In this document: piece by piece, positions 1 through 64,000 of the stretch | Layout: every line of letters starts with the position of its first letter | Position numbering within the stretch: position 1 is the first letter of the stretch | Assembly (NCBI GenBank): GCA_004295055.1 | Contig: SHNJ01000031.1 | Location: 72,802-136,801 of the forward strand | Length of the DNA stretch: 64,000 bases | Source: Alphaproteobacteria bacterium | GTDB lineage: Bacteria > Pseudomonadota > Alphaproteobacteria > SHNJ01 | Reading direction: 5' to 3' | Translations under genes and position numbers: made by a program | Notes under the pieces: model-generated | The model's input: the letters and a program-made list of their open reading frames with translations, nothing else | The model's database searches: none | What the model was told of the DNA's origin: nothing

Positions 1-1285
1 GCCGATGAAACTGGCCGCCGTGCAGGCGATTGCCGAACTCGCCCATGTGGAATCGTCCGATGTGGCCTCGCGCGCTTATGGCGATGCGGCGATGAGTTTT
101 GGCCGGGACTATATTATTCCAAAACCGTTCGATCCGCGCTTGATTTTGAAAATCGCGCCGGCGGTTGCCAAGGCCGCCATGGATTCCGGCGTGGCGACGC
201 GTCCGATCAAAGATTTCGAAGCCTATCATCAGGATCTAAGCCAATTCGTCTTCCGTTCCGGCCTGGTGATGAAACCGGTATTCGAAGCCGCGAAAGAAAA
301 TCCGCAGCGTATCGTTTATGCGGAAGGCGAGGATGAACGCGTGTTGCGCGCCATTCAAGTGGTGGTGGACGAAGGTTTGGCAAAACCAATCATCATTGGC
401 CGTCCGGACGTTATTAAGAAGCGTATTGAAAAATCCCGCTTGCGTATCAAAGCCGGCAAGGATTTTGAAATGGTCAATCCGGATTCTGATCCGCGCTTTG
501 CAGAATATTGGGGCCTGTATCACCGTTTGATGGAACGCCGCGGCATTTCTCCGGATCAAGCCAAGACCGTCGTTCGCACGCGGAACACTATTATTGCGGC
601 ATTGATGATCAAGCGTGGCGAGGCCGATGCTTTGATTTGCGGCACGTCTGGCAAATATCAGGTTCATTTGAACGATATTATGGACATTATCGGTTTGAAT
701 TATGATGTGCATGTGCCGTCCGCCCTGAATGTTTTGATTTTGACGCGCGGCATTTACTTTATGTGCGATACCTATGTTACCGATAACCCTACCGCGCATG
801 AAATTGCGGAAATGACCATTCAAGCGGCCGAAGCGGTCAGGCGTTTTGGCATTGAACCGAAAGTCGCCTTGCTGTCGCATTCCAATTTTGGCAGTTCCGA
901 GGCGCCATCGGCTCGCAAAATGCGCGAGGCATTGTCTTTGATTCACATGCGTGCGCCGTCCCTGGAAATCGAAGGCGAAATGCACGCCGATGCGGCGGTA
1001 AACGAAGAAATCCGCAACAGGATTTTCCCAAATTCCCGTTTAATGGGATCGGCGAATTTATTCGTCATGCCGACGCTGGATGCAGCCAATATTTCTTATA
1101 ATATACTGAAGGCGTTGGGTGACGGTTTGTCGATCGGCCCAATTTTGCTTGGCGTCGGTCAGCCGGCGCATGTGCTGACGCCGTCGGTTACTGTGCGCGG
1201 GATTGTCAATATGACAGCTATCGCAGCGGTCGAAGCCCACGGACAAGAAGGCACCAAGCAAAAAATTGTTCAATTAAAAAGCTAA
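1..1285 (+). CDS. maeB: NADP-dependent malic enzyme, C-terminal part (PTA-like domain); 5' truncated by window edge
   Basis: 426-aa ORF reads into the left edge. Sequence pattern is that of the malic-enzyme NAD-binding end followed by a phosphate-acetyltransferase-like domain (AYHQDL…GEDERVLRA…GTSGKYQVHL…). Confidence 0.75.
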   Translation, partial: PMKLAAVQAIAELAHVESSDVASRAYGDAAMSFGRDYIIPKPFDPRLILKIAPAVAKAAMDSGVATRPIKDFEAYHQDLSQFVFRSGLVMKPVFEAAKENPQRIVYAEGEDERVLRAIQVVVDEGLAKPIIIGRPDVIKKRIEKSRLRIKAGKDFEMVNPDSDPRFAEYWGLYHRLMERRGISPDQAKTVVRTRNTIIAALMIKRGEADALICGTSGKYQVHLNDIMDIIGLNYDVHVPSALNVLILTRGIYFMCDTYVTDNPTAHEIAEMTIQAAEAVRRFGIEPKVALLSHSNFGSSEAPSARKMREALSLIHMRAPSLEIEGEMHADAAVNEEIRNRIFPNSRLMGSANLFVMPTLDAANISYNILKALGDGLSIGPILLGVGQPAHVLTPSVTVRGIVNMTAIAAVEAHGQEGTKQKIVQLKS

Positions 1286-1309
1286 AGCCAACGGACTAAT
1301 GGCTTTATA

Positions 1310-2281
1310 TTACGGCGTTGGTTTCTTCCGCCGTCCTTCTTGCCATTCAAACAGCACTAAGAACACCGCGGCAATAGCCAATGGCCCCAGCAGATAAATT
1401 ATGCGGAACAACAGCAACGTGCCGAAAATAGTCGGCGCCGAATAATAATTGCCCAGCATCGTCAATACCACCCATTCAAAAACGCCAAGTCCGCCGGGAA
1501 CGTGCGACAGAATGCCGATAGTGGTGCCGATTACATAAATGAAAAAGAAATGCTGATATCCGATGATTTTCGAATCTGGCAACAGGACATATAAAATTGC
1601 CGATGCAACCGCGACATCGGTGACGGTTATTATTAATTGAAATATCGACAATGGCGCCGACGGCATCTTAAATTCAAAACCTTTGAATTGAATCGGATGC
1701 TTGCGATGTCCAACCCAAAATATATACCCCGTTACTATTGCCAGCGTTAGTCCGCCCAATATTTCACTCAGCAACGTTGGCATGAATTCGAACGGTTCCA
1801 AATAATAAGGGAAAAACGCCATCACGAATCCGAAAATGGCGGTTACGCCAATAGAATAGGTTAGAATGCAGAATGCGACGATTTTGGCAACATCGATAGG
1901 GCCAATGCCGCTGTGCCCATAAAGCCGCAATCGTACCGATCCGCCAGTGATCGGAGAAACGCCTAGATTCTGGCTAAAGGCAAATCCCATGAACGAAGCC
2001 ATGAAAATGCGTGGCCAAGGAACCTTTTTACGAACATAGAATAGGGCAGAAGCATCATAACCCGCTAAAACCACATAAGAGATCACGGTAAGCCCTATGG
2101 CCCACCAAACATGGGTGTGTGGGATTGCGGCGATGGCATCCAAAAAGTCCTGCCAGGAGTGCTTTTTAAGGGTTTTATGCAATAGCCAGCCCGCAGCCGA
2201 AAACAAGGCTATGGCCATTAAAGGCCAAAGCATTGAAATGACTTGTTTTGAAGGTTTTAAACGGGCAACCCAGGACATCAT
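1310..2281 (-). CDS. Polytopic membrane protein of the UPF0104 / lysyl-phosphatidylglycerol-synthase TM (flippase-like) family
   Basis: 323 aa with about 8 hydrophobic helices, a Gly-rich C-terminal helix pair and a KK-rich C-terminus, typical of the MprF N-terminal flippase-like domain. No fused synthase domain is present. Confidence 0.55.
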   Translation of the reverse strand: MMSWVARLKPSKQVISMLWPLMAIALFSAAGWLLHKTLKKHSWQDFLDAIAAIPHTHVWWAIGLTVISYVVLAGYDASALFYVRKKVPWPRIFMASFMGFAFSQNLGVSPITGGSVRLRLYGHSGIGPIDVAKIVAFCILTYSIGVTAIFGFVMAFFPYYLEPFEFMPTLLSEILGGLTLAIVTGYIFWVGHRKHPIQFKGFEFKMPSAPLSIFQLIITVTDVAVASAILYVLLPDSKIIGYQHFFFIYVIGTTIGILSHVPGGLGVFEWVVLTMLGNYYSAPTIFGTLLLFRIIYLLGPLAIAAVFLVLFEWQEGRRKKPTP

Positions 2282-2383
2282 AAAAACGGCAGTTTTTGTT
2301 AATATATTGTTAACGGTATTAGGAGCATTCTATAATCAGGGCAATAACTTAAATTATAATTATTCCCCTACCAGAGATAGTAT

Positions 2384-3556
2384 ATGGCACAAATTTATTC
2401 TACCCTAAACTTCAATCTTGGCGAAACTATCGACATGTTGCGGCAAACTGTGGCCGATTTCGCTGCCGATAAAATTGCACCGATTGCCGCCGAAACCGAT
2501 CACAGCAATGTTTTTCCCCGTCATCTATGGCCCGAATTTGGCGCGATGGGATTGCTTGGCATCACTGTGCCTGAACAATATGGCGGCGCTGGCATGGGAT
2601 ATCTGGCGCATGTGATTGCGATGGAAGAAATAAGCCGCGCTTCGGCGTCCATTGGTTTGTCTTATGGCGCGCATTCGAATTTATGCGTCAATCAAATCAA
2701 TTTAAACGGCAACGATGCGCAAAAGAAAAAATATTTGCCGAAATTAATTTCCGGCGAACATGTCGGCGCGCTCGCCATGTCCGAAGCCGGCAGCGGATCG
2801 GATGTTGTATCCATGCGCACGCGCGCGGATAAACGCGGCGACCGTTATGTTTTGAACGGCACCAAAATGTGGATCACCAACGGGCCGGATGCTGAAACAT
2901 TGGTTGTGTATGCTAAAACCGATCCCGATGCGGGATCAAAAGGAATTACCGCATTCCTGATTGAAAAAGGCATGAAAGGTTTTAGAACGGCGCAGAAACT
3001 GGATAAGCTTGGCATGCGCGGATCGAATACTTGCGAGCTGATTTTTGAAGATTGCGAAGTGCCGGCTGAAAATATTTTAGGCAAGCCGGGCGATGGCGTG
3101 CGCGTATTGATGAGCGGTCTGGATTATGAACGCGTGGTTCTGGCTGGCGGTCCGCTAGGCATTATGCGCGCTTGCATGGATGCGGTGATGCCTTACGTTA
3201 CCGAACGCCAGCAATTCGGCAAAAAAATCGGCGAGTTTCAATTGATGCAAGGCAAAATCGCCGACATGTATACCACCATGAATGCTTGCTGTTCTTATGT
3301 CTATACGGTTGCTTCCGCTTGCGATCGCAAGGAAACCACCCGCAAAGACGCGGCCGGTGTTATACTGTATGCAGCGGAAAAAGCGACCTGGATGGCGGGC
3401 GAGGCGATTCAATCGCTGGGCGGCAATGGATATATCAATGAATATCCCGTTGGCCGTTTGTGGCGGGATGCGAAGTTGTATGAAATCGGGGCGGGAACAT
3501 CGGAAATTCGCCGCATGCTTATTGGACGGGAGATGTTTCAAGAAGCGGCGGCCTAG
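2384..3556 (+). CDS. ivd: Isovaleryl-CoA dehydrogenase (acyl-CoA dehydrogenase family)
   Basis: 390 aa with ACAD motifs ([33 protein letters not shown]; C-terminal [12 protein letters not shown]). Leucine-catabolism gene context. Confidence 0.85.
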
Positions 3557-3564
3557 GAGGGTAT

Positions 3565-4119
3565 ATGAAAAAAGTAATATTGTGTTTAGCAATAGGAATA
3601 ATGACGGCATCCACCGCAAATGCGGAAAATGCGCGTCCGGTATGGAATACCGATTATTCCAATAATCAACCGCAAAGTTCGGATAAAGTGTACGTTGCCC
3701 CCGCGCCGATGGCGCCGGCGCCAACGCCTTATACGGTTCAGCATATTCCGCCAAACCAAGTTCGCAATTTTGCTCCGCGAGTTCAAGGCAGCGCCGATGC
3801 GGCCTGGGCAAGGCAATGGGGACCGATTCAGGAAATGACCGGCATCAATAGCGGTCAGGCCAAGCAATTCATTACTGGCGTCAAACAAGGATATGTCGAA
3901 GGCACCGCCAAAACCCTTAGCAGCGCGCAAGACTGGGCCTTGATCCTCGGTCAAAGCGGCCTGGTTGGAACGGTTACCGATTCTACGACTGACTGGTTTC
4001 ATTATGTTACATCGGATTTGCCAGGCGCTATTTATAAATATGATAATGGGGTAAACAACAATCTGATGGGCGGTTTATCCGGATTCGGCAATTATCCTGG
4101 CATGAAGATAGGGGAATAG
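3565..4119 (+). CDS. Secreted hypothetical protein with signal peptide
   Basis: Strong RBS (AGGAGGG) 7 nt upstream. N-terminal MKKVILCLAIGIMTASTANA signal peptide with A-x-A site. No recognisable domain. Confidence 0.6.
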   Translation: MKKVILCLAIGIMTASTANAENARPVWNTDYSNNQPQSSDKVYVAPAPMAPAPTPYTVQHIPPNQVRNFAPRVQGSADAAWARQWGPIQEMTGINSGQAKQFITGVKQGYVEGTAKTLSSAQDWALILGQSGLVGTVTDSTTDWFHYVTSDLPGAIYKYDNGVNNNLMGGLSGFGNYPGMKIGE

Positions 4120-4170
4120 CGTACACTTACCCTCGAGCTGTTTCGACCTATATTATATCTCGAGGTTTCC

Positions 4171-5352
4171 ATGTCAAAAAATATCTATATCGCCGGTGCG
4201 GCGCGTACCCCGATGGGTGGATTTCAAGGTGAATTATCATCGCTGACGGCACCGCAACTGGGCAGTTATGCTATCAAGGCGGCATTGGAACGTTCGGGCA
4301 TAAAATCAGATTCCATCAATGAAGTTCTTATGGGTTGCGTCTTGCCGGCAGGTTTAGGCCAGGCCCCCGCACGGCAAGCATCCATAGGTGCTGGGATTCC
4401 AATCGGTGTTGGATGCACGACAGTGAACAAAGTCTGTGGTTCGGGATTGAAATCGGTGATGCTGGGTTATGATTCGATTTTGGCGGGACATAACGAAGCG
4501 GTGATCGCAGGCGGCATGGAAAGCATGAGTAACGCGCCATATTTGTTGGAAAAAGCGCGCGGTGGATATCGCCTTGGCCATGGAAAAATTGCCGACAGCA
4601 TGTTTTTGGATGGGCTTGAAGATGCCTATGACCGCGGCCGTTTGATGGGCACATTCGCCGAGGATACGGCGCAGCATTATCAATTTACCCGCGCTCAACA
4701 GGATGAATTCGCGCTGCGATCATTAGACCGCGCGCGCAAAGCAGGTATGGACGGCAGTTTTTCCCGTGAGATTGTTTCGATTGTCATGGACAATAAGAAA
4801 GAAAAAATAACCATCAGTTCAGACGAACAGCCACGTAACGCTAAACCGGAAAAAATTCCGACATTGAAACCGGCTTTCCGCGATGGCGGCACGGTAACGG
4901 CGGCCAATTCCAGTTCCATTTCCGATGGGGCTGCCGCGGTAATTGTTTGCAGCGAAGCGCAAATGCAAAAGTCCGGAGCAAAGCCATTGGCGCGGATTGT
5001 CGCCCATGCGACGCATGCGCAAGAACCAGCCTGGTTTACAACCGCGCCGGTATTTGCCATTAAAAAAGTCGCCGAAAAAGCCGGGTGGAATTTAAAAGAC
5101 GTGGATTTGTTTGAAATTAACGAGGCGTTTGCCGTCGTTACCATGGCCGCGCAACATGAATTGAATTTACCTAATGAAAAGGTCAATATTCGTGGCGGCG
5201 CTTGCGCAATGGGCCATCCGATCGGCGCTTCCGGCGCGCGCGTGTTGGTGACACTAATTCATGCGTTGCAAGATATGAAATTGAAACGTGGTATTGCCAG
5301 CCTGTGCATTGGCGGCGGTGAAGCCGTCGCGATGGCCATAGAAACTATTTAG
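4171..5352 (+). CDS. atoB: Acetyl-CoA C-acetyltransferase (thiolase II)
   Basis: 393 aa with thiolase motifs (VNKVCGSGLKSV active-site Cys; C-terminal NIRGGACAMGHPIGASGARVL…CIGGGEAVAMAIE). Confidence 0.85.
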   Translation: MSKNIYIAGAARTPMGGFQGELSSLTAPQLGSYAIKAALERSGIKSDSINEVLMGCVLPAGLGQAPARQASIGAGIPIGVGCTTVNKVCGSGLKSVMLGYDSILAGHNEAVIAGGMESMSNAPYLLEKARGGYRLGHGKIADSMFLDGLEDAYDRGRLMGTFAEDTAQHYQFTRAQQDEFALRSLDRARKAGMDGSFSREIVSIVMDNKKEKITISSDEQPRNAKPEKIPTLKPAFRDGGTVTAANSSSISDGAAAVIVCSEAQMQKSGAKPLARIVAHATHAQEPAWFTTAPVFAIKKVAEKAGWNLKDVDLFEINEAFAVVTMAAQHELNLPNEKVNIRGGACAMGHPIGASGARVLVTLIHALQDMKLKRGIASLCIGGGEAVAMAIETI

Positions 5353-7148
5353 TCTGCCGGGTGTCCTATTTCAGACGCATTTTCAGTGCAATCTGTCTGT
5401 GGTCCGTTTTTCTGCGCAGTTTCGCATACAATTGTACCATCTGCTGGTGCTGATACTACGTCTTGTCCAGCCGGCAATCCAACAGGAGTGTATGTAGTTG
5501 GTCCTGGATCAACAGAAACTATAGTTTTTGCCGCTGGATCCCAATTGTAAGCCCAATTGGCATGATAATTGGCTAGACCGTGCACGCCAGTGTGTAATAA
5601 TTCAGGATATGTCTGGCTGCAATCTGCAGAATTATTAAGCAAAGTTACAGCCGCATCCGTTTTGCAGTTGGCTGAACTGCGTTCCGGATAAGTGTAAGTA
5701 CGGTCCCGCGCTTGCTGCGAGTTCGATGATAAATAGCAGTAAAATTGATTGGTATTTGGGGAATAGCCTACCACTTGGTGGGCTAACGGTCCGTCACCGT
5801 TGGCCAGAGAGCATGACTCTTCCCATCTGCCATAGGTAGTATCGTTCGCATTCACGCCTTCACAGACGAAAGTGTTGCTGGTCGCGGTTGTTGCGTCCCA
5901 AACAATCTTTTTACCTTCAGGGCATGGCGTTGGGCCGTTTGATGGATTTGGCGGTCTGGAATTTAACAATGTCCACCCACCGGCGCAAATTAGACTGCCA
6001 TCCCGCAATATGATCACGCCTTTACTGCGCGTACCGGGAAAATATGGATGATTATCATAATAACGTTGTGGGCATTCAAAATTGGCTAAACGAGTCATAA
6101 TATCATTCGGTAAAGCCGGATTTGGCCAGGTGCCGTCGGCCGCTACCGGAGAGACCGCATCGTAATATTCATCTACCGCGTACATCGATACGATTTGCCG
6201 GTTTACGTTGTCATAGGTCTCTGTGTTGACTTTTGCTTCGCGAATTTCGATGTCGGCACAGCTCATCCCGTTATTGATAGTTCCATCATTATTGGTGCCG
6301 CGCGAATTCAGGGCGGTTCCAACGGTACAATTTTGAGTTTCATTGCTGCCTGGCGCGGCGGCCAATCCCAGAACATTTCTTTCGCAACGGAACCGGGCTG
6401 GCAAAGTTTCCGCGGTATTGCCATCGCCGTCCTCATCGTTGACATCCACAGCTTGAGGTTTGAATATCATTTCTTCGCCGGCAGGACAGGCGCTTTCGCT
6501 AAGCGTGGTATTTTCCGTTTGCGAACTGCGGATCCATTTCAATGCCTGTGCCGGCGTTACATTGATGTATTTGCTGTTATCGCTTGTTACGCCAGCAGCG
6601 GCAGCGCTGCAAGTCATCATATGATCAGGATATTTGTTTAGAATAAGGGTAAATAATATCGGCGGATTGGCGGGTGCTGGAATATACCCATTTGTGCTGC
6701 TATAGCCGGCTTCTACCGGATAATATGGACAATAACGCATATATCTACGCAAGCTATCTGGCCGCAGTGGGGCCATTTGACGCAAGTTTCTCGGCAATTT
6801 ACCGCCATAAGCATAGGTAGGATTATTGCCTTCCAAAAGAGGAGTGGTAATAGTCGCATCGGAAGTAGTATCGCTGTTATCAGGAAATACGGCTGCAATT
6901 GGATGCACTCTCCCGGTGCTGCGGATATTGTCGCTGGAGGCCCGCGCAATGCTAGAAGCCAATACATTCAACAATGTGTCGTCGGTTATTTTCTCAGCAG
7001 ATTGGCGATTATCTTTTAATGCATTAATGTTCGGCGTAAAGATAGCAGCATTGGCCAGCATGATTAGAACGATAAAAAGCAATAAATGCGATACCATCCC
7101 GCGCTGGCGATTTTGAATGTTATGATATGGTTTCATTCTAAATCTCAT
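5349..7148 (-). CDS. Large cysteine-rich secreted or membrane-anchored protein with prepilin-like leader (no Glu+5)
   Basis: 599 aa. N-terminus is a basic leader ending in QRG|M followed by about 20 hydrophobic residues. About 25 Cys and many N-x-T/S. Third gene of a tightly packed three-gene minus-strand array. Confidence 0.55.
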   Translation of the reverse strand: MRFRMKPYHNIQNRQRGMVSHLLLFIVLIMLANAAIFTPNINALKDNRQSAEKITDDTLLNVLASSIARASSDNIRSTGRVHPIAAVFPDNSDTTSDATITTPLLEGNNPTYAYGGKLPRNLRQMAPLRPDSLRRYMRYCPYYPVEAGYSSTNGYIPAPANPPILFTLILNKYPDHMMTCSAAAAGVTSDNSKYINVTPAQALKWIRSSQTENTTLSESACPAGEEMIFKPQAVDVNDEDGDGNTAETLPARFRCERNVLGLAAAPGSNETQNCTVGTALNSRGTNNDGTINNGMSCADIEIREAKVNTETYDNVNRQIVSMYAVDEYYDAVSPVAADGTWPNPALPNDIMTRLANFECPQRYYDNHPYFPGTRSKGVIILRDGSLICAGGWTLLNSRPPNPSNGPTPCPEGKKIVWDATTATSNTFVCEGVNANDTTYGRWEESCSLANGDGPLAHQVVGYSPNTNQFYCYLSSNSQQARDRTYTYPERSSANCKTDAAVTLLNNSADCSQTYPELLHTGVHGLANYHANWAYNWDPAAKTIVSVDPGPTTYTPVGLPAGQDVVSAPADGTIVCETAQKNGPQTDCTENASEIGHPAD

Positions 7149-7152
7149 TCAT

Positions 7153-8694
7153 TTAATCCACTGCTGTGCATGTAAACCGCGGATTCGGATTTGCATCTTT
7201 TATGAAAGTTAACGAACCTCTTTTGCCGTTAATCGGCGGACATGTATTCGCCGGCATGGCAAAACGAAGCGCTTCAAATATATTGATGCATTGTACCAAT
7301 CTGCGATCGTCCACCCGGGCTTGCATGACATTGTTCACGGGGCATCCGTCACTTGTGCTGTAATGCACGGCGGCATCTTCTGCAAACCCGCCGGCCAGCA
7401 CTGGGTCGTTTAAAATGTAACAGCCAAATCCGCCCATGCTGGAAACAAAGCCGACGTCGAATCCCGCTTTGCATACTCTTAATCCGCCAGCTTGCGCATC
7501 TTCCGGACAGAATGTGCGGCCACTGGCGTAGTATGGCGTAATTCCACCGTTGCAAGCTGTGCGCGCTCCGGGGCCGCCATTTCTTGCCAGGTTGGTATTA
7601 TTGAATGGATAACAAGAAGTATAGCGCGATAGCGCCACTGCGAGCCAATTTCCAGCAGAGCAGGTGCTTAGAACCACATTTTCCGGTATGCCGTTGCATA
7701 TCCTTTGTGTTCCCGTCCAGCGGAATGTTTCGATATGATTGGTGCAAGGAGCGGCAGCGGCCATATCGCCGTCAATTAAAGAGGCAATAGCGCCATTTTC
7801 GTCGAAAATCAATCCAAAGTCGGAACGGGCGCGTGGCGCCACGGTAGAAACGCAGGCCAGTTCTTGATACTCATGTTCTGCATCGCCCTCATGCACCAAT
7901 CGCAATGTCAAGGCGGTGCCTTGTGGGCAAGTAGGTATATTTTCCGCGGCGCTGTCGGATTTCAGGAAAAATGCTGGAATAGTGCTTTCCACGCATTCCC
8001 AATTTTTCTGATCGATATTCCATTGTAAATTTGTAAGTTTACGATCTCTGCCCGTTCCTGTAATTCCGCATGTTGGAATGTTCCCGGCGTTTTCGATAAG
8101 ATTTTTGTAAGCATCCCTGTTAACGTCTCTAACGGTTTTAAAAATACCGATATCGTCGCCTCGGGTAATGCCTTGCATAACATCGTTCTTATTGGTGTCT
8201 ATTTGTCCGTCCGCACCGGGAAGAATCATGGCAAAAGACATTTCGTCCGGATTTGGAATGCCGCCTGCGCCAGACAAGTAATAACCGGCCGGAGCATTAT
8301 CCGTGCTTCGCGGCATATGGATGAAAGCGAAATAAGCAACTTCGCCGAATTTGGTGTTGGCGGAGAATCCAGTCGGCAGTTTGCCACCCCACTCTGGATT
8401 TGGCACATCTCCGTCCTGCATCGATCTGCCGCCGGCAGTCGCCGACATCGCCGGCGCCACTTTCATGACGCCTTGTTGATCCAGATTTGATTCCGCAATA
8501 ATACTGGCCAGTTGTTGTAACTTGTTCCGGGCTTGCACGTTTCTTTGCTGATCGATTAGCTTGTCAAAAATGCCGACATAGCTTCCCGCTAATGTAATGG
8601 CGGCCGCGCTGGCCAGCATGCCGAACAGGACCGGCGCGGCTAAGAAGCCTCTCTGGCTGTTTTTTCTGCGAAATATGGTAAACAGTTTCATCAT
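7153..8694 (-). CDS. Large cysteine-rich secreted or membrane-anchored protein with prepilin-like leader; paralog-like of its two neighbours
   Basis: 513 aa. Leader MMKLFTIFRRKNSQRG|FLAAPVLFGMLASAAAITLAG. Cys/Gly/Asn-rich. 4-nt gap to the downstream gene. Confidence 0.55.
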   Translation of the reverse strand: MMKLFTIFRRKNSQRGFLAAPVLFGMLASAAAITLAGSYVGIFDKLIDQQRNVQARNKLQQLASIIAESNLDQQGVMKVAPAMSATAGGRSMQDGDVPNPEWGGKLPTGFSANTKFGEVAYFAFIHMPRSTDNAPAGYYLSGAGGIPNPDEMSFAMILPGADGQIDTNKNDVMQGITRGDDIGIFKTVRDVNRDAYKNLIENAGNIPTCGITGTGRDRKLTNLQWNIDQKNWECVESTIPAFFLKSDSAAENIPTCPQGTALTLRLVHEGDAEHEYQELACVSTVAPRARSDFGLIFDENGAIASLIDGDMAAAAPCTNHIETFRWTGTQRICNGIPENVVLSTCSAGNWLAVALSRYTSCYPFNNTNLARNGGPGARTACNGGITPYYASGRTFCPEDAQAGGLRVCKAGFDVGFVSSMGGFGCYILNDPVLAGGFAEDAAVHYSTSDGCPVNNVMQARVDDRRLVQCINIFEALRFAMPANTCPPINGKRGSLTFIKDANPNPRFTCTAVD

Positions 8695-8705
8695 GTTCTT
8701 TTCAT

Positions 8706-10238
8706 TTACCTATATATACATTTAAATTTCTTGTTGGTTTCATCCCAACTGACCATTTGGTGTCCGTTGCAAGAACTGCTGGGCGTAACTCTTGTCAATA
8801 ATTCAAACCTATCCAGGCATACATAATTGGTGCCGTCGTGCATGATAAAATCACCCGCTCTGCAAGATGTACGGGTATCGCTATATGGAATGATCCAATT
8901 GCGCGGTTCTTGAGTGTTATTGCTTTCCAAACATTGCGTATTGTTAGTAACCGTCTGGAATTCCAATATTTGATTTGGCTGGCAGGTTTGCTTGACCTCG
9001 AAACTTAAGTTCCCGGCAAAACAGAATAATTTTCCGCGATCGAATACGATGTATGGCCGTCCGGAACAATTGCTGCCGCTTAATAAGCTGCTTGGCATGC
9101 CGAGGCAACGCAAGGTGCCATCGCGGCTTTGGTACAAGGCTTTGAATTGTCCGCCGGATGCTTGGAAATCGCAGCTGCTTGCCAACAGCGGAATGGATAA
9201 GCTTACGCTTGGCGGACCAATTTCATCGCCATACGAAGAAAGACGATCACACCGGAAACTGTAATTGTCGTTGGCCACGCTCGATAACGCGCCAATGGCG
9301 TACCCGCGATAACAGATGCCGGCGGCCAAACGGCCCATATTGATATTCTCCGGCACTTGATTGGCCAATTGATCGACAACCCGGCAACCTAAAGTGCCAT
9401 CGGCATTCAAAGCCAGGCGTTGTGAATCCAAACAGCGGCGTAAACCATGCGAAGAATAATCCTGATTCACAAAATTCATGTAATTGTCGCGGCAGTTCCA
9501 GCTATGCTCTCCGGTGGCATTGCCATCGCCATCCTGCACATTGGTGTATTCCAAAGTTTGCAAGGCCGTACAGGTCGGAACGCCGTTATGCAACAAAGCG
9601 CGGCGATTGGCATTGGCGTGTTCCAACACTTCGCCGTATTTGATAAGTCTAATTTGGTCGTCGCTGCCGTTCACGGGGGTTTCATTCAAAGCATAATTGC
9701 AGGTATACTCAGGCGTACCGTTTTGTCCGTAACTGATAATTGCAAATACAGATTGTTTCATAAGCAGCGTTGTATTAGCTTGAACCTCGCGCCGTCCATT
9801 AGCAACATATGGTGGTACTATATCTTGAAGATTGATAGAACAAATTCGGAAGTCTCTACCGTAAGCATCCTTTCCGATGGTATCTCGCAAATCTACTTCT
9901 TGATTGTTAATAGTTGTCAATAGAGGTTCTATAAAACCCATAGCAGATTGTTCCCACTGCTGCGTATCACCTTCTGGATTAGGTTGAGTTTTGGTGTAAT
10001 ACATGCGCGGCAATTCAAGATAACGATCCCCATCAATATTGCTAATCTTGTTAGCAAGAATATATTCCGCTAATCGGTCTATGTTCTTTTTGGTATTTAA
10101 ATCGCTTTGTGTGGTGCCTACTTTCTGCGCAAGGCCAGCGGTCAGCGTGATCAGCGTGCCCAGCATCGCGACCGACGCGACAAGAGTGGCGATATATGCC
10201 CCGCCAATAAAGCCAGATTGTGATTTAAAAATTTGCAC
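8706..10238 (-). CDS. Large cysteine-rich secreted or membrane-anchored protein with prepilin-like leader; first gene of the array
   Basis: 510 aa. Leader MQIFKSQSG|FIGGAYIATLVASVAMLGTLITL. AT-rich promoter-like region upstream (10239-10518). Confidence 0.55.
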   Translation of the reverse strand: MQIFKSQSGFIGGAYIATLVASVAMLGTLITLTAGLAQKVGTTQSDLNTKKNIDRLAEYILANKISNIDGDRYLELPRMYYTKTQPNPEGDTQQWEQSAMGFIEPLLTTINNQEVDLRDTIGKDAYGRDFRICSINLQDIVPPYVANGRREVQANTTLLMKQSVFAIISYGQNGTPEYTCNYALNETPVNGSDDQIRLIKYGEVLEHANANRRALLHNGVPTCTALQTLEYTNVQDGDGNATGEHSWNCRDNYMNFVNQDYSSHGLRRCLDSQRLALNADGTLGCRVVDQLANQVPENINMGRLAAGICYRGYAIGALSSVANDNYSFRCDRLSSYGDEIGPPSVSLSIPLLASSCDFQASGGQFKALYQSRDGTLRCLGMPSSLLSGSNCSGRPYIVFDRGKLFCFAGNLSFEVKQTCQPNQILEFQTVTNNTQCLESNNTQEPRNWIIPYSDTRTSCRAGDFIMHDGTNYVCLDRFELLTRVTPSSSCNGHQMVSWDETNKKFKCIYR

Positions 10239-10518
10239 CGTTTACAACCCTCGCTCATCCCAAAAAATTAAAGTGGGTTGAACAAAACCTTTTTCCCCAT
10301 CCTCTTATTGTTACTCAGTATGGTTAAGCGGCAGTAAACATCGGATAAAAATATTAGTAATTAAATTACAATATATTGATTTAATGTTATTATTTATTGT
10401 AATTGTAGTACTAAGGTATGAAAAAGCATATCTTGTCTGTTTTTTGGCCAAAAGCGGACTTGTGTTTAAAAGCCGTTTTGGCTAAACATATATCTATAGA
10501 ATTCTAAGGGAGAGAGAA

Positions 10519-11139
10519 ATGGCGCAAGCAAATTTTGGATTAACCGCTGTTGCAGCTATGGGCGCGGTAACGGCTTTTGGTATTGTGCCAGCCAACGCGG
10601 ATATTTGGCTGCATCAGGGTACCAATAACACTAGTTTTGCCACATCGGAAATGATGACAGGAAATGTTACTGGTGTTCAAGTAAATATATCGGGGGACAA
10701 TTTGTGGGCATTTACGGCTCGTGCAACAAGTCAGTATATTACTGTTACCTCTGGTTTTTCAAACCAACCAGGTATGTTTGCAGGGTTTGACATGTTTAGT
10801 AATCCATTACCAGTAGGTTCTGGTTATAATGACGTGGATCAAACAGGCATAAATATGACTATGAATATTGGTGCTCAGAATGTTGGTCAACTAATTACCC
10901 TAGTTTTTGCTAATTATGGTATGGTTCCACTCAGCAATGGATCGGATTTGTATGACGTTGGAAGCTCTGGACAAATTAATCCATTGTTTATGGGTGCATG
11001 GAATGGCACAGGGGGTCAGAATCAATTTGGCGTCGAAACTCGCGTATACGAAATTACTGGCATTACCGGTGTTCCAGCTCCGGGTGTGTTGACCTTGGCT
11101 ATGGCTGGCGGTTTATTGGCCGCGCGTCGCCGCCGCTAA
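10519..11139 (+). CDS. Secreted protein with PEP-CTERM-like C-terminal sorting tail
   Basis: RBS GGGAGAGAGAAATG. Signal peptide …GIVPANA|D. C-terminus GVPAPGVLTLAMAGGLLAARRRR is a P-x-P, hydrophobic helix, Arg-cluster arrangement. Paralog of 11365-11985. Confidence 0.65.
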   Translation: MAQANFGLTAVAAMGAVTAFGIVPANADIWLHQGTNNTSFATSEMMTGNVTGVQVNISGDNLWAFTARATSQYITVTSGFSNQPGMFAGFDMFSNPLPVGSGYNDVDQTGINMTMNIGAQNVGQLITLVFANYGMVPLSNGSDLYDVGSSGQINPLFMGAWNGTGGQNQFGVETRVYEITGITGVPAPGVLTLAMAGGLLAARRRR

Positions 11140-11164
11140 TCGATAAAGATCAAATTTTGATTCA

Positions 11165-11195
11165 AAAGGCCTGGGTGAAACCCAGGCCTTTTTAT
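11165..11195 (+). terminator. Rho-independent terminator
   Basis: GGCCTGGG-TGAAA-CCCAGGCC hairpin followed by TTTTTAT. Confidence 0.7.
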
Positions 11196-11364
11196 ATGTG
11201 CGCACGAATAATTAATACTATCGTATGATTATAATATAATTATACTAATATGAAATAAAATTAGCAATATAATTGCAAGGATGGCTAAGAATCATTTTGC
11301 CAACCAAATGGTAAGTGGATTATAAATGCTTACTTCAAAAACTACTTTTTTCGTGGAGAGAAAA

Positions 11365-11985
11365 ATGGTCCGAGCAAATTTTGGAATGATTGCCGCCTTT
11401 ACCGCGGCCACCGCTTTCGGCACACAAGCGAATGCAGATATTTGGGAACAACATGGCAGCGACAACACCGCTTTTGCGACATCGGAAAGAATGACCGGCC
11501 GCGAAATTGACGGAATTGAGTACAGTGTTACTGGCGATAATTTATTTGCCTTTACTGGCGTTGCAAATAGTCGATTTATTACCATTATTTCCCCTGCATC
11601 TAACCAGCCTGGTATTGTGTATGTCCTGGACAAAGATGGAAAACCATTTCCAGTAGGTTCAGGTTATAATGACATTACACAAGAGGGCGTCGATATGATT
11701 ATCGATATTGGCGATGCCAATGTCGGTAAAGAAATCACTTTCGTATTTGGTAATTACGGCACGTTGGCGCAAAATGGCGAAACTCCGCTTTTTAATGATT
11801 ACGAATGCGGCCAAATCGATCCAGATGTGGTTGCGACATGGACTCTGACTGGTGGTCAAAATCAATTTGGTTCCGAAACTCGTGTTTGTTTCTTCGGCGA
11901 GGGAGAAGTTCGCGGTGTGCCAAAAGTAAGCACCACGACGGCGACGGCAGCAGCAAGAGCCAGAGCCACGCGCTGTTGCGACTAA
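11365..11985 (+). CDS. Secreted paralog of 10519-11139 with degenerate (Thr/Ala-rich) C-terminal tail
   Basis: Start moved to MVRANFG… (RBS GGAGAGAAAAATG, matching its paralog). Shared blocks are ANFG…TAFG…ANADIW, PVGSGYND and TGGQNQFG.ETRV. C-terminus is VPKVSTTTATAAARARATRCCD. Confidence 0.6.
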   Translation: MVRANFGMIAAFTAATAFGTQANADIWEQHGSDNTAFATSERMTGREIDGIEYSVTGDNLFAFTGVANSRFITIISPASNQPGIVYVLDKDGKPFPVGSGYNDITQEGVDMIIDIGDANVGKEITFVFGNYGTLAQNGETPLFNDYECGQIDPDVVATWTLTGGQNQFGSETRVCFFGEGEVRGVPKVSTTTATAAARARATRCCD

Positions 11986-12000
11986 CAATTAGATAGAATA

Positions 12001-12034
12001 AAAAAAGCCCGGTTTAATCCGGGCTTTTTTATTG
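12001..12034. terminator. Bidirectional rho-independent terminator
   Basis: AAAAAAA-GCCCGG-TTTAAT-CCGGGC-TTTTTTATT. It lies between two convergent genes (11365-11985 on + and 12048-12428 on -). Confidence 0.75.
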
Positions 12035-12047
12035 GGAGTATTTAACC

Positions 12048-12428
12048 TTAGCTTTCATAATTATCATTCGCGAACATGGCGGCGACGCCCGCACCGAAAT
12101 GATTTTCGATGCGGTAATATTGAATTTCCCGGTCGTTAAAATAATTTTGTTTTTTTAGCAAATTTTGCAGCAACGATTGCTTGCGGCGGTATTCGCGGTA
12201 CGCCTTGGCGATCAGGCGCGGGATCGCCTCGGAAATATCGACGATGTTTTTCGCGCCGAATCCCGCAACCGGCATTTCCGCTTGCCACATTCTGTAATGC
12301 CGCAAAGTTTGCAACATCCAATACCGCAGCAATTGAATCTCAGCGCGCATGGCGCAAATCAGCATTTTTGTCTGGCGCGGATTGGCGGGTACAAAATAAA
12401 AACCCGGCCCGGCGAATTCTTGGTTCAT
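12048..12428 (-). CDS. Small protein of unknown function; paralog A of 14172-14540
   Basis: 126 aa with RBS AGGGAGAGC. The C-terminal 43 aa and about 150 nt are near-identical to 14172-14540 (…[47 protein letters not shown]). Transcribed divergently from an XRE regulator. Confidence 0.6.
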   Translation of the reverse strand: MNQEFAGPGFYFVPANPRQTKMLICAMRAEIQLLRYWMLQTLRHYRMWQAEMPVAGFGAKNIVDISEAIPRLIAKAYREYRRKQSLLQNLLKKQNYFNDREIQYYRIENHFGAGVAAMFANDNYES

Positions 12429-12606
12429 AAAAAGCTCTCCCTAAATATTAATTTTTGTTGGTTACGAGGGGTAAAATAGGCCTAAATGGTTAATGAATGG
12501 TTAATTTATAGATAGAAATCATAAAAAATATTACTAATATTCATTTTTTTTATGATTTATCTTGATAATGGGATTCAGGCCTTCTAAAACAAAGCAGGGT
12601 AAGACT
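12429..12606. promoter_or_regulatory. Divergent AT-rich promoter region with GGTTAAT direct repeats (candidate operator)
   Basis: TGGTTAATGAATGGTTAAT at 12487-12505 lies between divergent genes. An analogous GGTTAAT…GTTAAT is in the paralogous region 14754-14772. Confidence 0.35.
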
Positions 12607-13251
12607 ATGACTTTGGATGCTTCTCAAATCCGCGCCGCACGCGCCTTGTTGGACTGGACAATCGAAGATTTGGCCAAAATTACCGGCTTGAGCAAGGATT
12701 CCATCAAAAATGTAGAGCGTGGGCATACTCAACCCCGTATAAATACCCGAATTGTTATAGAAGAAGCTTTTGAAAAAGCAGGCATCGAATTTTTGCCGGG
12801 TTCTGGCGTGCGCAAGAAAAATAATTTAATAACGACCTTAACCGGCGAATACGCCAATCGGCAATTGCTGGATGATGTGTATGCAACCCTTGTGGCTCGG
12901 GAAAATGCGTGTGTCTATATTACCGGCGTCAAGGAAACACAAAGCATCGATAGTGTGGATTATGAATATTTGGAAAAACATATTCAACGCTTATTGAAAG
13001 CGAATATTAAAGAAAAATTGATTGTTGAAGAAGGCGATTCCACTTTTATAGCGCCTTCATACAGCTATCGGTGGATAGCAGAACAATATTTTGAGAATGT
13101 ACCCATCCAAGTTTATGGCGATAAAATCGCCTTTGTGGATTGGGGGCCGCCGGAGCAAATCGTTATCATTCAAAACAAAGGATTTGCCATGGCTATGCAG
13201 AAACTGCTGGATTTCGCATGGCAAAACTGCGCCGTGCCTAAAGGCTTGTAA
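12607..13251 (+). CDS. XRE-family helix-turn-helix transcriptional regulator with uncharacterised C-terminal domain
   Basis: Start set to MTLDASQIRAARALLDWTIEDLAKITGLSKDSIKNVERG (HTH). Same length as, and colinear with, paralog 14937-15584 (conserved EEGD…YRW…VY.DK.A). Confidence 0.6.
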   Translation: MTLDASQIRAARALLDWTIEDLAKITGLSKDSIKNVERGHTQPRINTRIVIEEAFEKAGIEFLPGSGVRKKNNLITTLTGEYANRQLLDDVYATLVARENACVYITGVKETQSIDSVDYEYLEKHIQRLLKANIKEKLIVEEGDSTFIAPSYSYRWIAEQYFENVPIQVYGDKIAFVDWGPPEQIVIIQNKGFAMAMQKLLDFAWQNCAVPKGL

Positions 13252-13252
13252 A

Positions 13253-14119
13253 ATGATGCATATATCCGGAAAGCTAAAGCAAATCGTATCCTTAGGGCCA
13301 GAAAATTTCGACTTTCTGAAAGCGGCCAATAACAACGACAGTTATCAATTGTCGCCTACATATTATTTGTTTACCGGAAGAAAAGGTTTATGGGTGTTGG
13401 AACAGGATGGGCAAGCGGCTTTAATTGCTAAGCATCCTAACTTAGAAGACGAATTGTTGGTATTTTATCCTAATGGATATTGCCCAAATCTAGAGCATCA
13501 AGTTTTACATCATGTTCCGCGTAACAGCCGATTAAAAGCTGCAAGACTAGCCGTTTGCGCAAATTCTAATCTCAATGCAGTTATGGATGAGGAACTATTC
13601 TTAGATTGGCGTTACCCAGTCTGCATACTGGATACTGCGTATGTTGGAAAACTGCGCGGCAGGTTATTAGAGGATGTAAAGAACAATTATAATAGAGCCG
13701 CTAGAACGATTTGTAGAATTGAGGCTTACAATCCGGCTGCGCATAAAGATCGCATGAGAGAATTGATTCAACAATGGCATCGCCCGGAAGCGCATGATGG
13801 ATATGAAGGGCTATTAAATATTATGGAACGAATGCCGGGAAATTTCGGCTTAATCGCTCTAACAGAAGAATCTATCGCGGGGTTTATTCACTGGGAAATG
13901 CCATGGAAACCGGGGAGTCCGGCTAATTCTCTGGCCTTGATTGTTGACAAAAGCATTAAAGGATTAAGCGAATTTATGATGGTGGAAATGTGCCGCGCGT
14001 TGGTGCAGACCGGATGCCTTGCTGTCAATATAGGTGGGTCTGAAACCGAAAGCCTTCATTATTTTAAAAGCAAATTTAATCCAAAAATGGTGGATCTGCG
14101 TAATTATAATTATGCTTAA
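13253..14119 (+). CDS. Stand-alone DUF2156 / phosphatidylglycerol-lysyltransferase C-terminal-like (FemXAB/GNAT-fold) protein; putative aminoacyl-tRNA-dependent transferase
   Basis: Start re-set to the ATG 1 nt after the regulator stop (MMHISGKLKQ…); the track's 13091 start overlaps the regulator. C-terminal signature …GSETESLHYFKSKFNPKMVDL matches the FK.KF.P motif that ends MprF C-domains. Confidence 0.5.
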   Translation: MMHISGKLKQIVSLGPENFDFLKAANNNDSYQLSPTYYLFTGRKGLWVLEQDGQAALIAKHPNLEDELLVFYPNGYCPNLEHQVLHHVPRNSRLKAARLAVCANSNLNAVMDEELFLDWRYPVCILDTAYVGKLRGRLLEDVKNNYNRAARTICRIEAYNPAAHKDRMRELIQQWHRPEAHDGYEGLLNIMERMPGNFGLIALTEESIAGFIHWEMPWKPGSPANSLALIVDKSIKGLSEFMMVEMCRALVQTGCLAVNIGGSETESLHYFKSKFNPKMVDLRNYNYA

Positions 14120-14171
14120 AGATTAATACTTTTTAAGTAGTACAATGCGCGGCGAGGCAGCTAATATGGCG

Positions 14172-14540
14172 TTAGGCATAATTATCGTTCGCGAACATGG
14201 CGGCGACGCCCGCGCCGAAATGATTTTCGATGCGGTAATATTGAATTTCCCGGTCGTTAAAATAATTTTGTTTTTTTAGCAAATTCTGCAACAACGATTG
14301 CTTGCGGCGGTATTCGCGCAACGATTGGTTGATCAATCCCTGCACTTTGCTTTGCATATTGGCGATTTTTTTTGCCGGCAATGCGCCGTCATTGTTCATT
14401 TCCGCGCGCCAGGATTTATAATTCTGCAAAGTTTGCAGCATCCAATAACGTAGCAAGCGGATTTCCGCTTCCATCGCCTCGGCTAAATTTTGACTTTTGC
14501 CTTTGGTGTTGGCATTGGTTTTATTTTGTTGTGCTGGCAT
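14172..14540 (-). CDS. Small protein of unknown function; paralog B of 12048-12428
   Basis: 122 aa with RBS AAGGGAG. C-terminus identical to paralog A. Preceded on the same strand by a 47-aa ORF. Confidence 0.6.
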   Translation of the reverse strand: MPAQQNKTNANTKGKSQNLAEAMEAEIRLLRYWMLQTLQNYKSWRAEMNNDGALPAKKIANMQSKVQGLINQSLREYRRKQSLLQNLLKKQNYFNDREIQYYRIENHFGAGVAAMFANDNYA

Positions 14541-14560
14541 ATCTCGCTCCCTTAACTCCG

Positions 14561-14704
14561 TTAGGCCGCTTTTTGTACTTTGCGCATTTCTTCAACTACG
14601 TTCAGCGCAAAATAGGGGCCATATTTAATTTCCAAATACTCATAAATTTCTTCTTCGCTCATCATCGCGTAATTTGGTTTGGTATTTTGATTCGCGTAAT
14701 CCAT
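14561..14704 (-). CDS. Small ORF (47 aa) not in the supplied track: MDYANQNTKPNYAMMSEEEIYEYLEIKYGPYFALNVVEEMRKVQKAA
   Basis: Read by hand on the minus strand. ATG at 14704, stop TAA at 14561-14563. It ends 20 nt before the RBS and ATG of 14172-14540, an operon-like spacing. Acidic/aromatic, no signal peptide. Confidence 0.35.
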   Translation of the reverse strand: MDYANQNTKPNYAMMSEEEIYEYLEIKYGPYFALNVVEEMRKVQKAA

Positions 14705-14710
14705 CTCTAG

Positions 14711-14936
14711 TCCCTTAGTTCCCGTTGTTGGCAACGAGAGAATAGGATCATAAGGTTAATCAAAAGTTAATTCAATAGAAAAAATATCTAATAACGATAT
14801 ATTTTATGCCTTTTATAGATGGTATTATACACAAATTATTGATATATAATGATAATATTCCATCCAGAAAAATAAAAAATGACGATATTTTTTATATGTT
14901 CTTGCAATATGTTTTATATCTTGTTATGCAGAAAAC
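14711..14936. promoter_or_regulatory. Divergent AT-rich promoter region with GGTTAAT-N6-GTTAAT repeat (candidate operator)
   Basis: GGTTAATCAAAAGTTAATT at 14754-14772. Same position relative to the regulator gene as in cassette 1. Confidence 0.35.
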
Positions 14937-15584
14937 ATGATAGACGCCAAACAAATACGCGCCGCGCGCGCTTTGCTGAATTGGTCGCGGGAGGAGCTGG
15001 CCGAACAAACGGGGATTTCCGTCCCCGCGCTTGCTCGCGCCGAAACGGGCGAATCGCAATTGCGCACGACTAGCGCCGAGAAAATCAAATCATCGTTGGA
15101 GCAGGCGGGTGTAATTTTTACGGATGGCAGTGGTGTGAAGCTCAAAACGGATTTGGTACAAATTTATGAAGGTGAAAATTGCTATCTAAAATTGCTGGAA
15201 GATTTTGAAGACCTGAATGTTAAAGGAGAAAAAGAAATTCTGTTCAGTTCTGCTTCTGAAAAAAGATCAACGGATGAGGTTATTGAGAAAACGCGTCTTC
15301 TAAGAAAAAAAGGCATTAAGATGCGCTTTCTTTTGGAGGAAGGCGACACATACATAATGGGTGACCTTTCAGAATATAGATGGATGCATAAAAGTTTATT
15401 TTCCAAGGGTGACGTAAAGCTAGTGTATGCGGATAAAGTCGCTTATTTGGTTAGTTGGATGGAAACACCTCGTGTTGTAGTTGTTTCTGAGAAAAACATT
15501 GCTGAAGAAAATCGAAGAGCGTTTGAATTTATTTGGAATATATCGAAGAAACCGACGCACAGCGATGCGGACATTTCATATTGA
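14937..15584 (+). CDS. XRE-family HTH transcriptional regulator; paralog of 12607-13251
   Basis: MIDAKQIRAARALLNWSREELAEQTGISVPALARAETG HTH. C-terminal domain colinear with its paralog. Confidence 0.6.
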   Translation: MIDAKQIRAARALLNWSREELAEQTGISVPALARAETGESQLRTTSAEKIKSSLEQAGVIFTDGSGVKLKTDLVQIYEGENCYLKLLEDFEDLNVKGEKEILFSSASEKRSTDEVIEKTRLLRKKGIKMRFLLEEGDTYIMGDLSEYRWMHKSLFSKGDVKLVYADKVAYLVSWMETPRVVVVSEKNIAEENRRAFEFIWNISKKPTHSDADISY

Positions 15585-15592
15585 GGCGCAGA

Positions 15593-16309
15593 ATGTTCGA
15601 AATCAAAATTAAAACGTCAAAAAATCAAATCGCCTTATATAATCGCTGTGTATTGGGCGTAAGTCTAGATAGCAATAATCACAGAGGTGATCGTCTGGCG
15701 GCATTGGTAGAATGGGCTAATGATAATTTTAAAGATTGCATCGTCGATCTTACCGATACTTTGCATCGGTATAATCACATGGCGGATCTAAAATTGTCGG
15801 AAAACGATGCCAGATTGAAAGCCCATATTCAGGGCGATCAGTGGCTGCAAGAATCATATCACATATTATCCAATTTCAAGATTCCATATTGCATTCTGCG
15901 GTGGGATGCATGGAAATATAATCATAAGTTTATAAGGTATCTGCATATGTTTGAAAGCGCATTCGCGGTCGATAAAAATTTCCGTGAAGCTGTTATGTAT
16001 GATGTTAATTTATTTTTAGGCAGAAGAAAAGCTCTTGGCAGTCCAACCACGGAGCAATTATGCGTTACCTATTTATTGGAAGAACTTGCTGGTCAATCCT
16101 TATTGTATGAACAATTTCCAGCTGCTGAGATTTATCCGGGTAAACAACAAAAAAGCTTTGGATTAGTGCGTGCTGGGAAAGTGCCTAATGTGCCAACTGG
16201 TTTGCAGAATTCCTGTTTTGTAAGCCTGTATCTGCATGACAAGAGTGCGGGGTTATTTGGTTCCGCCAATGACGATGCAGATTTTGCTGATTTAAGAAAA
16301 ATGGGTTGA
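15593..16309 (+). CDS. Cyclodipeptide synthase (CDPS)-like tRNA-dependent enzyme
   Basis: Start set to the ATG 9 nt after the regulator stop (MFEIKIKT…, 238 aa). Motifs colinear with AlbC-type CDPS are: LGVSLDSNN (the G-x-S catalytic-Ser loop); LVEWANDNF…IVDLTDT (compare LLQWAGQRF…VVYVDT); TYLLEE (the Y…E pair); and SLYLHD (the late Tyr). Confidence 0.65.
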   Translation: MFEIKIKTSKNQIALYNRCVLGVSLDSNNHRGDRLAALVEWANDNFKDCIVDLTDTLHRYNHMADLKLSENDARLKAHIQGDQWLQESYHILSNFKIPYCILRWDAWKYNHKFIRYLHMFESAFAVDKNFREAVMYDVNLFLGRRKALGSPTTEQLCVTYLLEELAGQSLLYEQFPAAEIYPGKQQKSFGLVRAGKVPNVPTGLQNSCFVSLYLHDKSAGLFGSANDDADFADLRKMG

Positions 16310-16464
16310 TACTTCTGAAACCTTGATTTCAAAGCCTGAACACACTCCTATCCATATATTTCTCCACATATTGCCCCGCACTCTAAATCTCCTTGGAATC
16401 CGGCTTATTTTAAGGCATCTTAAGGGCCGCTTTCCTATATCCAGCCCTTATCCCGATTACCCGC

Positions 16465-18072
16465 ATGAAAACCTTATCCAGCCAGATCAATACAAAATCC
16501 GAAGATTTCAAAACCAACGCCGCGCATATGCAATCGCAGATTGACGATATGAACGAAAAACTGGCGCGGATTCAGCTGGGCGGATCCGAAGACGCGCGCA
16601 AAAAACATACTGCGCGCGGCAAATTACTCACGCGTGACCGGATCAATCATTTGCTCGATCCCGGCTCGGCATTTTTAGAATTCAGCGCCTTTGCCGGATA
16701 TAATATGTACGAAGATGATGTGCCCGCCGCCAGTATCATTACCGGCATTGGCCGCGTCAATGGCCAGGAATCGGTCGTCATCGCCAACGATCCGACGGTT
16801 AAGGGCGGAACCTATTACCCGATGACGGTGAAAAAACATTTGCGGGCGCAAGACATCGCCGCGCAAAACAACTTGCCTTGCATTTATCTGGTCGATTCGG
16901 GCGGCGCGTTTTTGCCGATGCAGGATGACGTGTTTCCAGACCGCGATCATTTCGGCCGTATTTTTTATAACCAGGCGCGCATGTCTTCCCGACGTATTCC
17001 GCAAATAGCGGTGGTGATGGGTTCTTGCACCGCAGGCGGCGCCTATGTTCCCGCCATGTCGGACGAAGTGGTGATTGTTAAAAACCAAGGGACTATTTTC
17101 CTGGGCGGCCCGCCACTGGTCAAGGCCGCGACGGGCGAGGTTGTTACGGCGGAGGATCTGGGCGGCGCGGACGTGCATTGCCGCACGTCGGGCGTTGCCG
17201 ATCATATGGCGGATCATGATCGTCATGCGCTGGAAATCACCCGCAATATTGTTGGCAATCTAAACCGTTCGCCGCAAACCAAATTAAATCGTATCTCGCC
17301 GGAATTGCCGAAATACGATCCGGCGGAATTGGTTGGCATTATTCCCAAAGACACGCGCAAGCCGTTCGATATCCGCGAAATCATTGCGCGTATCGTCGAT
17401 GGCAGCCGGTTCGATGAATTCAAGGCGCTGTATGGCACGACCATCGTTTGCGGATTTTCCTATATCATGGGTATGCCGGTCGGTATTATCGCCAACAACG
17501 GCATTCTGTTTTCCGAAGCCGCGTTAAAGGCGACGCATTTTATTGAATTATGCAGTCAGCGCGGAATTCCATTGGTGTTCCTGCAAAATATCACCGGATT
17601 CATGGTTGGCCGCAAATATGAAAATGACGGCATCGCCAAAGATGGCGCGAAAATGGTGACCGCAGTGTCTTGCGCCAATGTGCCGAAATTTACCGTGCTG
17701 ATTGGCGGATCGTTCGGCGCTGGCAATTATGGAATGTGCGGGCGGGCCTTTAACCCGAATTTATTATGGATGTGGCCGAATTCGCGGATTTCCGTTATGG
17801 GCGGCGAACAAGCGGCGAATGTGTTATGGCAGATCCGCGCGGACAGGGCAGAGGCCGAAGGCAAAAAACCAACCGCCGCCGAAGCCGAGCAATTCAAATC
17901 GCCAATCCGCCAGCAATATGAAAATCAAGGCCATCCTTATTATGCTTCCGCGCGTTTGTGGGACGACGGTATTTTATCGCCAACCGACACGCGCATGGCG
18001 TTGTCGATGGGAATTTCAGCCTCGCTGAACGCTCAGTGGGACGATACACGATTCGGCGTATTTAGAATGTAG
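16465..18072 (+). CDS. mccB: Methylcrotonyl-CoA carboxylase carboxyltransferase (beta) subunit
   Basis: 535 aa acyl-CoA carboxyltransferase fold (two crotonase-like halves). Adjacent to liuC, mccA and hmgL. Confidence 0.8.
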
Positions 18073-18081
18073 GAGATTGCG

Positions 18082-18876
18082 ATGACCAATTCCGTTTTAA
18101 TTTCCAAAGATTCCCCCGGCATTGCCACCATTACGATGAACAAGCCGGATGTGCACAATGCATTTGATGAAAGTTTAATTGCCGATCTTACAAAGGCGGT
18201 AAAACAATTGAATGCCGATTCGGATGTGCGGGTCGTCATTCTGGCCGCGAATGGCAAAAGTTTTTCGGCCGGCGCGGATTTGGGCTGGATGCAAAAGATG
18301 TCCGGTTATTCGGAAGAAGAAAATCTGCGCGATGCACGGTTGCTGGCCGAATTAATGTCGTCGTTGGACCAAATGACCAAACCCACGATTGCGCGCGTTC
18401 AGGGATCGGCGTTTGGCGGCGGCGTTGGGCTGATCGCTTGCTGCGATATTGCGGTATCGGTTTATGATGCCAAATTTGCATTGTCCGAGGCGCGTTTAGG
18501 CCTTATTCCGGCGGTGATTTCGCCTTATGTGGTATCGGCCATCGGTGCGCGCAATGCGCGGCGTTATTTCTTAACCGGTGAACGATTTGATGCAGAACGC
18601 GCATTGGATATGGGGCTTGCGCATCAATTATGTTATGCGGATGAACTCGATAGCGCGGTCGAAGAAATTGTCGATGCGTTATTGGAATGCGGACCCGGCG
18701 CGCAAACGGCATGCAAATATTTAATCCGCCAGGTGCAGTCGGGCAAAAACAATTCTGAATTGATCGAATGGACGGCGCAGCAAATCGCCAAAATCCGCGC
18801 CAGCCACGAAGGCAAGGAAGGCATTTCCGCATTCTTGGAAAAACGCGCGCCAAAATGGTTGAAAAAACGGGCGTAG
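18082..18876 (+). CDS. liuC: Methylglutaconyl-CoA hydratase (enoyl-CoA hydratase/crotonase family)
   Basis: 264 aa crotonase fold (…SFSAGADLGWM…GSAFGGGVGLIACCDIAV…). Position between mccB and mccA. Confidence 0.75.
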   Translation: MTNSVLISKDSPGIATITMNKPDVHNAFDESLIADLTKAVKQLNADSDVRVVILAANGKSFSAGADLGWMQKMSGYSEEENLRDARLLAELMSSLDQMTKPTIARVQGSAFGGGVGLIACCDIAVSVYDAKFALSEARLGLIPAVISPYVVSAIGARNARRYFLTGERFDAERALDMGLAHQLCYADELDSAVEEIVDALLECGPGAQTACKYLIRQVQSGKNNSELIEWTAQQIAKIRASHEGKEGISAFLEKRAPKWLKKRA

Positions 18877-18886
18877 TATTTAAATC

Positions 18887-21046
18887 CTATTTACTAGGCC
18901 TAGAAGACTGCATGCGTTTTACCCGGGCCATATGTTCTGCCCTGGTGCCGCGTATAAGGCTATCGATAGTGCTGGTATAACGGGCCGTAAACTTTTGGGG
19001 ATCGGGAGTGTAGTATAAGCCATTTCTATTGGCTAACGCCGCGATTTTGCCTAGATCGCAGGTTTCCGCGAAAGGCTCTTCCAAAAAAGCTTGTATTGAT
19101 GCGATAGACCTCATTTCCAAAGACATTTGCAGCAATTTCGCAAGTACTGCTAAAGAAGCCAGGCTATGTTCCGAATAGGCAGTAAGTTGGGGCCGTCTCA
19201 TCTGCTGGGGTATTAGAATTTGTTCCATGCAATCGTATAAATCCATCACCGCATCCTTGTTAGGTGCAGGCGCGAATATTTGCTGTAAAACATGTCTCGG
19301 AATTGCATAGCCTTTCGGTACAACCCAATTTTCCAGCGACCAGGAAGAAATAGAAGCATTGGCGCGGTCAATTTCTTCCCGGTTGTGGGCTTGACCTGTA
19401 ATCTGCGCGTGTGCCAGGGAAACTGTGCGATAAGTTCTTCTGTAAATAGGTTTCAGCGCTGTCTGGATGCAAACGTCAACACTGTACTTTAGTACAAGAT
19501 ACAAAAACTTCATTTGTCTATCGCTAACGCAGACTCCGTATCCGGACGCTTTGGCCGCTGCACATAAATCATTGAATTGTATCGGTGCGGAAAAGGGCCT
19601 TGCGGCGTGTGCCGCGAAACTGTCAGGTCCATGGGGATCGAATGTCATAAGACGATACGCCATCGCCCAATCTTCTATACTGAAGGATAAAGGAAACTGA
19701 GTATGTTTATGGCTATATATATTTGCAAACCCATGCGGGAAAAAGGCGAGCGCAATGGCGTGGGCTGCCGTCACGATAGCGTTGTCTTTACCCTTGATAA
19801 GGTTTTCTAAATAGGATGATCGGATAAAAAAACCCGGCGGAATTGCTAAACCCGGTACCAAAGTTTGCGCCAATGGAATGTATTGCGTTGGAAATGGCTT
19901 GCGCAAGTCGGCAAAAGGATCGGTGGCTGGATCTTCGGCCAGATGGATATCGATATCGTATAACAGCACCCGTTCTTTCGGCAGAACATCTTTGATGAGC
20001 GGCATTTTTGGCGCATCCAAGGGGGGTGTGGCGGCTTGGATGATTGCGGTGGGCAGGGCCGGTTGCGCTATATCCGCGCGCTGCGCCTGGTGTTGATACA
20101 AACCGTGCGCTTCCAAGATTGCGCGCATGTTTTTGCGCAGCAAATGTTTTACTTTTCCGAATGCTTCACCCACATCGCTGTCGGCCGTTATTCCGGTGAT
20201 TTGACGCAAAGCTTTGGCGCGGATGTCGATAATGGTTGTATCCCGGCGATAAGGTTGAGCAAAGTTTTTTTGATCCGGGCGGATTCCAAATTCCAATATC
20301 TTGTCCAGGATAGCCAATTCTGTCGGGCTGAAAACTGGTCTCGCACCCAAGCGCAATATACCGGCCAATTCTTGCATCAATTGATTGATACTATTCCAAT
20401 ATCCACTATGGTTTTCGTATTCCATGGGCGGCAACAATAATAACCCGGTTAATGCCAGGGCATAGCCGGTTTCCGCTTGTTGGCGCGCCTCGGGTGTAGA
20501 AAGATCGGCTAAATCGTACCCGCGCAATCGCAACCCGATGGGAATAGTGGGGCAGGATTTATCATGTGTCGTAAGTTCATTCAGAACAGGCAAATGAATA
20601 TGGCGGTCGACAGCAGTGGCTGGTTCAGGTTCTTCGGCATCGGTCAGATTCACGAATCCGAGGCCGGATAGAAAATCCGTCCGTGTTTTTCCGATTTCCA
20701 GAAGATCCCTGTATTTCTTCAGATCAAATTTTTCAGCAGTGTCGGCGGTGATATAACCGGTAACGGCTAAGGCGATTGCGAAATTTTTCAACGCGCCAGG
20801 ATCTACAATGGTAATACGTCCGCCTTTGGGGTGGTATTTCGTCAGAACAATTCCATTGGTATCATAAACCTTAAAATTATGGCCATCGCGCACATGCTGG
20901 AAACCCAATCCAACGCATAGTTTTTCAAATTGCGCCTGGTCGATTTCCGTTACGCTGCTGCGGGAGAAAATAGCCGTTAACAGGCCGCGTTGGCCGTCGC
21001 CCAAACCGGCAATAACGGCATGATCGATTGGTGTTATTCTTGTCAT
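18887..21046 (-). CDS. Large hypothetical protein (719 aa) with HicA/YcfA-like N-terminal region; inserted inside the liu cluster
   Basis: No global family recognised. Residues about 40-95 (LGFQHVRDGHNFKVYDTNGIVLTKYHPKGGRITIVDPGALKNFAIAL) follow the HicA pattern GF..vR..GsHh.f…g..vtvP.H.gk.l..gtl..Il. Confidence 0.45.
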   Translation of the reverse strand: MTRITPIDHAVIAGLGDGQRGLLTAIFSRSSVTEIDQAQFEKLCVGLGFQHVRDGHNFKVYDTNGIVLTKYHPKGGRITIVDPGALKNFAIALAVTGYITADTAEKFDLKKYRDLLEIGKTRTDFLSGLGFVNLTDAEEPEPATAVDRHIHLPVLNELTTHDKSCPTIPIGLRLRGYDLADLSTPEARQQAETGYALALTGLLLLPPMEYENHSGYWNSINQLMQELAGILRLGARPVFSPTELAILDKILEFGIRPDQKNFAQPYRRDTTIIDIRAKALRQITGITADSDVGEAFGKVKHLLRKNMRAILEAHGLYQHQAQRADIAQPALPTAIIQAATPPLDAPKMPLIKDVLPKERVLLYDIDIHLAEDPATDPFADLRKPFPTQYIPLAQTLVPGLAIPPGFFIRSSYLENLIKGKDNAIVTAAHAIALAFFPHGFANIYSHKHTQFPLSFSIEDWAMAYRLMTFDPHGPDSFAAHAARPFSAPIQFNDLCAAAKASGYGVCVSDRQMKFLYLVLKYSVDVCIQTALKPIYRRTYRTVSLAHAQITGQAHNREEIDRANASISSWSLENWVVPKGYAIPRHVLQQIFAPAPNKDAVMDLYDCMEQILIPQQMRRPQLTAYSEHSLASLAVLAKLLQMSLEMRSIASIQAFLEEPFAETCDLGKIAALANRNGLYYTPDPQKFTARYTSTIDSLIRGTRAEHMARVKRMQSSRPSK

Positions 21047-21183
21047 CTATACCCTACTGTTTCCTTATAGAATACTATCGGTCGATTGGTCAAGCCTGAA
21101 TATAATTCCCTTTTTTCACCGGTTTTTTGTGGGAGTTGGAAAGGGATGGCGGTATGATTCCACTTTCAATTTGGTGAATTATC

Positions 21184-23139
21184 GTGTTCAAAAAAATTCT
21201 AATCGCCAATCGTGGCGAAATTGCTTGCCGTATTATTCGCACCGCGCGCCAGATGGGCGTGAAAACCGTTGCGGTATATTCCGATGCCGATGCCAATGCC
21301 CAACATGTGCAAATGGCGGATGAGTCGGTACGCCTCGGCGGTACGACGGCTGCGGAAAGTTATTTGATCAAAGACAAAATTATCGCCGCTGCCAAGCAAA
21401 CGGGGGCGGAGGCGATTCACCCTGGCTATGGGTTCCTATCTGAAAATGCCGATTTTGCCGATTTATGTGTGAAATCGGGTCTTGTATTTATCGGGCCGCC
21501 AGCATCCGCGATTCGCGCGATGGGATCGAAATCCGCGGCGAAAGCCCTGATGCAAAAGGCGAAGGTTCCGGTGGTTCCCGGATATCATGGCGAAGATCAA
21601 GATATCAAAACATTTAAAAAAGAAGCCGCCAAAATCGGCTATCCGGTTTTATTAAAAGCGACGGCAGGCGGCGGCGGCAAAGGCATGCGGATTGTGGAAT
21701 CGGAAGCCGATTTGGAGTCCGCGGTCGCAGGCGCGCAACGCGAGGCGCAATCGTCGTTCGGCGATCCGAAATTGCTCGTTGAAAAATATCTGGTTCGTCC
21801 GCGCCATATCGAAATTCAAGTTTTCGCCGATAATTTTGGCAATACCGTATATTTGTTCGAACGTGATTGTTCGATTCAACGCCGCCACCAAAAAGTAGTC
21901 GAAGAAGCGCCGGCGCCGCATATGCCGGAAAAAACCCGTACTTCTATGGGCAAGGCGGCGGTCGATGCTGCGTGCGCGGTGAATTATTCGGGCGCTGGCA
22001 CGGTGGAATTCATTATGGGCGAGGATGGCAATTTCTATTTCATGGAAATGAACACGCGTCTGCAGGTCGAACATCCGGTGACGGAAATGATCACGGGCAA
22101 AGATCTGGTCGAATGGCAATTGCGCGTGGCATCGGGCGAAAAATTGGGATTCGATCAAAAAGATCTATCGATCAATGGCCACGCGATCGAAGTGCGCCTA
22201 TATGCCGAAGATGCAGACAAAGATTTTCTGCCTGCGACTGGTACGTTGCGCCATTTGGAATTTCCGTCTGCATCACGTCATGTTCGTTGTGATACGGGTG
22301 TGGTAACGGGCGATACGATCACGCCATTTTACGATCCGATGATCGCAAAATTGATCACTTGGGGGGAAACACGCGGCCAAGCCATCGCGCAAATGCAGCA
22401 TTTGCTGCGTGATGTGAAAATCGCTGGGCTTGTGACCAATCTTGGTTTTTTGCGCACGATCATGGCGCATTCTGCCTTTGGCAAAGGCGAGGTCAGCACT
22501 GATTTCATCGCCAAGCACCGCGCCAATTTATTTTATAAGCCAACTGGCGAATTGGCTGATGTTACTATGGCGCTGGCGTGTTTATACCGTATGCGGGAAT
22601 TTTCTTGCGGCACAATACCGATGGGATGGCGTTTATCGGGCGGCGGCGAAAGTTATTTCTATTTTGAGGCAGGCGAGGCGCCAACCACGGTTAAATGTGA
22701 ATTTTCCGGTGACATCTGTCGTTTTCATATTGACGGCCGCGTGTTTGAAATTGCCCATACGGAATTTTGTGACGATGGCGTTTGTTTTACCCTGAATGGC
22801 CATAAAACCGAGGCGGTTGTCGTTACACAAAATGACGATTATTGGATTATGTATAATGGCGATACCGGCCACTGCAAATTCCACCGTTTTGCCGAAGCGG
22901 CCGATCATCGCGGCCATGCCGGCGGTTTGCAATCGCCGATGCCGGGCAAGGTGGTGCAGGTTTTGGTTTCCGCCAATCAAAATGTCGAACGCGGCCAGCC
23001 TTTGCTGATTTTAGAAGCCATGAAAATGGAGCATACGATCAAGGCGCCATCCGGCGGCAAGGTTAAGGAAATTTTCTATAAAGTCGGCGAGCAAGTATCG
23101 GAAGGCGTCGAATTGCTTGCAATCGAAGCGGCAAGCTAA
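21184..23139 (+). CDS. mccA: Methylcrotonyl-CoA carboxylase biotin-carboxylase/BCCP (alpha) subunit
   Basis: 651 aa with ATP-grasp biotin carboxylase (MFKKILIANRGEIACR…) and C-terminal biotinyl domain (EAMKMEH). Confidence 0.85.
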   Translation: MFKKILIANRGEIACRIIRTARQMGVKTVAVYSDADANAQHVQMADESVRLGGTTAAESYLIKDKIIAAAKQTGAEAIHPGYGFLSENADFADLCVKSGLVFIGPPASAIRAMGSKSAAKALMQKAKVPVVPGYHGEDQDIKTFKKEAAKIGYPVLLKATAGGGGKGMRIVESEADLESAVAGAQREAQSSFGDPKLLVEKYLVRPRHIEIQVFADNFGNTVYLFERDCSIQRRHQKVVEEAPAPHMPEKTRTSMGKAAVDAACAVNYSGAGTVEFIMGEDGNFYFMEMNTRLQVEHPVTEMITGKDLVEWQLRVASGEKLGFDQKDLSINGHAIEVRLYAEDADKDFLPATGTLRHLEFPSASRHVRCDTGVVTGDTITPFYDPMIAKLITWGETRGQAIAQMQHLLRDVKIAGLVTNLGFLRTIMAHSAFGKGEVSTDFIAKHRANLFYKPTGELADVTMALACLYRMREFSCGTIPMGWRLSGGGESYFYFEAGEAPTTVKCEFSGDICRFHIDGRVFEIAHTEFCDDGVCFTLNGHKTEAVVVTQNDDYWIMYNGDTGHCKFHRFAEAADHRGHAGGLQSPMPGKVVQVLVSANQNVERGQPLLILEAMKMEHTIKAPSGGKVKEIFYKVGEQVSEGVELLAIEAAS

Positions 23140-24014
23140 TGGCGTTTCCACGATCCATTCAAATTGTCGATGTCACCGCGCGCGACGGATTGCAGAACGA
23201 GGATAAAATCGTTGCAGCCGCCGATAAAATCAGCCTGATTCATCATTTGAATGATTGCGGTTTTTCGCATATTGAAGTGGGATCGTTCGTTGGTCCGGCA
23301 TTAAAGCAAATGGCCGATTCCGACGTAGTTTTTGCGGGGATTGATAAAAAACCTGGCGTGCGGTATTCGGTTTTGGTGCCGAATATGAAGGGCATGGGAC
23401 GCGCGGTATCGGCTGGGGTAAAAACGATTGCGGTGTTCCTTGCTGCATCGGAAACTTTCTCGCAGAAAAATATTAATTGCAGCATTGCCGAAAGCTTGGA
23501 ACGGCTGAACCCAGTTATGGAAGCAGCCAAGGCCAATAAGATCGATGTGCGCGGCTATGTGTCCTGCGTCATGGGCTGCCCGTTCGAAGGCGATATCGCC
23601 CCAGCGAAAGTCGCCGAGGTTTCAGACGCGCTGTATCAAATGGGCGTATATGAAATTTCATTGGGCGATACGATCGGGGTGGGGACGCCGGACAAAACTA
23701 AGGCGTTGTTGGATACTATTACGCCCAAGATTCCAGGATCGAAACTGGCGATGCATTGCCATGATACTTATGGCCATGCGATCGATAATATCGAAATTGC
23801 TCTGCGCGATTATGGAATCCGGGTGGTGGACAGCGCGATTGCCGGGATTGGCGGTTGTCCTTATGCCAAATCGGCGGCTGGAACGCGTGCGCCGGGGAAT
23901 GTGGCCACCGAAAAAGTGCTGCAATTTGCCTCCCGCAATGGGATTCAGACGGATGTTAATCCTGTCGCCGTTGCCAAAGCCGCTGCCCACATTCAGATGA
24001 TGCTAAAAAAATAA
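23139..24014 (+). CDS. hmgL: Hydroxymethylglutaryl-CoA lyase
   Basis: 291 aa. DVTARDGLQNE TIM-barrel start and HCHDTYG metal site. ATG overlaps the mccA stop. Confidence 0.8.
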   Translation: MAFPRSIQIVDVTARDGLQNEDKIVAAADKISLIHHLNDCGFSHIEVGSFVGPALKQMADSDVVFAGIDKKPGVRYSVLVPNMKGMGRAVSAGVKTIAVFLAASETFSQKNINCSIAESLERLNPVMEAAKANKIDVRGYVSCVMGCPFEGDIAPAKVAEVSDALYQMGVYEISLGDTIGVGTPDKTKALLDTITPKIPGSKLAMHCHDTYGHAIDNIEIALRDYGIRVVDSAIAGIGGCPYAKSAAGTRAPGNVATEKVLQFASRNGIQTDVNPVAVAKAAAHIQMMLKK

Positions 24015-24288
24015 TTCCGTCTGCCCAAAATATGCTATAATCAAAGGGTATGAAAAATAGGCCTCAGCAGAAAATAAGTCGAGCAATAACAGGTACGTAA
24101 TATTAAATTCATGCCTATTTTGACTTTTTTGCAAAAAAGTCGTTGACAGTTGTTTCCAAAAGTAAGATATTAATAAATAGGTAAGAAAGATCAGAGGTGT
24201 TGTTAACTTTTGTAATTTTATTACCTTTAAGAACTAATAGCGAAATAAACGCATAAGGAATTGGGTCAGAGAGAAGGAGTGGGTTGAA

Positions 24289-24639
24289 ATGAGTGTAGTA
24301 TTCAAATTCGATCGCGCAGCAGTTGCCGCAGCTTTGGCGGTGATGGGTTATGCCGGCACACCGGGCCATGAAACAAGCTTCAACCGCACCGCTTCTATTA
24401 TTTTAGGCAATGGCATTGGCCAGTCGGGCTTGCAACAAGCTGCTGTCACCATTCAGCATGAAAAAGCGGACCGCGAACAAGCGGTAGCCGGATATATGGC
24501 AAAACACAGCCACCGCCGGGTTGTAGCCGAAGCTGTACAAGCAGGCAATGAATCTGCACGCCGTGTTGGCGCTAAAGTAAGCGACAAAACTCGCGATGCT
24601 GCTCTTGCCGCTGCTGCTGCTCGCAGAGAGCATGCTTAA
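24289..24639 (+). CDS. Small Ala-rich hypothetical protein
   Basis: 116 aa. Strong RBS GAGAAGGAG, 190-bp AT-rich upstream region and its own terminator. No domain recognised. Confidence 0.45.
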   Translation: MSVVFKFDRAAVAAALAVMGYAGTPGHETSFNRTASIILGNGIGQSGLQQAAVTIQHEKADREQAVAGYMAKHSHRRVVAEAVQAGNESARRVGAKVSDKTRDAALAAAAARREHA

Positions 24640-24650
24640 TTAAAAGTTTA

Positions 24651-24690
24651 AAAAAACAAAAAGGCCGCTGTTACAGCGGCCTTTTTTATT
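24651..24690. terminator. Bidirectional rho-independent terminator
   Basis: AAAAAAACAAAAA-GGCCGCTG-TTAC-AGCGGCC-TTTTTTATT between convergent genes. Confidence 0.8.
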
Positions 24691-24701
24691 GGCTGAATAT
24701 T

Positions 24702-25820
24702 TTAAGCCCGGCGGGGGTGGGTGATAGAAGCCACTGGCGTTACCGCAGTATCTTCGTAATATTTGCCGAATCGGTTGGCTAGAAATACCGGCAAGCCGAT
24801 ATCTTCTTGTTTTACGAAACCGGTTTTAGCCAACTTACCGTCGCGATGCAGGTCGACCATGGTGCATAAAGCGGCCGATGTGGTCAATTCAATCGCGCTC
24901 CAAGTCCGGCCATATAACTCGCGGCTGTAAATCTTACGCAGGAAATTTTCCTGTACCAGACGGCCGGCGCGCATGCCGGTTACGGTCACAAACACTAACA
25001 CCACGTCTTGAGTGGTGGATGGAATGCTGGCTTCGAAAATATCTTTTAATAAATCGCGCCGTTCTATTAATCGCAAATCATGCAGCAAGGTTTGGATAAT
25101 ATCGCGGTGGCCGGGATAACGGATGGTTTTATACGCCACATTGCGCGCCTGTCCGGACAAGGAATCGCCCAAAGATCCGATGCCGCCCGATGTGTTGAAT
25201 GCCTCGTATTCGCTTCCATCCAGGGTAAAGTGCTCGATAGAATCGAGGGCCTGCAATTCCACCATTTCGCCTTCGACGATGGCTTCGCAAGGATTGCAAT
25301 ATTCGTTGATCAATCCATCGGTGCTCCAGGTTAAATTGTATTTCAATGCATTGGTTGGAAATTGCGGCAGCGCGCCGACGCGCATGGTGACATCCAAAAT
25401 TTGGTCGAATTTTCCGGCAACGGTATTGGCGGCAATCGAAATAAAGCCCGGCGCCAATCCGCATTGCGGCACCAGGGCGCATTTGGTTTTTTTGGCTAGT
25501 TCCTTGATCGCGCGGGTGGTTTCCACGTCTTCGGTGACATCGAAATAATGCACCCCCAGTTTATGGGCAATGGTGGCAATGGCGGTGTTCAAATAAAACG
25601 GACAAGTGCTAATCACATATTCTTGCCCGGTTAGAATTTTTTCAACTTCATTGGTATTGGCCAGGTCGGCGCGAATGGCGGTTACTGATTTTGCCGCCGG
25701 ATTTTGTAAGGCGTGATCGTTGTTATCGGCGACGGTGACTTTGTAATCGCCGGATTCCGCCAATAATTGCGCGGCTGACCAACCGATTTTGCCAGCGCCT
25801 AAAATTGCAATTTTCTTCAT
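24702..25820 (-). CDS. Saccharopine dehydrogenase family NAD(P)-binding oxidoreductase (possibly carboxynorspermidine/homospermidine-type)
   Basis: MKKIAILGAGKIGWSAAQLL Rossmann start; 372 aa. Family-level call only. Confidence 0.6.
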   Translation of the reverse strand: MKKIAILGAGKIGWSAAQLLAESGDYKVTVADNNDHALQNPAAKSVTAIRADLANTNEVEKILTGQEYVISTCPFYLNTAIATIAHKLGVHYFDVTEDVETTRAIKELAKKTKCALVPQCGLAPGFISIAANTVAGKFDQILDVTMRVGALPQFPTNALKYNLTWSTDGLINEYCNPCEAIVEGEMVELQALDSIEHFTLDGSEYEAFNTSGGIGSLGDSLSGQARNVAYKTIRYPGHRDIIQTLLHDLRLIERRDLLKDIFEASIPSTTQDVVLVFVTVTGMRAGRLVQENFLRKIYSRELYGRTWSAIELTTSAALCTMVDLHRDGKLAKTGFVKQEDIGLPVFLANRFGKYYEDTAVTPVASITHPRRA

Positions 25821-25860
25821 ATTATTTCTCCTAACTACTTCGGCTTATAACCCAGCCGCA

Positions 25861-27333
25861 TTATTGAGTCCAAGTGCCCCAAGTCTTTTTTGTCAAATCA
25901 TACGCCAGAATACGATGATTGTTGGAATCCACCACGAATAAACGGTCGGCGCCATCCCACACAATCCCTTCGGGATCTAGCAGTGGTTTCGGCGCTTCGT
26001 CGGTACAGGTAAAATCTTCGGCAAAATTTTCAACGGTTTGTTTGGCAATATCCAATTTGCGTAAACTGGCGTTAAAACTGTCCGCCGCGATTAAATAATC
26101 CTGGCAAATCGTAATGCCCATAGGGTGCTGGAATCGCGCGGTTTTAAAGGAGCCATTGCGCCGTCCCGATTCCGCCATGCCACGCCCAACGACGGTGCGC
26201 ACATTAAACTGATCGGCTAGATCCAAATACCGGACCGCTGAATTATCGCTGTCGGCAAAGTAAAGCCGGTTATGCTCGGCGGAAAAAGCGAGTCCCGATG
26301 GTTGCGCCAGTTTCGCCGCGCGGCCAGCGCCATCCAGAATATCTTTGGCGCCGCCCCCGGCGAGCGGTTTTAAAACCAAAGTTTTTGTGTCGATCACGCC
26401 GATTTGATGCGTTCCGGAATTGGCGAAGTATAACTGGTCGCCATGCAATTCCATATCAAAGACCGAAGCCAAGCCGACTTCCTTGCCGGGCGCTTCTTTG
26501 GTTAAAGTCAAACCGCGGCGGTTGGTGCCGGCAATCGTGGTAACCGTTTGCGCCTTTAAATCGATTCTGCGGATTAAATGCGTTCCCAGATCGCTGACAT
26601 AAATAACATCTTCGCCGCAGGCAATGCCGTGCGGGTTATCAAAAGCGCAGCGGTTATATTCGCCGTCTAAATTGGCCGGTGCGCCGCGTCCTATGCGTTG
26701 TACTTGCTGTCCTTGATCGTTAAAAATGACAATTTGATGATGTCCCGTATCTGCAACCACCCAATAAAAATTGCCTTTGTACTTCAGGCGTTTCATTTTG
26801 CCTGGGAATAACAGTACACCGCCTTGTTTTTCCGGTTTGGTCAGCTCGGTTCCCGCCGGACGCAACTTGCCTTGGGCCTTGTATTTGCGAACGGCGTTTC
26901 CGACGGCTTCCAATAATTTATCGCCGTCAGGCTCGCCAGCTTGCCGGGCGAAAATCTGTCCATCTGGGGAAACCAGAATCAGCGTAGGCCAGACCTTAAC
27001 GCCATACGCATCCCATAATTTAAATTCCGGATCATGCACCACAGGGTGTTCAATGTGATACCGGGCGATGGCTTTGGATACGTTGATAGGATCGCGTTCG
27101 TAAGGGAAGTTGGGTGAATGGATGCCAAGGATCACTACATCATCTTGAAACGCTTTTTCAATGCGGCGCATACTGGGCAGAATATGCAAACAGTTAATGC
27201 AGGAAAATGTCCAAAAGTCGAGAATCACCAGCCGCCCAAACACCTCGGAGATGCTCAGCGGTTTTGGTACGTTAAACCAAGTCAGGCCCGGTTGGTTAAA
27301 ATCGGGCAGGGAAGTGGCGGTTGTGGTGGACAA
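25861..27333 (-). CDS. Thioredoxin-like (redoxin, CxxC) domain fused to NHL-repeat beta-propeller protein
   Basis: N-terminal …FWTFSCINCLHILP… (CINC redox motif). C-terminal repeated …D…G.IYV.D….H.I… NHL-like blades. Confidence 0.65.
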   Translation of the reverse strand: MSTTTATSLPDFNQPGLTWFNVPKPLSISEVFGRLVILDFWTFSCINCLHILPSMRRIEKAFQDDVVILGIHSPNFPYERDPINVSKAIARYHIEHPVVHDPEFKLWDAYGVKVWPTLILVSPDGQIFARQAGEPDGDKLLEAVGNAVRKYKAQGKLRPAGTELTKPEKQGGVLLFPGKMKRLKYKGNFYWVVADTGHHQIVIFNDQGQQVQRIGRGAPANLDGEYNRCAFDNPHGIACGEDVIYVSDLGTHLIRRIDLKAQTVTTIAGTNRRGLTLTKEAPGKEVGLASVFDMELHGDQLYFANSGTHQIGVIDTKTLVLKPLAGGGAKDILDGAGRAAKLAQPSGLAFSAEHNRLYFADSDNSAVRYLDLADQFNVRTVVGRGMAESGRRNGSFKTARFQHPMGITICQDYLIAADSFNASLRKLDIAKQTVENFAEDFTCTDEAPKPLLDPEGIVWDGADRLFVVDSNNHRILAYDLTKKTWGTWTQ

Positions 27334-27464
27334 TAATTAAACCCTAGAAAAAATGACCATATTTTCTTAGCCTATTTTGGCGGATTTTGCTATAGGGGAG
27401 AGGAAATTATCCATATTTTCTAACATTTTACGGCAATACCGTAACCCTGTTTGGAACCCAAAAA

Positions 27465-28421
27465 ATGAAACAAACCATTTTGGCCCTGACGCCAGAAAAA
27501 ACCAAAGGACTATTGTATTTATTGGGAGCGTGTCTGATTTGGGCCGGCTGGTGGGTATTTAATCGTTACGGCGTCACCAATGGCGTTGATCCATTCGATA
27601 TTGTTGCAATCCGGTTGACGGTGGCGGGTTTGATTTTGCTGCCAATTTTGGTGCGTCGCGGTCTTGGTACGGTTTGGTGGAAGGCGATTCTTATCGCTTG
27701 TTTGGGCGGATTGATTAATTCGCTGGCCTCTATCTATGGCGTGAAATTTGCGCCAGCAAGCCATGGTGCAACCTTGATGCCGGGCATGGTGCCGATTTTC
27801 ACCGCATTGCTCGCTTGGTTGATATTGAATGAAACTATCACTGTGGTGCGGTGGTTAGGGATTGGCTTGGTGATTGGTGGTGCCTTTTTAATCGGTTTTC
27901 CGAATTTAACGCCGGGCAACGACAATCAATGGATCGGGCATTTATTATTTATCGGGGCCTCTTTGTCGTGGTCTTTTTATACGGTATGCGTGCGGTGGTG
28001 GCGTATTGATGCCTGGCATGGCGTAGCCTTAATTGCCGTTGTATCGATGATTTTATATTTGCCAATTTACAGTTTTACTTTTGGCGGCAGAATTTTTGAT
28101 TATCCGGTGTCTACCATTTTGTTCCAAGGATTATATCAAGGCATTCTGACATCGATTTGCGCGATTTTATTTTTCAATTCCGCAATTGCAATTTTTGGCG
28201 CTTCGGGTGCTGGCGCGGCAGGCGCGTTAATTCCAGTGTTAACGGTGATTATGGCCGCTATTTTCCTGGGCGAGATTCCAAGTTGGATCGAAGTTTTGGG
28301 AATCTTTGTGGTCATCGGCGGTATCCCATTTGCCATGGGATTAATTGGCAGCCGCGATGGCAAAGTCCACGACGATATCGAAGATAAAAGCCGCGGGACC
28401 AAGCTTGATACGAAGGCTTAA
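27465..28421 (+). CDS. EamA/DMT-superfamily transporter
   Basis: 318 aa with 10 predicted TM helices and two EamA-like halves. Confidence 0.7.
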   Translation: MKQTILALTPEKTKGLLYLLGACLIWAGWWVFNRYGVTNGVDPFDIVAIRLTVAGLILLPILVRRGLGTVWWKAILIACLGGLINSLASIYGVKFAPASHGATLMPGMVPIFTALLAWLILNETITVVRWLGIGLVIGGAFLIGFPNLTPGNDNQWIGHLLFIGASLSWSFYTVCVRWWRIDAWHGVALIAVVSMILYLPIYSFTFGGRIFDYPVSTILFQGLYQGILTSICAILFFNSAIAIFGASGAGAAGALIPVLTVIMAAIFLGEIPSWIEVLGIFVVIGGIPFAMGLIGSRDGKVHDDIEDKSRGTKLDTKA

Positions 28422-28508
28422 AAACTCATACATAATCATTGGTTTAGTTAACTTGACGGTATAGCATTATACCATTAAGATACGATCCTATCTTTATAGG
28501 ATCCATTA

Positions 28509-30836
28509 ATGATTGATTGGAAAACCCTGCGTGACCACGCCAATCCGCCGTACCAAACGGCAGGATTTTCTTGGGCGCCTTATTTCCTTTTTTTGTCGAC
28601 GTATATCGAAATTGGCCGGTGGGATTTGATCGATGTGATGCTTGTATCGACTGAACAGCCGGATGTTTTATTGGCGCTTACTAAAAATGATGGACCTTTA
28701 CGCGATAAAATAGCCGAGATTGTAAAAAAGGCGCCAGAACAAACGGTTCTGAAATTGTACGCGGCTTTTGGCCAGCATTTACAAAAACCAATTAATGGTA
28801 ATAGCGTCCGCAGTTCGATAATGTGGGCAGCATTATCCCGCAAGGATTTCAGTCAAGGTTTCTGGCAACAATTATTTCAAGGCGCTTCTAATGATGATAA
28901 ATATTTTTTCTTTCTACGCGCAATAGATGGAAAATGTACTAATGGTATTGAAGCTTTAAAGGCGGAAATTGCCCCTAAAATTACCGCGCAGATTCCTAAA
29001 CTGGTTGAGTATCCGGATCCTTCTTTGGAATATGATCCATTTAAATCATTGGTTAAATTATTTGCGTCGACAGATGCCTATGAATACGAATTATATCAAT
29101 ATACTGCTGGTCCACATCAACAAATTCTTCATCCAAAAATAGCGGAAGCCGCAGTTCAGCAGGCACGTAAGAAAATAGCTGAAAGATTCACGTTGGCCGA
29201 TTCTATTCTTGATATTATGGCAGCGCAAGTGTTGCGTTGTGGTTTTTCTATTCCTGCTGATATCCAATCTACAATTGATACGGTGACCGATTCTAATTCT
29301 TGGACTTTCTTTCATTTTGTCAATCGTCTGGCAATATTGGAAACAGGTCAAGAAATTCCATCGCGGCCTCGATCCGAAGGAGATTTTCGTAGAAGTTTAG
29401 AACCCACGAATGTTTCGGAAGCTTGGGCTGTTATTGCACAAGATGCCAGGGATGCGTATTGGTTTACCAGAAATGCAGATGTAGAAAAAGCATTAGAGTT
29501 ATTAGAGGCTGGAATTGAAAGACCTTTAAAACATTATCAGATCCACTTGATAAGAATCGCCGCCTTGCGTTTTTGTGCAGATGGGAAATTGGTAATTGCA
29601 GCAAGATTTCGAGACTTGCTTCCAGATCCAGACATTTTAGGGAAAGAGGTAAATGGCAAAATTAATACTGTTGCCGGTTTAAAAAGACATCAATTAATTC
29701 AGCTTGATGGTTTAGCGGCTTGGCAACAGGTTTTGAACCGGGAACCGCCATGTAAAGAATTAGCACGGTATCCTGTTTTTGGTTTTAAACCAGCCTTGTT
29801 TACGCAAATTTTACCAACTATCCAATTTGCCTATAATCAGGAATATCCATACAACCGTGATGAAAGAGCATATGAGCCTATGATATGGGCCTATAAACTT
29901 TGCTGTTTGTTTGGAAATGAACAGCAAGTTGCAGATTATATGCGCCAGCATGGTAAGGCGGATGCCAATCAGCCAGTTCACGATCTCTGCCAATTTGAAT
30001 TACCTAAACGCGGATTATGGACACCAAAATCCTGGGGTGATTTAGCGGTAAAATATGGACCGGGCTTGACCAAATATCTGGGTATTGCTCCTGGCGTGGA
30101 AAAACATTTGGGACGGCCACCAAGAACATTGGAAGAAATAAAAGATGCTCTTCCTTATGCGGCTTATGCTCGAGGAAAAGAAAATCTTGAATTGGCACGC
30201 GTTTGTGCCGAAGCCGGTTTGTCGGAAGATGCTTTTAATAAATGTTTAGAATTAAGATTCAAGACAAGTGACAAGCTGCCAGATGTAAGAATTGATGGCG
30301 CAGAAATTGGATTTAGAGATTACATATTTTATAAACTGCCTTGTAATGATTACCGTGGCTTGGTTCTAGGTCAACTTAGCAATAACTGCCAATCCGTAGG
30401 AGGGCATGGCGAGCGTGCGGCTGTTCATGGGGCAACCTCGGAATATGGTGGATTTTATGTGGTGGTCAAGAAAACGCCGCAAGGCGAAAAAATTGTCGCG
30501 CAATCTTGGGCGTGGCTAGCTAAAAATGGTGAGCTAGTGTTTGATTCTATGGAACCAGTAAATGAAACTTATCATCCGGTTTGCAAAGTATTATACAAAG
30601 AAGCCGCCAAACGAATGAAAGAAAAGCACGGCGTGCCTGAAGTGCGGTTAGGTACTGGTGGAAAGACACCAAAGATGGGGATGAAAGCAGCAGCAATTAG
30701 TTTAGAACCACTGGATACAAAAGCCTATGATGCACAAAAACAATATGTGTTAGAAGCGCGGGATTCAACAGGCGGTAGTGCAACGCCACCACCGGCAGTA
30801 AAACGCTATCACGACGCGCATATGCGTTATATGTAA
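28509..30836 (+). CDS. Large hypothetical protein (775 aa), no recognisable domain
   Basis: Long uninterrupted ORF with ordinary codon usage. No signal peptide and no known motif seen. Confidence 0.5.
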   Translation: MIDWKTLRDHANPPYQTAGFSWAPYFLFLSTYIEIGRWDLIDVMLVSTEQPDVLLALTKNDGPLRDKIAEIVKKAPEQTVLKLYAAFGQHLQKPINGNSVRSSIMWAALSRKDFSQGFWQQLFQGASNDDKYFFFLRAIDGKCTNGIEALKAEIAPKITAQIPKLVEYPDPSLEYDPFKSLVKLFASTDAYEYELYQYTAGPHQQILHPKIAEAAVQQARKKIAERFTLADSILDIMAAQVLRCGFSIPADIQSTIDTVTDSNSWTFFHFVNRLAILETGQEIPSRPRSEGDFRRSLEPTNVSEAWAVIAQDARDAYWFTRNADVEKALELLEAGIERPLKHYQIHLIRIAALRFCADGKLVIAARFRDLLPDPDILGKEVNGKINTVAGLKRHQLIQLDGLAAWQQVLNREPPCKELARYPVFGFKPALFTQILPTIQFAYNQEYPYNRDERAYEPMIWAYKLCCLFGNEQQVADYMRQHGKADANQPVHDLCQFELPKRGLWTPKSWGDLAVKYGPGLTKYLGIAPGVEKHLGRPPRTLEEIKDALPYAAYARGKENLELARVCAEAGLSEDAFNKCLELRFKTSDKLPDVRIDGAEIGFRDYIFYKLPCNDYRGLVLGQLSNNCQSVGGHGERAAVHGATSEYGGFYVVVKKTPQGEKIVAQSWAWLAKNGELVFDSMEPVNETYHPVCKVLYKEAAKRMKEKHGVPEVRLGTGGKTPKMGMKAAAISLEPLDTKAYDAQKQYVLEARDSTGGSATPPPAVKRYHDAHMRYM

Positions 30837-30847
30837 CGCATCACCTA

Positions 30848-32689
30848 TTACCCAGCTGCTTTTTCGGCTTCTTTTTTCGCGTCTTTGGCAGCACGGGCGC
30901 GGTCGTTCATATCCAGCAATTTTTTACGCAGGCGCAGCGATTTTGGAGTTACTTCGACCAACTCATCGTCTTGAATATACGCAATCGCGTCTTCCAAACT
31001 CATGATGCGGGGCGGGGTTAAACGAATCGCTTCGTCGGCTGCCTTGGTGCGGATATTGGTCAATTGTTTTGCCTTGTTTGGCACGACATCCAGATCATTG
31101 TCGCGGCTATGTTCGCCAATGATCATACCTTTGTAAATTTTATCGCCAGGATTGATCAAAATCTCGCCGCGTTCTTCCAAATTCCACAATGCGTAGGCAA
31201 CGGCTTCGCCGTCTTCACGGGAAATCATCACGCCGTTGATGCGGCCGCCGATTTGGCCTTTGTACGGGCCATAACCTTTGAAAGACCGGTTCATAATGCC
31301 GGTGCCACGAGTGTCGGTTAAAAATTCGCCGTGATATCCGATCATGCCGCGCGCGGGGCCATGGAACGTGATGCGTACTTTGTTGCCGCCGGATGGGCGC
31401 ATATCGGTCATTTCCGATTTACGGTACGCCATTTTTTCGACCACCACGCCGGAATATTCCTGATCGACGTCAACCATGATTTCTTCATATGGTTCCAGCG
31501 TTTCGCCGGTCGCTTCGTCTTTTTGCAGCAATACTTTCGGGCGGGAAATCGACAGTTCAAATCCTTCGCGGCGCATGGTTTCGATCAACACGCCCAATTG
31601 CAATTCGCCGCGGCCCGACACTTCGACCGCATCGCCGCCTTCGGCATCGCGCACGCGAATGGCAACGTTGCCTTCGGCCTCACGGAACAGACGATCGCGG
31701 ATCATGCGCGAAGTCACTTTGCTTCCTTCGCGGCCGGCCAGCGGCGAGTTATTGACCGAAAATGTCATCGCCAATGTTGGCGGATCGACCGGGGTAGCCT
31801 TAATCGGTTCGGCCACCGAAGGTGCGGCGACAGTGTCAGACACGGTGGTTTTTGGCAGGCCTGCGATCATAATAATATCGCCGGCGCTGGCTTCGTCTAC
31901 CGATATGCGTTCAATGCCGCGGAAAGTTTGGATTTTGGTAATCCGGCCTTGCTCCACCGCTTCGCCGTTCAATTTCATCGATTTCAGCGTATCGTTGACC
32001 TTTACTTTGCCGCTGTAAATACGGCCGGTCAGAATACGGCCCAGGAAATTATCCGCTTCGATCATCGAAATTAGCATCGAAAACGGCGCATTTTCATCGA
32101 CGCTGGGGGCAGGCACATGTTTTAAGATTAAATCGAACAGGGCGGTTAAATCGCGCTGCGTGTCGTTTAAATTGGCAACGGCCCAGCCATCGCGTCCAAC
32201 CGCGTATAATAATGGGAAATCCAATTGCTCGTCGGTGGCATCGAGGGCCGCGAATAAATCGAACACTTCGTGATGCACTTCGTCGATACGGGCATCGGAA
32301 CGATCGATTTTATTAATCAAAACAATGGGTTTCAAGCCTAACTTCAACGCTTTGCTGACCACGAATTTGGTTTGTGGCATCGCGCCTTCGGCAGCATCCA
32401 CCAATACGACAACGCCATCGACCATGGATAAAATCCGTTCGACCTCGCCACCGAAATCGCTGTGGCCTGGGGTGTCGACGATATTGATGCGCGTGTCTTT
32501 CCATATGATCGAGGTCACTTTGGACATGATGGTAATGCCGCGTTCTTTTTCCAGATCGTTGGAATCCATCACGCGCTCGGCAACGTTTTGGTTTTCACGG
32601 AACGTTCCCGATTGGCGCAACATTTGATCGACCAGGGTGGTTTTGCCGTGGTCAACGTGGGCGATAATGGCAATATTTCTTAAATTCAT
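30848..32689 (-). CDS. typA: Translational GTPase TypA/BipA
   Basis: 613 aa. [13 protein letters not shown]1, DTPGH G3, EF-G-like domains. Confidence 0.9.
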
Positions 32690-32927
32690 GTCCGTATACA
32701 GTCCGTTTTACAAATTAAAATGTCATTCTCAGCGGAACGGCGTACCTAAAGCTCTGAATAGCAAAAGATATTCGCTCGGCTCAGAATGACATATGGATAA
32801 AGCTTATAATGGCATTTATAGCCGTTTCAGCGCCAAAAGCCAAGGAAATAATCGTGCGCCGATCTTTTTTGATTTTGCCAAGCGTATCGGCCAATATTGG
32901 CTTAATAAATATAAAAAGGGGTGTTGG

Positions 32928-33737
32928 ATGCGTTATCGTTCCCGTTTGCCGCGTCAATTGGTCGGTTGGTCCTGCGTCGCTATTAGCGCTGTAATAGTGA
33001 ATGTTTTAATTCATCCTTCCGCGCAATCCAGCCAGCCAATGACAGGGATAGCGCCGGATTTTAATCTAAAACCTTATATGGATGGGCTTGATTTTTACAA
33101 ACCCTCCCAAAATAATTTAGCTATCTTTGCGCCGTTGGGTGTGATCGATCCTAAAACACTGGGCGGATTTATCGCCATCGAAGTCGATTATCAGAAAATG
33201 GAACCGGTGCAGGCTGGAGAGGGCTTGGCCATGGTGGACCAGCTTTTCCGGTATCGCAAAAGTTTTTTGGTACATCCATCGGTCTTGGCGGCCATGCAGC
33301 AAGATCCCAATATTAAAGACGATGCCGCGCGCGATGAATATCTGATGACGCATGGCGGAATGCTGCATTCTTTTAATGGCCGTCCGTCCCAAGTAAAAGC
33401 CGATGCGGAAAATAATATTATAGAGCGGTGCTGGACCGCCCGCGGTCTCTTTGCGCGGGAAAAAAATATGCCGGTTATTGAAACATCGCAAGGTTTAGAA
33501 TGGAGAAATGAGGGCGGACAATTTCACCGCATGGGCATGTCCGCGATTATCGCCGCGAATTATTTGGCTTGGTATGAAAACGGTCGATTGCATCGCGGTG
33601 ACGGGCCGGCGGTGGTGCGCTCAGACAAAATCGAATATTGGTGGCGCGGTGAGAAATGCACCCCGCAGCAATTCGAACAATTGCAATTACAAGAGGCGAA
33701 GCGCAAGTTGGAGCGCAGGACTAGAGACCGGACGTAA
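32928..33737 (+). CDS. Membrane-anchored hypothetical protein
   Basis: Start moved to MRYRSRLPRQLVGWSCVAISAVIV… (RBS AAGGGGTG). Contains WYENGRLHRGDGPAVVRSDKIEYWWRGEK, a MORN-like motif. Confidence 0.45.
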   Translation: MRYRSRLPRQLVGWSCVAISAVIVNVLIHPSAQSSQPMTGIAPDFNLKPYMDGLDFYKPSQNNLAIFAPLGVIDPKTLGGFIAIEVDYQKMEPVQAGEGLAMVDQLFRYRKSFLVHPSVLAAMQQDPNIKDDAARDEYLMTHGGMLHSFNGRPSQVKADAENNIIERCWTARGLFAREKNMPVIETSQGLEWRNEGGQFHRMGMSAIIAANYLAWYENGRLHRGDGPAVVRSDKIEYWWRGEKCTPQQFEQLQLQEAKRKLERRTRDRT

Positions 33738-33825
33738 TTGTTTGACGGGATGGGCAAGATTGCAATTGACAGAATGAGAATATATTTTATACCTAAAGGA
33801 TAACATTTAAGCTAAGGAGACTCGC

Positions 33826-34914
33826 ATGAGACAATCGATCGGTTGGAGTTTAGGTTTGAGCGGATTGCTGGCCGCCGCCACTTTTATGCCGGGCGTAGGA
33901 TGCGAGCAAAGGCACGACTCAGTCCCCAAGCACACCTTCATGGAGAAACAAATTAGGGATTGGGATTATACCATCACCTATACTCTGGCGATCTATGACG
34001 ACGGGCAGATCGAGTGCGCCCAGCAATATCAATATTTCCGGTCCGAAGACCAATGGTGCGACTCCAATCACAAGGTTAGCCCGCGCATATTCGGCAATCT
34101 GTTCCCCGAGGCGCAAGAAGATGCCCGCACTCTGATCAGAATGGAATTGGGTTATCTCTCCCCCGCCCTGACTAAGATCGATGAGGTTTTCACCCCATAT
34201 CCTGGCCCGGCCTCAATGTGTTTGACCCGCGAATATTTTACCGCCGACGGAACGGTCGCCACCGAGGATTATAGTTTCGAAATCCAGCGTCGCGGATATG
34301 CCGGAGAATATGTTGACGCGCAAGCCTTTCAATACGGCGCGGATGGAACGGCCTATCCGATTGGCTTGCGTTTGTTCGCATACCGGTTTCCGGATCAATA
34401 TGACGCCTGCGCCCAGTTTATCCAAACCCATGTTGACCCCGGCGAGGCATACGCGCCATGCTTCGACTTGAAGCATTACGCCTTTGGATCCCCTAAGATC
34501 CGGGAATATACGCCCAGCTTTTTTACGGCTGGGGATTATGAATTCGTCCCATCTCCGAGCATAGAATACCCTCCGAATCAAATGGGCGAATATAGCAATA
34601 CGTTTAAGGCGCAGGGGGAAGATTGGTACAACCGGTATTCCTATGATGCCGTACTTTGCGCGGATGGAATCTTGCGGACCTACCAGCGTAATTCAGATGC
34701 TCCTCTTTCCCAACGCTATACGGAAATTCCCCTCGGCCAATTTGCCCAGGCTTGTCCCGATGCCTATGATATTTGCCGGTCGTCGGTGATGCTCGGTCAA
34801 GGCCTGTCCCCGCAATTGGTTCGATTGGATCAGGCCTTTGGCCAAAACCATCCGAAAGATGTCGCCAGCGTGCAGGCCTTGCAACGGCACCGCACGCCGC
34901 AAGCTGCGCGGTAA
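33826..34914 (+). CDS. Secreted cysteine-containing hypothetical protein
   Basis: RBS AAGGAGA. Signal peptide MRQSIGWSLGLSGLLAAATFMPGVG. About 9 Cys, Tyr/Pro/Asp-rich. Confidence 0.55.
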   Translation: MRQSIGWSLGLSGLLAAATFMPGVGCEQRHDSVPKHTFMEKQIRDWDYTITYTLAIYDDGQIECAQQYQYFRSEDQWCDSNHKVSPRIFGNLFPEAQEDARTLIRMELGYLSPALTKIDEVFTPYPGPASMCLTREYFTADGTVATEDYSFEIQRRGYAGEYVDAQAFQYGADGTAYPIGLRLFAYRFPDQYDACAQFIQTHVDPGEAYAPCFDLKHYAFGSPKIREYTPSFFTAGDYEFVPSPSIEYPPNQMGEYSNTFKAQGEDWYNRYSYDAVLCADGILRTYQRNSDAPLSQRYTEIPLGQFAQACPDAYDICRSSVMLGQGLSPQLVRLDQAFGQNHPKDVASVQALQRHRTPQAAR

Positions 34915-34936
34915 TCCATTAAAAATAAATCATAGT

Positions 34937-34965
34937 AAAAAAAAGCGCCCGTTATGGGCGCCTTA
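34937..34965 (-). terminator. Rho-independent terminator (reads best on minus strand, after the decarboxylase gene)
   Basis: Minus strand reads GGCGCCC-ATAAC-GGGCGC-TTTTTTTT. Confidence 0.7.
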
Positions 34966-34982
34966 ATTGTTTGTGGCGTTGT

Positions 34983-36320
34983 TTAAGACATCTCCGTCTC
35001 ATACGCTTCGCGTTCCCATGCGATCAGATTCAATGTGGTTACATTGTCTTTGTCCATGGTACGGCGGTCGGTGCGGGGTTGCCAGTCTTTCATTTGCATT
35101 TGCGGCTGATCCCAAACCTCGACGGTCATGTGTTCATCGAAACCGTTGAATTTGGAACGCATGGTGGTGCAATACGCGCCCAATTGGCCAAGTTCAATCC
35201 AATCGCCTTCGGTGGTATCTTCTGGCAATAAATATGGTCCGCGCATGGAATCGACGGTATCGCAGGTCGGGCCATACAGTTTAAAGCCTTTATATGGGGC
35301 TTTATGTTCGCTGCCATTGCCGCGAATCAATTTCGCTGGATAGCGCATGTTCAAAATACCGGCATCGAACAGGCTGCCATAGACGCCGTCATTGATATAA
35401 AGATTATCGCCTTTGCGTAATTCAACGTTCACGACTACCGATCCGGCTTCGGCAACCAATGCACGGCCAGGTTCGCAGCGCACTTTGGTGTGGGCTGGCA
35501 ATTTAATGTCTTCGGCCAGTCCAGCCTTGATCGCATCCATGAAACGCGACATTGGCGGCGGGGTCATGCCCGGATATACGGCTGGGAATCCGCCGCCTAA
35601 ATTCAATACATCGATTTCAACGCCGGATTTGGAGATGACTTGCGCGGCCAATTTAATGGCGCGGCGATACGCATCCGGGTGCAAACATTGCGAACCGACA
35701 TGGAAACAAATGCCGACTTGGCGGGCGATTTTGTCTGCGGCTTGCAATAATTCGACGGTCAAATCCGGGTGTGCGCCAAATTTGCCCGACAAATCGTGTG
35801 CGGCAACGCCTTTTGGCAGGGCGAGGCGGATATGCAGGTTCAAATCGGTTGCGGAACCGGTTTCTTCGATAATCTTTTGCAATTCGTCCTTGGAGTCCAA
35901 GGCAAAGTCGCGCACGCCATAATCAAAATAGGCCTTGCGGATGGCATCGCGGCTTTTCACCGGGTGCATGAAATAGGCTGTGCCGCCTGGCGCGAATTTC
36001 GAAATCATCTTAATTTCGGACAGGGAGGTCACATCGAAATGGCGAATGCCTGCCGCGGATAAATGGTGCAATACCGCAGGTTCCGGGTTGCATTTCACGG
36101 CATATAATACATCGCCAGGAAAGTTCGCCAAAAACCATTCGGCGACTTGTTGCAATACTTGCGGACGAATGCAATGGACCGGCACACGCGGTTTCAATTC
36201 GCGGATCAGCGCATCTACGCTGGCGAAATTCATCATTTCAGGAACAGGATGCACCTTCACTTCGGCTTTATGGCCGATCTGGTAAGGCAGGTGATTCCAG
36301 TATTTAAATTCGCTTCTCAT
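34983..36320 (-). CDS. Ornithine/lysine decarboxylase, eukaryotic-type ODC fold (Orn/DAP/Arg decarboxylase family 2)
   Basis: 445 aa. YAVKCN PLP-lysine motif and GGGFP glycine-rich loop. Confidence 0.75.
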   Translation of the reverse strand: MRSEFKYWNHLPYQIGHKAEVKVHPVPEMMNFASVDALIRELKPRVPVHCIRPQVLQQVAEWFLANFPGDVLYAVKCNPEPAVLHHLSAAGIRHFDVTSLSEIKMISKFAPGGTAYFMHPVKSRDAIRKAYFDYGVRDFALDSKDELQKIIEETGSATDLNLHIRLALPKGVAAHDLSGKFGAHPDLTVELLQAADKIARQVGICFHVGSQCLHPDAYRRAIKLAAQVISKSGVEIDVLNLGGGFPAVYPGMTPPPMSRFMDAIKAGLAEDIKLPAHTKVRCEPGRALVAEAGSVVVNVELRKGDNLYINDGVYGSLFDAGILNMRYPAKLIRGNGSEHKAPYKGFKLYGPTCDTVDSMRGPYLLPEDTTEGDWIELGQLGAYCTTMRSKFNGFDEHMTVEVWDQPQMQMKDWQPRTDRRTMDKDNVTTLNLIAWEREAYETEMS

Positions 36321-37078
36321 CTCTATCTAATAAATCCCAACAAAAACAACGATCTTTTTCAAAAATTTGGCAGCACTTTTCCCGGGGCATATCCGGCGCC
36401 AAAAGAAAGGCAGCAAGATATGCCGTACCGGCCCCTTAGCGTCGATCACATGCCGACGCGTCTACGGGCCGAGCGATTCACGGTATCAATGTTGGAGTTG
36501 AAGATAGAAAGACTGGCCAGCGCCAATACGCAGCATCATCCGTTGCAGCCTGCTGCGGATTTTTAAAAATTTTTCAGGAATAGATTTTTTGAATCTACGC
36601 CCTTGTAAATGTAACAGTCCTTTTTCCATGATCCGTTCCTTTTGCCATACGTAAGGAATTACCAATAAAAGGACGTCTACGTCGTTACATAACCAGCTTT
36701 ATCCCCCTTTGCATCGGGTGCTCTATGATAAGCCAGCGGGCAGAGGCACGTGCGTTCGCGTCTTAAGAACATTATTTATAACATTTTTCAAAATATGCAA
36801 TAACTTTTTTTGGCCAAGCCAAGTTTTTTTTCGCTGGTGATAAATTTACCGGAACTACTTTGGCGTGAGGCAGATTTTTTGGTGGCTGTTTTGGGCAGAA
36901 TTGCGGCGCGCCTGTCGGAAATTTTTGGATTGATTTGCCGTTTTTAAAAATACGAGTCAAAATTATATCATCGAAAAACCAGCATAAATAAAGGATTTTA
37001 TGCACATCTATTGGACGATGCGCCGGTCGATGGTACAAAGGCCGCACTTCGTTCACTTTTGTTCTGGTAGTTCCTGCC

Positions 37079-37597
37079 ATGTCCGAATTTACTCTCTCCC
37101 CACGCCTAAAAATCGTCCGCGACGACATCACCAAAATAAAGGTCGATGCCATCGTCAATGCCGCGAACTCTCGTTTGGCGGGTGGCGGCGGGGTTGATGG
37201 CGCGATTCACCGGGCGGCAGGGCCAGAACTCCTCGAAGCTTGCCGGAAAATTGGAGGCTGCCCGACCGGACAGGCGGTCATAACGCCCGGTTTCCAGCTT
37301 CCCGCCCGGTTTGTGATTCATACGGTGGGCCCTGTCTGGCAGGGTGGCGGCAAAAACGAGGCGGCACTTTTAGCCGACTGCTATCGCAATTCGTTAATTT
37401 TGGCGGAGGGCGAAAAACTCGAAACTATTGCTTTTTCTGCCATAAGCACGGGCGTTTACGGCTATCCAATAAAGGAAGCTTGCTGCATTGCCAAAGCTAC
37501 TTTGGAACAGTTTTTGCAAAGTCAACAATGGCCAAAAATGGTTTATTTGACGGCATTTAACGACGAAGTTTGGGCGAATCTAACGAATTTTACATAA
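37079..37597 (+). CDS. Macro-domain protein (O-acetyl-ADP-ribose deacetylase-like)
   Basis: 172 aa. [23 protein letters not shown] and …[10 protein letters not shown]… macro motifs. Confidence 0.8.
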
Positions 37598-37611
37598 AAG
37601 GATACGATAAG

Positions 37612-38286
37612 ATGGCGGGTAACTTATTGACTTTTTATAGGTTTTTAGATAAAATATCCCTTATGGATACTTTAAGGCGTGGGGCTCTTTTTATTGTGAT
37701 TTTCACCGGCTCAGTATTGGCTGGCGGGGTAAGTTTTGCCGAGCCTTTGATTCAAGATTACCAATATCATTATTCCACTACCGATGACGGCAAGGCCAAA
37801 GTTTCGGAACGTCAAATTACCTGGCGGAACCAGGGTCTGGTCGAAGAATTTTCCGGTAAACAAGTGGATTACTTGGTTCATAACTGGCGCAATGCCGATC
37901 GCAGCGCCGATTTATATGTTCGTTCGGGTTATGGTGAATTTGAGACCAATAAGGGCCTGTTCAATCCCTATGGCGAGGCGATGATCAGCGGGATCGAGTA
38001 TAATTACCAGGATCCAAGAATTTACACCTCTGCCAAATTTGAAAGCTATTATGGCCAGGATTACATTAAAAAATTCCGTCAGGAATTGCGCTTGGGTTTA
38101 AAGAACCTGGATTTAGGCGATGATGGCATTTCATCGATGTTCATGTTGGTCGCCAGCCGCATCAGCGATGTTGAAGATGGCTTTAAACTGACCCCCGCCT
38201 TGCAATTATTCGGCGACGATTTCAATACCGAGATTGATTTTGACCTGGATGGCGAAATCAAGTTCAACTTTACCTATAAGTGGTAA
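37612..38286 (+). CDS. Putative small outer-membrane beta-barrel protein (MipA/OmpV-like)
   Basis: Start moved to MAGNLL…; hydrophobic signal segment. Alternating amphipathic strands and a C-terminal …KFNFTYKW aromatic terminus typical of OMPs. Confidence 0.4.
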   Translation: MAGNLLTFYRFLDKISLMDTLRRGALFIVIFTGSVLAGGVSFAEPLIQDYQYHYSTTDDGKAKVSERQITWRNQGLVEEFSGKQVDYLVHNWRNADRSADLYVRSGYGEFETNKGLFNPYGEAMISGIEYNYQDPRIYTSAKFESYYGQDYIKKFRQELRLGLKNLDLGDDGISSMFMLVASRISDVEDGFKLTPALQLFGDDFNTEIDFDLDGEIKFNFTYKW

Positions 38287-38347
38287 GTAAGTACCTAGTT
38301 CCAAGCTCCTGTTTCCTAGTAAAAACTAGGTACTAGGAACTAGGCCT

Positions 38348-39700
38348 CTAGGAACTTTTATCCAACCAAGCCAGCGATTCCAGATGGTATGTTTGCGGGA
38401 ACATATCGATTAACCGCACGCCGCCCAATTTATAGCCAAACCGTTCCAGCCAATCGATATCGCGCTTTTGGGTCGTTGGGTTGCAGCTGACATAAACGAT
38501 CCGATCAGGGGCCAGGGCACCGATCTCATCCACTGTTTTTTGGGCGAGGCCAGCGCGCGGCGGATCAATAATGGCCACGGACGGGCTTTTATTGCTGCGT
38601 AACTGTGATCCCCAGCCTTTTTGATACAAATCCATCGCCTGGCTTTGGTAATTGGTCAGGCCATTACGCGCAGCATTGTCCCGGGCAATGGCGGCGGCGC
38701 GAGTGTCGGATTCGGCGGCGATAATAGAAATATCCTTGGATAAATGCGGGGCCAAAGCCACGCCAAACAGGCCAACGCCGCTGAATAAATCGTATAGGAC
38801 TTTGGGGGCGATAGGAGTTACTAATTTTGCAATTTCGGTAATCAAGGATGGTAGAATCGAAACATTCACTTGAAAGAAATTTTCGGCATGAAACCGTAAT
38901 TTTGATGTGCCGATGACTTCTTCTAAATAATCCAATCCCAAAACCGGGGAAGGTTGCCCATGGCGTTTTTTGGCGGCAATGCCGACAACGGTCGGGCAGG
39001 TTTGTTTAATCTTTTCGGCCAATAAACGTACCTTGTCGCTTTGCGGGTCTTCGACTTCCAGCATAATCAACGTGCTGCCATCATGAAATGCCTGGCGCAT
39101 GGTCAAATGTTGCCAGTCGCCGCGCTCGCCCGTGGTATCATTGCTGAAATTTTCACGAATCAGGCGTTTGATAGTCTGGCCGGTTTGCCATAAATCGGGA
39201 TTGATTAAATGGCATTCCTGCAAATCGATAATATGCCGGAACCGGCCGCGTGGATGCAGACCATAGGTAATTTCGCCGCCAGGCGGACGGGTAAAGCCAT
39301 ATTCCATTTTGTTGCGGTAATTGAACTGGCGCGGCGATACGATGGTTTCGCCAATTTCCGCTTTGTGATGAAAGGTTTCGGCCAGAATATTCAATTTAAT
39401 TTTTAACTGATAATCCTGGGTCAAATGCTGGTACGTGCAACCGCCACACAGACCGGCATGCTGGCATTTTTTTGAGGTTCTAGCATTGGCGTTGGCGGTA
39501 ACTACGTTATTCAATTCGGCGTACCGCACGCCTTTGGCTTTTTTATAAATGCGCGCTTCGACCGTTTCATCGGCGGCTACGTTGCTGACGAAAACGGCTT
39601 TGCCCTGATGATGGGTCAACCCCCAGCCGCCGAAGACCATTTTTTCGATACGGCATTCGAACGATTCGGGCGGTGTTTTTGGCGCTTTGCTATCTTTCAT
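38348..39700 (-). CDS. rlmD: 23S rRNA (uracil-C5)-methyltransferase RlmD/RumA family
   Basis: 450 aa. TRAM-like N-terminus, 4-Cys cluster (CQHAGLCGGCTYQH), SAM-MTase C-terminal with DLFSGVGLFG. Confidence 0.8.
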   Translation of the reverse strand: MKDSKAPKTPPESFECRIEKMVFGGWGLTHHQGKAVFVSNVAADETVEARIYKKAKGVRYAELNNVVTANANARTSKKCQHAGLCGGCTYQHLTQDYQLKIKLNILAETFHHKAEIGETIVSPRQFNYRNKMEYGFTRPPGGEITYGLHPRGRFRHIIDLQECHLINPDLWQTGQTIKRLIRENFSNDTTGERGDWQHLTMRQAFHDGSTLIMLEVEDPQSDKVRLLAEKIKQTCPTVVGIAAKKRHGQPSPVLGLDYLEEVIGTSKLRFHAENFFQVNVSILPSLITEIAKLVTPIAPKVLYDLFSGVGLFGVALAPHLSKDISIIAAESDTRAAAIARDNAARNGLTNYQSQAMDLYQKGWGSQLRSNKSPSVAIIDPPRAGLAQKTVDEIGALAPDRIVYVSCNPTTQKRDIDWLERFGYKLGGVRLIDMFPQTYHLESLAWLDKSS

Positions 39701-39888
39701 TTCATTCCTTTATCGGTCAGGCTTGATGTAAAGGATGAGCCGCCCCTTGTCAAATAATCCGAGATTGAAATTCCCCTCCCTTGGGGAGGGGCAGCGAAGC
39801 CATTTATGGCAAGCGGGGAGGGTAAGGCGTATAAGAACCTAACCCTCTCCGCAAGTGCTGCGCATTTGCACCTCCCCCAAAGAGGGAG

Positions 39889-39930
39889 GAAAATAAAAAA
39901 AGCCCCTCTCCGCAGGGGACGGAGAAGGGT
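39889..39930 (-). terminator. Rho-independent terminator downstream of hsp20, within a hairpin-rich spacer
   Basis: Minus strand reads CCCTTCTCCG-TCCCCTG-CGGAGAGGGG-CTTTTTTTATTTT. Confidence 0.6.
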
Positions 39931-39975
39931 TAAGGGAGAGAGCAAAAAGCATAACTCCCAATAGGGAATAGACGT

Positions 39976-40419
39976 TTAAGACTTTGTTTCGATTCTAATC
40001 TTGCGCGGTTCCGGCTTGATCTGCGCCAGTTTGGGAACTGTGATCTGCAATACGCCGTTTTTGAAATCGGCGGCGACTTTTTCCGCTTCAATGTGCTCTG
40101 GCAACTGCACGCTGCGTTCAAAGCTGCCATAAAAACTTTCGATGCGATGAAAGTTCTTGTCTTTGCTTTCTTTCTCCGCCTGCTTGGTACCTTTCACTGT
40201 CAAAAGCCCTTCGTGCAGGCTGACATCGATATCTTTTTCTTCGACGCCAGGCAATTCCACACTGACCTGATAATCCTTGGCGGTTTCCGCGATATTGATG
40301 CGCGGATTCCATCCGCTAGACTCGGTGCGCATCGGCGTAAAGAAATCTTCAAACATCCGATTTACCAGCGGCGACCAGGCATCTGTTTGCGACAAAGGGG
40401 TTAACATACGCAGTTTCAT
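39976..40419 (-). CDS. Small heat-shock protein, Hsp20/alpha-crystallin family
   Basis: 147 aa alpha-crystallin domain (…DYQVSVELPGVEEKDIDVSLHEGLLTVKG…FERSVQLP…). Confidence 0.85.
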   Translation of the reverse strand: MKLRMLTPLSQTDAWSPLVNRMFEDFFTPMRTESSGWNPRINIAETAKDYQVSVELPGVEEKDIDVSLHEGLLTVKGTKQAEKESKDKNFHRIESFYGSFERSVQLPEHIEAEKVAADFKNGVLQITVPKLAQIKPEPRKIRIETKS

Positions 40420-40577
40420 GATTTTTCTCCTCTTTCCATAATTAAATTCTTACGGCCTTTTTCGGCCTCACTGAAGAAATAAGAATTGGAAAAAGAGGTT
40501 ACAAGATAGCAAAAAATATATTTGCCTCCCTCTTGAAAAGCCGTAATTGGTGATTAACAAAAAAATTCTAGACAACG

Positions 40578-40606
40578 AAAAAGGCGGGCAATTGCTTGCC
40601 CGCCTT
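40578..40606 (-). terminator. Rho-independent terminator after aqpZ
   Basis: Minus strand reads GGCGGGCA-AGCAAT-TGCCCGCC-TTTTT. Confidence 0.7.
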
Positions 40607-40628
40607 TCGAATCTAGATCGTACTGCGA

Positions 40629-41333
40629 TTAGGCAGCGCGACGCGATTGCTGATTGGTGTTGCTGTTGTAGCCGCTGTTGCTCGAGGAGATCGAATCAGC
40701 AGTGAACAGAACGTTCGATACCAAACCAGCTACGATGGCGCCAACGAATGGGCCGATGATGTAGGTGGCAAGGTTCGAGAAATCGCCGCTCATGATTGCT
40801 GGAGCAATCGAGCGAGCTGGGTTCAGCGAAGCGCCGGTCAAGGAACCGATCAACAAGCCGCCCAATACCAGGGTGGCGCCGATCGCCAGGCCGTTGGCCG
40901 AGCGAGAGGTCGATTGGTGCGAAGTTACGCCCAAAACCGTCAATGCCAAGAAGAAGGTGGCAACGGCTTCTGCGGTGATCGCGGTAGCGGAAGCTACGGT
41001 TGGGGTGCTTACAGCGGCGGCAGCCGATGTGGAGAACAAGGTTTGGCAGATTACGATCGCCAAGAAAGCGCCAACCAATTGAGCAACCCAATAGGTTACC
41101 ATTTCAGTTGGGTTCAAGCGGCGCGATACGGTTGCGGCCAAGGTTACGGCTGGATTGAAGTGACCGCCGGAGATGCCGCCCAGGGCATATACCATGGTCA
41201 TCAAAGCCAGACCGCCAGCGATTGCTGGGATCAAGCCGGTGCTGCCGGCCAAAATGCTTCCGCAAATCAGCGCAACCAGCGTGAAAGTGCCGATAACTTC
41301 GGCGATAAAGATTTTGCTCGTGCTGTTATTCAT
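40629..41333 (-). CDS. aqpZ: Aquaporin Z (MIP family channel)
   Basis: 234 aa with six TM helices and two NPA boxes (GHFNPAVT, SLNPARS). Confidence 0.85.
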   Translation of the reverse strand: MNNSTSKIFIAEVIGTFTLVALICGSILAGSTGLIPAIAGGLALMTMVYALGGISGGHFNPAVTLAATVSRRLNPTEMVTYWVAQLVGAFLAIVICQTLFSTSAAAAVSTPTVASATAITAEAVATFFLALTVLGVTSHQSTSRSANGLAIGATLVLGGLLIGSLTGASLNPARSIAPAIMSGDFSNLATYIIGPFVGAIVAGLVSNVLFTADSISSSNSGYNSNTNQQSRRAA

Positions 41334-41762
41334 GTTTTAGCTCCTTACTTTTCTTGGGTTAGGGTTAAAAGCGCTCAGTCGATAACAGCAATGTTTTAAC
41401 CGAGCAGCCGTAACGAATCTGTGGCGACTGCCACCAATCCGCCAATAATGCGTAGCCCGGCACATGCCCGGATTTCCGGAGTAGCGCCTTGCCAGCAGAA
41501 TTCTTAGTGTTGCAAATGGACGTAATACAAATCCTCATATAACGCTATCTTGCCTTACCCTGTATCCTTGTGCTTTACCTTTAAAAGTAAGCTTTTATAT
41601 GGATTCTAAGGCCGAGAATAGGCATACCGTTTTCCTTGTCAACTATAAATAGCCACAATTTGTAAGCGGATTTTGGAGATTGTGGCATTTGTATGAGATG
41701 GTATTATCGCTACGATTTTATAAAAAACATCGCATTTTAAATAAGTTAAAGGATATTTCAGC

Positions 41763-42188
41763 ATGAAGGACTTTACCGCACCGCCGTGGATCCATTCGCA
41801 GTTGCGAAAAGACTGTTTGTGGGTAAAAGAACTACCTTGCTGCGAAGTATTACTTATGAATAACGCACATTGGCCTTGGCTGATTTTGGTTCCGCGTGAA
41901 CCTAACCTGATAGAAATTCAGGATATGGAATCGGAAATGCGCCACGCGGTGTTCGATGAAGTCAATTGGGCAGGCATCGTTTTACAAAAATTATTCAAGC
42001 CGAAAAAAATCAACACGGCGGCGCTGGGCAATATCGTATCGCAATTGCATATTCACGTGATCGCCCGTTTCGAATCGGATCCTGCCTGGCCAAAGCCGGT
42101 TTGGGGTTCGCCGGACAAAATGGAATATGATAATCCGCAAGAAGTCATAGCCAAATTGCAACAGGGATTTGAATCGATATTGGCGTAA
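41763..42188 (+). CDS. HIT-family hydrolase
   Basis: 141 aa with histidine triad HIHVIAR. Confidence 0.7.
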   Translation: MKDFTAPPWIHSQLRKDCLWVKELPCCEVLLMNNAHWPWLILVPREPNLIEIQDMESEMRHAVFDEVNWAGIVLQKLFKPKKINTAALGNIVSQLHIHVIARFESDPAWPKPVWGSPDKMEYDNPQEVIAKLQQGFESILA

Positions 42189-42431
42189 ATATTGATTCTA
42201 ATTCAGCTATTTGAATCTATATTCTTAACCATTTGTTAAATGTCCAAGACTAAATAGACATTAAATTTCAGCTGCTTTTTGCAGTGCAAATCATCAATTT
42301 GTCACATTAATAATTTATTATCATAAGTAAGATGTAATGAGTAATACCGCACCCTATATATAGGTTACGCTTATATAGAAGAGCGCAAAAATAAGAAACG
42401 CAGGATAGACGAAGAAAGGTAATGTAGTAGA

Positions 42432-43934
42432 ATGATTGATATGAGTAAGGTGAAGATAGGATTAGGCCCTATCTCGGTTTTTTGCGGGGCTTCAGAGTAC
42501 CCGTTCAGCGATAAAAATCCCCACCGTCAAGGCAACTTAAAACACCAGATTGAAATTGAAAAATTCGGCCAGATTCTGGCCATGGCCGGTATTCCGTTGA
42601 TCTGGGGCGCTGGGCAAACCGGATTGATGGGCGCGGTATCGCGTTCGGTCATTCAGCACGGCGGCATTGCCGTCGGTGTTTCCACGCAACATTTGGTCAA
42701 TGGCAAAGAAGGCGCGCAGCCAGGCATTACCACATTATTGATCGCCGATTCGATGCAATCGCGCAAAATGGCGTTCGCGCGCCTGTCGCGGGCTTTTGTG
42801 ATTTTTCCAGGCGGTATCGGCACATTTGACGAAGTTACCGAATATTTGCTGGAACGCGAAAATGGCGAACACAGCAAGCCATTGGTGATCGTCAATATCG
42901 ATGGGTTTTACAAACCCTTGCTGGATTATTTCGATCATCTGGTCGAACGCAAATACATGACGGCGGATGCGCGCGACATGTTGATCGTGGTCGACAAGGC
43001 CGAGGAAATTTTGCCGGCGATCATGTCGGAATTTGAAAATCCGAAAAAACACGATTTGAAAAAACGCAAATTGTACAAATCCAGCGAAACTTTGCTGGGC
43101 CAGCACAATCAGATTATTGTGCGCCGCCATTTGGGCAAATTGCCGATTGGCCGTCACAACTATCCAAAAGGCAGCTTGGGCGCCGGTTCCGTAGCCTTGG
43201 TTTGCGGCGGTATCGACGATGCGTTGCACGATCCGCGCAACAACCCCCATAAAAAAGCGATTGCGGAACTTGTGAAATTATTGGCGGCGGAAAAATTGCC
43301 GCGCCTGATTCATTCCGGCCAGATCGGCGGATTGAAAGGCTTGGTCGGACAGCTCGCCCGCGCGCACGGAATATACGATCTTGGCATAACCACCCGCTTT
43401 TTAGAAGAAAACGGCCAGGCCGATACCGAAGCGCATAGTTTGCTGATCGCCGATAACGAACAATCGGCCGAATTTGCGATTAAAAATTTGGTCGATGCTG
43501 TGATCATCGGTCCGGGAGCAATCGACAGTTTGGAAAAATTGTCCGATTACCTGACCGAAGTCGATATCAAAGAATCGAATCAAAAACTGGTCATCTTTAA
43601 CGTCGACGGACATTATGACGGATTGGTGGAATATTTCCGCTATCTGATCAGCCGCGGATATTTCGCGCCAGCCGCGCTGGATAAATTGGTGATTGTGAAA
43701 ACAGCCGCCGAAGTGATCGATGCTTTGAAACGGCCCATCGCGCAAACCGACCCAAGCCTGATGACCAAAGCCGATTTGGTGGCCGTACAGGGTATCAAAT
43801 TGCTGCAAACCGAACATAACCCGACGAAGGCCCATGACACCGGCACGCCATATCCGCGTTATGTCTTAACATCAGAAAATATCAATAAGCTTATGATATC
43901 ATTGGGTTTAGTCGCGCCAGAGGCGAATCCGTAA
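42432..43934 (+). CDS. Tandem LOG-family (TIGR00730-like) fusion protein: N-terminal canonical LOG domain plus C-terminal degenerate LOG-like domain
   Basis: Domain 1 has GAGQTGLMGAVS… and PGGIGTFDEVTE. Domain 2 (about residues 240-430) repeats the pattern with weakened motifs (VCGGIDD…, GPGAIDSLEKL). Confidence 0.6.
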   Translation: MIDMSKVKIGLGPISVFCGASEYPFSDKNPHRQGNLKHQIEIEKFGQILAMAGIPLIWGAGQTGLMGAVSRSVIQHGGIAVGVSTQHLVNGKEGAQPGITTLLIADSMQSRKMAFARLSRAFVIFPGGIGTFDEVTEYLLERENGEHSKPLVIVNIDGFYKPLLDYFDHLVERKYMTADARDMLIVVDKAEEILPAIMSEFENPKKHDLKKRKLYKSSETLLGQHNQIIVRRHLGKLPIGRHNYPKGSLGAGSVALVCGGIDDALHDPRNNPHKKAIAELVKLLAAEKLPRLIHSGQIGGLKGLVGQLARAHGIYDLGITTRFLEENGQADTEAHSLLIADNEQSAEFAIKNLVDAVIIGPGAIDSLEKLSDYLTEVDIKESNQKLVIFNVDGHYDGLVEYFRYLISRGYFAPAALDKLVIVKTAAEVIDALKRPIAQTDPSLMTKADLVAVQGIKLLQTEHNPTKAHDTGTPYPRYVLTSENINKLMISLGLVAPEANP

Positions 43935-44014
43935 GTCCCATAAATTTCATATAAATTTAGGTTGCGTTTTTTTATTGCTCATGATAATCCCTTAGGGAAA
44001 TATAAGGGACGAAG

Positions 44015-45544
44015 ATGGGCAGAAAGACCGATACCGCGCGTTTAGCCGCAACTATTCCATGGGCCGTTTATGGCTCCGCCAGTTATGGGCCGAGTGTTGT
44101 AGAAGCTTACTTTGATCATGCAAGATGCCAGCAAGATACTAGGGATTTTTCGCGAGTATCCTATGAATTAGGCTGCCGCAATCATGTTACTGGCGGCGGC
44201 GGATTTTTCGACAGTATGATGCATTTGGCATGCGAATCGTTTCAAACGCTGGGCGGTAAAATGTGGGTTATTACCACTCCTTATATCATTAATTTTGAAG
44301 GCGTTTATCCAGGTCCGGAAATGGTTTACGTCGCCGAAGAAGGCGGCTTTCCAATTCGCAAGGCCGGATTTTCTTTGGCGTTAGCACATCATTGCAATCG
44401 CGCTGGGCCTGGAACACTGGACGAATTGACACAAATTATCGAAGCGATGGTTTATGGCGAAATGCATCCACGGACTGTTTTGTCTTTGGTCAATCGGCAT
44501 GGCTTTTATAACTCAACGATGAGGCACCTAAGTGAATCCGAAGCTTTGGGATATCTGCCAGAAGGTTTTTGTAATCGTATCATTCAAGGTGGTAATGGTG
44601 AAAATGCCGCGGTTGCTGTGCACGAACGCTTGATGCGAACACCAAGAAAAATATTGCGTGATATGTGCCGATATTATCCGGATTATGTGGGCGCATCGGC
44701 AGGACATATTGTGCACTTGGAAAATGGTAACCGAGAAAACAGATCCTGGGTTAACAATTTAAAACAGTCGCTAGAAACACCCACAGTAGCATTGGTTACA
44801 GGCCGTCCTATTGATAAAAAAGATCCGGCTAAACGTAAAAGACGCCACGAATTGATAGAAAAAATGAATATTCGCGGATTGTTAGAGCAATTAAAAGCAA
44901 ATGCTCCAGGGGTTCGAGTCCTTTATGTTAATGAGAACACTAAATTGACAAGGGATATTGTATATCATTGCCGGGCTTTAGGAATTAGAACTCTGGGATT
45001 GCAAGGTGAAGGAAATGGTAATAGAGCTAGATTAATCCATGATTCCGGCAGCACAAAAATGGTAGCAAATGCGCACGTATTAGATCATGCGCTTTTGGAA
45101 ATGGCGGATATCGTTGTTCCGTTGGATCATAGTATGCGTGCTCTCAGTGTTTGGTGGCAGGCGATGGTCTATGCCAATATTAAAGATCCCACTTTCAATA
45201 AAAAAGAAGTTTGGCTTTATGATCCACGCGCTTCCGGCGTTCATAGGCATACCAGAAAACAGTCTGAGACTATGATTCGCATGGGTACCATGAATCAGAA
45301 AACCTGGGATGTGGTTGCGACATTAGGTACTCCCGAAGAGGCAGGCGCTGAAATTGCTAGATTTTGCATAGGGGAGGGGCGGCGATATAACGTAGCGCAT
45401 TTTCCCCCACCCCCGCAGGAGAAAATTAGGCACTTAGCAATACCGGATGCTTCAAAAATTCGTACAATAACCCCTGAAACATTAGGGGAGTTATCCCGGT
45501 TCCTGCGCCGCCCTGTGGTGCAAGCCTTGGGTAGAGGAAGATAG
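44015..45544 (+). CDS. Hypothetical protein (509 aa)
   Basis: Long ORF with no confidently recognised domain. Confidence 0.45.
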   Translation: MGRKTDTARLAATIPWAVYGSASYGPSVVEAYFDHARCQQDTRDFSRVSYELGCRNHVTGGGGFFDSMMHLACESFQTLGGKMWVITTPYIINFEGVYPGPEMVYVAEEGGFPIRKAGFSLALAHHCNRAGPGTLDELTQIIEAMVYGEMHPRTVLSLVNRHGFYNSTMRHLSESEALGYLPEGFCNRIIQGGNGENAAVAVHERLMRTPRKILRDMCRYYPDYVGASAGHIVHLENGNRENRSWVNNLKQSLETPTVALVTGRPIDKKDPAKRKRRHELIEKMNIRGLLEQLKANAPGVRVLYVNENTKLTRDIVYHCRALGIRTLGLQGEGNGNRARLIHDSGSTKMVANAHVLDHALLEMADIVVPLDHSMRALSVWWQAMVYANIKDPTFNKKEVWLYDPRASGVHRHTRKQSETMIRMGTMNQKTWDVVATLGTPEEAGAEIARFCIGEGRRYNVAHFPPPPQEKIRHLAIPDASKIRTITPETLGELSRFLRRPVVQALGRGR

Positions 45545-45609
45545 CGTTACACTGGACAATTACCGGTTTTTATGAAATAACTAAAAGCTTGTAATCACAA
45601 GGTTATTTC

Positions 45610-46920
45610 ATGCGTCTATCTCAATATTTTCTGCCCACCTTAAAAGAAACCCCGTCCGAGGCACAGATTGTCAGCCATCGTTATATGCTGCGCGCCGGGA
45701 TGATCAAACAAGCCAGCGCCGGAATTTATTCCTGGCTGCCGCTGGGTTTCCGTGTTTTGAAAAAAATCGAACAAATCGTGCGCGAGGAACAAGACGCTGC
45801 CGGCGCGATTGAAATGTTGATGCCGACGATTCAATCCGCCGATTTGTGGAAACAATCCGGCCGGTATGAAGCCTATGGTGCGGAAATGTTGCGCATCACC
45901 GACCGGCATGATCGCGAAATGCTGTACGGTCCAACCAACGAAGAACAATTGACCGAAATTTTCCGCGATCTGGTTAAAACATACAAAAACGCCGGAAAAA
46001 TTCTGTATCACATCCAATGGAAATTCCGCGACGAAGTTCGTCCGCGTTTCGGTTTAATGCGCGGCCGCGAATTTTTGATGAAGGATTCTTATTCGTTCGA
46101 TCTGGATTACGCATCCGCGCGCCATTCGTACAATAAAATGTTTATCTCGTACCTGCGCACCTTCGCGCGGTTGGGCATGAAGGCGATTCCGATGCGCGCG
46201 GCAACCGGCCCAATTGGCGGCGATTTAAGCCACGAATTCATTATTCTTGCCGAAACCGGCGAATCCGAAGTTTTCCTCGATAAGAAACTGCTGGATAAAG
46301 ATCCATTGACCAGCGGTGTCAATTACGATGCGGATTTAAGCGCCCAGGTGGAAAGCTGGACATCGCTGTATGCCGCGACGGATGAAAAACATGATCCGGG
46401 CAATTGTCCCGTAACGCCGGCCGATTTGATCAAATCGCGCGGCATCGAAGTCGGCCATATATTTTATTTCGGCACCAAATATTCCCTGCCCATGAAGGCT
46501 ATCGTCGATGGCCCGAACGGCAAACCCGTGGTTCTGGAAATGGGATCGTATGGTATTGGCGTATCGCGCCTGGTGGCGGCGATTATCGAAGCCAGCCACG
46601 ACAAAGACGGGATTATCTGGCCGGAATCGGTCGCTCCGTTCAAAGTCGGCTTGTTGAATTTGAAACAGGGCGATGCGGCGTGCGATGCGATGGCGAATAA
46701 ATTGGCCGCTTTGTTTGAATCGGCCAATATCGAATATTTATACGATGACCGCGATGAACGCGCCGGATCGAAATTGGCGGATATGGATCTGATCGGACTG
46801 CCATGGCAAGTCATTGTCGGCCCGCGCAGCGTGGGATCGGGCATGGTGGAATTGAAAAACCGCCGCACCGGCCAGCGCCAGGAAATCTTGCCGGAACAAG
46901 CCTTGGCGAAATTGGTTTAA
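45610..46920 (+). CDS. proS: Prolyl-tRNA synthetase (short, editing-domain-less type)
   Basis: 436 aa class II aaRS core plus anticodon-binding domain. Characteristic N-terminus [32 protein letters not shown]. Confidence 0.9.
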
Positions 46921-46985
46921 AAATTAACCAATTATTTTTGGGGATGCTCTTGCGGATGGTAAAATGCCTTCCCATATAATGCCCT

Positions 46986-47702
46986 ATGACCCAATTATTA
47001 TACCTTGAAGATTCTTATATTTTTTCTGGAGCCGGCACGGTGACCGAGACCGGCGAAGATGAGCGCGGTACGTATGTGACTCTGGATCAAACCGTCTTAT
47101 ACCCCCAAGGAGGTGGCCAGCCCGCCGACCAAGGCGAATTGATTTGGGATGGTAATATCGCGGCCGTTAAATTTGTGGGATTTGTAGACGGACATGTGCG
47201 GCATTACTTCGATAGAAATCAATTGCCGCCAACAGGAACCAAGGTTGAAATTCGGGTGAATGAGTTGCTACGCCGCCGCAATTGCCGCGGACACACGGCG
47301 GGGCATTTGGTCGCACATGTAGCCGAATCCTTATTTCCGCGAATCATCGCCACCAAAGGCTATCATTTTGCCGATGACCCGCATGTGGAATGCGCCAATG
47401 TAGAACCGCCATCTGATGAAAATGCGATTGCCAGGATTAACGAGCAGCTCGCCAAATGCATCAACGACAATATGCCGGTAACATCAATGATCTTATCGTT
47501 CGATGAATTGCGGCAAATGTGTCCGCATGTGCCTGCCAATCTGCCCAAAGATAAACCGCTGCGCGCGGTGCAAATCGGCGATTTCCCACCGGTTCCGTGC
47601 GGCGGCACGCATGTAAAATCCCTATCGGAATTGGGTCCCGTAACAGTTGCCAAAATTAAAGGCAAAAAAGGCAATACCAAAATCAGCTATTCTTTTGAAT
47701 AA
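46986..47702 (+). CDS. AlaX-like aminoacyl-tRNA editing protein (Ala/Thr-tRNA synthetase second additional domain)
   Basis: 238 aa with Zn-binding HxxxH (TAGHLVAH) and CxxxH (CGGTHV) motifs. Confidence 0.75.
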   Translation: MTQLLYLEDSYIFSGAGTVTETGEDERGTYVTLDQTVLYPQGGGQPADQGELIWDGNIAAVKFVGFVDGHVRHYFDRNQLPPTGTKVEIRVNELLRRRNCRGHTAGHLVAHVAESLFPRIIATKGYHFADDPHVECANVEPPSDENAIARINEQLAKCINDNMPVTSMILSFDELRQMCPHVPANLPKDKPLRAVQIGDFPPVPCGGTHVKSLSELGPVTVAKIKGKKGNTKISYSFE

Positions 47703-47754
47703 GGGATGGCTTAATATTCTTTACAGCCTGGTATCTTGGCTTTAGACTCTTGCT

Positions 47755-49008
47755 ATGTTCCCAGCCTTTGAACGCCTTATCGCATTTCGTTATTTACGGC
47801 CCAGCCGGTCGGACCGGTTTGTGTCGGTCATCACCGGGTTTTCTTTTCTTGGCATCATGCTGGGCGTTGCGACGTTAATCGTCGTGATGGCGGTGATGAA
47901 TGGATTCCGCCAGGAATTATATTCCAAAATTCTCGGCCTCAATCCCCATATTTCTATCTATCATCAAACCGATCAGGGCACCGCGCCGCTGCAAGATTAT
48001 GAAAAGTTGCTGAAACAAATTCAGACCATGGATCATGTCGATTCCGCCTATCCAGTCGTGGAAGGCCAGGCGATGTTATCGTTCCGCGGCAAAAGCCAGG
48101 GAATTATGGTGCGCGGCGATGATCCGGCCGATTTTCTAACCCGCCCGATTTTCAGCCATTCGACCCAAGGCAATATCGCGGATTTAGAGGCCGAAGGCAC
48201 GATCATGATCGGCCAAAAACTGGCGCGGCGACTGGGTATTAAAATAGACGACAAAATCAGCTTGCTGTCTCCAAAGGGGCAAGTGACCGTATTCGGCACC
48301 ATGCCAAAACTGCAAAGCTTTACGGTAGTGGCGATATTCAATATCGGCATGTATGAATTCGATAATGGGTTAGTGTATCTGTCGCTGAAAAACGCGCAGG
48401 ATTTTTTCGGTTATGGCATCGGCGTCAGCGCGATTGAAATTACCACCAACGATCCGTTCAATTTAAATCCTGTTAAGACGGCAATATTCCCGATTCTGCC
48501 GGATGATGCGCAAATGACCGATTGGCAACGCGCCCATGCCTCGTTCTTCAACGCGATCGAAGTCGAACGCAATGTCATGTTTTTGATTTTAACTTTAATT
48601 ATCGTCGTTGCCGCGTTTAACATTATTTCCGGCCTGGTGATGCTGGTAAAGGACAAAGGATCGTCGATTGCGGTGCTGCGCACCATGGGCGCCAGCCGCA
48701 TGTCGATTATGCGGATTTTCTTTTTATCCGGCGTCAGTATCGGTGTTGTCGGCACGATTTGCGGCCTGATTCTGGGTATTGCCTTTGCCGATAATATCGA
48801 ATCGATCCGCCAGTTTTTCGAAAGCCTGTCGGGCACTAACCTGTTTAACGAAGAAATTTATTTCTTATCGAAATTGCCGGCCGAAATCGATTGGTCCGAA
48901 GTGATATCGGTAACCGCAATGTCGCTAGGATTGTCGATTCTTGCCACGCTTTATCCATCCTGGCGCGCGGCGCGATTGGACCCGGTCGAGGCGTTGCGAT
49001 ATGAATAA
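47755..49008 (+). CDS. lolE: Lipoprotein-releasing system permease LolC/LolE
   Basis: 417 aa. FtsX-like N-terminal TM, large periplasmic loop, three C-terminal TM helices. Followed by lolD. Confidence 0.8.
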   Translation: MFPAFERLIAFRYLRPSRSDRFVSVITGFSFLGIMLGVATLIVVMAVMNGFRQELYSKILGLNPHISIYHQTDQGTAPLQDYEKLLKQIQTMDHVDSAYPVVEGQAMLSFRGKSQGIMVRGDDPADFLTRPIFSHSTQGNIADLEAEGTIMIGQKLARRLGIKIDDKISLLSPKGQVTVFGTMPKLQSFTVVAIFNIGMYEFDNGLVYLSLKNAQDFFGYGIGVSAIEITTNDPFNLNPVKTAIFPILPDDAQMTDWQRAHASFFNAIEVERNVMFLILTLIIVVAAFNIISGLVMLVKDKGSSIAVLRTMGASRMSIMRIFFLSGVSIGVVGTICGLILGIAFADNIESIRQFFESLSGTNLFNEEIYFLSKLPAEIDWSEVISVTAMSLGLSILATLYPSWRAARLDPVEALRYE

Positions 49009-49112
49009 TGGGTATTGGGTACTGGGTATTGGGTTCAGGGAAAAATTTTTCTTTCCCCCGGTGCTCGTTGGCGAAATCCCAAACCCCAAACCCCAAACCC
49101 CAAAACCCTTTT
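49009..49112. repeat. G-rich/C-rich palindromic intergenic element (family copy 1)
   Basis: GGGTATTGGGTACTGGGTATTGGGTT … AATCCCAAACCCCAAACCCCAAACCCCAAAACCC. Other copies at 58024-58127 and 61337-61411. Confidence 0.7.
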
Positions 49113-49113
49113 T

Positions 49114-49821
49114 ATGCTGAAACTCATCGACATTCATCATTCCTACCGCCAAGGCGATCAAAGCCTTGAAATTCTGCGTGGCGCCAGTTTGCATGTGAAA
49201 CGCGGGGAAATGGTTGCGCTGGTGGCGCCAAGTGGCACGGGTAAATCGACCTTGCTGCATATCGCCGGATTGTTGGAATCCCCGACCAGTGGCGAGATTA
49301 TGATCGATAATGCTTCTTGCGCGAATTTATCGGACCGCAAGCGGTCGGCGATGCGCGCCGAGAAAATCGGGTTCGTTTATCAATTCCATCATTTGCTGCC
49401 GGAATTCAGCGCGATTGAAAATATTATGCTGCCGCAAATGATTGCGGGAATATCTTCGCCTATGGCTAAACAACGTGCCGCTATTTTATTGGACCGGGTG
49501 GGGCTTGGCGCGCGCGCCGCGCACCGGCCGATGCAATTGTCGGGCGGCGAGCAACAGCGCGTTGCTATTTTGCGTGCGCTGGCCAATGATCCAAAAATTC
49601 TGCTGGCGGACGAACCGACTGGCAATTTGGATATCGCCACCGGCGATCTGGTGTTCGATATGATGCGTGGCTTTGTGCAGAACGGCAATATGGCGGCGTT
49701 GATCGTCACGCATAATCTGGATCTGGCCAAGAAAATGGACCGGATTTACACGATTCGCCAAGGCCGCGTAGAACTTATGGAAGCTCCATCATTAAAAGTT
49801 TACTCGCAAGCGCCAGCATAG
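49114..49821 (+). CDS. lolD: Lipoprotein-releasing system ATP-binding protein LolD
   Basis: Start moved to MLKLIDIHH (the track's 49015 TTG start lies inside the palindromic repeat). Walker A GTGKST, signature LSGGEQQR, Walker B LLADEPTGNLD. Confidence 0.85.
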   Translation: MLKLIDIHHSYRQGDQSLEILRGASLHVKRGEMVALVAPSGTGKSTLLHIAGLLESPTSGEIMIDNASCANLSDRKRSAMRAEKIGFVYQFHHLLPEFSAIENIMLPQMIAGISSPMAKQRAAILLDRVGLGARAAHRPMQLSGGEQQRVAILRALANDPKILLADEPTGNLDIATGDLVFDMMRGFVQNGNMAALIVTHNLDLAKKMDRIYTIRQGRVELMEAPSLKVYSQAPA

Positions 49822-50398
49822 TCAGGCCAATCAGCATATCCAAAATCTGCCACGCACGGCGGCTGACAAACAGTTTGGACATGATTTTTCCAGCATAACC
49901 CAGGCATAAGAACCATAGATTGCTGCCCGCGATACTGCCCAATACAAAAATGTAACGTTCCGGCAAGGGATATTGCGCGGCAACGCCGCCAATAATAACG
50001 AATAGATCCAGCAAGGCTTGCGGATTTAAGAACGTAAATCCAGCGGCGGCCAAGAAAATCGGCCAGCGTTTTTCATTTTCCGCTGGCGCGCTTAAATCGA
50101 CGCGAATTTCACCCGGCCGCCAGGCTTTGTAAAAACAACGTAGGCTATAGGTATATAAAAATACTATTCCCGCCCATAAAATCGCGGTTTTTAGCCATTC
50201 ATGGCTGGCGAAAATATATCCGGCGCCAAGCCCACCAATGGCTAGCACCACACTGTCGCACAATCCTGTGACCATACTGGTAAAACCGACATGCCGCTTG
50301 GTAATCCCATGTTTTAAAACAAACAGATTTTGTGGTCCGATCGCGACAATAAGCGTTAAAAGCAGGGTGAAACCCTGCGTAAAGGCGTTGAAATACAT
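49775..50398 (-). CDS. LysE/RhtB-family amino-acid exporter
   Basis: 207 aa, six TM helices, N-terminal …FTLLLTLIVAIGPQNLFV… LysE signature. Confidence 0.7.
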   Translation of the reverse strand: MYFNAFTQGFTLLLTLIVAIGPQNLFVLKHGITKRHVGFTSMVTGLCDSVVLAIGGLGAGYIFASHEWLKTAILWAGIVFLYTYSLRCFYKAWRPGEIRVDLSAPAENEKRWPIFLAAAGFTFLNPQALLDLFVIIGGVAAQYPLPERYIFVLGSIAGSNLWFLCLGYAGKIMSKLFVSRRAWQILDMLIGLTMLALASKLLMMELP

Positions 50399-50625
50399 GA
50401 AAATACCTCTTCAGTGGAAATTGGAAAAATAAGAAAATTAACTTCCAATCCGTTATCGTCGTCGGACGATCTTTTCCAAATATGAAGAGATGATTTGATT
50501 CATTAGAGTGAGTATAAAACTTTATCCCCACTTTTCAATAAAATTCTTGGCAATATTGATATAACAAGGCGATTTTGCGATAAGTTTATTTTTCTTTTTT
50601 TGCCAAAAAACGCTAATTTAAACTT

Positions 50626-53600
50626 ATGGCAGAGGCAGATAATAAAGGGTTTATCCATCTTCGCAATCACACCGCGTATTCGTTATCCGAAGGCGCGTTG
50701 AAGATCGATTATTTGGCGGAACTTTGCAAAAAACAAAATATGCCGGCGGTGGCGATTGCCGATACCAATAATCTGTTCGGCGCGATCGAATTTGCCGATG
50801 CCGCGGTCAAGGCCGGCGTACAGCCGATTTTTGGCAGCCAGTTTTCCCTGGCGCGGGAGGAAAAAGGCGGCAAGCAATTTGGCCTCGTCGAATACGATCA
50901 AATCGTGCTGATCGCGCAAAATGAAGCCGGTTATATGAATTTATTGGCGTTGCAAGCGCTGGCATACGAACAAGTAGCCGCTGGCAAAGCGGCGCATATC
51001 ACCATCGATCAAATTTTAAGCCATAATGCCGGATTGATTTGCCTTTCCGGCGGGGCGAAGGGCGCGCCGGCGCGCCATATCCGCGCCAATCAACCGGACA
51101 AAGCGATTGAGTTCTGCAGGACGATTTTAAATGCCTTCGGCAACCGGTTTTATATTGAAATTCAGCGGCATAATTTAGCGGAAGAAAATTCCTGCGAAAC
51201 CGCGCTGATCAATTTGGCCTATCAGTTGAATATTCCATTGGTTGCGACCAATGAATGTTATTTCGCAACCCCTGACATGTACGAAGCGCATGATGCATTG
51301 TTATGTATCGCCGAAGGCAAAGTGGTCGGCGATCCGGACCGGCGCAAAGTAACACCGGATCATTATTTTAAATCGGCCGCTGAAATGCGCGCTATGTTTG
51401 CCGACTTGCCGGAAGCCTGCGATAACACCATCCATATCGCCAAACGTTGTAGCTTTATTTTAAAAGGCCGCAATCCGTTATTGCCGCATTTCGAAGGCGA
51501 AAATGACGAGGAAGAGTCGGACATTTTACGCCGCAAAGCGCGCGAAGGCCTTACCGTGCGGATGCAATCCGCCAATATTGCCGGCGATGCCCTGAAACCA
51601 TATCAAGACCGGCTGGAATTCGAGCTGGATGTTATTGTTAAAATGGGTTTCGCGGGATATTTTCTGATCGTTGCCGATTTTATTCAATGGTCCAAGGCGA
51701 ATGGAATTCCGGTAGGTCCTGGCAGGGGTTCCGGCGCCGGATCGGTGGTAGCCTGGGCGTTAACGATTACGGATTTAGATCCCTTGCGCTGGGGCTTGCT
51801 GTTCGAGCGATTTCTGAATCCGGAACGGGTATCGATGCCCGACTTCGATATCGATTTTTGCCAAGACCGCCGCGACGAAGTGATCCGGTATGTGCAAACA
51901 CGTTATGGCAACGACAAAGTCGCGCAAATCATCACCTTTGGTAAATTGCAGGCCCGTGCGGTGGTACGCGACGTTGGCCGCGTGCTGGCGATGGCCTATG
52001 GCCATGTCGATAAAATCTGTAAAATGATTCCGAATAATCCCGCCGCGCCAGTGACCTTGCAACAGGCGGTGGATGGCGAACCGTTGATCCAGCAAATGAT
52101 CAAGGATGACGAGGCTGTTTCCCGTCTGATCAAAATCGCGCTGAAATTAGAGGGTCTATATCGTCACGCATCCACCCATGCGGCGGGCGTTGTGATCGGC
52201 GACCGGCCATTGCAACAATTGGTACCGATGTACCGCGATCCGCGGTCCGACATTCCGGTGACGCAATTTTCGATGAAATACGTCGAAAAGGCGGGTCTGG
52301 TAAAATTCGACTTTTTGGGTTTGAAAACCCTGACTGTCATTCAAAGCACTGTCGCATTGTTAAAACAACAAGGCATCGATATCAATATCGACACGATCCC
52401 GTTGGATGACCGCAAAACTTACGATATGTTGGGGCAGGGCGAGGCGACCGGCGTGTTCCAGCTGGAAAGTTCCGGCATGCGCGAGGTTTTGAAAAAACTG
52501 AAACCCGACCGGTTCGAGGATATCACCGCTATCGTGGCGCTGTATCGTCCGGGTCCGATGGACAATATTCCGAAATTCATCGCCTGTAAGCAAGGCATCG
52601 AAAAGCCGGATTACCTGCATCCAAAACTGGAAACGATTTTGCGTGAAACCTATGGCGTTATCGTTTACCAGGAACAGGTTATGCAAATCGCGCAAATTCT
52701 ATCCGGCTATACGCTGGGCAATGCCGATTTGCTGCGCCGCGCGATGGGCAAAAAAATCCAGGCGGAGATGGATGCGCAGCGCGAAAGTTTCGTGGCCGGC
52801 GCGGTCAACACCAACGGATTGAAGCCCGACTACGCCAATCATATTTTTGATCTCGTGGATAAATTCGCCGGGTATGGTTTTAACAAATCGCACGCCGCCG
52901 CCTATGCGTTAATTTCTTATCAGACAGCCTATTTAAAGGCGAATTTCCCGGCGCAATTCATGGCCGCGCAAATGACGCTGGAAATGGGAGATACCGACAA
53001 ATTGTCGGAATTCCGCGAAGAATTAAAACGCCTTAAAATTGAATTGCTGTCGCCGGATATCAATAAATCCATGCCTAAATTCGCGGTGGAAAATGGCGCG
53101 GTGCGATATGCACTGGCGGCGTTAAAAGGCGTTGGGTTAGAGGCGATGAAGGCGTTGTGCGCCGAACGGGCGGATAAGGGCGAGTATAAAAATCTCGACG
53201 ATTTCATCCGCAGGATGGATTCGCGCATTTTGAACAAACGCCAATTGGAATCTTTGATCAATGCAGGCGCGTTTGATTCTTTGCATGCAAACCGCGCGGA
53301 ATTATCCCTGAATTTAGAGGCGATATTGCGCCAGGCCCAGGCCAATCGCGCCGAACAAGAAAGCAACCAAAATAATTTATTTGCCGGGGGCGGCGGGGCC
53401 GAAGACAAATTCAAACTGCAAAAATCGCCGAACTGGAACATGCTGGAACGGTTGCAAAAAGAATTTTCAGCGATTGGATATTATTTAACCGCGCATCCGC
53501 TGGATTCTTATACCGCGCTGCTGCGCCGCTTGCATGTGACCTCGGCATTGGAAATTCCAACTAAAGTTATGGAAAAACGCACTGGCAAATTGACGCTGGC

Positions 53601-54084
53601 TGGCGTGATGCTGTCGAAAAAAGAACGCAGGTCGGCCAAGGGCAATAAATACGCGTTTGTTGAATTCACCGACGCGTCGGGATCGTTTGAATTGACATTT
53701 TTCAGCGAGATCCTATCGTCGTCGCGCGAATTGCTTGAATCCGGCAAGCCATTGTTGCTGACGGCGGATTATCAGATGGATGGCGAAACATCGCGCATGA
53801 CCGCGCAATCGGTGCGGGATTTGGCGTCGGTCGCGGCGGAACATAAAGGCAATATGAATATTATAGTCAGTATGCCCGAAGCCATCGAGCCGTTGGCGCA
53901 GAATTTAAATTCTTACAAACAATCTTTGAATGGCAAGGGCGGTCGTTCTGGCAAGCAATTGAAACTATTTTTGCATTTGCCATTGCATGAAATCGAAATC
54001 GATTTGCCGGGATACCCAATTCCCGTCGGTCCGGCGGCGGCCGATATTTCGGCCATCGCCGGTGTGCGGGTGGAAGAGGTCTAA
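50626..54084 (+). CDS. dnaE: DNA polymerase III alpha subunit
   Basis: 1152 aa. PHP domain N-terminus (GFIHLRNHTAYSLSEGA), polymerase core (…PDFDIDF…), OB-fold C-terminus. Confidence 0.95.
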   Translation: MAEADNKGFIHLRNHTAYSLSEGALKIDYLAELCKKQNMPAVAIADTNNLFGAIEFADAAVKAGVQPIFGSQFSLAREEKGGKQFGLVEYDQIVLIAQNEAGYMNLLALQALAYEQVAAGKAAHITIDQILSHNAGLICLSGGAKGAPARHIRANQPDKAIEFCRTILNAFGNRFYIEIQRHNLAEENSCETALINLAYQLNIPLVATNECYFATPDMYEAHDALLCIAEGKVVGDPDRRKVTPDHYFKSAAEMRAMFADLPEACDNTIHIAKRCSFILKGRNPLLPHFEGENDEEESDILRRKAREGLTVRMQSANIAGDALKPYQDRLEFELDVIVKMGFAGYFLIVADFIQWSKANGIPVGPGRGSGAGSVVAWALTITDLDPLRWGLLFERFLNPERVSMPDFDIDFCQDRRDEVIRYVQTRYGNDKVAQIITFGKLQARAVVRDVGRVLAMAYGHVDKICKMIPNNPAAPVTLQQAVDGEPLIQQMIKDDEAVSRLIKIALKLEGLYRHASTHAAGVVIGDRPLQQLVPMYRDPRSDIPVTQFSMKYVEKAGLVKFDFLGLKTLTVIQSTVALLKQQGIDINIDTIPLDDRKTYDMLGQGEATGVFQLESSGMREVLKKLKPDRFEDITAIVALYRPGPMDNIPKFIACKQGIEKPDYLHPKLETILRETYGVIVYQEQVMQIAQILSGYTLGNADLLRRAMGKKIQAEMDAQRESFVAGAVNTNGLKPDYANHIFDLVDKFAGYGFNKSHAAAYALISYQTAYLKANFPAQFMAAQMTLEMGDTDKLSEFREELKRLKIELLSPDINKSMPKFAVENGAVRYALAALKGVGLEAMKALCAERADKGEYKNLDDFIRRMDSRILNKRQLESLINAGAFDSLHANRAELSLNLEAILRQAQANRAEQESNQNNLFAGGGGAEDKFKLQKSPNWNMLERLQKEFSAIGYYLTAHPLDSYTALLRRLHVTSALEIPTKVMEKRTGKLTLAGVMLSKKERRSAKGNKYAFVEFTDASGSFELTFFSEILSSSRELLESGKPLLLTADYQMDGETSRMTAQSVRDLASVAAEHKGNMNIIVSMPEAIEPLAQNLNSYKQSLNGKGGRSGKQLKLFLHLPLHEIEIDLPGYPIPVGPAAADISAIAGVRVEEV

Positions 54085-54085
54085 T

Positions 54086-54126
54086 AAAAAACCGGAGAAG
54101 GTTAAATTCTCCGGCTTTTATTTGTG
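54086..54126 (+). terminator. Rho-independent terminator after dnaE
   Basis: CCGGAGAA-GGTTAA-ATTCTCCGG-CTTTTATTTG. Confidence 0.75.
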
Positions 54127-54139
54127 TTATTGAAAAATA

Positions 54140-54556
54140 CTACCGTGTGCCACGTACACTATCAAATCCTTGCTTAAAAGCCATAAGATCTACTTGACGA
54201 AGGCACTGTGTGACTTGGAATATTCTGCCAGTATTATCAATATGGCCGATGCCAACATTAGAGGCATATCCATCTGGATTTCTTCCGCATACTTTTCCAA
54301 AAGCATAGCTGGCGCTTTCTTCTGCTGTGCCGCCTTTGTTTTTCTTGGTTCTTCCATGAATAGAATTAAAAGTTACCCGATCCACTTTGACCCATTGTAC
54401 TGAATCCCCGCTCATGCCCCGTGATTCTACGATGGCATACTTAATTGGCCTTATGGGTTTTGTGGATGCTACTGGATCAGTGTCTCTTCTGCCCCAATTG
54501 TGAGAACCCCAACCATTTTGCCGTGCCATATAAACCTCCTGAAAAGTTGATAACAA
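54140..54556 (-). CDS. Hypothetical protein (138 aa)
   Basis: ORF with RBS-like GGAGG upstream. No domain recognised. Confidence 0.4.
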   Translation of the reverse strand: MLSTFQEVYMARQNGWGSHNWGRRDTDPVASTKPIRPIKYAIVESRGMSGDSVQWVKVDRVTFNSIHGRTKKNKGGTAEESASYAFGKVCGRNPDGYASNVGIGHIDNTGRIFQVTQCLRQVDLMAFKQGFDSVRGTR

Positions 54557-54731
54557 ATAAATTTATAGATTCGATCCGCTACAAATTTTCACCATAGTGT
54601 ATCTTCTATAAAAATGATTTTTAGTAATATAGAAAATAATTCTGAGATGCAAGAGCACAAATAAGAAAAAATATGGATAGGAGATGTAATAAAATTACGA
54701 GGAAATAATAGGGTAGGCGGCGGAGGTCTAG

Positions 54732-55781
54732 TTATTTATTATTCAGCCGGTCGCGCAAGCGGCGCATGGCCAATAACCCATGGGGATGAACTTGTCCTTG
54801 GGTTGCAACGATTCCTTTGTGCGCAATGCAAGTTTCGGGAAAAGAATCACACAAGCTGCCTGGCCCGAAAGATTTTACGCCATTTAACCATCGCTGCAAT
54901 CCCGTTGCGATTTGGCTGGTGACAAAACCAGGACGCTCAACACTGATATTCTTTAAAGCATCGCACGTTAAAGCCGCGCCGCGGGCTGTATTTTGTATTG
55001 GAATGGCGGTTGAGGTTAAATTAATCGCATGCGCATATCGCAATTTTGGCGCGCAATTCCCGGCAATTATTTCCGCTGCTGTTCGGCCAGTAGAATCGTT
55101 GAGCAACACTATCGCGTCATAAACTTCGCCGGACCCATCGGTCAATTGTTGTTTAAGAAGTTCTTTCAGTTCACGAGGATTGACCGTGTTTTTCTTTTCC
55201 TCTCGAATTATTTCAACATTAAATCCTAATTCGGTTAACTGGAACATGGCTTGATAATGACTGGGGTCATTGCCGATATAAAGCATACGGCAATCATGCG
55301 GATTTTTTTTGGATTGCTTGATTCTATCAGAAATGATTTTAATGATTGCGGTCGCTCTTGCTCTTTCCTCGATGGTATAGGGGTGAAAGGCGCGTGTCGT
55401 ATCATTCCGTGGCAATTGTCTTTGACAGAAAAAAGTTACCCCCGCCGGTGCTTGCCGGTAATAATCCGGGGTTTTGGCCGGAAAGATTTGAATAACAGTC
55501 GCTCCATCGGGCAATAGACTTAATTCAGCAACGGGAATTTCCTGGGTGCTAATCACGATATCGCTAAAACCTAACAATGCGCGGCGCGGCGTTAATATTG
55601 CACCGCTTGCTGTATAATCCCGGTCGGCAATATCTATTCCCGAACCAAGGCCAGGTTCAACCAACACAGTACCTGTAAGACTGCCAAGTTGCCCTGTCCC
55701 TTTTTCAACATTATAGGGCAATGCCGGAATTGACATTGGCGGCACATTGGCAGTACTGAGTGCAAGACCCAGGACAGTCAT
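54732..55781 (-). CDS. AlaDH/PNT-family N-terminal-domain protein (dehydrogenase-like, possibly degenerate NAD site)
   Basis: …GTVLVEPGLGSGIDIADRDYTASGAIL… resembles the PntA/AlaDH substrate-domain signature. Lies downstream of a second AlaDH/PNT gene on the same strand. Confidence 0.45.
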   Translation of the reverse strand: MTVLGLALSTANVPPMSIPALPYNVEKGTGQLGSLTGTVLVEPGLGSGIDIADRDYTASGAILTPRRALLGFSDIVISTQEIPVAELSLLPDGATVIQIFPAKTPDYYRQAPAGVTFFCQRQLPRNDTTRAFHPYTIEERARATAIIKIISDRIKQSKKNPHDCRMLYIGNDPSHYQAMFQLTELGFNVEIIREEKKNTVNPRELKELLKQQLTDGSGEVYDAIVLLNDSTGRTAAEIIAGNCAPKLRYAHAINLTSTAIPIQNTARGAALTCDALKNISVERPGFVTSQIATGLQRWLNGVKSFGPGSLCDSFPETCIAHKGIVATQGQVHPHGLLAMRRLRDRLNNK

Positions 55782-55785
55782 ATCT

Positions 55786-56994
55786 CTATGCCCGCGCGCG
55801 TTCGCGTAATTCGTGCAATGTCAGCAACGCGGCAGTATTAAATTGGTTTGCCGGGACGCGTCCGGTGCAAACCGGATTAATCAAACCGCCTGCGGTTACG
55901 CAAGTTTTCAATATAGCTTCAGTGCGTTCTTTTGCTGGTTTCCATGCCAGTAATGCGCGTAAGAATTTGGATGCGCAGGCAGCATACAAGGGGCTGGCAA
56001 CCTCTGGAACAGCCTTCGGATAACCTTTTTTACTACGGAACAAGATACCATTTCCGATGGTGGAATCTTCGCCATATTCTCCGCCTTCAAAATTCCCAAC
56101 ACCAGAACTTTTGGTTAAATCATATACCAAGGTTCCCGGGATTATCTCGGTTTGCATATCTTCGGTAATTAACAAGGGCGTTGTTTGCGGATCAACACGG
56201 CGCGCAGCGCAAACAATTACATCTTGGACTTGGGTTGCTAAGAATTCGGCAATGCGGTTGCGTTGTAAATTCAAGGCATCGGCGGCTGATATAGTTTTAC
56301 CGCGTTCATCTTGCAGTAATTCGAATGTAATGCCCAATGTTTCAAGTTCGGCTTTGTGGGTGGTGGATGTGCTTAATGCATTAACGTTGGCCCCAAGACT
56401 TTTTGCATGTTTGACGGCGGCCAATCCGGCATTGCCCAAGCCAATCACCAAAACATTTTTGCCTTTTAAATCACCAAAATGTCCAGCGGCCTCCGCGATT
56501 ACGACTTCACCAGTTACGCGGCTCATTGCGGCAGTGGCATGCATCGCCTGTGTTTGCAAAGTTTGCGGCATTAATTCAAAACTGAAACCAGTAACGCCAA
56601 ATTTGGCATAAGCGCCTAAATGGGCAGTGTTTACTACCTGAGGATCTAAGAATCCGACTACCGCCGCCTTTTCTGGATAAAGCTTAACATGTTCTTTTTC
56701 CATGCGCGGGTCGGGGCGTTTTACTTGTAAAACAATATCGGTGCCACCCAATAATCTTCCCAGCTTACTAACAATCCTTGCTCCCGCACGTCTGAAATCT
56801 CCGTTTGTGAAACCGGCTCTGCTCCCCGCGCCATCTTGTACGCGAATTTCTTTGAACAATCCCGTCAAACCGCGAACATGTTTCGGAGTTAAAGCAACGC
56901 GGGTTTCGTCTTCTTGGGTTTCTTTGGGGATGGATAGAATTAGTTTGGACATAAAACCTCCTGTATTTCTTTTAAGAATACGGAAAATAGTCAT
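55786..56994 (-). CDS. Alanine dehydrogenase / pyridine-nucleotide transhydrogenase-alpha family protein
   Basis: 402 aa. ETRVALTP N-domain, NAD-binding VLVIGLGNAGLAAV. No C-terminal TM segment, so probably not a classical PntA. Confidence 0.55.
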   Translation of the reverse strand: MTIFRILKRNTGGFMSKLILSIPKETQEDETRVALTPKHVRGLTGLFKEIRVQDGAGSRAGFTNGDFRRAGARIVSKLGRLLGGTDIVLQVKRPDPRMEKEHVKLYPEKAAVVGFLDPQVVNTAHLGAYAKFGVTGFSFELMPQTLQTQAMHATAAMSRVTGEVVIAEAAGHFGDLKGKNVLVIGLGNAGLAAVKHAKSLGANVNALSTSTTHKAELETLGITFELLQDERGKTISAADALNLQRNRIAEFLATQVQDVIVCAARRVDPQTTPLLITEDMQTEIIPGTLVYDLTKSSGVGNFEGGEYGEDSTIGNGILFRSKKGYPKAVPEVASPLYAACASKFLRALLAWKPAKERTEAILKTCVTAGGLINPVCTGRVPANQFNTAALLTLHELRERARA

Positions 56995-57252
56995 GTTTTA
57001 GGGGGTTGGCAAGCGGAATTTGAGTAATAAAAAGACTTGCTTTCGTGGGCTAATTTTATTATAAACACCTCACTAAATTCACACGCAAGGATGGCGTGCC
57101 GGTCTGTGACTGGCTTCGCTTCCGGTGATTGGGATTGGCCCAGTTACTTGCCCTTGCGGAGGTTTAACCGGAAGAAACAGTAAGTTGCCCTTAATTCCCA
57201 TTCGGAATGAAATGCCGCTTTCTGTTTTTGACAAACAGAAGAGAGTAAATCT

Positions 57253-58023
57253 ATGGCTTATAATGATTTCACCATGCGCCAGTTGTTAGAAGCTGGCGTT
57301 CACTTTGGTCACCACACCCGCCGTTGGAATCCGAAAATGAAAGAATATATTTTCGGCGAACGCAACAACGTGCACGTTATCAACTTGGAAAAAACCGTGC
57401 CGATGTTGCACGCGGCGTTGAAAGCCGTGCGTGACACCGTTGCCGGCGGCGGCCGCGTATTGTTCGTTGGCACCAAACGCACCGCGCAAGAACCGGTTGC
57501 CGAAGTTGCCAAACGTTGCGGCCAGTTTTATGTCAATCACCGCTGGTTAGGCGGCATGTTGACCAACTGGAAAACCGTATCGCAATCGATCAAATATTTA
57601 AAAGAACTTGAAGAAAAATTGGCAAAACCCGAAGCGGCCGGTTTGACCAAGCGCGAAATTTTGGGTTTGCAACGCGAATATGAAAAACTGGAAAAAGCCT
57701 TGGGCGGTATTAAAACCATGGGCGGTTTGCCGGACATCTTGTTCGTGATCGACACCAACAAAGAAGAAATCGCGATTGCCGAAGCGCGCCGTTTGAATAT
57801 TCCAGTGGTTGCGATCGTTGATACCAATTGCAATCCAGATGGCATCAATTTCATGGTTCCTGGCAACGACGACGCGATGCGCGCGATCAATTTGTATTGC
57901 GAATTGTTCGGCCAAGCGGTGCTTGATGGTCTTGCCGCCGAAGTCGATCGTGGCAACAAAGGCCGCGATGTGAAGCCGGATGCGGATGCCGCAAACGATC
58001 AACCGGTTGCCGTCAGCGCCTAA
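57253..58023 (+). CDS. rpsB: 30S ribosomal protein S2
   Basis: 256 aa; [22 protein letters not shown] hallmark. Confidence 0.95.
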
Positions 58024-58127
58024 AAGTGAAAACAAGGGTTTTGGGTATTGGGTATTGGGTTTAGGGGATTTTGCCCCGAGTCCGTTATCCCAAACCCCAG
58101 AACCCAAACCCCAAACCCCTTAGAGGA
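58024..58127. repeat. G-rich/C-rich palindromic intergenic element (family copy 2)
   Basis: GGTTTTGGGTATTGGGTATTGGGTTTAGGGG … CCCAAACCCCAGAACCCAAACCCCAAACCCC between rpsB and tsf. Confidence 0.7.
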
Positions 58128-58131
58128 CAGA

Positions 58132-59061
58132 ATGACAGAAATTACAGCAAAAATGGTCAGCGAGTTGCGCGAAAAGACCGGCGCGCCAATGGGCGAATGC
58201 AAAAAAGCCTTGGTTGAAACCAAAGGCAATATCGATGAAGCCATCGATTGGTTGCGCAAAAAAGGCATCGCGACCGCACAGAAAAAATCCGGCCGCGCTG
58301 CGGCTGATGGTTTGGTTGGCGTTGCCACATCCGGCAATACCGGCGCGTTGGTCGAAGTCAACGCGGAAACCGATTTCGTTGCGCGTAACGAGCAGTTCCA
58401 AAACATGGTACGCAATATTACCGCTGTCGCGATTGCCAAAAAAGGCGTTTTGGCCGATATCAACGCGGCAAGCTGCCCAGGCACTTCGCGCACCGTTGCG
58501 GATGAAATTACCCATCAAATCGCAACCATCGGCGAAAATATGAATTTCCGCCGCGCGGCCGCTTTGTCTGCGACGGATGGCATCGTTTGCAGCTATATGC
58601 ACGGCGCGATTGCCCCGCAATTGGGCAAAATCGGCGTGTTGGTTGCGCTGGAATCCAAAGGCGACAAAGCGAAATTGGAATCGGTCGGCAAACAAATCGC
58701 GATGCACATCGCGGCCGCAAATCCATTGGCCTTATCGTCGGATAAATTGGATCCGGCATTAGTTGCCCGCGAAAAAGCGGTGTTCAGCGAACAAGCCGCA
58801 GCATCCGGCAAGCCAGCCGATATTATCGGCAAAATGGTCGAAGGCCGTTTGCGTAAATATTACGAAGAAGTTTGCTTGCTGGAGCAGATTTTCGTCATCG
58901 ACAACGAAACCAAAATCAGCCAGGTTTTGGCGAACGCCGCCAAAGACGTTGGCTCGCCGGTTTCGATCAGCGGCTATCTGCGCTTTGCCTTGGGCGAGGG
59001 CGTAGAAAAAGAAGTCAAAGACTTTGCCGCCGAAGTCGCCGCGATGGCAAAAACGGCGTAG
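58132..59061 (+). CDS. tsf: Elongation factor Ts
   Basis: Start moved to MTEITAKMVSELREKTGAPMGECKKAL (RBS AGAGGA). The track's 58048 start lies inside the palindromic repeat. Confidence 0.9.
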   Translation: MTEITAKMVSELREKTGAPMGECKKALVETKGNIDEAIDWLRKKGIATAQKKSGRAAADGLVGVATSGNTGALVEVNAETDFVARNEQFQNMVRNITAVAIAKKGVLADINAASCPGTSRTVADEITHQIATIGENMNFRRAAALSATDGIVCSYMHGAIAPQLGKIGVLVALESKGDKAKLESVGKQIAMHIAAANPLALSSDKLDPALVAREKAVFSEQAAASGKPADIIGKMVEGRLRKYYEEVCLLEQIFVIDNETKISQVLANAAKDVGSPVSISGYLRFALGEGVEKEVKDFAAEVAAMAKTA

Positions 59062-59188
59062 CTGTTTGATGGTTTATGGCCCGTCCTCCGAAGCCTTGGC
59101 GTAGGAGGATGGCAAAAACGGCGTAGCTGTTTGATGGTTTATGGCCCGTCCTCCGAAGCCTTGGCGCAGGAGGATGGCAAAAACCGCC
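59043..59188 (+). repeat. Tandem direct repeat, 65-bp unit x about 2.3, beginning inside the tsf 3' end
   Basis: GATGGCAAAAACGGCGTAGCTGTTTGATGGTTTATGGCCCGTCCTCCGAAGCCTTGGCG(T/C)AGGAG repeated at 59043, 59108 and partially at 59173. Each unit holds a TCCTCCG…GGAGGA hairpin. Confidence 0.8.
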
Positions 59189-59206
59189 TAAGCGTTTTGA
59201 GTATTG

Positions 59207-59236
59207 AAAAACCCCGCTTCGGCGGGGTTTTTTATT
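59207..59236 (+). terminator. Rho-independent terminator after tsf and the repeat
   Basis: CCCCGC-TTCG-GCGGGG-TTTTTTATT. Confidence 0.8.
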
Positions 59237-59240
59237 GGTA

Positions 59241-59861
59241 TTATCTGGAAAATAATTTCCGCAGATGCGCGTGCAACGGTCTGAGTTGGCGTCCCGCAAA
59301 ATGTTGTTCAACCATTTTTGGATTCCTGGCAAGCCAGGCAAGCCTGTGTTGGTGCGCTGTTTCCATATTTGCAAATATGGTGGGATGGTTGACTAATGCC
59401 TTGGCCAGAACAAGCTTTCTGCTTTTCAAAATCATAAGGGGGTTTGGCGCCGCGATAGGACGGATGCCCAATAATGCTTCTATGATTTGATTTTCATGTC
59501 CATCGCCGTAAATACCGGCCATAAAGAGAGCAACCATCGCCGTGCTGCGCGCCATCCCATGTTGACAATGTACAATTAAGTCTTGATGAGGATGTGCGCG
59601 TAAAAAACTTAAACCTTGTGCAACCATAGCAACTGTTGGCGAGAGAGGTTTAAGCGGTTGGGTTATATCGAAATACACCTGAACATTCTGCGCATAAACC
59701 CGGCCGGTAAGATCGGGGGCTTTACCTTTGCCTTCTTGCGCCTCTGGATGTTCGATCGATAAAACAGCAGGTGGCGAAGAACATGCAGCGATTCTGTCTG
59801 GAAGTTCGTCGACGCCGCAAACGGTGATTCGTTGGTTTGTTGGTAATGTTATAAAGCTCAC
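59241..59861 (-). CDS. Dual-specificity / tyrosine-protein phosphatase-like protein
   Basis: 206 aa with CX5R P-loop HCQHGMARS. Confidence 0.65.
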   Translation of the reverse strand: MSFITLPTNQRITVCGVDELPDRIAACSSPPAVLSIEHPEAQEGKGKAPDLTGRVYAQNVQVYFDITQPLKPLSPTVAMVAQGLSFLRAHPHQDLIVHCQHGMARSTAMVALFMAGIYGDGHENQIIEALLGIRPIAAPNPLMILKSRKLVLAKALVNHPTIFANMETAHQHRLAWLARNPKMVEQHFAGRQLRPLHAHLRKLFSR

Positions 59862-60025
59862 TAATTCACCCTCAAGTATTGTATTTAATTAGGAAACTTT
59901 CTAATGGCGTATCGTGATAAGATCAAGATTGTAATTTATCCCTGTGTTCATGCATTTCAGGTTTTGGCCTTTATTTTGCCGGAAAAATCCTGTAAAAACA
60001 AATGCCTATAAATGGGGAAGTAACT

Positions 60026-60769
60026 ATGCCGGATGTTGCCGTGAAACTAAAAACCAAAATTCAATATAAACGCGTATTGCTGAAATTATCGGGCGAAGCT
60101 TTGATGGGTGGCGGAGATTATGGCTTGGACCCAGCGGTGGTACAGCGTATCGCGGCGGAAATTACCGAAATTCACAAAATGGGCGCGCAAATATGCATGG
60201 TGGTGGGTGGCGGCAATATTTTCCGCGGCATTTCCGGCGCCAGCGCGGGGATGGAACGCGCCTCGGCCGATTATATGGGCATGCTGGCGACGGTGATCAA
60301 CGCCCTTGCTTTGCAAGACGCCTTGGAAAAAATGGGAACGACCACGCGCGTGCAATCGGCGATTGCCATGCCGTCCGTTTGCGAACCTTATATTCGCCTG
60401 CGCGCCGAACGTCATTTGGAAAAAGGCCGCGTGGTAATTTTCGCGGCCGGCACCGGCAATCCGTTTTTCACAACCGATACCGCCGCTGCGTTACGCGCAT
60501 CGGAAATGAATTGCAATGTGTTGTTGAAAGCGACCAAGGTTGACGGCGTTTATTCCGCTGATCCGAAAAAAGATTCCAAGGCAACGCGATTCGACAAATT
60601 GACGTATCTGGAAGTGCTCAGCAAAGATTTAAAAGTGATGGATGCGGCGGCGATTTCTTTGTCCCGCGAAAACAAAATTCCTATTATTGTCTTTAACCTC
60701 GAAACGCATGGCGCCATGGGCGAAGTGTTGCAAGGCAAAGGCAAATTCACATTGATCGAAGAAAGATAA
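60026..60769 (+). CDS. pyrH: UMP kinase
   Basis: Start set to MPDVAVKL… (RBS GGGGAAG 6 nt upstream). [12 protein letters not shown] and [11 protein letters not shown] motifs. Confidence 0.9.
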
Positions 60770-60781
60770 GCGAGGTTCACC

Positions 60782-61336
60782 ATGAATGCAGTCGTCGATG
60801 ATATGAAAAAACGCATGGATAGTGCGATCGAAACTTACCGCAAGGAATTGGGCGGTTTGCGCACTGGCCGCGCCAGTCCGCAATTGCTGGATCCGGTGGT
60901 GGTCGATGCTTATGGCAGCCGCATGCCAATATCGCAGGTGGGCAACGTGAATACGCCGGAACCGCGCTTGATCACCGTACAAGTTTGGGATCAAGGTCTG
61001 GTGGGCGCGGTTGAAAAAGCGATCACCGAAGCGAATTTAGGTTTGAATCCATCCAGCGAAGGCAACACGATCCGTTTGCGCTTGCCGGATTTAACCCAAG
61101 AACGCCGTCAGGAATTGACCAAGCTTGGCGGTAAATACGCGGAATCCGCGCGTATTGCCGTGCGTAACGTCCGCCGCGATGGCATGGAATCGGCGAAGAA
61201 ACAAGAAAAAGACAAAAAGATCAGCCAAGATGATTTGGCGCGTTTGGAAAAAGAAATTCAGAAACTGACCGATGATCACGTCAAAAAAATTGACGAGATG
61301 CTGGCCAGCAAAGAAAAAGAAATTATGCAAGTGTGA
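60782..61336 (+). CDS. frr: Ribosome recycling factor
   Basis: 184 aa; …[12 protein letters not shown]…IRLRLP… RRF signature. Confidence 0.9.
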
Positions 61337-61411
61337 AATTAGGGGGTTGGGGTTTGGGTATAGGGCTATGCAACTCCTCAAACCCGGTACCCAATACCCA
61401 GAACCCATTAA
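61337..61411. repeat. G-rich/C-rich palindromic intergenic element (family copy 3)
   Basis: GGGGGTTGGGGTTTGGGTATAGGGC … CCCGGTACCCAATACCCAGAACCC between frr and uppS. Confidence 0.65.
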
Positions 61412-61413
61412 AA

Positions 61414-62172
61414 ATGACTCAACCACTAAAACATATCGCCATTATTATGGACGGCAATGGCCGCTGGGCCAAGGCGCGCGGTTTGCCGAGAACCGCAGGC
61501 CATGTGCGCGGGGCAGAGGCGGTTCGCCACACAGTCGAGGCCGCGATCAAGCATAATATTCCATATTTGACCATGTTTGGTTTTTCGTCCGAAAACTGGT
61601 CGCGCCCGGCCGAAGAAGTCGGTGAATTGATGGGTTTATTGAAACGCTATTTACAGGCCGAAACCGCGCACCTGCATCAACAGGGCGTGCGTTTACGTTT
61701 CATCGGCGATCGCCGTAAATTTTCGCAAGATATTATTCAAATGATGGAACAGGCTGAAGGTCTGACGGCAGCGAACAATAAATTGAATTTAACCATCGCT
61801 TTGAATTATGGCGGACGCCAGGAAATTCTGCGTGCTATTTCGCGGATTTTATTTCAGTCGTTTCAGGCCATGGCGCTGGATAAAATGACCGATCATCCCC
61901 GCGGAGGCACGGCCAATCCGGTGGTGCCTTGGGATTTGGATGATGAATCATTCGCGCAATATCTCGATACTGCAGAATTGCCGGATCCAGATTTGATTAT
62001 TCGCACCTCCGGCGAAAAACGTCTTAGTAATTTCTTGTTGTGGCAATCGGCCTATGCCGAATTTGAATTTTTAGACGTATTGTGGCCGGATTTCGCCGAA
62101 GAGCATTTGGTTGCCGCGATTGAAAATTTCCATGGACGCGACCGTAGATTCGGGCAGGTGCGGCATGGGTAA
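61414..62172 (+). CDS. uppS: Undecaprenyl-diphosphate synthase (cis-prenyltransferase)
   Basis: Start moved to MTQPLKHIAIIMDGNGRWA (the DGNGRWA hallmark); …FSSENWSRP… The track's 61333 start lies in the repeat. Confidence 0.9.
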   Translation: MTQPLKHIAIIMDGNGRWAKARGLPRTAGHVRGAEAVRHTVEAAIKHNIPYLTMFGFSSENWSRPAEEVGELMGLLKRYLQAETAHLHQQGVRLRFIGDRRKFSQDIIQMMEQAEGLTAANNKLNLTIALNYGGRQEILRAISRILFQSFQAMALDKMTDHPRGGTANPVVPWDLDDESFAQYLDTAELPDPDLIIRTSGEKRLSNFLLWQSAYAEFEFLDVLWPDFAEEHLVAAIENFHGRDRRFGQVRHG

Positions 62173-62857
62173 ATTGTTCGATAAAAACTTTTTTACCCGC
62201 CTTTTATCCGCGATTATCTTATTTCCCATCGTTCTTTATATTTTATATTTAGGCGGTTTGGCGCTGTATGTTTTGTTGGCTTTTGCCGCTTTCATTATGG
62301 CCTATGAATGGTATTCGATTATCTCGCCGCGCACGGCGGCATTGGGCCGGTTATGGTGGTGCGCGCTGGGCATTGTTTGGGTGATCGCGCCGATTGTGGC
62401 GTTATACATATTGCGCGAATTCGGTTTCGATGTGATTTTGTATCCGCTATTGCTGGTGGTGGTAACCGATACCATGGCTTATGTCGGTGGGCGAACCATT
62501 GGCGGACCAAAATTGGCGCCATCGATCAGCCCTGGAAAAACCTGGTCGGGATTTGTGGTCGGTATTATCAGCGCCGCGGTATTTTCCATCGCCATGCAGC
62601 ATTTTGGGTATTTGGATTTTCTACCCAACGAACTGACCGCGCTGATCGGATTTTTTGGCGGCGCGCTGGCGTTACTGTCGCAAGTAAGCGATTTATTGGA
62701 ATCGAAATTCAAACGAATTTTCGGCGTAAAAGATTCTGGAAAAATTATTCCAGGCCATGGCGGATTGTTGGATCGCACCGACAGTTTGGTTTTAACTTTA
62801 CCGGCCTATTTAGGGGCTTTGGTGGTATCGCTGCATGATATTCCCATCCTCTTTTAA
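62165..62857 (+). CDS. cdsA: Phosphatidate cytidylyltransferase
   Basis: Start set to MGKLFDK… (ATGGGTAA overlap with the uppS stop). Multi-TM; C-terminal …PGHGGLLDRTDS… CTP-transferase motif. Confidence 0.8.
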   Translation: MGKLFDKNFFTRLLSAIILFPIVLYILYLGGLALYVLLAFAAFIMAYEWYSIISPRTAALGRLWWCALGIVWVIAPIVALYILREFGFDVILYPLLLVVVTDTMAYVGGRTIGGPKLAPSISPGKTWSGFVVGIISAAVFSIAMQHFGYLDFLPNELTALIGFFGGALALLSQVSDLLESKFKRIFGVKDSGKIIPGHGGLLDRTDSLVLTLPAYLGALVVSLHDIPILF

Positions 62858-64000
62858 AACAATCACGATCCTTGGATCGACTGGATCTGTGGGGCAGCAA
62901 ACCGTCGACGTACTGCTGGCCAATCCAGGACGCTTTCAGATCGAAGCGTTGGTTGCTGGCAATAATATCGAATTGTTGATCGCACAGGCCAAACAGTTAC
63001 ATCCCAAATTGGTTGTCAGCGCTTATGCGGCGAATAAAGCCAAATTAGAACAAGAACTAAAGCCGTTAGGAATTCTCGTGGAAGCAGGGCCGGATGCCGT
63101 ATTGGCGGCCGCTTCGCGCGCTGTTGATGTTTGTGTTGCGGGTATTGTTGGATTTGCGGGGCTTGCGCCGACTTTTGCCGCGCTAAAGGCTGCAAAACGT
63201 CTTGCATTCGTCAGCAAGGAATGTCTGGTGTGCGCTGGCGATTTGTTTTTGAACGAAGCAGCCAAGAATAATTGCGAGATAATTCCAACTGATTCCGAAC
63301 ACAGCGCCATTTTCCAATTGATCGAGGACAATAATCGCGCTGCTATCGATAAGATTACGTTGACCGCTTCGGGCGGACCATTTTTAGGGTTCACATCCGA
63401 ACAATTGCGCGCGATCAAACCGGCACAAGCCATTGCCCATCCCGTTTGGCGCATGGGCAAGAAAATATCGGTCGATTCCGCTACTTTGTTTAACAAAGGT
63501 CTCGAAGTTATAGAGGCGCATTATTTATTCGCCCTGCCATCTGAGAAAATTGATGTAGTCATACATCCCGAAGGCGTCATACACTCGTTGGTTTCCTATC
63601 AAGATGGTTCAACCTTGGCGCAGATGGGTCCGCCCGATATGCGCATTCCAATTTCTTATGCGCTGTTTTATCCCAACCGCATGGAATTTCCGCATGCCAA
63701 GTTGGATTTGGCTAAATTATCGCGGTTGAATTTCTTGCCGCCAGACCATGGACGTTTTCCGTCTTTGAACCTATGCCGTGCGGCTTTGGCACAGAAAGGC
63801 ATGGCGCCGTTGACCTTAAATGCGGCCAATGAAGTCGCGGTCGATCGGTTTTTATCCCAAGATATTGATTTTATTAATATTTTCTCTTTGGTGGCAGATA
63901 TGCTAGAATTGGCCACTGCCAAACCGCAATGGTCGCAAAACCCAACCGATCTACATCATATGATAGAGTTCGATGCTTGGGTTCGCGAACAATCGAAATC
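62835..64000 (+). CDS. dxr: 1-deoxy-D-xylulose-5-phosphate reductoisomerase, 3' truncated by window edge (absent from the ORF track because it has no stop)
   Basis: ATG at 62835 overlaps the cdsA end. MIFPSSFKTITILGSTGSVGQQTVDVL… NADPH-binding start and …PTDSEHSAIFQ… motif. Open to the window end. Confidence 0.8.
   Translation, partial: MIFPSSFKTITILGSTGSVGQQTVDVLLANPGRFQIEALVAGNNIELLIAQAKQLHPKLVVSAYAANKAKLEQELKPLGILVEAGPDAVLAAASRAVDVCVAGIVGFAGLAPTFAALKAAKRLAFVSKECLVCAGDLFLNEAAKNNCEIIPTDSEHSAIFQLIEDNNRAAIDKITLTASGGPFLGFTSEQLRAIKPAQAIAHPVWRMGKKISVDSATLFNKGLEVIEAHYLFALPSEKIDVVIHPEGVIHSLVSYQDGSTLAQMGPPDMRIPISYALFYPNRMEFPHAKLDLAKLSRLNFLPPDHGRFPSLNLCRAALAQKGMAPLTLNAANEVAVDRFLSQDIDFINIFSLVADMLELATAKPQWSQNPTDLHHMIEFDAWVREQSK

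Follow-up and report, generated by a model that had tools for sequence, protein, structure and literature searches.

We found that the locus at 12048-16309 consists of two tandem copies of one self-contained regulatory module (Table 1). In each copy, a small protein (S) is encoded on the minus strand, followed by a divergent XRE regulator gene (R) and then an enzyme gene (E), and all six open reading frames lie where a preliminary description of this DNA had placed them. The gaps between regulator and enzyme genes were given there as 1 and 9 nt; the first was reproduced in cassette 1, and the second measures 8 nt in cassette 2. No further copies of the S, R, E or X57 genes are present elsewhere in the window, the whole 64-kb stretch of DNA that was analysed.

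Table 1. Genes, exchanged segments and candidate control elements of the two cassettes (window coordinates)
Feature	Position	Strand	Description
Hairpin	12001..12030		Perfect stem between A and T runs; found by terminator scan and as inverted repeat I11
S1	12048..12428	-	126-aa member of a rare small-protein family, transcribed divergently from R1; ORF call, no Pfam family
S-side element	12470..12505		Conserved AATAGG..GGTTAAT-N4-GGTTAAT; candidate operator/promoter element
Palindrome	12506..12568		Imperfect, 31-nt arms, just upstream of R1; inverted repeat I2, candidate R1 operator
R1	12607..13251	+	214 aa; XRE HTH at about residues 1-68 (12607-12812) and PLD-like pseudo-enzyme domain (12813-13251)
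Swapped segment 1	12813..14181	+	R1 C-domain and E1; no DNA homology to L081 (blastn)
E1	13253..14119	+	288 aa; soluble DUF2156 (LPG_synthase_C) protein, PF09924
S2	14172..14540	-	122-aa S1 paralogue, convergent with E1 and divergent from R2
X57	14561..14704	-	47-aa ORF upstream of S2, C-terminus -KAA; cassette 2
Cassette-2 element	14741..14771		AATAGG..GGTTAAT-N4-AGTTAAT; candidate operator/promoter element
R2	14937..15584	+	215 aa, R1 paralogue; XRE HTH at about 14937-15173, then PLD-like domain
Swapped segment 2	15174..16384	+	R2 C-domain and E2; no DNA homology to L081 (blastn)
E2	15593..16309	+	238 aa; cyclodipeptide synthase (CDPS), XYP subfamily, PF16715 and TIGR04539

S1 and S2 share 69% identity (E 1e-52). 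Their C-termini are identical as previously noted, over a run of 47 rather than 43 residues that is encoded with 4 synonymous nucleotide differences, and the 3' 159 nt of S2 are 93% identical to S1. The family has only 10 cluster representatives among 1.8 billion proteins, and in these searches it is confined to a small clade. The proposed neighbourhood survey found regulator and S together in the related loci L081, L082, L084 and L085, where every S homologue adjoins an R-E module, but other lineages carry different small divergent genes in place of S. To the preliminary description we add X57. An ORF with 84% identity to it occupies the equivalent position in the related contig L081, and the C-terminus of L033 5306-5842 matches it at 44% identity. 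X57 may also have a relationship to the c42/c99 small-protein family, whose members lie upstream of other regulators (hhalign P 5e-4, probability 31%).

Several candidate control elements were identified in the intergenic regions. The hairpin is likely a bidirectional terminator closing S1 and the upstream PEP-CTERM-like gene; an Rfam search of the region gave only sub-threshold terminator-like matches, at this hairpin. The S-side element occurs upstream of the regulator in cassette 1, L081, L082 and L084, and the adjoining palindrome (77% complementary, 1 nt between arms) is related to AATCAT/ATGATT repeats in L081 and L084. The cassette-2 element has a near-identical copy in L081 upstream of the R2 counterpart. 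These three elements are putative operator or promoter sites.

Full-length R1 and R2 align at 34% identity (E 2e-36), and both carry an N-terminal HTH_3 domain in Pfam (2.1e-08 for R2). They share a C-terminal domain, as the preliminary description had proposed, and it matched no Pfam family. We found that this domain has a PLD/Nuc-like fold and no HKD catalytic residues; it is a catalytically dead phospholipase-D-like domain, with few conserved residues (G80, R155, F162, Y170, F201, W205). TrmB-family sugar-responsive regulators (PDB 2f5t, 3qph, 5bpd) have a winged helix and an extra C-terminal subdomain, whereas R has an XRE HTH and matched none of the TrmB Pfam models.

Both enzyme assignments of the preliminary description were borne out by profile searches and catalytic residues, and that of E1 also by its predicted fold; the two enzymes proved unrelated in sequence, as it had said. 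E1 scored 40.9 bits against PF09924 (curated cut-off 27.5) and is predicted to adopt the tandem-GNAT fold of MprF/FemX aminoacyl-tRNA transferases. Compared with the DUF2156/Fem-fold transferases (MprF C-terminal domain, FemX/FemA, Sbb17), E1 is soluble and lacks the MprF membrane flippase domain. Its closest structure is the standalone protein 2hqy, itself without known function.

E2 scored 36.3 bits against PF16715 (curated cut-off 27) and 62.5 bits against TIGR04539 (cut-off 45), and matched the CDPS chains 5ocd (3.5e-17) and 5mlq (1.6e-14) in the PDB. Ser24, Tyr160, Glu164 and Tyr181-Pro182 correspond to S37/Y178/E182/Y202 of Snou-CDPS (PMC7566563). Judged by its sequence, E2 is a genuine cyclodipeptide synthase of the XYP type, and every catalytic residue is intact; an identical protein is named tRNA-dependent cyclodipeptide synthase by NCBI, and the nearest database relatives form four clusters at only 38-45% identity. 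E2 shares the family HMMs, the catalytic Ser/Tyr/Glu/Tyr and the Tyr-Pro signature with known XYP enzymes (PDB 5ocd, 5mlq, 5mlp; PMC7566563, PMC5816076), but no tailoring enzyme adjoins it. It also differs from them in being paired with a dedicated regulator, a pairing absent from the accessible part of a global survey of CDPS neighbourhoods (PMC5767969).

The regulator family occupies at least 471 tblastn-confirmed places in GTDB species genomes, both alphaproteobacterial and Micavibrio-like, and we analysed the best 80 of these loci, a set biased toward R1 relatives. For 62 of the 73 full-length regulators, an ORF of at least 150 aa on the same strand begins between -41 and +239 nt from the regulator stop; a co-directional enzyme is missing in the other 11. 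The gaps have a median of 1 nt, with a 4-nt overlap (ATGA) in 13 pairs. An enzyme partner is kept in homologous cassettes elsewhere; its constant absence was among the findings that the preliminary description had named as evidence against itself. The partner proteins, 200-430 aa long, were classified by BLAST clusters of ORFs from a simple caller, with one Pfam-scanned representative per cluster, as Methyltransf_33 (EgtD-like), CDPS, DUF2156, two class-I methyltransferase groups, two GNAT groups, a formyltransferase-like group, Q_salvage-like proteins, an aminotransferase, GDSL and alpha/beta hydrolases, an FAD/NAD-binding protein, AAA_15/AAA_21 ATPases and others. Some regulators adjoin periplasmic binding-protein-like genes (cluster c62) instead of enzymes. 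In the Micavibrio-like genomes, the module lies at one syntenic site, dnaA-rpsT-fpg to groEL-groES, with an enzyme that differs by genome; the sequences upstream of the regulators at this site have no clear palindrome in common.

The contig L081 has the same gene order as the window, and its flanking carboxylase is 95.5% identical to that of the window, but both of its enzyme positions hold PF10017 (EgtD-like) methyltransferases. In cassette 1, blastn homology between the window and L081 covers 12168-12812 and returns at 14182; in cassette 2, it stops at 15173 and restarts at 16385. Specifically, the homology in both cassettes breaks exactly at the junction of the HTH and C-domain and returns after the enzyme. 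R1 and its L081 counterpart share 80% identity over the HTH and 34-36% over the C-domain; for R2 and its counterpart the values are 90% and 24-26%. Since the homology breaks at this junction, the exchanged unit is the putative sensor domain plus the enzyme.

The same pattern was found across the family. Grouping in the regulator tree follows enzyme class, and R2 falls among CDPS-linked regulators. The nearest neighbour carries the same enzyme class in 47/53 cases by C-domain versus 22/53 by HTH, the shorter HTH giving a noisier signal. When the HTHs of a pair are 60% or more identical, the C-domains have a median identity of 50.5% where enzymes match (n=48) versus 34% where they differ (n=227), and in one pair the HTHs are 98% identical and the C-domains only 39%. 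Taken together, these comparisons show that the C-domain is inherited and exchanged jointly with the enzyme gene, whereas the locus retains its HTH, intergenic region and small genes.

To explain these observations, we propose a ligand-matched sensor/enzyme module, with a logic like that of XRE-cupin or LuxR/LuxI pairs, and we give this function an even chance of being correct. R would be a one-component transcription factor in which an XRE HTH is fused to the dead phospholipase-D-like domain, and this domain would be a ligand-binding sensor fitted to the chemistry of the partner enzyme. The E gene would be co-transcribed and probably translationally coupled with R, and one or two small genes (S, X57) would be read divergently from the shared control region. 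The ligand would most likely be a small amino-acid-derived enzyme product, which for E2 would mean a cyclodipeptide and for E1 an aminoacylated compound. With the HTH acting at operators in the divergent intergenic region, R would control its own R-E operon and S/X57.

In polymorphic quorum-sensing loci (LuxI/LuxR; the agrBDC and comQXP pherotype regions), the signal enzyme adjoins the receptor, and the sensing part of the receptor varies in step with the synthase, whereas the output part is conserved. The R-E modules resemble LuxI/LuxR, Agr and Com proteins in neither sequence nor fold, and their enzyme classes differ entirely between modules. A precedent for the module logic is provided by the XRE-cupin regulators, local repressors of adjacent metabolic genes (PMC7901475). 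The Pseudomonas factors ErfA, PsdR and PauR likewise combine an N-terminal XRE-type domain with small-molecule sensing, act locally on adjacent enzyme or metabolism genes, as R presumably does in both respects, and form many distinct regulator-enzyme units across genomes (PMC7901475). Here, however, the sensor domain is PLD/Nuc-like rather than a cupin, the enzyme gene lies directly downstream and is probably co-transcribed, and recombination between close relatives swaps sensor domain and enzyme as a unit.

It is also conceivable, at a clearly lower probability, that R senses an incoming nutrient, xenobiotic or prey-derived compound and that the enzyme consumes this ligand in metabolism or detoxification. 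The methyltransferases, GNATs, hydrolases, FAD/NAD-binding protein and aminotransferase look like modifying or inactivating enzymes, the c62 genes replace enzymes beside some regulators, and XRE-cupin regulators act in this way on adjoining genes (PMC7901475). However, the substrates of a CDPS are two aminoacyl-tRNAs, which are implausible ligands for a 150-aa pocket domain and no condition-specific nutrients. EgtD-like enzymes and CDPSs are biosynthetic, and the fast turnover of the locus among close relatives fits social or conflict loci better than catabolism.

Somewhat less probable still is a toxin-antitoxin-like pair, in which the R C-domain binds, neutralises or gates a growth-inhibiting enzyme and the complex represses the operon. 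The co-inheritance of C-domain and enzyme, on which the sensor model draws, would also follow from direct binding of the C-domain to the enzyme protein. As in type II operons with XRE-type antitoxins, the XRE protein comes first, the junctions are tight (1-8 nt) or frequently overlap by 4 nt, and the C-terminal halves are variable and partner-matched. NCBIfam found weak HTH-level similarity of R to HipB-, MqsA- and Xre-type antitoxins, ATPases (AAA_15/AAA_21) occur among the partners, one E1 homologue adjoins a Hachiman system, and GNAT toxins that acetylate aminoacyl-tRNA exist. Against this, the C-terminal halves all share one homologous fold, and a single domain of 150 aa would need to recognise at least 10 enzymes of unrelated structure; the partners belong to ordinary biosynthetic families. 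In PADLOC, E and S matched no defence or toxin-antitoxin model and R matched at the HTH only. Furthermore, CDPSs are routinely over-expressed in E. coli to analyse their products, without reported toxicity (PMC5816076, PMC7566563).

The preliminary description had read the cassettes as a coordinated aminoacyl-tRNA-dependent pair with paralogous regulation, making for example a cyclodipeptide plus an aminoacylated product. We now consider a single pathway of this kind, in which the cyclodipeptide might be aminoacylated in a second step, improbable. Characterised members of both enzyme families use aminoacyl-tRNA, the cassettes are adjacent with nearly identical S C-termini, and CDPS or DUF2156 accounts for 19/53 classified partners (~36%). 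However, at this frequency two tRNA-dependent enzymes are expected side by side by chance in about 1/8 of tandem pairs, and the family's partners span at least 10 unrelated enzyme classes, mostly not tRNA-dependent. CDPS-type and DUF2156-type modules stand alone in L085, L086, L053, L057 and L040, Methyltransf_33 enzymes fill both slots in the syntenic relative L081, there are no shared tailoring or transport genes, and no evidence connects the E1 product with the E2 product. A polymorphic conflict locus of the CdiA-CT/CdiI type, with the variable C-domain as effector and the downstream gene as its immunity partner, is very improbable: a conserved N-terminal part followed by a recombined C-terminal part and downstream gene does resemble polymorphic toxin loci, and PLD-fold toxins exist, but the variable domains are all mutually homologous without HKD residues, the N-terminal part is a DNA-binding HTH with no secretion or delivery domain, and the downstream proteins are large enzymes rather than small immunity proteins.

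Because the partner enzyme class varies across the regulator family, the aminoacyl-tRNA theme does not organise the locus. Under the proposed sensor/enzyme module, the two cassettes would be orthogonal channels rather than a joint pathway, and the use of aminoacyl-tRNA common to E1 and E2 would be incidental. The arrangement had been thought undescribed, and we found no description of it in the searchable literature; the cassettes belong to a widespread and apparently undescribed family of regulator-enzyme modules.

Each of the two tandem cassettes consists of a small minus-strand gene (S1, S2), a divergently transcribed XRE regulator gene (R1, R2) and an enzyme gene 3' of the regulator (E1, E2), and all six ORFs were found where the preliminary description had placed them. 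S1 and S2 are 69% identical, R1 and R2 are 34% identical over their full length, and E1 and E2 are unrelated to each other, as had been claimed. An identical C-terminal run in S1 and S2 does exist, but it spans 47 residues rather than 43 and lies before the extreme C-terminus; this block contains four synonymous nucleotide differences, and DNA identity drops from 93% within it to 74% upstream. The gap between regulator and enzyme is 1 nt in cassette 1, as reported, but 8 nt instead of 9 in cassette 2, and we found no terminator between the two genes. The G+C content is 40-42% at 10-16.3 kb of the window versus 47-50% around it, and the 64-kb window contains no further copies of the cassette genes.

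Coordinates of cassette genes, neighbouring ORFs, candidate control elements and c75 proteins (positions refer to the window unless a locus is named)
Feature	Position	Strand	Length	Remark
S1	12048-12428	-	126 aa	cassette 1
R1	12607-13251	+	214 aa	cassette 1
E1	13253-14119	+	288 aa	cassette 1
S2	14172-14540	-	122 aa	cassette 2
X57	14561-14704	-	47 aa	additional small ORF of cassette 2, upstream of S2
R2	14937-15584	+	215 aa	cassette 2
E2	15593-16309	+	238 aa	cassette 2
Upstream paralogue 1	10519-11139	+		
Upstream paralogue 2	11326-11985	+		
Flanking ORF 1	8706-10238	-	510 aa	
Flanking ORF 2	18887-21046	-	719 aa	
Inverted repeat	14106-14119 / 14172-14185		14 nt	
AATAGG/GTTAAT element	12470-12505 and 14741-14771			candidate; conserved in L081, L082, L084
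Imperfect palindrome	12506-12568		31-nt arms	candidate; upstream of R1
ACGATAT repeats				candidate element; upstream of R2
Strong bidirectional hairpin	12001-12030			putative; closes locus
Sigma-70-like promoter	14900-14936			conserved in L081 and L084
c75 protein	L002 7647-8168			
c75 protein	L004 5352-5831			
c75 protein	L022 5375-5797			
c75 protein	L086 6040-6471			
c75 protein	L090 4580-5029			

Just upstream of the cassettes, two paralogues (47% identical) are located in the same low-G+C stretch (40-42%), and the C-terminus of the first carries a PEP-CTERM-like sorting signal. A PEP-CTERM protein (5449-6198) is also encoded between the two cassettes of L081, a syntenic relative; the PEP-CTERM-like and paralogous proteins near the cassettes may be outputs or cargo of the same island. 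The two ORFs flanking the island have no Pfam match; the product of the first is rich in Cys and starts with a hydrophobic segment that looks like a pilin-type or signal anchor. Low G+C (41%) was also observed in another stretch of the window, at 28001-30000. E1 and S2 converge, and since each has Asn-Tyr-Ala as its last residues and TAA as its stop codon, their 3' ends make up an inverted repeat of 14 nt, which may be a coincidence or a trace of cassette-joining recombination.

The proposed assignment of E2 to the cyclodipeptide synthases (CDPSs) was borne out by its matches to PF16715 (36.3 bits, cut-off 27) and TIGR04539 (62.5 bits, cut-off 45). E2 also matched the CDPSs 5ocd (E 3.5e-17) and 5mlq (E 1.6e-14) in the PDB, both of which we take to be XYP-type enzymes. 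The XYP subfamily is defined by Tyr-Pro at positions 202-203 and the lack of Asn at position 40, and E2 has Tyr181-Pro182 at the former and Ser, not Asn, at +3 after the catalytic Ser (GVSLDS). Its Ser24, Tyr160, Glu164 and Tyr181 align with Ser37, Tyr178, Glu182 and Tyr202 of Snou-CDPS, four residues that are almost strictly conserved across active CDPSs (PMC7566563). E2, whose source is an alphaproteobacterial MAG, has already been named tRNA-dependent cyclodipeptide synthase by NCBI. Its relatives comprise only four other clusters (38-45% identity) among 5.8 billion proteins, and E2 is a new, fairly isolated member of the known CDPS family, predicted to form a cyclodipeptide using two aminoacyl-tRNAs.

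E1 matched PF09924 (DUF2156/LPG_synthase_C), as had been suggested, at 40.9 bits (cut-off 27.5) over profile positions 13-248 of 298, and a precomputed PF09924 match exists for 11 of 21 E1 homologues. We also found in E1 the tandem-GNAT fold common to the MprF C-domain and FemX; the nearest structure is 2hqy, which has no assigned function. A single-sequence search of E1 against PDB sequences returned nothing, and the protein was placed only by family profiles and the fold search. Whereas in MprF an N-terminal multi-pass membrane (flippase) domain is fused to the synthase domain, E1 has no such domain: the soluble-domain match spans the entire protein, and an upstream in-frame extension overlaps R1. 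E1 is a new member of a known family, and its family and fold suggest that it uses aminoacyl-tRNA as donor. For one E1 homologue (L089, 5694-7930) no regulator could be recognised; a 173-aa protein precedes it, and it adjoins a Hachiman-type defence pair (HamA and a helicase) and a very large NTPase. In five other genomes, DUF2156-type modules occur together with proteins of 140-170 aa that match no Pfam family (cluster c75) and are absent from the window. In one of them (L086), a formyltransferase follows the c75 protein, hinting at a small pathway.

Both regulators carry a Cro/C1-type HTH, which places them in the XRE family, followed by a C-domain with the PLD-like alpha/beta fold of the Phospholipase D / Nuc superfamily. 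The HxK(x)4D catalytic motif is missing from the C-domains, and 23 family members share no conserved His/Lys/Asp triad; within their C-domains, only F62, G67, V68, G80, R155, F162, Y170, F201 and W205 are invariant or nearly so. The likeness to TrmB regulators is confined to the fold of the effector domain; the winged-helix N-terminal domain of TrmB is not found in R1 and R2, and no TrmB-related Pfam match was obtained at E up to 1. XRE-cupin regulators, unlike R1 and R2, have a cupin sensor domain after the XRE domain. Members of that family are local repressors of neighbouring metabolic genes (PMC7901475). They are the experimentally characterised system nearest in logic to the present module of a regulator and a coupled enzyme. 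The resemblance to LuxI/LuxR-type quorum sensing likewise lies in logic only, and Pfam and NCBIfam gave no LuxI synthase or LuxR autoinducer-binding homology in the cassette proteins. A phage origin was also considered and discarded, as nothing in a viral structure library matched the regulator architecture in full, and no match reached E <= 0.001.

A word-indexed protein search yielded 57 full-length relatives of the regulators, and a scan of one genome per GTDB species confirmed at least 471 places, almost all in alphaproteobacterial MAGs labelled Micavibrio, Pseudobdellovibrionaceae, Hyphomicrobiaceae, Rhodospirillales and similar. Partners, the enzyme genes 3' of the regulators, were analysed in the best 80 of these at least 471 loci, a biased sample consisting nearly entirely of MAGs, using a simple mechanical ORF caller and BLAST clustering. 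A same-strand ORF of at least 150 aa starts between -41 and +239 nt from the regulator stop in 62 of 73 full-length regulators, with a median gap of 1 nt and a 4-nt overlap in 13 cases. Classified by one Pfam-scanned representative per cluster, the partners are Methyltransf_33 (EgtD-like) proteins (11), CDPSs (10), a family with a weak formyltransferase signal (7), DUF2156 proteins (5), two class-I methyltransferase groups (5 and 3), two GNAT groups (3 and 2) and Q_salvage-like proteins (2); single cases include an aminotransferase, a formyltransferase, a GDSL hydrolase, an alpha/beta hydrolase, FAD/NAD-binding proteins and AAA ATPases. A regulator stands beside the enzyme in 8 of 9 E1-homologue contexts examined, and therefore the pairing is real; cassettes elsewhere do not consistently lack the enzyme. 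In about 25 Micavibrio-like genomes the module occupies one syntenic site, between dnaA-rpsT-fpg and groEL-groES, at which the enzyme class varies by genome (e.g. L013, L017, L021, L029 and L031, at about position 6000). Two loci (L043 600-5750 and L077 1777-6675) have three to six paralogous family regulators in a row, several without an enzyme partner.

A neighbour-joining tree of 79 regulators showed grouping by partner class, with R2 among the CDPS-linked and R1 among the DUF2156-linked regulators. When the proteins were divided into their two domains, partner class agreed between nearest neighbours in 47 of 53 cases by C-domain versus 22 of 53 by HTH. Among pairs with at least 60% HTH identity, the median C-domain identity was 50.5% where the partners match (n=48) and 34% where they differ (n=227). 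In one extreme pair the HTHs are 98% and the C-domains 39% identical, and in another a DUF2156-linked and an aminotransferase-linked regulator share 90% and 35%, respectively.

The most clear-cut case is contig L081, which came from a metagenome scan with a five-sequence S profile. L081 has the order S1', R1', enzyme, PEP-CTERM gene, S2', X57', R2', enzyme, carboxylase, apart from the PEP-CTERM gene the same as in the window, and its methylcrotonyl-CoA-carboxylase-like protein is 95.5% identical to that of the window. The enzyme in each of its cassettes is a Methyltransf_33 protein (for the one scanned, PF10017 at 1.4e-40). By blastn, the window is homologous to L081 over 12168-12812, 14182-15173 and 16385-18884, with no homology over 12813-14181 and 15174-16384. 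The breakpoints fall near residue 68 of R1 and residue 79 of R2, at the junction of HTH and PLD-like domain. Accordingly, the HTHs of R1 and R2 are 80% and 90% identical to their L081 counterparts, and the C-domains only 34-36% and 24-26%; the L081 C-domains are nearest to those of other methyltransferase-linked regulators. Together with the variation at the syntenic site, these breakpoints indicate that the locus keeps its HTH, its intergenic control region and its small genes, and that the PLD-like domain and the enzyme move as one. This co-exchange is demonstrated, along with the architecture and the enzyme identities. In kind, the module is a variant of known local sensor-regulator/enzyme units. 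We found no description of it in the literature on XRE regulators with CDPS, DUF2156 or Micavibrio, and the whole module, an XRE regulator with a dead PLD domain, a coupled variable enzyme and domain-level co-exchange, is apparently undescribed.

The small divergent genes are, by position, the likeliest outputs of the regulator, and none of their products has a Pfam family. An exhaustive profile search of 1.8 billion proteins gave 10 cluster representatives of the S family. No S1/S2 homologue was found in the 80 regulator loci from reference genomes, so S is not a general part of the module. All S homologues with enough flanking DNA lie beside a regulator-enzyme module, with two copies in L081 and the orders S-R-CDPS-S in L082, R-DUF2156-S-R' in L084 and S-R-DUF2156 in L085; the exception is L083, where no regulator was detected on 4 kb. 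Other lineages have different small genes upstream of the regulator and divergent from it, including the c42/c99 family of about 55 aa, whose members often end in -AA and are followed by sm37- or c73-type proteins. X57 may belong to this family, although the match is suggestive only (hhalign P 5e-4, probability 31%). L033 5306-5842 was considered as a fusion of S and X57 and rejected, as its S-like part was not significant (P 0.008, probability 5%). Upstream of many regulators, the small divergent products of roughly 55 aa have Ala-Ala or a comparable pair as their last residues (-KAA, -MAA, -VAA; L030, L051, L068, L071, L073, L074, L079, L086 and X57), reminiscent of C-terminal degradation tags, which suggests unstable proteins.

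Both intergenic regions contain a candidate S-side element, AATAGG followed by two GTTAAT half-sites 4 nt apart. Upstream of 23 syntenic-site regulators, we identified a conserved promoter-like TGGACA-17-TATAAG sequence and a TTTACATAT element, with no clear dyad that could be a shared palindromic operator. The window has no tRNA genes, and nothing reached the Rfam thresholds, including those for T-box and riboswitch leaders. The sigma-70-like promoter before R2 (TTGCAA, 17 nt, TATGCA) ends about 6 nt from the start codon, so the R2 mRNA may be leaderless or near-leaderless.

For the mechanism, we consider it an evenly balanced proposition that the PLD-like domain would sense a ligand that fits its enzyme's chemistry, with the product as preferred ligand, and that the regulator would control its own operon and the divergent small genes. 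Three points speak for a small molecule as ligand and against binding to a protein: one homologous domain is paired with at least ten unrelated enzyme folds; a related fold is used by TrmB regulators in their effector part; and amino acids, free or activated, are what nearly all partners act on, so that an amino-acid core could be common to the ligands. For a CDPS, no small ligand other than the product is plausible, which points to feedback or autoinduction. A metabolic or detoxification variant in which the substrate is sensed is unlikely. Protein binding in the manner of a toxin-antitoxin pair is quite improbable: when a defence or toxin-antitoxin reading was tried, PADLOC matched the regulators at the HTH only and S2 once, marginally (E 0.005), with nothing for E1, E2, S1 or X57, and by Pfam E1 and E2 fall in biosynthetic rather than known toxin or defence families. 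A joint tRNA-dependent pathway of both cassettes, as first proposed from the families of E1 and E2, appears very doubtful, and the dependence on aminoacyl-tRNA holds for only about a third of the partners. A polymorphic-toxin-like reading, which the exchange of domains might recall, is hardly credible.

In polymorphic quorum-sensing loci, the sensor half and the synthase are exchanged between close relatives, and the output half is conserved. The regulator-enzyme module shares this pattern. We tentatively raise the possibility, which we hold to be less than probable, of an unrecognised cell-cell signalling (pherotype) family in Micavibrio-like predators and other Alphaproteobacteria, in which the XRE-fused pseudo-PLD receptor would read an amino-acid-derived signal of the adjacent enzyme. 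Depending on the enzyme, the signal would be a cyclodipeptide, some aminoacylated compound, a betaine carrying N-methyl groups, or an N-acyl or formyl amino acid; recombination of receptor domain and synthase between close relatives would create new private channels, and the window would hold two such units in tandem.

If the sensor model is true, the dead phospholipase-D fold would be a new family of sensor domains, serving as ligand receptor on an XRE regulator. The two-gene rule of a regulator followed by an enzyme would then flag hundreds of small pathways for amino-acid-derived metabolites, unexplored in uncultured Alphaproteobacteria and predatory bacteria. To our knowledge, CDPSs and soluble DUF2156 proteins mostly have no known biological roles, and the module would place them in a concrete setting of regulation, with a receptor that can be tested. 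With its clean breakpoint at the domain junction, nature has done an experiment that separates the DNA-reading half of the regulator from the enzyme-matched half, and this recommends the system for the construction of orthogonal sensor/synthase pairs. Even as ordinary local metabolic regulators, these proteins would extend the XRE-cupin principle to a second sensor fold.

Follow-up and report, generated by a model that had tools for sequence, protein, structure and literature searches.

Two small divergent genes of an alphaproteobacterium share a 3' segment that was very probably homogenised by interlocus gene conversion within variable regulator-enzyme cassettes

The classic case of interlocus conversion in bacteria is the tufA/tufB pair of Salmonella, and a cassette-type, directional conversion operates between pilE and pilS of Neisseria, where silent donors diversify an expressed surface protein and cause antigenic variation. 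Exchange of larger pieces is known from quorum sensing, in which signal-synthase/receptor pairs (ComQXP or Agr pherotypes, LuxI/LuxR) are exchanged as units between close relatives. Gene conversion between bacterial paralogs has also been described in Mycobacterium tuberculosis, for PE_PGRS pairs among other repeats (PMC1762029, PMC12046097), and yvmC-cypX of Bacillus subtilis provides an example of a cyclodipeptide synthase (CDPS) cluster with a regulator, the MarR-like PchR (PMC4992311). Here we compare with these systems a locus in a 64,000-nt stretch of DNA (the window) from a metagenome-assembled alphaproteobacterial genome, where two small genes form part of an unusual group of regulator-plus-enzyme cassettes that recombine rapidly.

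The two genes, identified from the list of open reading frames and by database identity, lie 2.1 kb apart in direct orientation on the minus strand: gene A (12048..12428, 126 aa, EYC62_08010, P0004), preceded by a GGGAGAG ribosome-binding site, and gene B (14172..14540, 122 aa, EYC62_08025, P0001). A first-pass annotation had pointed to a near-identical segment at their 3' ends, and such a segment is present. In a codon alignment, positions 12057..12197 of gene A (codons R78-Y124) and 14178..14318 of gene B (codons R75-Y121), both on the minus strand, differ at only 4/141 nt, all of them synonymous (L87 CTG/TTG, Q88 CAA/CAG, G112 GGT/GGC, and N121 AAT/AAC, gene A first). The sharing of a C-terminal module was thus correctly reported; its length was put at 43 residues, where 47/47 are identical, and it was described as the literal C-terminus, which the two proteins do not have in common, since their final residues differ (ES in gene A, A in gene B). 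A repeat search pairs 12056-12214 with 14177-14335 (159 nt, 93% identity, offset 2121), the only two copies within the 64-kb window, in agreement with the repeat first noted except that its gene B coordinates had been one base out of register.

The remainder of the two genes is strongly diverged, as had also been proposed, with 28/73 residues and 112/219 nt (51%) identical over the upstream ~75 codons. By the Nei-Gojobori method, dS between A and B is 1.46 in the N-terminal part vs 0.16 in the C-terminal part, and dN is 0.49 vs 0. The maximum chi-square statistic (80.9, permutation p<0.0005) places a breakpoint exactly where the module begins, immediately ahead of the REYRRKQ motif, with 107/219 differences to its left vs 6/144 to its right, so that pairwise alignment reveals a sharp mosaic boundary rather than uniform identity. 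Degenerate residues that are identical in the two proteins use different codons in 12/22 cases in the N-terminal part vs 4/46 in the C-terminal part (Fisher p=8e-5). Because synonymous sites are homogenised, selection at the protein level alone is insufficient to explain the identity of A and B.

To orient the exchange we used a close relative, the sister genome, in which the flanking MCCase beta subunit is 95.5% identical. The N-terminal part of gene A has 78% DNA identity to the A-type genes of the sister and 51% to gene B, and its module matches gene B of its own genome at 97%, B genes from elsewhere at 82-85% and A-type genes at only 73%; gene A is therefore made up of an A-type N-terminal part and a B-type C-terminal module. 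The 3' flank of gene A, comprising a terminator and a convergent gene, is orthologous to the flank of sister A1, which together with the A-type N-terminal part identifies gene A as an A-type gene in its original place whose middle is foreign. The pattern is non-reciprocal, in that A-type sequence persists in the recipient to either side of the tract. Both date and direction are read from a single genome of this lineage, set against a sister whose own A-type genes are themselves homogenised.

The informative core of the converted tract is a 60-nt stretch of gene A (12117..12176, minus strand, SLLQNLLKKQNYFNDREIQY), matched by sequence comparison to 14238..14297 (minus strand) of gene B. Genes A and B differ here at 2/60 positions, sister A1 and sister B at 29/60, and gene A and sister A1 at 27/60, while gene A and gene B stand equally far from sister B (15/60 each). 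The sequence of the A-type centre is QDLLRNLMRKREYFSNREIHFY. The core lies between blocks of 21 nt and 57 nt that are conserved in all family members. At L87, gene A carries CTG, the A-type state, and so the tract may be patchy or its 5' limit uncertain; GGT at G112 occurs in gene A alone among all family members. Compared with its A-type orthologue, gene A has a dN of 0.11 and a dS of 0.77, indicating purifying selection.

Breakpoint and phylogenetic incongruence together support the suggestion, made at the outset, that a C-terminal module was either converted or recently duplicated in part, two readings that are operationally equivalent here because one homologous segment took the place of another without any net addition. 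We conclude that the shared segment was very probably left by recent gene conversion between the two loci (interlocus, or ectopic, conversion), with gene B as donor and gene A as recipient.

Selection on the nucleotides themselves, for instance to preserve an RNA element, the target of a small RNA or a DNA site bound by protein, or else codon bias combined with an identical protein, is a highly improbable source of the near-identity. It could draw on the 3' 57-nt block (YRIENHFGAG...), which is unusually conserved at synonymous sites too, with only 2-6/57 positions differing across the clade in all pairs, converted or not, and on a weak terminator-like hairpin predicted on the opposite strand at 14201-14217. 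The central 60 nt, however, differ at 29/60 positions between A-type and B-type genes of the sister and at 12-15/60 among orthologous B genes, and dS between orthologous B genes is 0.5-1.0 inside the module, which indicates that the module is without constraint at the nucleotide level. Codon bias would account for a shared codon in about 45% of cases, judging from the N-terminal part, where 10/22 identical degenerate residues use the same codon, vs the 91% seen in the module. An RNA element in the tract was rejected, as an Rfam search of 11500-16500 gave only sub-threshold matches, all derived from the terminator at 12001-12030 downstream of gene A.

A metagenome assembler could also have threaded gene A through gene B at a short common repeat. 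The source is a metagenome-assembled genome, the contigs of related assemblies break inside exactly these repeats, and the exact protein of gene A is listed from NCBI and nr only, with no report from the Logan re-assembly, while that of gene B also occurs in an independent Logan assembly. Against this stand the four differences between the copies, among them the GGT unique to gene A, and the recurrence of the mosaic pattern in independent assemblies of three lineages. Moreover, only ~30 nt separate the A-specific codon 77 from codons 85-88, which are B-type and carry the CTG and CAA of the A copy, a spacing from which we reason that k-mers of at least 33 spanning both must be present in the reads. 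An artefact of this kind is accordingly very hard to credit.

The small genes belong to cassettes with a recurrent layout, in which the small gene is divergent from a gene for an XRE regulator with a TrmB/PLD-like effector domain and a variable enzyme of amino-acid chemistry (CDPS, DUF2156-like or EgtD-like) is co-transcribed with the regulator. Regulator A (12607..13251, plus strand, 214 aa) combines an XRE helix-turn-helix (HTH) with an effector domain, and enzyme A (13253..14119, plus strand, 288 aa), which starts 1 nt after it, is an LPG_synthase_C/DUF2156-like protein (PF09924, 40.9 bits, cut-off 27.5). Regulator B (14937..15584, plus strand, 215 aa) joins an XRE HTH to a PLD-like effector domain of TrmB/TrmBL2-like fold (AF2 pLDDT 93.5; Foldseek matches to TrmBL2 at 3e-7, Nuc at 3.5e-6 and the TrmB sugar-binding domain at 3.6e-4). 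HTH_3 scores 34.1 and 34.5 bits in regulators A and B (Pfam cut-off 23), and the regulator HTH matches the PDB profile of the C.Kpn2I controller protein with an E of 2e-11. Enzyme B (15593..16309, plus strand) is by score a member of the tRNA-dependent CDPS family, exceeding the cut-offs of both TIGR04539 (62.2 bits, cut-off 45) and PF16715 (36 bits, cut-off 27). Such enzymes do not adjoin the more distant regulator homologues (31-35% identity; P0070 and P0071), which limits the link with enzymes to the closer regulator subfamily.

Alignment with the sister shows that the regulators themselves are mosaics. The DNA-binding part of regulator A (to ~12812) is conserved and its remainder swapped, and that of regulator B (to ~15173) is ~90% identical, with a remainder that by eye is largely unrelated. 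This modular recombination, in which both regulators exchange effector domain plus enzyme at their domain boundary, lends some plausibility to the idea that the shared segment is a by-product of cassette gain and loss, a cassette having been duplicated or inserted by recombination in the small gene and one N-terminal part replaced afterward. Cassette number also varies (two here, whereas the sister has three and an orphan C-terminal fragment), and the intergenic region of gene A is itself a composite, one half resembling sister A1 and the other sister A2. A single crossover in a conserved block nevertheless predicts one A-type and one B-type centre, and both centres are B-type here, for which reason a Campbell-type integration or single crossover was rejected as the origin of the repeat; the A-type N-terminal part and sister-A1-like 3' flank around the gene A tract are, in addition, the signature of patch replacement. 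We therefore regard this by-product scenario as unlikely for genes A and B. Comparable tracts occur elsewhere: sister A1 and A2 have 303 nt in common with 1 mismatch, adjoining an unrelated first 35 nt, and members of the L021/L008 clade have ~250 nt in common with 2-3 mismatches, adjoining unrelated 5' ends. For the sister and L021 tracts, the cassette scenario and conversion are indistinguishable.

Under gene conversion, the preferred explanation, A and B would be old paralogs, and homologous recombination would have copied the C-terminal module of B into A and left B unchanged. The 21-nt REYRRKQ block and the 57-nt block, presumably conserved for protein-level reasons, probably served as homology anchors, judging from their conservation, and the ~60 nt between them would have been overwritten. 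About four synonymous substitutions would have accumulated since, and the restriction of later changes to synonymous sites suggests that both copies remain under purifying selection. Partial homogenisation appears to have taken place independently in at least two related lineages, so that the family may evolve in concert. Each small gene would act as the output gene of a dedicated ligand-sensing XRE regulator, with an N-terminal part specific to the copy and a C-terminal module functionally interchangeable between copies; it is this interchangeability that may make conversion in the module tolerated or favoured.

The process itself is ordinary. As in known interlocus conversion, exchange was apparently non-reciprocal and between paralogs of one genome, the tract ends are sharp, and inside the tract paralogs are closer than orthologues and synonymous sites are homogenised. 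Unlike the known cases, the genes here are short (~125 codons) and without assigned function, and only part of each gene is homogenised, with the part varying by lineage. At about 60-141 nt, the tract is also short, close to the minimum length commonly assumed for RecA-dependent exchange. The copying of partial-gene patches between copies recalls pilE/pilS of Neisseria; here, however, each copy is a complete gene that has a promoter to itself, and the outcome is the homogenisation of a protein predicted to be cytoplasmic and helical.

That protein belongs to no recognisable family, a statement of the first-pass annotation which broader searches bear out. Nothing above threshold was found in Pfam, NCBIfam, PHROGs or PADLOC, the best match to PDB sequence profiles had an E of 0.22, and a Foldseek comparison of the AF2 model with the PDB returned generic coiled-coil hairpins at best (E 0.64). 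The model of gene B (pLDDT 73.6) predicts a helical hairpin (H8-51 and H56-93) with two short helices. The family is very rare, with nine clusters among 1.84 billion representatives; family scans recovered two loci in species-representative genomes, both of them known members, and six in metagenomes. Its extreme C-termini vary freely (NDNYA, NDNYES, NDNSPS, NDN, NDNNPN, DDAANL).

Several familiar arrangements were considered for these genes and rejected. A type II toxin-antitoxin system is not indicated, as the HTH domain has only weak, sub-threshold matches to HipB, MqsA and HigA, the small genes are divergent and not co-transcribed, and no toxin model was matched. A phage-type CI/Cro switch was set aside given that the small proteins have no HTH domain and are predicted to form long helical hairpins, and a RiPP precursor or scaffold peptide given that the C-termini are variable and the enzymes, which come from three families with no relation to one another, are encoded on the other strand.

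Both small genes have an exact candidate CtrA site at the -35 region of their promoters, in gene orientation. The first, TTAACCATTCATTAAC (12489..12504, minus strand), found by motif search, is an exact TTAA-N7-TTAAC, the CtrA full-site consensus (PMC3692519), and precedes a -10-like CCTATTTT (12473-12480) by 8 nt and the start of gene A by 61 nt. A second exact site, TTAACTTTTGATTAAC (14755..14770, minus strand), was found likewise upstream of a 47-aa ORF (14561..14704, minus strand, MDYANQ...YGPYFALNVVEEMRK), which ends 20 nt before gene B and probably forms one operon with it. The ORF is also conserved ahead of the B-type genes of two other genomes. The motif occurs at three sites in the 64 kb vs 0.73 expected and is kept in 7/9 of the diverged cassettes examined; no ctrA gene was found among the 10 window ORFs scanned. 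Because TTAA is self-complementary, the motif could instead be an operator of XRE dimers. That it serves the cassette's own regulator is judged less likely, since the predicted recognition helices differ strongly by eye from cassette to cassette (in the alignments of regulators A and B and in two L024 regulators) and the motif is invariant. In the non-alphaproteobacterial copy P0048, the contig begins 17 nt before the regulator gene. An AT-rich palindrome between the divergent promoters (TCATAAAAAAAA-N13-TATTTTTTATGA, 12519..12555, minus strand), recognised as an inverted repeat, is a candidate operator of regulator A. At its other end gene A shares a predicted bidirectional intrinsic terminator (12001..12030) with the convergent gene at 11326-11985, and this terminator is conserved downstream of the sister A1 orthologue.

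The regulators and enzymes can likewise be set beside described systems. The predicted order of a DNA-binding domain followed by a non-catalytic PLD-like effector domain resembles that of the archaeal sugar-sensing TrmB/TrmBL2, with the difference that the DNA-binding domain is of XRE/Cro type here and a winged helix there; the effector domain has no detectable sequence similarity to TrmB or TrmBL2 in comparison with PDB profiles, and contains no HKD motif or other conserved His or Lys. Like yvmC-cypX, the locus has a CDPS under or beside a dedicated transcription factor, but the regulator is of another family, there is no tailoring P450 or oxidase, and the position of the CDPS can equally be taken by unrelated enzymes. 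Full-text searches of the literature for an association of CDPS with XRE regulators returned nothing relevant.

The parallel with quorum-sensing pairs lies in the adjacency of a gene for a putative small-molecule enzyme to one for a transcription factor of apparently ligand-binding type, in the replacement of ligand-binding part and enzyme together between flanking housekeeping genes that are ~95% identical, and in the tandem arrangement of several regulator-enzyme pairs. Unlike those pairs, the proteins here have no sequence relationship to the known families, the putative receptor being an XRE HTH with a PLD/TrmB-like domain and the enzymes a CDPS, an EgtD-like methyltransferase and a DUF2156-like protein.

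A tentative reading, which we hold with low confidence, is that the small genes are the conserved outputs of undescribed modular cassettes, each consisting of a "chassis" and a swapped "payload". The chassis would comprise the small gene or genes, the TTAA-N7-TTAAC (CtrA-type) promoter and the XRE DNA-binding domain, and the payload the TrmB/PLD-like effector domain with an enzyme making an amino-acid-derived small molecule (a cyclodipeptide synthase, an EgtD-like N-methyltransferase or a DUF2156-like aminoacyl-tRNA transferase), exchanged as one piece between close relatives. The effector domain would sense what its partner enzyme makes, and a number of distinct signals would converge on near-identical small effector proteins that conversion keeps equivalent. 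The cassette system, as distinct from the conversion process, may be new.

The repeat offers a clean, small bacterial example of interlocus gene conversion with identifiable homology anchors. It also suggests that in this orphan family the C-terminal third is interchangeable between copies and the N-terminal part is copy-specific. The 141-nt direct repeats left behind can delete the intervening cassette, which fits the differing cassette numbers of relatives, and the surrounding locus is hypervariable, with regulators rebuilt at a domain boundary together with the adjoining enzyme. If the effector domains sense the products of the enzymes, they would constitute a new family of ligand-receptor pairs. 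Should the cassette reading hold, cyclodipeptide synthases would gain a dedicated receptor and a signalling role, and the locus would be among the few clues to the purpose of the cyclodipeptides made by stand-alone CDPSs.

In this metagenome-assembled alphaproteobacterium, two small paralogs appear in the ORF list on the minus strand, gene A (EYC62_08010, 12048-12428, 126 aa) and gene B (EYC62_08025, 14172-14540, 122 aa), which end in a common module of 141 bases spanning their last 47 full codons (12057-12197 and 14178-14318, respectively, minus strand). Codon alignment confirmed the near-identical segment at the 3' ends that was reported in the first-pass annotation: the modules encode the same protein at 47/47 codons and differ at 4 of the 141 bases, all synonymously, and an independent repeat search paired 12056-12214 with 14177-14335 at 93% identity. 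The proposed identity of the C-terminal residues is real but covers 47 residues, not 43, with the last one or two residues differing, and the segment had been placed one base out of register in gene B. In the region 5' of the module, identity falls to 51% in DNA and 38% in protein; dS is 0.16 in the module vs. 1.46 upstream, and dN is 0 vs. 0.49. The breakpoint from a maximum chi-square scan falls directly before codon R78 of gene A (R75 of gene B; p<0.0005), in keeping with the diverged N-terminal parts and sharp mosaic boundary described earlier.

The family to which these proteins belong is tiny, comprising six members in a word-indexed search of 5.8 billion proteins and nine clusters when 1.84 billion representatives were searched exhaustively with an HMM; orthologues for comparison were taken from the contigs of these members. 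As the annotation had held, the proteins have no recognizable family, with no match in Pfam, NCBIfam, PHROG, PADLOC, or solved structures. In the AlphaFold model (pLDDT 73.6), helices 8-51 and 56-93 form a long hairpin, after which come two short helices of low confidence; distant family members keep the hairpin up to EYRRKQ and have different tails.

The origin of the module can be traced by comparison with a sister genome (contigs L001, L018, and L019), whose flanking genes share 95.5% (methylcrotonyl-CoA carboxylase beta) and 93.6% (enoyl-CoA hydratase) identity with those of the window, and which carries one B-type and two A-type small genes (A1 and A2). The N-terminal part of gene A shares 78% DNA identity with A-type genes, whereas its module matches gene B of the window at 97%, the B genes of other genomes at 82-85%, and A-type genes at only 73%. 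Over the 60 nt at the center of the module (SLLQNLLKKQNYFNDREIQY), genes A and B show 2 differences vs. 29 between sister A1 and sister B; each differs from sister B at 15/60 positions, and gene A from A1, its orthologue, at 27/60. The 3' flank of gene A (terminator and convergent gene) is orthologous to that of A1. An A-type N-terminal part and 3' flank around a B-type center indicate that gene A is a resident A-type gene in which sequence from gene B replaced the middle. A single crossover or Campbell-type cassette insertion, by comparison, predicts one A-type and one B-type center, and does not fit the two B-type centers observed. An assembly chimera joining gene A to gene B sequence is unlikely, given the copy-specific SNPs in both genes and the A-specific codon 77 about 30 nt from B-type codons, an argument drawn from the sequence and not from reads. 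Selection on an RNA or DNA element conflicts with Rfam, whose only matches (searched over 11500-16500) are sub-threshold and stem from the terminator at 12001-12030, and with the orthologous B genes, which have diverged to a dS of 0.5-1.0 within the module, so that nucleotide-level selection cannot explain the identity of genes A and B. The common segment thus very probably arose by interlocus gene conversion from B to A over about 60-141 nt. The event is one of several such conversions in the family and a further example of a well-known phenomenon; phylogenetic incongruence together with the sharp breakpoint bears out the gene conversion that the first-pass annotation had proposed alongside a recent partial duplication.

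Two blocks flanking the central 60 nt, one of 21 nt encoding REYRRKQ and one of 57 nt with 2-6 differences among copies, hardly vary across all copies, whether converted or unconverted, and probably served as homology anchors of the exchange. Such anchoring would account for the position of the tract boundary, which lies within helix 2 of the predicted structure and not at a structural domain border.

Similar tracts recur in other lineages, making the term "ongoing" apt. In the sister genome, A1 and A2 have 303 nt in common with one mismatch, while outside this tract the first 35 nt are unrelated and the last 37 nt contain 7 mismatches. A more distant clade (L021, L020, and L008) has a tandem pair in which about 250 nt agree apart from 2-3 mismatches, bordered by 5' ends that are unrelated. 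Contigs of related assemblies break off inside the small-gene repeats. The sister genome also holds an orphan C-terminal small-gene fragment (FSAKEIHFYRIENHFGAGVAAIFANDNNPS; L001 9267-9356) lacking the N-terminal part and adjoining a PEP-CTERM-like gene, probably the remnant of a deleted cassette.

At every locus with upstream sequence (two in the window, three in L001, two in L021, and L003, L007, L008, L011, and L022), the small gene or its operon is directly divergent from a regulator of one XRE family, and each regulator is followed directly, with a gap of 1-8 nt or an overlap, by an enzyme of amino-acid chemistry. This enzyme is a DUF2156/LPG_synthase_C-like protein in cassette A, a cyclodipeptide synthase (CDPS) in cassette B, and an EgtD-like methyltransferase or CDPS-like protein in the relatives. 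The confident model of regulator B (pLDDT 93.5) combines an XRE HTH domain with a PLD-like domain whose closest structural matches are Nuc and the effector domains of TrmBL2 and TrmB; because the PLD-like domain contains no conserved His or Lys, it is probably ligand-binding. Elsewhere, the nearest homologues of regulator B (45-49% identity) likewise form operons with a CDPS gene, and a gene of about 60 aa lies divergent to them. In other bacteria, the regulator-CDPS operons of L012 and L014 have an exact TTAA-N7-TTAAC motif before a divergent gene of 61-64 aa, and two conserved genes of about 101-103 aa without known family directly 3' of the CDPS (L012 5399-6012, L014 5374-5981).

The same motif occurs exactly in the promoters of gene A (12489-12504, minus) and the gene B operon (14755-14770, minus), preceding a CCTAT-type -10 element by 8 nt in both, and at a third, palindromic site (2298-2314) just upstream of an LPG_synthase_TM gene, giving three sites in the 64-kb window vs. 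0.73 expected. It is conserved in most related cassettes, including those with otherwise diverged intergenic sequence. The motif is the CtrA full-site consensus (PMC3692519), but could instead be an XRE operator, since TTAA is self-complementary. Comparison of the regulator alignments by eye, unscored, indicates that the predicted recognition helices vary from cassette to cassette but the motif stays constant, making CtrA or another shared factor more likely to act at the site.

The cassettes themselves appear modular. Conservation with the sister genome covers the small gene, the intergenic region, and the N-terminal ~70-78 residues of each regulator (the first 43 identical in regulator B and the first 28 in regulator A), and the remainder of both regulators (12607-13251 and 14937-15584 vs. 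L001 6910-7545 and 10531-11175) is visibly far less conserved in alignments, with DNA similarity stopping near 12812 in regulator A and 15173 in regulator B. The effector domain and downstream enzyme have been replaced together, the window's CDPS and DUF2156-like proteins each standing against a sister Methyltransf_33, which indicates that they are inherited as a unit, as would be expected if the effector domain senses its enzyme's product or substrate. In an unrelated lineage (L024, metagenome contig Ga0558718_10516), two tandem regulator-enzyme cassettes have in common a small-gene block of 589 nt at 93% identity (464-1050 vs. 3936-4523), with regulators only 24% identical; its two divergent small genes (94 aa; 85 or 77 aa) belong to a different family, and the pattern is the same as that of the window, with output genes homogenized and sensor modules diverged. 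The cassette A intergenic region (12312-12812) is itself a mosaic, 88% identical to the sister A1 cassette on the small-gene side (12312-12505) and matching the A2 cassette on the regulator side (12506-12812); the junction at the TTAA-N7-TTAAC box suggests an earlier deletion that joined two cassettes.

Both cassettes lie with PEP-CTERM-like genes in an island (about 10,000-16,400) with a G+C content of 39-45% vs. 47-54% on either side, directly 5' of the conserved methylcrotonyl-CoA carboxylase operon, an insertion point that is the same in three related genomes. The tandem paralogs at 10519-11139 and 11326-11985 (47% protein identity; DNA blocks of 72-78%) look secreted, with a C-terminal VPAPG...RRRR tail resembling a PEP-CTERM/exosortase sorting signal and only a weak NCBIfam match to XDP1; a third member lies inside the sister genome's cassette array. 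Three consecutive large ORFs of 599, 513, and 510 aa (5349-10238, minus) lack a Pfam match and show no detectable similarity to one another, and the 510-aa protein has a hydrophobic, pilin-like N-terminus. In addition to the stand-alone LPG_synthase_C-like gene of cassette A, the window holds a stand-alone LPG_synthase_TM gene (1310-2281, minus; MprF flippase-type membrane domain).

Taken together, the most interesting outcome is the context of the conversion, an orphan small-protein family tied to modular XRE regulator-effector domain-enzyme cassettes, which could, at a rather low probability in our judgment, represent new ligand-receptor pairs.

Follow-up and report, generated by a model that had tools for sequence, protein, structure and literature searches.

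A free-standing DUF2156-family tandem-GNAT protein encoded behind a conserved XRE partner in a proposed swappable cassette of an alphaproteobacterium

The DUF2156-family gene described here lies in a window of 64 kb (the whole stretch of DNA that was analyzed), on the same strand as the regulatory gene that precedes it; a small gene, separated from the regulator by a direct repeat, is encoded divergently. The features of this region are listed below, with the type of evidence in brackets.

12048..12428, minus strand: small1, a divergent gene (126 aa), lineage-restricted component of the module (homology to small2)
12489..12505, no strand assigned: direct repeat GTTAAT-N5-GTTAAT between small1 and XRE1, a candidate operator (pattern search)
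12607..13251, plus strand: partner regulator XRE1, 214 aa from its ATG, with an N-terminal HTH_3 and a C-terminal TrmB/PLD-like domain of ~140 aa (Pfam, AF2, Foldseek)
13091..13252, plus strand: spurious 5′ extension, noncoding in that frame, containing the NCBI start at 13097 (HMM, GC by codon position, stop in an orthologue)
13253..14119, plus strand: DUF2156-family tandem-GNAT transferase gene with corrected start (PF09924, AF2 model, Foldseek)

The last of these ORFs encodes a protein of 288 aa (plus stop), and in Logan assemblies the gene was twice called independently with this length. The stop codon of the regulator gene (TAA, 13249-13251) is followed by a single A (13252) and then by ATG ATG (13253-13258), and it was on account of this arrangement that the sequence-only reading had preferred a start at 13253 to the one at 13091. 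The longest ORF, beginning with TTG at 13091, overlaps the XRE1 gene by 161 nt (160 nt in the earlier estimate), and the NCBI entry TAH32674.1 (340 aa, ATG at 13097, named "DUF2156 domain-containing protein") overlaps it by 155 nt. Our results bear out the shorter form: (i) the family HMM, from whose construction the window sequence was excluded, aligns only with residues 64-338 of the 342-aa ORF, so that a conserved N-terminal extension upstream of 13253 was looked for and found to be absent, (ii) no homologue matched the region 13091..13252, (iii) the GC content by codon position in this region is 0.30/0.55/0.57 in the DUF2156 frame versus 0.56/0.30/0.55 in the regulator frame, while elsewhere in the DUF2156 and XRE1 genes it is ~0.49/0.36/0.40 in both, (iv) the region codes for conserved C-terminal residues of the regulator, including the invariant W205, and (v) the closest orthologue (locus L001) carries an in-frame TGA two codons upstream of its own ATG. 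The true start is therefore 13253, and neither 13091 nor the NCBI position 13097; in practical terms, the start of this gene in the public annotation (340 aa) is wrong.

The family assignment, already present in the NCBI record, was supported by a Pfam match to PF09924 (40.9 bits, E = 1.7e-10, residues 35-265; the gathering cut-off is 27.5 bits). The AF2 model (pLDDT 86.7, pTM 0.87) consists of two alpha/beta halves, and a full-length Foldseek search placed it (E 1e-14 to 1e-9) with 2HQY, the A-PGS, L-PGS and MprF synthase domains, the peptide synthases Sba18/Sbb17 (which depend on aminoacyl-tRNA) and FemX, which together confirm both the tandem GNAT fold and the free-standing DUF2156 protein postulated from the sequence. 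The likeness to FemX exists at the level of fold only, as no Pfam match to FemAB (PF02388) was obtained at E ≤ 1, and the NCBIfam, PADLOC and PHROGs collections returned nothing for this enzyme. Its hydropathy profile contains no hydrophobic segment (maximum 19-residue Kyte-Doolittle mean of 1.2). The gene thus encodes a real, soluble two-domain transferase of the MprF-synthase-like family. A family search at E ≤ 1e-30 yielded 261 representative clusters, and the protein belongs to a distinct, uncharacterised DUF2156 clade of about 260-450 clusters, mostly from alphaproteobacterial MAGs; what is new is the cassette context in which its gene is found.

One member of this clade (locus L098) is part of a fusion protein encoded in an operon with an alanine racemase and a beta-lactamase-family gene, a setting that hints at small-peptide chemistry. 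In the fusion protein P0030, the spacing of E.E / H.H / E.R residues led to the guess of an amidoligase-like domain, but the 620-aa C-terminal part matched nothing in Pfam or the PDB.

Three elements were mapped within the DUF2156 protein:

13337..13393, plus strand: clade-specific N-terminal motif D29-W47 (DSYxxSPxYYxxTGRKGLW) in GNAT domain 1 (alignment)
13652..13708, plus strand: basic inter-domain helix, residues 134-152, LRGRLLEDVKNNYNRAART (AF2 model, alignment)
14033..14083, plus strand: motif G261-P277 near the C-terminus (GGSETESLHYFKSKFNP), including K272 as presumed catalytic residue (alignment, segment profile)

The protein ends in ...GGSETESLHYFKSKFNPKMVDLRNYNYA, which contains the FK.KF.P motif of MprF-type C-domains, as had been claimed from the sequence. 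No variation was seen among 21 homologues at G261, G262, S263, E264, K272 and P277, and conservation of K274 reaches at least 90%; the invariant terminal motif reads GGSETxxLxxFKxKFxP. In LpiA and R. etli MprF, which are synthases of the MprF type, the FK.KF.P part is aligned with GLRAFK[AS]KFHP. When a profile of the C-terminal segment was compared with the PDB, only MprF-type synthases (GLRAFKSKFHP) were matched, each of these matches being non-significant when taken individually (E 0.27-0.77), and 2HQY was not recovered. In FemX (K305) and DhpH-C (F328-K329), the residue of central importance is the lysine of the corresponding F-K dyad (PMC12945691), and we infer from this literature, rather than from a structural superposition, that K272 is equivalent to K305 of FemX; the mapping of active-site residues is based on FemX/DhpH-C and on HMM alignments. 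Within the N-terminal motif, S34, Y37, G42, R43 and G45 are invariant, and D29, Y31, Y38 and T41 are at least 90% conserved (21 sequences); the motif is a candidate element of the acceptor site.

A positively charged helix between the GNAT domains is a hallmark of the family and has been proposed to contact the tRNA acceptor stem (PMC8913301; PMC6103681). In the AF2 model this helix comprises residues 137-150, within a segment (134-152) containing five K/R and two D/E, and it aligns with ELKGGKLATLRQSLSRG of LpiA and LKGKKFQAKRNHINRF of 2HQY. Since 2HQY also possesses it, the helix does not discriminate between the possible donors.

The identity of the donor is the point at which the main rival explanation arises, namely that the protein is an acyl-CoA-dependent N-acyltransferase, independent of tRNA, whose target is either a lysine of a protein or a small molecule, as in the BT_3689/HPB8_1270 branch. 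For BT_3689 of Bacteroides thetaiotaomicron (PDB 2HQY), the active site was reported to contain acetyl-CoA. HPB8_1270, the homologue in H. pylori, was reported to take part in the lysine acetylation of RNase J and to be "most likely an acetyltransferase" (PMC10700544), on evidence that is genetic and not biochemical. Like the window protein, they are free-standing tandem GNATs of ~300 aa with the aligned basic helix, and 2HQY is the closest solved relative both by fold (Foldseek E = 9e-14, TMq 0.74) and by profile-to-PDB sequence comparison (E = 1e-4, versus 0.02 for LpiA), which counts against a tRNA donor. The invariant glycine of the beta4-alpha3 loop (S-I-K-G237-L-S) is compatible with pyrophosphate binding, and plain GNATs occur among the alternative cargoes of the same regulator family. 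The identity between BT_3689 and the window protein is only about 15%, and a dedicated XRE partner is undescribed for BT_3689. Against an acyl-CoA donor, the GGSETxxLxxFKxKFxP segment, matched in the PDB only by MprF synthases, speaks for aminoacyl-tRNA. In addition, no acetyltransferase family of Pfam was matched at E ≤ 1, and tandem GNATs using acetyl-CoA appear in the Foldseek ranking only at 5e-8 or weaker, below all of the tRNA-dependent enzymes. We consider an acyl-CoA donor to be somewhat unlikely, yet the most serious competitor of the aminoacyl-tRNA donor. The premise that characterised free-standing DUF2156 proteins depend on aminoacyl-tRNA consequently fails as a universal statement, given the reports on BT_3689 and HPB8_1270, and an aminoacyl-tRNA donor is plausible rather than established.

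If the donor is an aminoacyl-tRNA, the acceptor could in principle be a membrane glycerolipid or another lipid, as in the MprF synthase domains and in ErgS, and the gene would then encode a regulated lipid-aminoacylating enzyme. The aaPG synthases (A-PGS 4V35, L-PGS 4V36, LpiA 6LV0/5VRV) share PF09924, the tandem GNAT fold and the basic helix with the window protein, and their GLxxFKxKFxP motif is nearly identical. Furthermore, a free-standing DUF2156 protein that aminoacylates a lipid does exist: fungal ErgS, an ergosteryl-glycine synthase with variable, non-conserved N-terminal extensions, which uses aminoacyl-tRNA from a separate synthetase (PMC8913301). The latter is, however, eukaryotic, with a sterol acceptor, and the likeness was compared at the level of the family. 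In contrast to MprF, the window protein lacks the 14-TM flippase domain (a membership test found no N-terminal multi-pass membrane domain) and the insertion of ~33 residues before the FK motif, and it is soluble, with an N-terminal motif of its own; membrane PG is therefore an improbable acceptor. It likewise has no membrane anchor or amphipathic extension, and no adjacent gene encodes a membrane protein that could be a flippase partner. The isolated catalytic domain of MprF is nonfunctional in vivo, producing no aaPG, as it cannot acquire the lipid (PMC8131360), which, together with the length of 288 aa and the lack of a hydrophobic segment, argues against a lipid enzyme of the MprF type. No lipid-related genes are conserved near the XRE/DUF2156 pair, and other cargoes of the regulator family (CDPS, amino-acid methyltransferase) use soluble substrates. 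Aminoacylation of a lipid is accordingly improbable, more so than any of the other explanations considered.

The closest parallels to a soluble enzyme are the transferases of the Sba18/Sbb17 type (~290 aa), which aminoacylate small molecules by means of a double GNAT fold, a tRNA-binding helix and a catalytic lysine in an F-K dyad; Sba18 and Sbb17 were among the top fold matches. Unlike the window protein, they are FemABX-like in sequence and encoded in large biosynthetic clusters of actinomycetes, whereas no biosynthetic neighbour, only the regulator, is conserved near the window gene. Further precedents for soluble acceptors are VlmA, DhpH/K, PacB and Orf11.

The gene upstream of the DUF2156 gene encodes an XRE regulator, as had been stated (HTH_3, 34 bits; Pfam cut-off 23), and because ATG 13253 follows its stop codon by one base, the two genes form one operon. 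The AF2 model of XRE1 (pLDDT 95.4) matched TrmBL2 and the TrmB sugar-binding domain best in Foldseek searches, which also gave Nuc, NucT and Zucchini. Its C-terminal domain was recognized by no Pfam or NCBIfam model and contains no HKD motif; in an alignment of 40 family members no H, K or D was conserved. Judging from the model, this non-catalytic domain is probably a ligand-binding sensor. XRE1 thereby resembles the TrmB-family regulators, in which a DNA-binding domain is followed by a non-catalytic PLD-like effector domain, but its DNA-binding domain is an XRE/Cro-type HTH rather than a winged helix.

Of 17 loci with the DUF2156 gene, 15 have an XRE-family gene directly beside it, in most cases upstream and on the same strand, with a spacing from a 4-nt overlap to about 120 nt; clade genes without an XRE partner occur in L005 and L098. 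The regulator, which the sequence-only reading had treated as a mere neighbour, is thus a conserved partner. The XREs group for the most part according to type of cargo in a rough NJ tree. Biosynthetic partner genes conserved around the pair were not found, so no acceptor can be proposed.

Immediately downstream of the DUF2156 gene we observed a paralogous module that the earlier reading had missed:

14172..14540, minus strand: small2 (122 aa) of module 2 (homology to small1)
14561..14704, minus strand: tiny gene of module 2 (47 aa), product ending in -KAA (family HMM)
14755..14771, no strand assigned: module 2 copy of GTTAAT-N5-GTTAAT (pattern search)
14937..15584, plus strand: XRE2 (215 aa), module 2 regulator paralogous to XRE1 (sequence comparison)
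15593..16309, plus strand: tRNA-dependent cyclodipeptide synthase (CDPS, 238 aa), the cargo of module 2 (TIGR04539, PF16715, NCBI name)

XRE2 is 34% identical to XRE1 over the full length (E = 3e-36). The CDPS gene, 1.5 kb downstream of the DUF2156 gene, was identified by TIGR04539 (62.2 bits, cut-off 45) and PF16715 (36 bits, cut-off 27), in agreement with its NCBI name. A joint pathway of the two enzymes was considered and rejected, since no CDPS accompanies the DUF2156 loci found elsewhere and the corresponding module of a close relative contains a methyltransferase.

The small1 and small2 proteins are 69% identical. Homologues of small1 occur at the equivalent position in L001, L099 and L101, only six clusters were found among 5.8 billion proteins, and the divergent small genes of distant loci showed no homology beyond the close relatives of the window. 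A terminator-like hairpin for small1 lies at 12030..12001. The exact GTTAAT-N5-GTTAAT pattern occurs only twice in the 64 kb, at equivalent places of both modules and 61 and 51 nt upstream of minus-strand start codons, which makes it a candidate operator; it was not found in the orthologous locus L001. The tiny gene, for which a gene call exists in L006, represents a wider family that many loci carry in divergent orientation to their XRE-family genes. An HMM built from three seeds recovered members upstream of XRE genes in L012, L014, L023, L032, L034 and L045 (E 2e-4 to 6e-16), with a weak match in L010 (E 0.0065), and seven of ten tiny proteins end in AA.

At the syntenic site, close relatives carry tandem arrays of such modules in which the cargo has been exchanged: next to the MCCase genes the window has a CDPS and L101 a methyltransferase, and L099 contains three modules. 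Other genes found behind the same regulator family encode EgtD-like methyltransferases, GNATs and an AAA_15/21 ATPase, the last on a mobilisable element beside a relaxase and a transposase. The GNAT cargoes (278-309 aa; L026, L036) were considered as hidden relatives of DUF2156 and dismissed, the hhalign probability being below 1% in a single-sequence test. The XRE/DUF2156 pair is best read as one instance of a swappable cassette composed of an XRE-PLD-like controller and a cargo enzyme.

Such an arrangement also raises the possibility of a conflict or addiction cassette, of a toxin-antitoxin-like or an anti-phage kind, with the DUF2156 protein as effector and the XRE protein as controller or antitoxin in the manner of the C-proteins of restriction-modification systems; once freed from the XRE, the effector would deplete or alter aminoacyl-tRNAs or produce a toxic metabolite. 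The tight spacing with the regulator first (gaps of 1-8 nt or 4-nt overlaps) and the exchange of cargo between close relatives (window, L101, L099) would fit this explanation, as would the mobilisable ATPase cargo and one clade member located between HamA/helicase (Hachiman-like) and TIR genes, two observations that suit a conflict system more than a metabolic role. The HTH of XRE1 resembles the C.Kpn2I controller proteins (30% identity) and, in PADLOC-DB 2.0, generic capH, control-protein and RmrA models, these being the only matches from the module. Most of the tiny partner proteins end in -AA, a tail that resembles an ssrA-type degron. On the other hand, neither PADLOC nor the PHROGs matched the DUF2156, CDPS, small or tiny proteins, and neither CDPSs nor EgtD-like methyltransferases are known to be toxins. 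Clade genes without an XRE would be hard to tolerate if they encoded a lethal toxin, and the C-domain of the regulator is more like a ligand sensor than a toxin-binding tail. Type II TA toxins of the TacT/AtaT type have a single GNAT domain of about 170 aa, whereas the window protein is a tandem GNAT of 288 aa and its partner a 214-aa XRE with a sensor-like domain. A conflict effector is therefore unlikely, though less so than a lipid-modifying enzyme.

The explanation that we favour, tentatively and ahead of each of its rivals, is that the DUF2156 protein is a soluble aminoacyl-tRNA-dependent transferase that has a controller dedicated to it and uses a non-lipid acceptor. The basic inter-domain helix would dock the acceptor stem of the aminoacyl-tRNA, and the invariant F271-K272 dyad would position the aminoacyl ester; a soluble acceptor held between the GNAT domains would then receive the amino acid on a hydroxyl or an amine, with a probable contribution of the N-terminal motif to the acceptor site. 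As product one would expect an amino-acid conjugate or a short peptide-like metabolite; substrate specificity of DUF2156 proteins is unpredictable from sequence (PMC8913301). Expression would be governed by the co-operonic XRE regulator, which probably has the divergent small gene as a further target via the GTTAAT repeat.

More speculatively, the regulator, the -AA-tailed tiny gene and the swappable cargo may constitute an undescribed modular system, in which the sensor reads a signal or allelochemical that the cargo derives from amino acids (a synthase/receptor pair, similar to those of quorum sensing, diversifying by the swapping of cargo), or which operates as a controller-gated conflict cassette. 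We regard such a system as a doubtful proposition, on a par with the acyl-CoA donor; if either form of it is true, this clade would provide bacteria with their first example of a tRNA-dependent DUF2156 enzyme whose product is soluble and serves in signalling or defence.

What is known of DUF2156 enzymes concerns chiefly the aminoacylation of lipids, by MprF in the context of antibiotic resistance and by the fungal ErdS/ErgS, and the free-standing bacterial members are almost unstudied, with a donor chemistry that is ambiguous between tRNA and acetyl-CoA. The clade presented here is a compact, testable case: a soluble enzyme of 288 aa with a clear candidate for the catalytic lysine, a dedicated regulator and a CDPS module as a natural comparison. 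Several enzymes that derivatise amino acids are gated by this one regulator family, and relatives exchange the cargo at a single chromosomal site; if these points hold, they would define an unrecognised regulatory cassette that could lead to new small molecules or to conflict systems of a new class.

The window carries two paralogous modules, in each of which an XRE-family regulator gene is paired with an enzyme gene (the cargo):

12048..12428 (-): small1 of module 1, a small gene (126 aa; small2 has 122 aa)
12607..13251 (+): XRE1, regulator of module 1
13253..14119 (+): DUF2156 gene (PF09924), cargo of module 1
14172..14540 (-): small2 of module 2, paralogue of small1
14561..14704 (-): 'tiny' gene of module 2 (47 aa), preceding small2
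14937..15584 (+): XRE2, regulator of module 2, 34% identical to XRE1
15593..16309 (+): tRNA-dependent cyclodipeptide synthase (CDPS) gene, cargo of module 2 (TIGR04539, 62 bits), 8 nt from XRE2

Duplicated regulatory modules 1.5 kb apart therefore hold two enzymes of aminoacyl-tRNA-using families. The final ~145 nt of small1 and small2 (12048-12192 and 14172-14316, - strand) show about 97% DNA identity with four synonymous differences, and the 5' halves are diverged (about 60-70% identity); the near-identical 3' ends suggest that the genes have undergone gene conversion or that the 48 C-terminal residues they share are under unusually strong constraint. This small gene is confined to the window's lineage. 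The exact direct repeat GTTAAT-N5-GTTAAT, present in only two copies in the 64-kb window (12489-12505 and 14755-14771), is a candidate operator. Each module has one copy between its divergent genes, placed 61 and 51 nt, respectively, 5' of the minus-strand start codon. It was not found in the orthologous locus L001. Just 5' of the modules (10519-11139 and 11326-11985, +) are genes of two similar putative secreted proteins with FTGDNLWAF / YNDxxQxG-type motifs, the first ending in a PEP-CTERM-like tail (VPAPGVLTLAMAGGLLAARRRR) and the second having a different tail, possibly degenerate.

The regulator stop codon (TAA, 13249-13251) is followed, as the sequence-only reading described, by one base and then ATG ATG from 13253, which that reading took to be the likelier start; five independent lines favour this position. 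The DUF2156 frame is open upstream as far as TTG 13091, and the NCBI entry (TAH32674.1; alphaproteobacterial MAG with EYC62_ locus tags, 269.9-kb contig), already named 'DUF2156 domain-containing protein', begins at ATG 13097 (13097-14119, +; 340 aa), overlapping the regulator by 155 nt. The 161-nt overlap created by a start at 13091 codes for the final ~53 residues of the regulator, conserved in 40 family members and including the invariant W205. Its GC content by codon position is 0.56/0.30/0.55 in the regulator frame versus 0.30/0.55/0.57 in the long-ORF frame (about 0.49/0.36/0.40 for both genes outside the overlap). When the 342-aa ORF was compared with a family HMM built with the window sequence left out, the alignment was confined to residues 64-338 and took in no part of the 5' extension, and a conserved N-terminal extension upstream of 13253 was not seen. 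The nearest orthologue (L001, 46% identity) likewise has 288 aa, with an in-frame TGA two codons 5' of its ATG, and the same length was given by two gene calls from independent assemblies. Longer homologues (309-375 aa) do have N-terminal extensions; these are weakly conserved and lie 3' of the regulator stop, without overlap. The evidence here says that the protein has 288 aa and that the start of the public 340-aa annotation is wrong.

The family assignment held: the 288-aa product scored 40.9 bits (E = 1.7e-10) against PF09924 (LPG_synthase_C / DUF2156; cut-off 27.5 bits), and NCBIfam gave zero matching models. The expected tandem GNAT-like fold was recovered in an AlphaFold2 model (21 homologues; pLDDT 86.7, pTM 0.87), in which helix 137-150 links two alpha/beta halves. 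The best Foldseek match in the PDB was the free-standing DUF2156 protein BT_3689 (2HQY; E = 9e-14, TMq 0.74), followed by alanyl-/lysyl-PG synthase domains and full-length MprFs, then by Sba18/Sbb17, which are aminoacyl-tRNA-dependent peptide synthases, and then by FemX; acetyl-CoA-dependent tandem GNATs ranked later (E >= 5e-8). The protein (pI 6.8) has no hydrophobic segment (maximal 19-residue hydropathy 1.2). Its inter-domain helix region (134-152) has five basic residues and two acidic ones, and its counterparts in the alignment to 2HQY and to the MprF-type synthase LpiA are likewise basic helices; a positive helix at this place is a hallmark of the DUF2156 family and has been proposed to contact the tRNA acceptor stem (PMC8913301; PMC6103681).

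The C-terminus reads as described (...GGSETESLHYFKSKFNPKMVDLRNYNYA). In the C-terminal motif GGSETxxLxxFKxKFxP, G261, G262, S263, E264, K272 and P277 are invariant. A PDB search with a profile of this segment returned only MprF-type synthases (GLRAFKSKFHP), through individually non-significant matches, and 2HQY was not among them. FemX (K305) and DhpH-C (F328-K329) have an equivalent dyad, whose lysine is the key residue for catalysis (PMC12945691). The N-terminal motif DSYxxSPxYYxxTGRKGLW is clade-specific, with no counterpart in described proteins.

From what was observed of the family and fold, the motifs, the solubility, the structure of the operon and the conserved pairing, we tentatively propose that the DUF2156 protein would work as a soluble transferase, with aminoacyl-tRNA as its most likely donor and a soluble molecule, not a membrane lipid, as its acceptor. 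The donor is suggested by the basic helix together with the MprF-type FK motif. The helix itself does not discriminate between donors, since 2HQY carries one too. Acetyl-CoA is reported to be bound in this nearest solved relative, whose H. pylori homologue is described as being, most probably, a lysine acetyltransferase (PMC10700544); an acyl-CoA donor, though somewhat unlikely, is the strongest rival. A soluble acceptor is argued for by the lack of an anchor and by the finding that the catalytic domain of MprF, taken by itself, shows no activity in vivo (PMC8131360), and has precedents in VlmA, DhpH/K, PacB and Orf11 (PMC6103681; PMC12945691). MprF-like aminoacylation of lipids is the least likely reading, and we consider it very improbable.

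When 1.84 billion representative proteins were searched with a profile, 261 clusters reached E <= 1e-30, 448 reached <= 1e-10 and 1337 reached <= 1e-3. Members in named genomes are alphaproteobacterial (among them Micavibrio MAGs, Rhodobium orientis, MAGs of Rhodobacterales and other Alphaproteobacteria), and we found no characterised member of the clade. In 15 of 17 non-redundant loci (the window, L001, L002, L003, L005, L008-L015, L017, L097, L098 and L100) a gene of one XRE family directly adjoins the DUF2156 gene, mostly 5' on the same strand, with a spacing that ranges between a 4-nt overlap and about 120 nt. The L002 pair is convergent and overlaps. The exceptions are L005, with a different 173-aa gene upstream and HamA/helicase and TIR genes as neighbours, and L098 (4001-9320), where a 953-aa fusion protein combines the DUF2156-clade domain with 620 C-terminal residues that lack Pfam or PDB matches. 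The fusion gene is followed by an overlapping alanine racemase gene and a beta-lactamase-family gene, possibly a small-peptide pathway. The XRE-less member of L005 (1-12930) is flanked by a giant ATPase gene, Hachiman-like HamA and helicase genes and a TIR gene. Around the pair nothing further is conserved save, in one sub-clade, a 143-147-aa gene overlapping the DUF2156 3' end (L003 7040-7471, L097 6064-6507, L100 4639-5070, also L011, L012 and L014); it has no Pfam match, is not present in the window and is possibly a third component in that sub-clade.

XRE1 (214 aa from ATG 12607) carries an HTH_3 domain; its C-terminal domain, about 140 aa long, has zero matches in Pfam and NCBIfam. The AF2 model of the regulator (pLDDT 95.4) matches TrmBL2, the TrmB sugar-binding domain and the PLD-fold proteins Nuc, NucT and Zucchini, and the alignment of 40 family members contains no conserved His, Lys or Asp in the C-terminal domain. 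It thus resembles the effector domains of the TrmB kind and is probably not catalytic.

Divergently 5' of XRE-family genes in many loci, regardless of cargo, is the tiny family (47-65 aa; window 14561-14704 (-), L003 4898-5083, L097 3852-4022, L012, L014, L023, L032, L034, L045), with the motif [FY]..F..[RK][HFY]GE..A..L.E..ER; L010 gives a weak match (E 0.0065), there within a longer protein, in its N-terminal portion. Seven of ten members have the ending -AA, reminiscent of an ssrA-type degron.

When metagenomes were scanned with the regulator alignment and the gene 3' of every full-length match was read, several other cargoes were found: CDPS (L021 and module 1 of L099, probably one count, since their XREs are at zero distance in a tree of regulators); Methyltransf_33 (EgtD-like; L024, L032, L034, L040, L099 and L101, with a weak match in L035), where L024 and L101 may be one count for the same reason; plain GNATs (L026, L036, L041); an AAA_15/21 ATPase on a mobilisable element (L102); and proteins of unknown kind. 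The L018 and L019 XREs are at zero distance from that of L102, and AAA_15 did not match the ORFs that follow them (276 and 548 aa). In L102 (354-7795) the XRE and ATPase genes lie beside relaxase, MobC and transposase genes. L099 (1-6313), a close relative, has at least three tandem small(-)/XRE/cargo modules (CDPS, EgtD-like methyltransferase and a third). In L101 (2855-7636), likewise a close relative, the module adjoins the same MCCase-beta and enoyl-CoA hydratase genes as module 2 of the window, and the cargo at this syntenic site is a methyltransferase instead of CDPS. The rough NJ tree (34 regulators, without bootstrap) groups them largely by cargo type, which suggests that regulator and cargo travel as units. 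A conflict or addiction-cassette role, compatible with either donor chemistry, would explain why the modules form arrays and swap cargo, why defence-island and plasmid contexts occur, and why the regulator resembles a controller. PADLOC and PHROGs gave this role no direct support, and we think it quite unlikely.

The family assignment of the gene was already public, and the start correction and clade definition are incremental. Judged by the literature searched, three points are new: the near-obligate pairing of this clade with an XRE-PLD-like regulator, the gating of several amino-acid-derivatising enzymes by one regulator family, and the arrangement of the modules in tandem as swappable units.

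Follow-up and report, generated by a model that had tools for sequence, protein, structure and literature searches.

The open reading frame (ORF) examined here was initially annotated as a CDPS-like gene placed directly behind an XRE-type regulator gene, which raises the question of whether it encodes a genuine cyclodipeptide synthase (CDPS), what such an enzyme would make, and why it is joined to a regulator. What plain cyclodipeptides do in the bacteria that produce them, and whether dedicated receptors for them exist, is a long-standing open question. We addressed these points in the window, i.e., the whole stretch of 64,000 nucleotides of alphaproteobacterial DNA that was analysed, together with related loci from other genomes (Table 1).

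Table 1. Features of the window, in window positions, and partner genes of further regulator family members, listed by locus
Feature	Position or locus	Strand	Remarks
126-aa ORF divergent from sister XRE gene	12048..12428	-	paralogue of 14172-14540
AT-rich palindrome	12506..12568		31-nt arms, 77% complementary; between 126-aa ORF and sister XRE gene; conserved in L011
Sister-cassette XRE regulator	12607..13251	+	214 aa from ATG, same architecture; against the syntenic L011 copy, HTH 80%, C-domain 30% identity
Sister-cassette enzyme	13253..14119	+	288 aa, LPG_synthase_C/DUF2156-like (PF09924, 40.9 bits); starts 1 nt after XRE stop
122-aa ORF	14172..14540	-	paralogue of 12048-12428 (69% identity, identical C-terminal 47 aa); L011 orthologue 68% identical
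47-aa ORF divergent from XRE gene	14561..14704	-	L011 orthologue 84% identical
Divergent control region	14705..14936		between 47-aa ORF and XRE gene; 94% identical to L011
XRE-family regulator	14937..15584	+	215 aa; HTH_3 plus alpha/beta C-domain with a PLD-like fold also matching TrmB/TrmBL2
Regulator HTH_3 domain	residues 1-57, about 14937-15107	+	
Regulator C-domain	residues about 74-205, about 15156-15551	+	no HKD motif
Exchangeable payload (regulator C-domain plus CDPS)	15174..16384	+	no DNA homology to L011
XYP-subfamily CDPS	15593..16309	+	238 aa; Ser24, Tyr160, Glu164, Tyr181-Pro182; P1 VGDTWGQE, P2 DLFRGQQ
Partner CDPS	L021, L022, L024		
Partner Methyltransf_33	L028, L038		
Partner GNAT acetyltransferase	L030, L041, L043		
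Partner Formyl_trans_N protein	L040, L050, L053, L057		
Partner class-I methyltransferase	L042, L055		
Partner YheCD-like ATP-grasp enzyme	L044, L046		
Partner without Pfam match	further metagenome loci		

The synthase and its likely product

The ORF, which begins with ATG, scored above the curated thresholds of the CDPS family models (Pfam PF16715, 36.3 bits against 27; TIGR04539, 62.5 against 45), and phmmer against the PDB returned the Fluoribacter dumoffii CDPS (5ocd) as its best match (E = 3.5e-17), followed by the Nocardia brasiliensis CDPS (5MLQ) and BcmA (9J61) as the next solved relatives by sequence; such scores are far beyond chance. Its AlphaFold model (input of five sequences; pLDDT 87, pTM 0.83) was predicted to adopt the Rossmann-like fold of class-Ic aaRSs, matching solved CDPSs in Foldseek with E values down to 2.7e-16 and TM scores of 0.76-0.87, and the best 50 of the 51 PDB matches with E <= 0.001 were all CDPS chains. 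Family-model scores and predicted fold agree, supporting the initial annotation. An exhaustive profile search recovered 2045 cluster representatives at E <= 0.001 (182 at E <= 1e-30). The nearest relatives are about 45% identical. As the NCBI record of this exact protein already reads 'tRNA-dependent cyclodipeptide synthase', the identification by itself is not new: the enzyme is one more uncharacterised member of a well-known family, and its public annotation is already right. We discarded a longer, 258-aa form that starts from TTG at 15533 and would overlap the XRE gene, since the alignment of every homologue begins at Met1 of the ATG form.

Residues were mapped on a MAFFT alignment of 141 sequences, comprising 140 clade members and an AlbC sequence whose S37, N40, Y128, Y178, E182, Y202 and H203 fall on their published numbers. 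The block CVLGVSLDSNNHRGDRLAALVEWANDNFKDCIVDLTDT, which had been proposed to be colinear with the AlbC region around the catalytic Ser, aligned without gaps to AlbC ALIGISAGNSYFSQKNTVMLLQWAGQRFERTDVVYVDT; this N-terminal part corresponds to AlbC residues 32-69 and places Ser24, conserved in 99% of the clade, on AlbC Ser37. The proposal for the TYLLEE motif also held, Tyr160 being the equivalent of AlbC Tyr178 and Glu164 (kept in 99% of the 140 clade members) that of Glu182. The SLYLHD motif, however, had wrongly been taken to contain the late catalytic Tyr. It spans residues 213-218, on the last beta-strand (207-216 in the model), and the position of AlbC Tyr202/His203 is instead filled by Tyr181-Pro182 in AAEIYPG (99% and 94% conserved, respectively), a placement also obtained from HMMER alignments to the XYP structures 5ocd, 5mlq and 9j61.

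Under the published subfamily definitions (PMC5816076, PMC11580168), XYP enzymes are recognised by a Pro after the conserved Tyr, at the AlbC His203 position, and by a variable residue at the Asn40 position. Since position 27, the Asn40 equivalent, is Ser (varying between S, N and Q in the clade) and Tyr181 is followed by Pro182, the alignment assigns the enzyme to the XYP subfamily, and the same two residues rule out the NYH subfamily, the AlbC type with Asn40 and His203. In Foldseek, the XYP enzymes 5ocd, 5mlq, 9j61 and 5mlp led the matches (E 2.7e-16 to 1.9e-12; TM 0.73-0.87), and the NYH enzymes YvmC, Rv2275 and AlbC ranked well below. The protein thus has the signature and fold of the solved XYP CDPSs (Fluoribacter dumoffii 5OCD, Nocardia brasiliensis 5MLQ, BcmA 9J61 and Rickettsiella grylli 5MLP), yet it is only 20-25% identical to them, and its clade has a C-terminal block, LVRAGKVPNVPTGLQNS, and pocket motifs of its own. 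With AlbC of Streptomyces noursei it shares the fold and the catalytic Ser, Tyr and Glu, but Ser27 and Pro182 replace Asn40 and His203, and the fold match is far weaker (Foldseek E 2.5e-6, TM 0.57).

All features of sequence and predicted fold that define a CDPS, and an XYP enzyme in particular, were found, supporting the reading of the ORF as an intact XYP CDPS. A protein that kept the fold and no longer makes cyclodipeptides, being either an inactive relic or an enzyme of a different aminoacyl-tRNA-dependent chemistry, seems to us highly improbable. Such a loss would fit the Pfam and TIGR matches, which end at about residue 165, and the unusual acidic P1 residues Asp52 and Glu179, and about one in ten of the CDPSs tested in E. 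coli were inactive (e.g., Micavibrio CDPS 35). Yet the catalytic residues are all intact and conserved, XYP structures can be aligned to the C-terminal part, which is also modelled with confidence, and a clade member with the same P1 Asp makes cyclo(Gly-Asn) (cGN).

Following the mechanism established for CDPSs, a first aminoacyl-tRNA would donate its aminoacyl group, held in pocket P1, to Ser24, a second aminoacyl-tRNA, held in pocket P2, would convert it to a dipeptidyl-enzyme, and this would cyclise to a 2,5-diketopiperazine with the aid of Tyr160, Glu164 and Tyr181. We read the pocket residues at AlbC positions 33, 35, 65, 67, 119, 185, 186 and 200 (P1) and 152, 155, 156, 159, 204, 206 and 207 (P2). 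This mapping agrees with the pocket numbering given for BcmA, and on one clade member (P0015) it returned CGDSWAHV/DKFRGQH, the published motifs of CDPS 27; indeed, this member is 100% identical to CDPS 27 of Micavibrio aeruginosavorus EPB (WP_015467885), whose only detected product is cGN (Gondry et al. 2018, supplementary file 7, PMC5816076, citing Jacques et al. 2015). CDPS 27 is the nearest characterised relative and the only characterised member of the clade (36% identity over 210 aa). The two enzymes have in common the XYP clade, the Ser at the X40 position, the Tyr-Pro pair, three P1 residues (Gly at position 2, Asp at 3 and Trp at 5) and five of the seven P2 residues, but they differ at five of the eight P1 positions, i.e., 1, 4 (a conservative T/S change), 6, 7 and 8 (VGDTWGQE against CGDSWAHV). 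The product prediction is therefore weak and not safely transferable: by analogy, our best guess is a small polar cyclodipeptide related to cGN, and that it is exactly cGN we find rather doubtful.

No tailoring gene (oxidase, P450, methyltransferase or other) was found near the CDPS gene, and nothing there is comparable to AlbA/B, the tailoring oxidase that partners AlbC; the plain cyclodipeptide is thus probably the end product. Upstream, the neighbourhood consists of orphan ORFs that match no Pfam model. Downstream lie carboxyltransferase, enoyl-CoA hydratase, biotin carboxylase and HMG-CoA-lyase-like genes, which we read as a leucine-catabolism (liu-type) operon.

A regulator and an enzyme that travel together

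The regulator encoded directly upstream consists of two domains. Its HTH_3 domain (PF01381) scored 34.5 bits against a threshold of 23 and was matched by all 47 members of the regulator family, whereas no Pfam model covers the C-domain in any of the 47, and neither PF11495 nor any PLD-clan model matched their alignment at E <= 1. The C-domain has a PLD-like alpha/beta fold, and the HxK(x)4D (HKD) motif is absent: a single match occurred in one of 28 sequences and recurs in no other member. The invariant residues of the family are G79, Y147, R148 and W200. The C-domain is a catalytically dead PLD-like domain that also resembles archaeal TrmB/TrmBL2. TrmB-family proteins join a DNA-binding domain to an effector-binding domain, PF11495 (PMC4158304), and by analogy the regulator may work like a TrmB-type one-component sensor, although by sequence it belongs neither to the TrmB family nor to the catalytic PLD family. 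Unlike TrmB regulators, it is bacterial, is paired with a single enzyme gene, and has an HTH of the XRE/Cro type rather than the winged TrmB type, along with no PF11495 match.

The CDPS gene was said to begin 9 nt after the XRE stop, and so it does: the stop ends at 15584 and the ATG is the ninth base after it, leaving an 8-nt spacer (GGCGCAGA). A GAGG overlaps the XRE stop codon 6 nt upstream of the CDPS ATG, which, with so short a spacer, makes translational coupling plausible. Co-transcription, also proposed initially, is consistent with this spacing, with the lack of an intervening terminator, and with the conservation of the pair in every related locus examined. In each of the six loci retrieved by similarity to the CDPS (L003-L008, from Micavibrio, Pseudobdellovibrionaceae and further alphaproteobacterial MAGs), the CDPS gene is immediately preceded, on its own strand, by a gene for a full-length XRE homologue (39-54% identity). 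One of these loci, from a 50%-identical relative in a Micavibrio MAG (L005), stands in as a proxy for the genomic context of CDPS 27 and has the same XRE partner upstream of its CDPS gene. When searched from the XRE side, every sampled homologue with >= 36% identity was followed by a CDPS gene, except two in the syntenic locus L011. As judged from these sequences, the two genes make up a tightly coupled cassette, with the two-domain XRE regulator encoded first and the CDPS second.

Some of the related loci showed further peculiarities. In a long-read MAG (L008, 5296-6662), the XRE and CDPS genes are each split in two frames, reflecting either a decaying cassette or sequencing frameshifts. In one sub-lineage of the CDPSs (L009, 5399-6012; L016, 5374-5981), two short conserved ORFs of about 101-103 aa lie behind the pair; they match no Pfam model, are 66-72% identical from one locus to the other, and may be additional cassette components. 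Some family members adjoin relaxase, Fic or ArdC-like genes (L019, 1-4849; L014, 1-8693), suggesting carriage on plasmids or integrative elements.

The two exceptions in L011 (GCA_964647725.1) allowed the same chromosomal position to be compared with and without a CDPS gene. L011 is syntenic with the window: its small ORFs are orthologous (68-84% identity), and downstream it continues with the same carboxylase/hydratase genes (86% identity at the DNA level). Both of its enzyme slots, however, hold Methyltransf_33 (EgtD-like) genes. DNA homology between the window and L011 is present over 12241-12812, 14182-15173 and 16385-18884 and absent over 12813-14181 and 15174-16384, the left breakpoints falling at about codons 68-79 of the XRE genes, i.e., at the junction between HTH and C-domain. 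The CDPS-linked regulator and its positional counterpart in L011 are 90% identical in the HTH and 18% identical in the C-domain, whereas CDPS-linked regulators of other taxa are 30-42% identical to the window regulator in the HTH and 31-53% in the C-domain. These comparisons show, at the level of sequence, that C-domain and enzyme are inherited and swapped as a unit, with the HTH and the control region left behind at the chromosomal locus.

The control region itself (~230 bp) is better conserved with L011 than the flanking coding DNA (76-86%). It contains AT-rich repeats, ACGATAT(A)TTTT at about 14794 and 14881 and an inverted pair at 14775-14788 / 14884-14897, which are candidate operators; a scan of 11900-16600 for sigma-70 promoters and terminators gave no signal above the shuffled expectation.

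The window holds two such cassettes in tandem, XRE plus LPG_synthase_C-like and XRE plus CDPS, each preceded by divergent small ORFs. The sister cassette lies 2.3 kb upstream, its regulator is 34% identical to the CDPS-linked one, and the palindrome in front of it is a candidate operator. Its enzyme had no real match in a PDB sequence search. The LPG_synthase_C/DUF2156 family comprises aminoacyl-tRNA-dependent transferases, so that both payloads of the window belong to families that use aminoacyl-tRNA. GC content is 34-46% in the cassette region against 50-56% in the flanking core genes.

The small divergent ORFs matched no Pfam model, and Pfam and NCBIfam together gave nothing above threshold. 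We ruled them out as a universal third component of the cassette: they are conserved only in the sister genome, and other lineages have unrelated small ORFs in their place. Both the 126-aa and the 122-aa ORF have orthologues in L011. A 159-nt direct repeat, 93% identical between 12056-12214 and 14177-14335, underlies their identical 47-aa C-termini, and the much lower similarity of the remainder of the two ORFs suggests gene conversion between the cassettes.

The pattern extends well beyond CDPSs. A metagenome scan, run with two search patterns of which one falls within the CDPS-type C-domain, added about 35 full-length family members, most of them with a co-directional gene within about 30 nt, and the regulator scaffold precedes at least seven enzyme families (Table 1), suggesting a general, overlooked cassette design. 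Among 28 regulator-enzyme pairs, C-domains of the same partner type were 45.1% identical and those of different types 23.4% (label permutation p <= 0.0002, ignoring phylogenetic non-independence), as opposed to 41.7% and 44.3%, respectively, for the HTH (p = 0.90), and HTHs up to 92% identical carry different payloads. C-domains linked to GNAT and Methyltransf_33 enzymes group loosely (27-28% within type). Those linked to CDPSs, although drawn from distant taxa, are 24-100% identical to one another and at most 29% identical to any other type. In 11 non-redundant pairs, CDPS divergence followed that of the C-domain (Spearman 0.73; Mantel r = 0.79, p = 0.0006, uncorrected for phylogeny) and showed no correlation with that of the HTH (Spearman -0.22; Mantel p = 0.28). 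Across the family as sampled, it is the C-domain, and not the HTH, that goes with the type of partner enzyme. The clustering of the CDPS-linked C-domains and their co-divergence with the CDPS argue for long-term functional coupling rather than accidental linkage.

The literature of the searchable library yielded no earlier work tying CDPSs to an XRE-type or dedicated receptor-like regulator. A global survey of CDPS clusters noted PAS domains as the only hint of signalling (PMC5767969), and according to a review on Vibrio the biosynthetic route even to cyclo(Phe-Pro) is unknown (PMC6622552). The CDPS is ordinary, then, but the cassette architecture around it is a real pattern that is apparently undescribed.

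Possible roles of the cassette

The explanation that we favour for the locus as a whole, and hold to be moderately probable, is that an XYP CDPS is joined in one cassette to a cognate sensor-regulator. That the C-domain senses the very product of its partner enzyme is a more tentative part of this proposal. If so, the dead PLD-like domain would bind the CDPS product, and ligand binding would change the occupancy of the HTH at the AT-rich repeats of the conserved divergent promoter (the inverted pair being the candidate site here, and the palindrome that of the sister cassette). The outcome would be autoinduction or feedback, i.e., a signal synthase and its receptor following the logic of LuxI/LuxR. 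As a functional analogy, LuxI/LuxR and AfsA/ArpA likewise link an enzyme making a small diffusible molecule genetically to a ligand-responsive transcription factor, with specificity co-evolving within pairs, but those systems belong to unrelated protein families, signalling by the present one is a proposal, and here the exchange of payloads cuts the regulator gene at a domain boundary. Several observations weigh against the sensor reading: binding between the two proteins, or recombination favouring the conserved HTH-coding DNA, would predict co-inheritance of C-domain and enzyme just as well; the C-domains of the GNAT- and Methyltransf_33-linked types are not tightly clustered; the promoter scan was not above chance; the permutation tests leave phylogeny aside; and the metagenome sample was drawn partly with a pattern from the CDPS-type C-domain.

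Direct binding between the two proteins would be at the heart of a toxin-antitoxin-like or enzyme-inhibitor pair, in which the C-domain would neutralise its partner enzyme by binding to it, and the resulting complex would regulate its own operon. The attraction of this idea is that several partner families act on aminoacyl-tRNA (CDPS, LPG_synthase_C, Fmt-like and GNAT toxins, as is established), so that freed enzymes (CDPS, LPG_synthase_C-like, GNAT or formyltransferase-like) would act on the aminoacyl-tRNA pool. Type II toxin-antitoxin systems with XRE antitoxins likewise place the regulator first, couple the two genes tightly (the spacing here being 8 nt, 1 nt or a 4-nt overlap), reshuffle DNA-binding and partner-specific domains as modules (here, C-domain and enzyme are co-inherited behind a changing DNA-binding domain), and lie in variable islands, matched here by tandem variable cassettes in a low-GC island, with some copies adjoining relaxase or Fic genes. 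Yet the regulator is a large, globular, two-domain protein of 215 aa whose C-domain also resembles TrmB/TrmBL2, its partners are ordinary biosynthetic enzyme families, of which the EgtD-like and class-I methyltransferases and the ATP-grasp enzymes have no obvious toxic target, and over-expression of CDPSs, CDPS 27 included, in E. coli to analyse their products is routine (PMC5816076) and non-toxic. PADLOC and NCBIfam models of toxins, antitoxins and defence systems gave only generic HTH-level matches, all below their cut-offs. We regard such a pair as unlikely. An ordinary pathway-specific repressor, whose C-domain senses something else (a substrate amino acid or a stress cue) and whose joint exchange with the enzyme is a by-product of recombination, also strikes us as improbable. 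It would accord with the loose grouping of the GNAT- and Methyltransf_33-linked C-domains and with the HTH-coding DNA being the part most conserved between the paralogous cassettes (repeat D4, 72% over 54 nt), which could thereby serve as a recombination arm, but a by-product of this kind would hardly leave the CDPS-linked C-domains so distinct from all other types, nor diverging in step with the CDPS (mirror-tree).

Returning to the sensor-regulator reading, the constant association of a CDPS clade with a regulator whose putative sensor domain diverges and is swapped together with the enzyme makes a product-receptor relationship directly testable, and the system is small: two small proteins and a 230-bp DNA fragment. 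In its boldest form, which we consider doubtful, the proposal would extend to the XRE-HTH plus dead-PLD-like proteins at large: as members of a family both widespread and undescribed, each of them would be the cognate receptor for a small molecule derived from amino acids, the product of the single enzyme encoded directly behind it. The candidate products would be cyclodipeptides, N-acyl, N-formyl or N-methyl amino acids, and dipeptides. Were this true, these cassettes would represent a new class of synthase-receptor (quorum-sensing-like) pairs, in which the sensor domain and synthase form a unit plugged in behind a fixed DNA-binding domain and operator, and the regulator studied here would be the first dedicated receptor for CDPS products.

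Other features of the window

Away from the cassettes, three consecutive ORFs of 599, 513 and 510 aa occupy 5349-10238 (-), with no Pfam match and no BLASTP similarity to one another. They are followed by two adjacent paralogous ORFs (10519-11139 and 11326-11985; 47% identity, no Pfam match). An ORF of 211 aa with a PEP-CTERM-like end, located between the two cassettes of L011, resembles these paralogues weakly (27%). On the other side, a 719-aa orphan ORF without a Pfam match (18887-21046, -) lies between the enoyl-CoA hydratase and biotin carboxylase genes, on the opposite strand. L011 lacks this ORF and there the biotin carboxylase gene directly follows that of the hydratase, so the ORF looks like an insertion into the carboxylase/hydratase operon.
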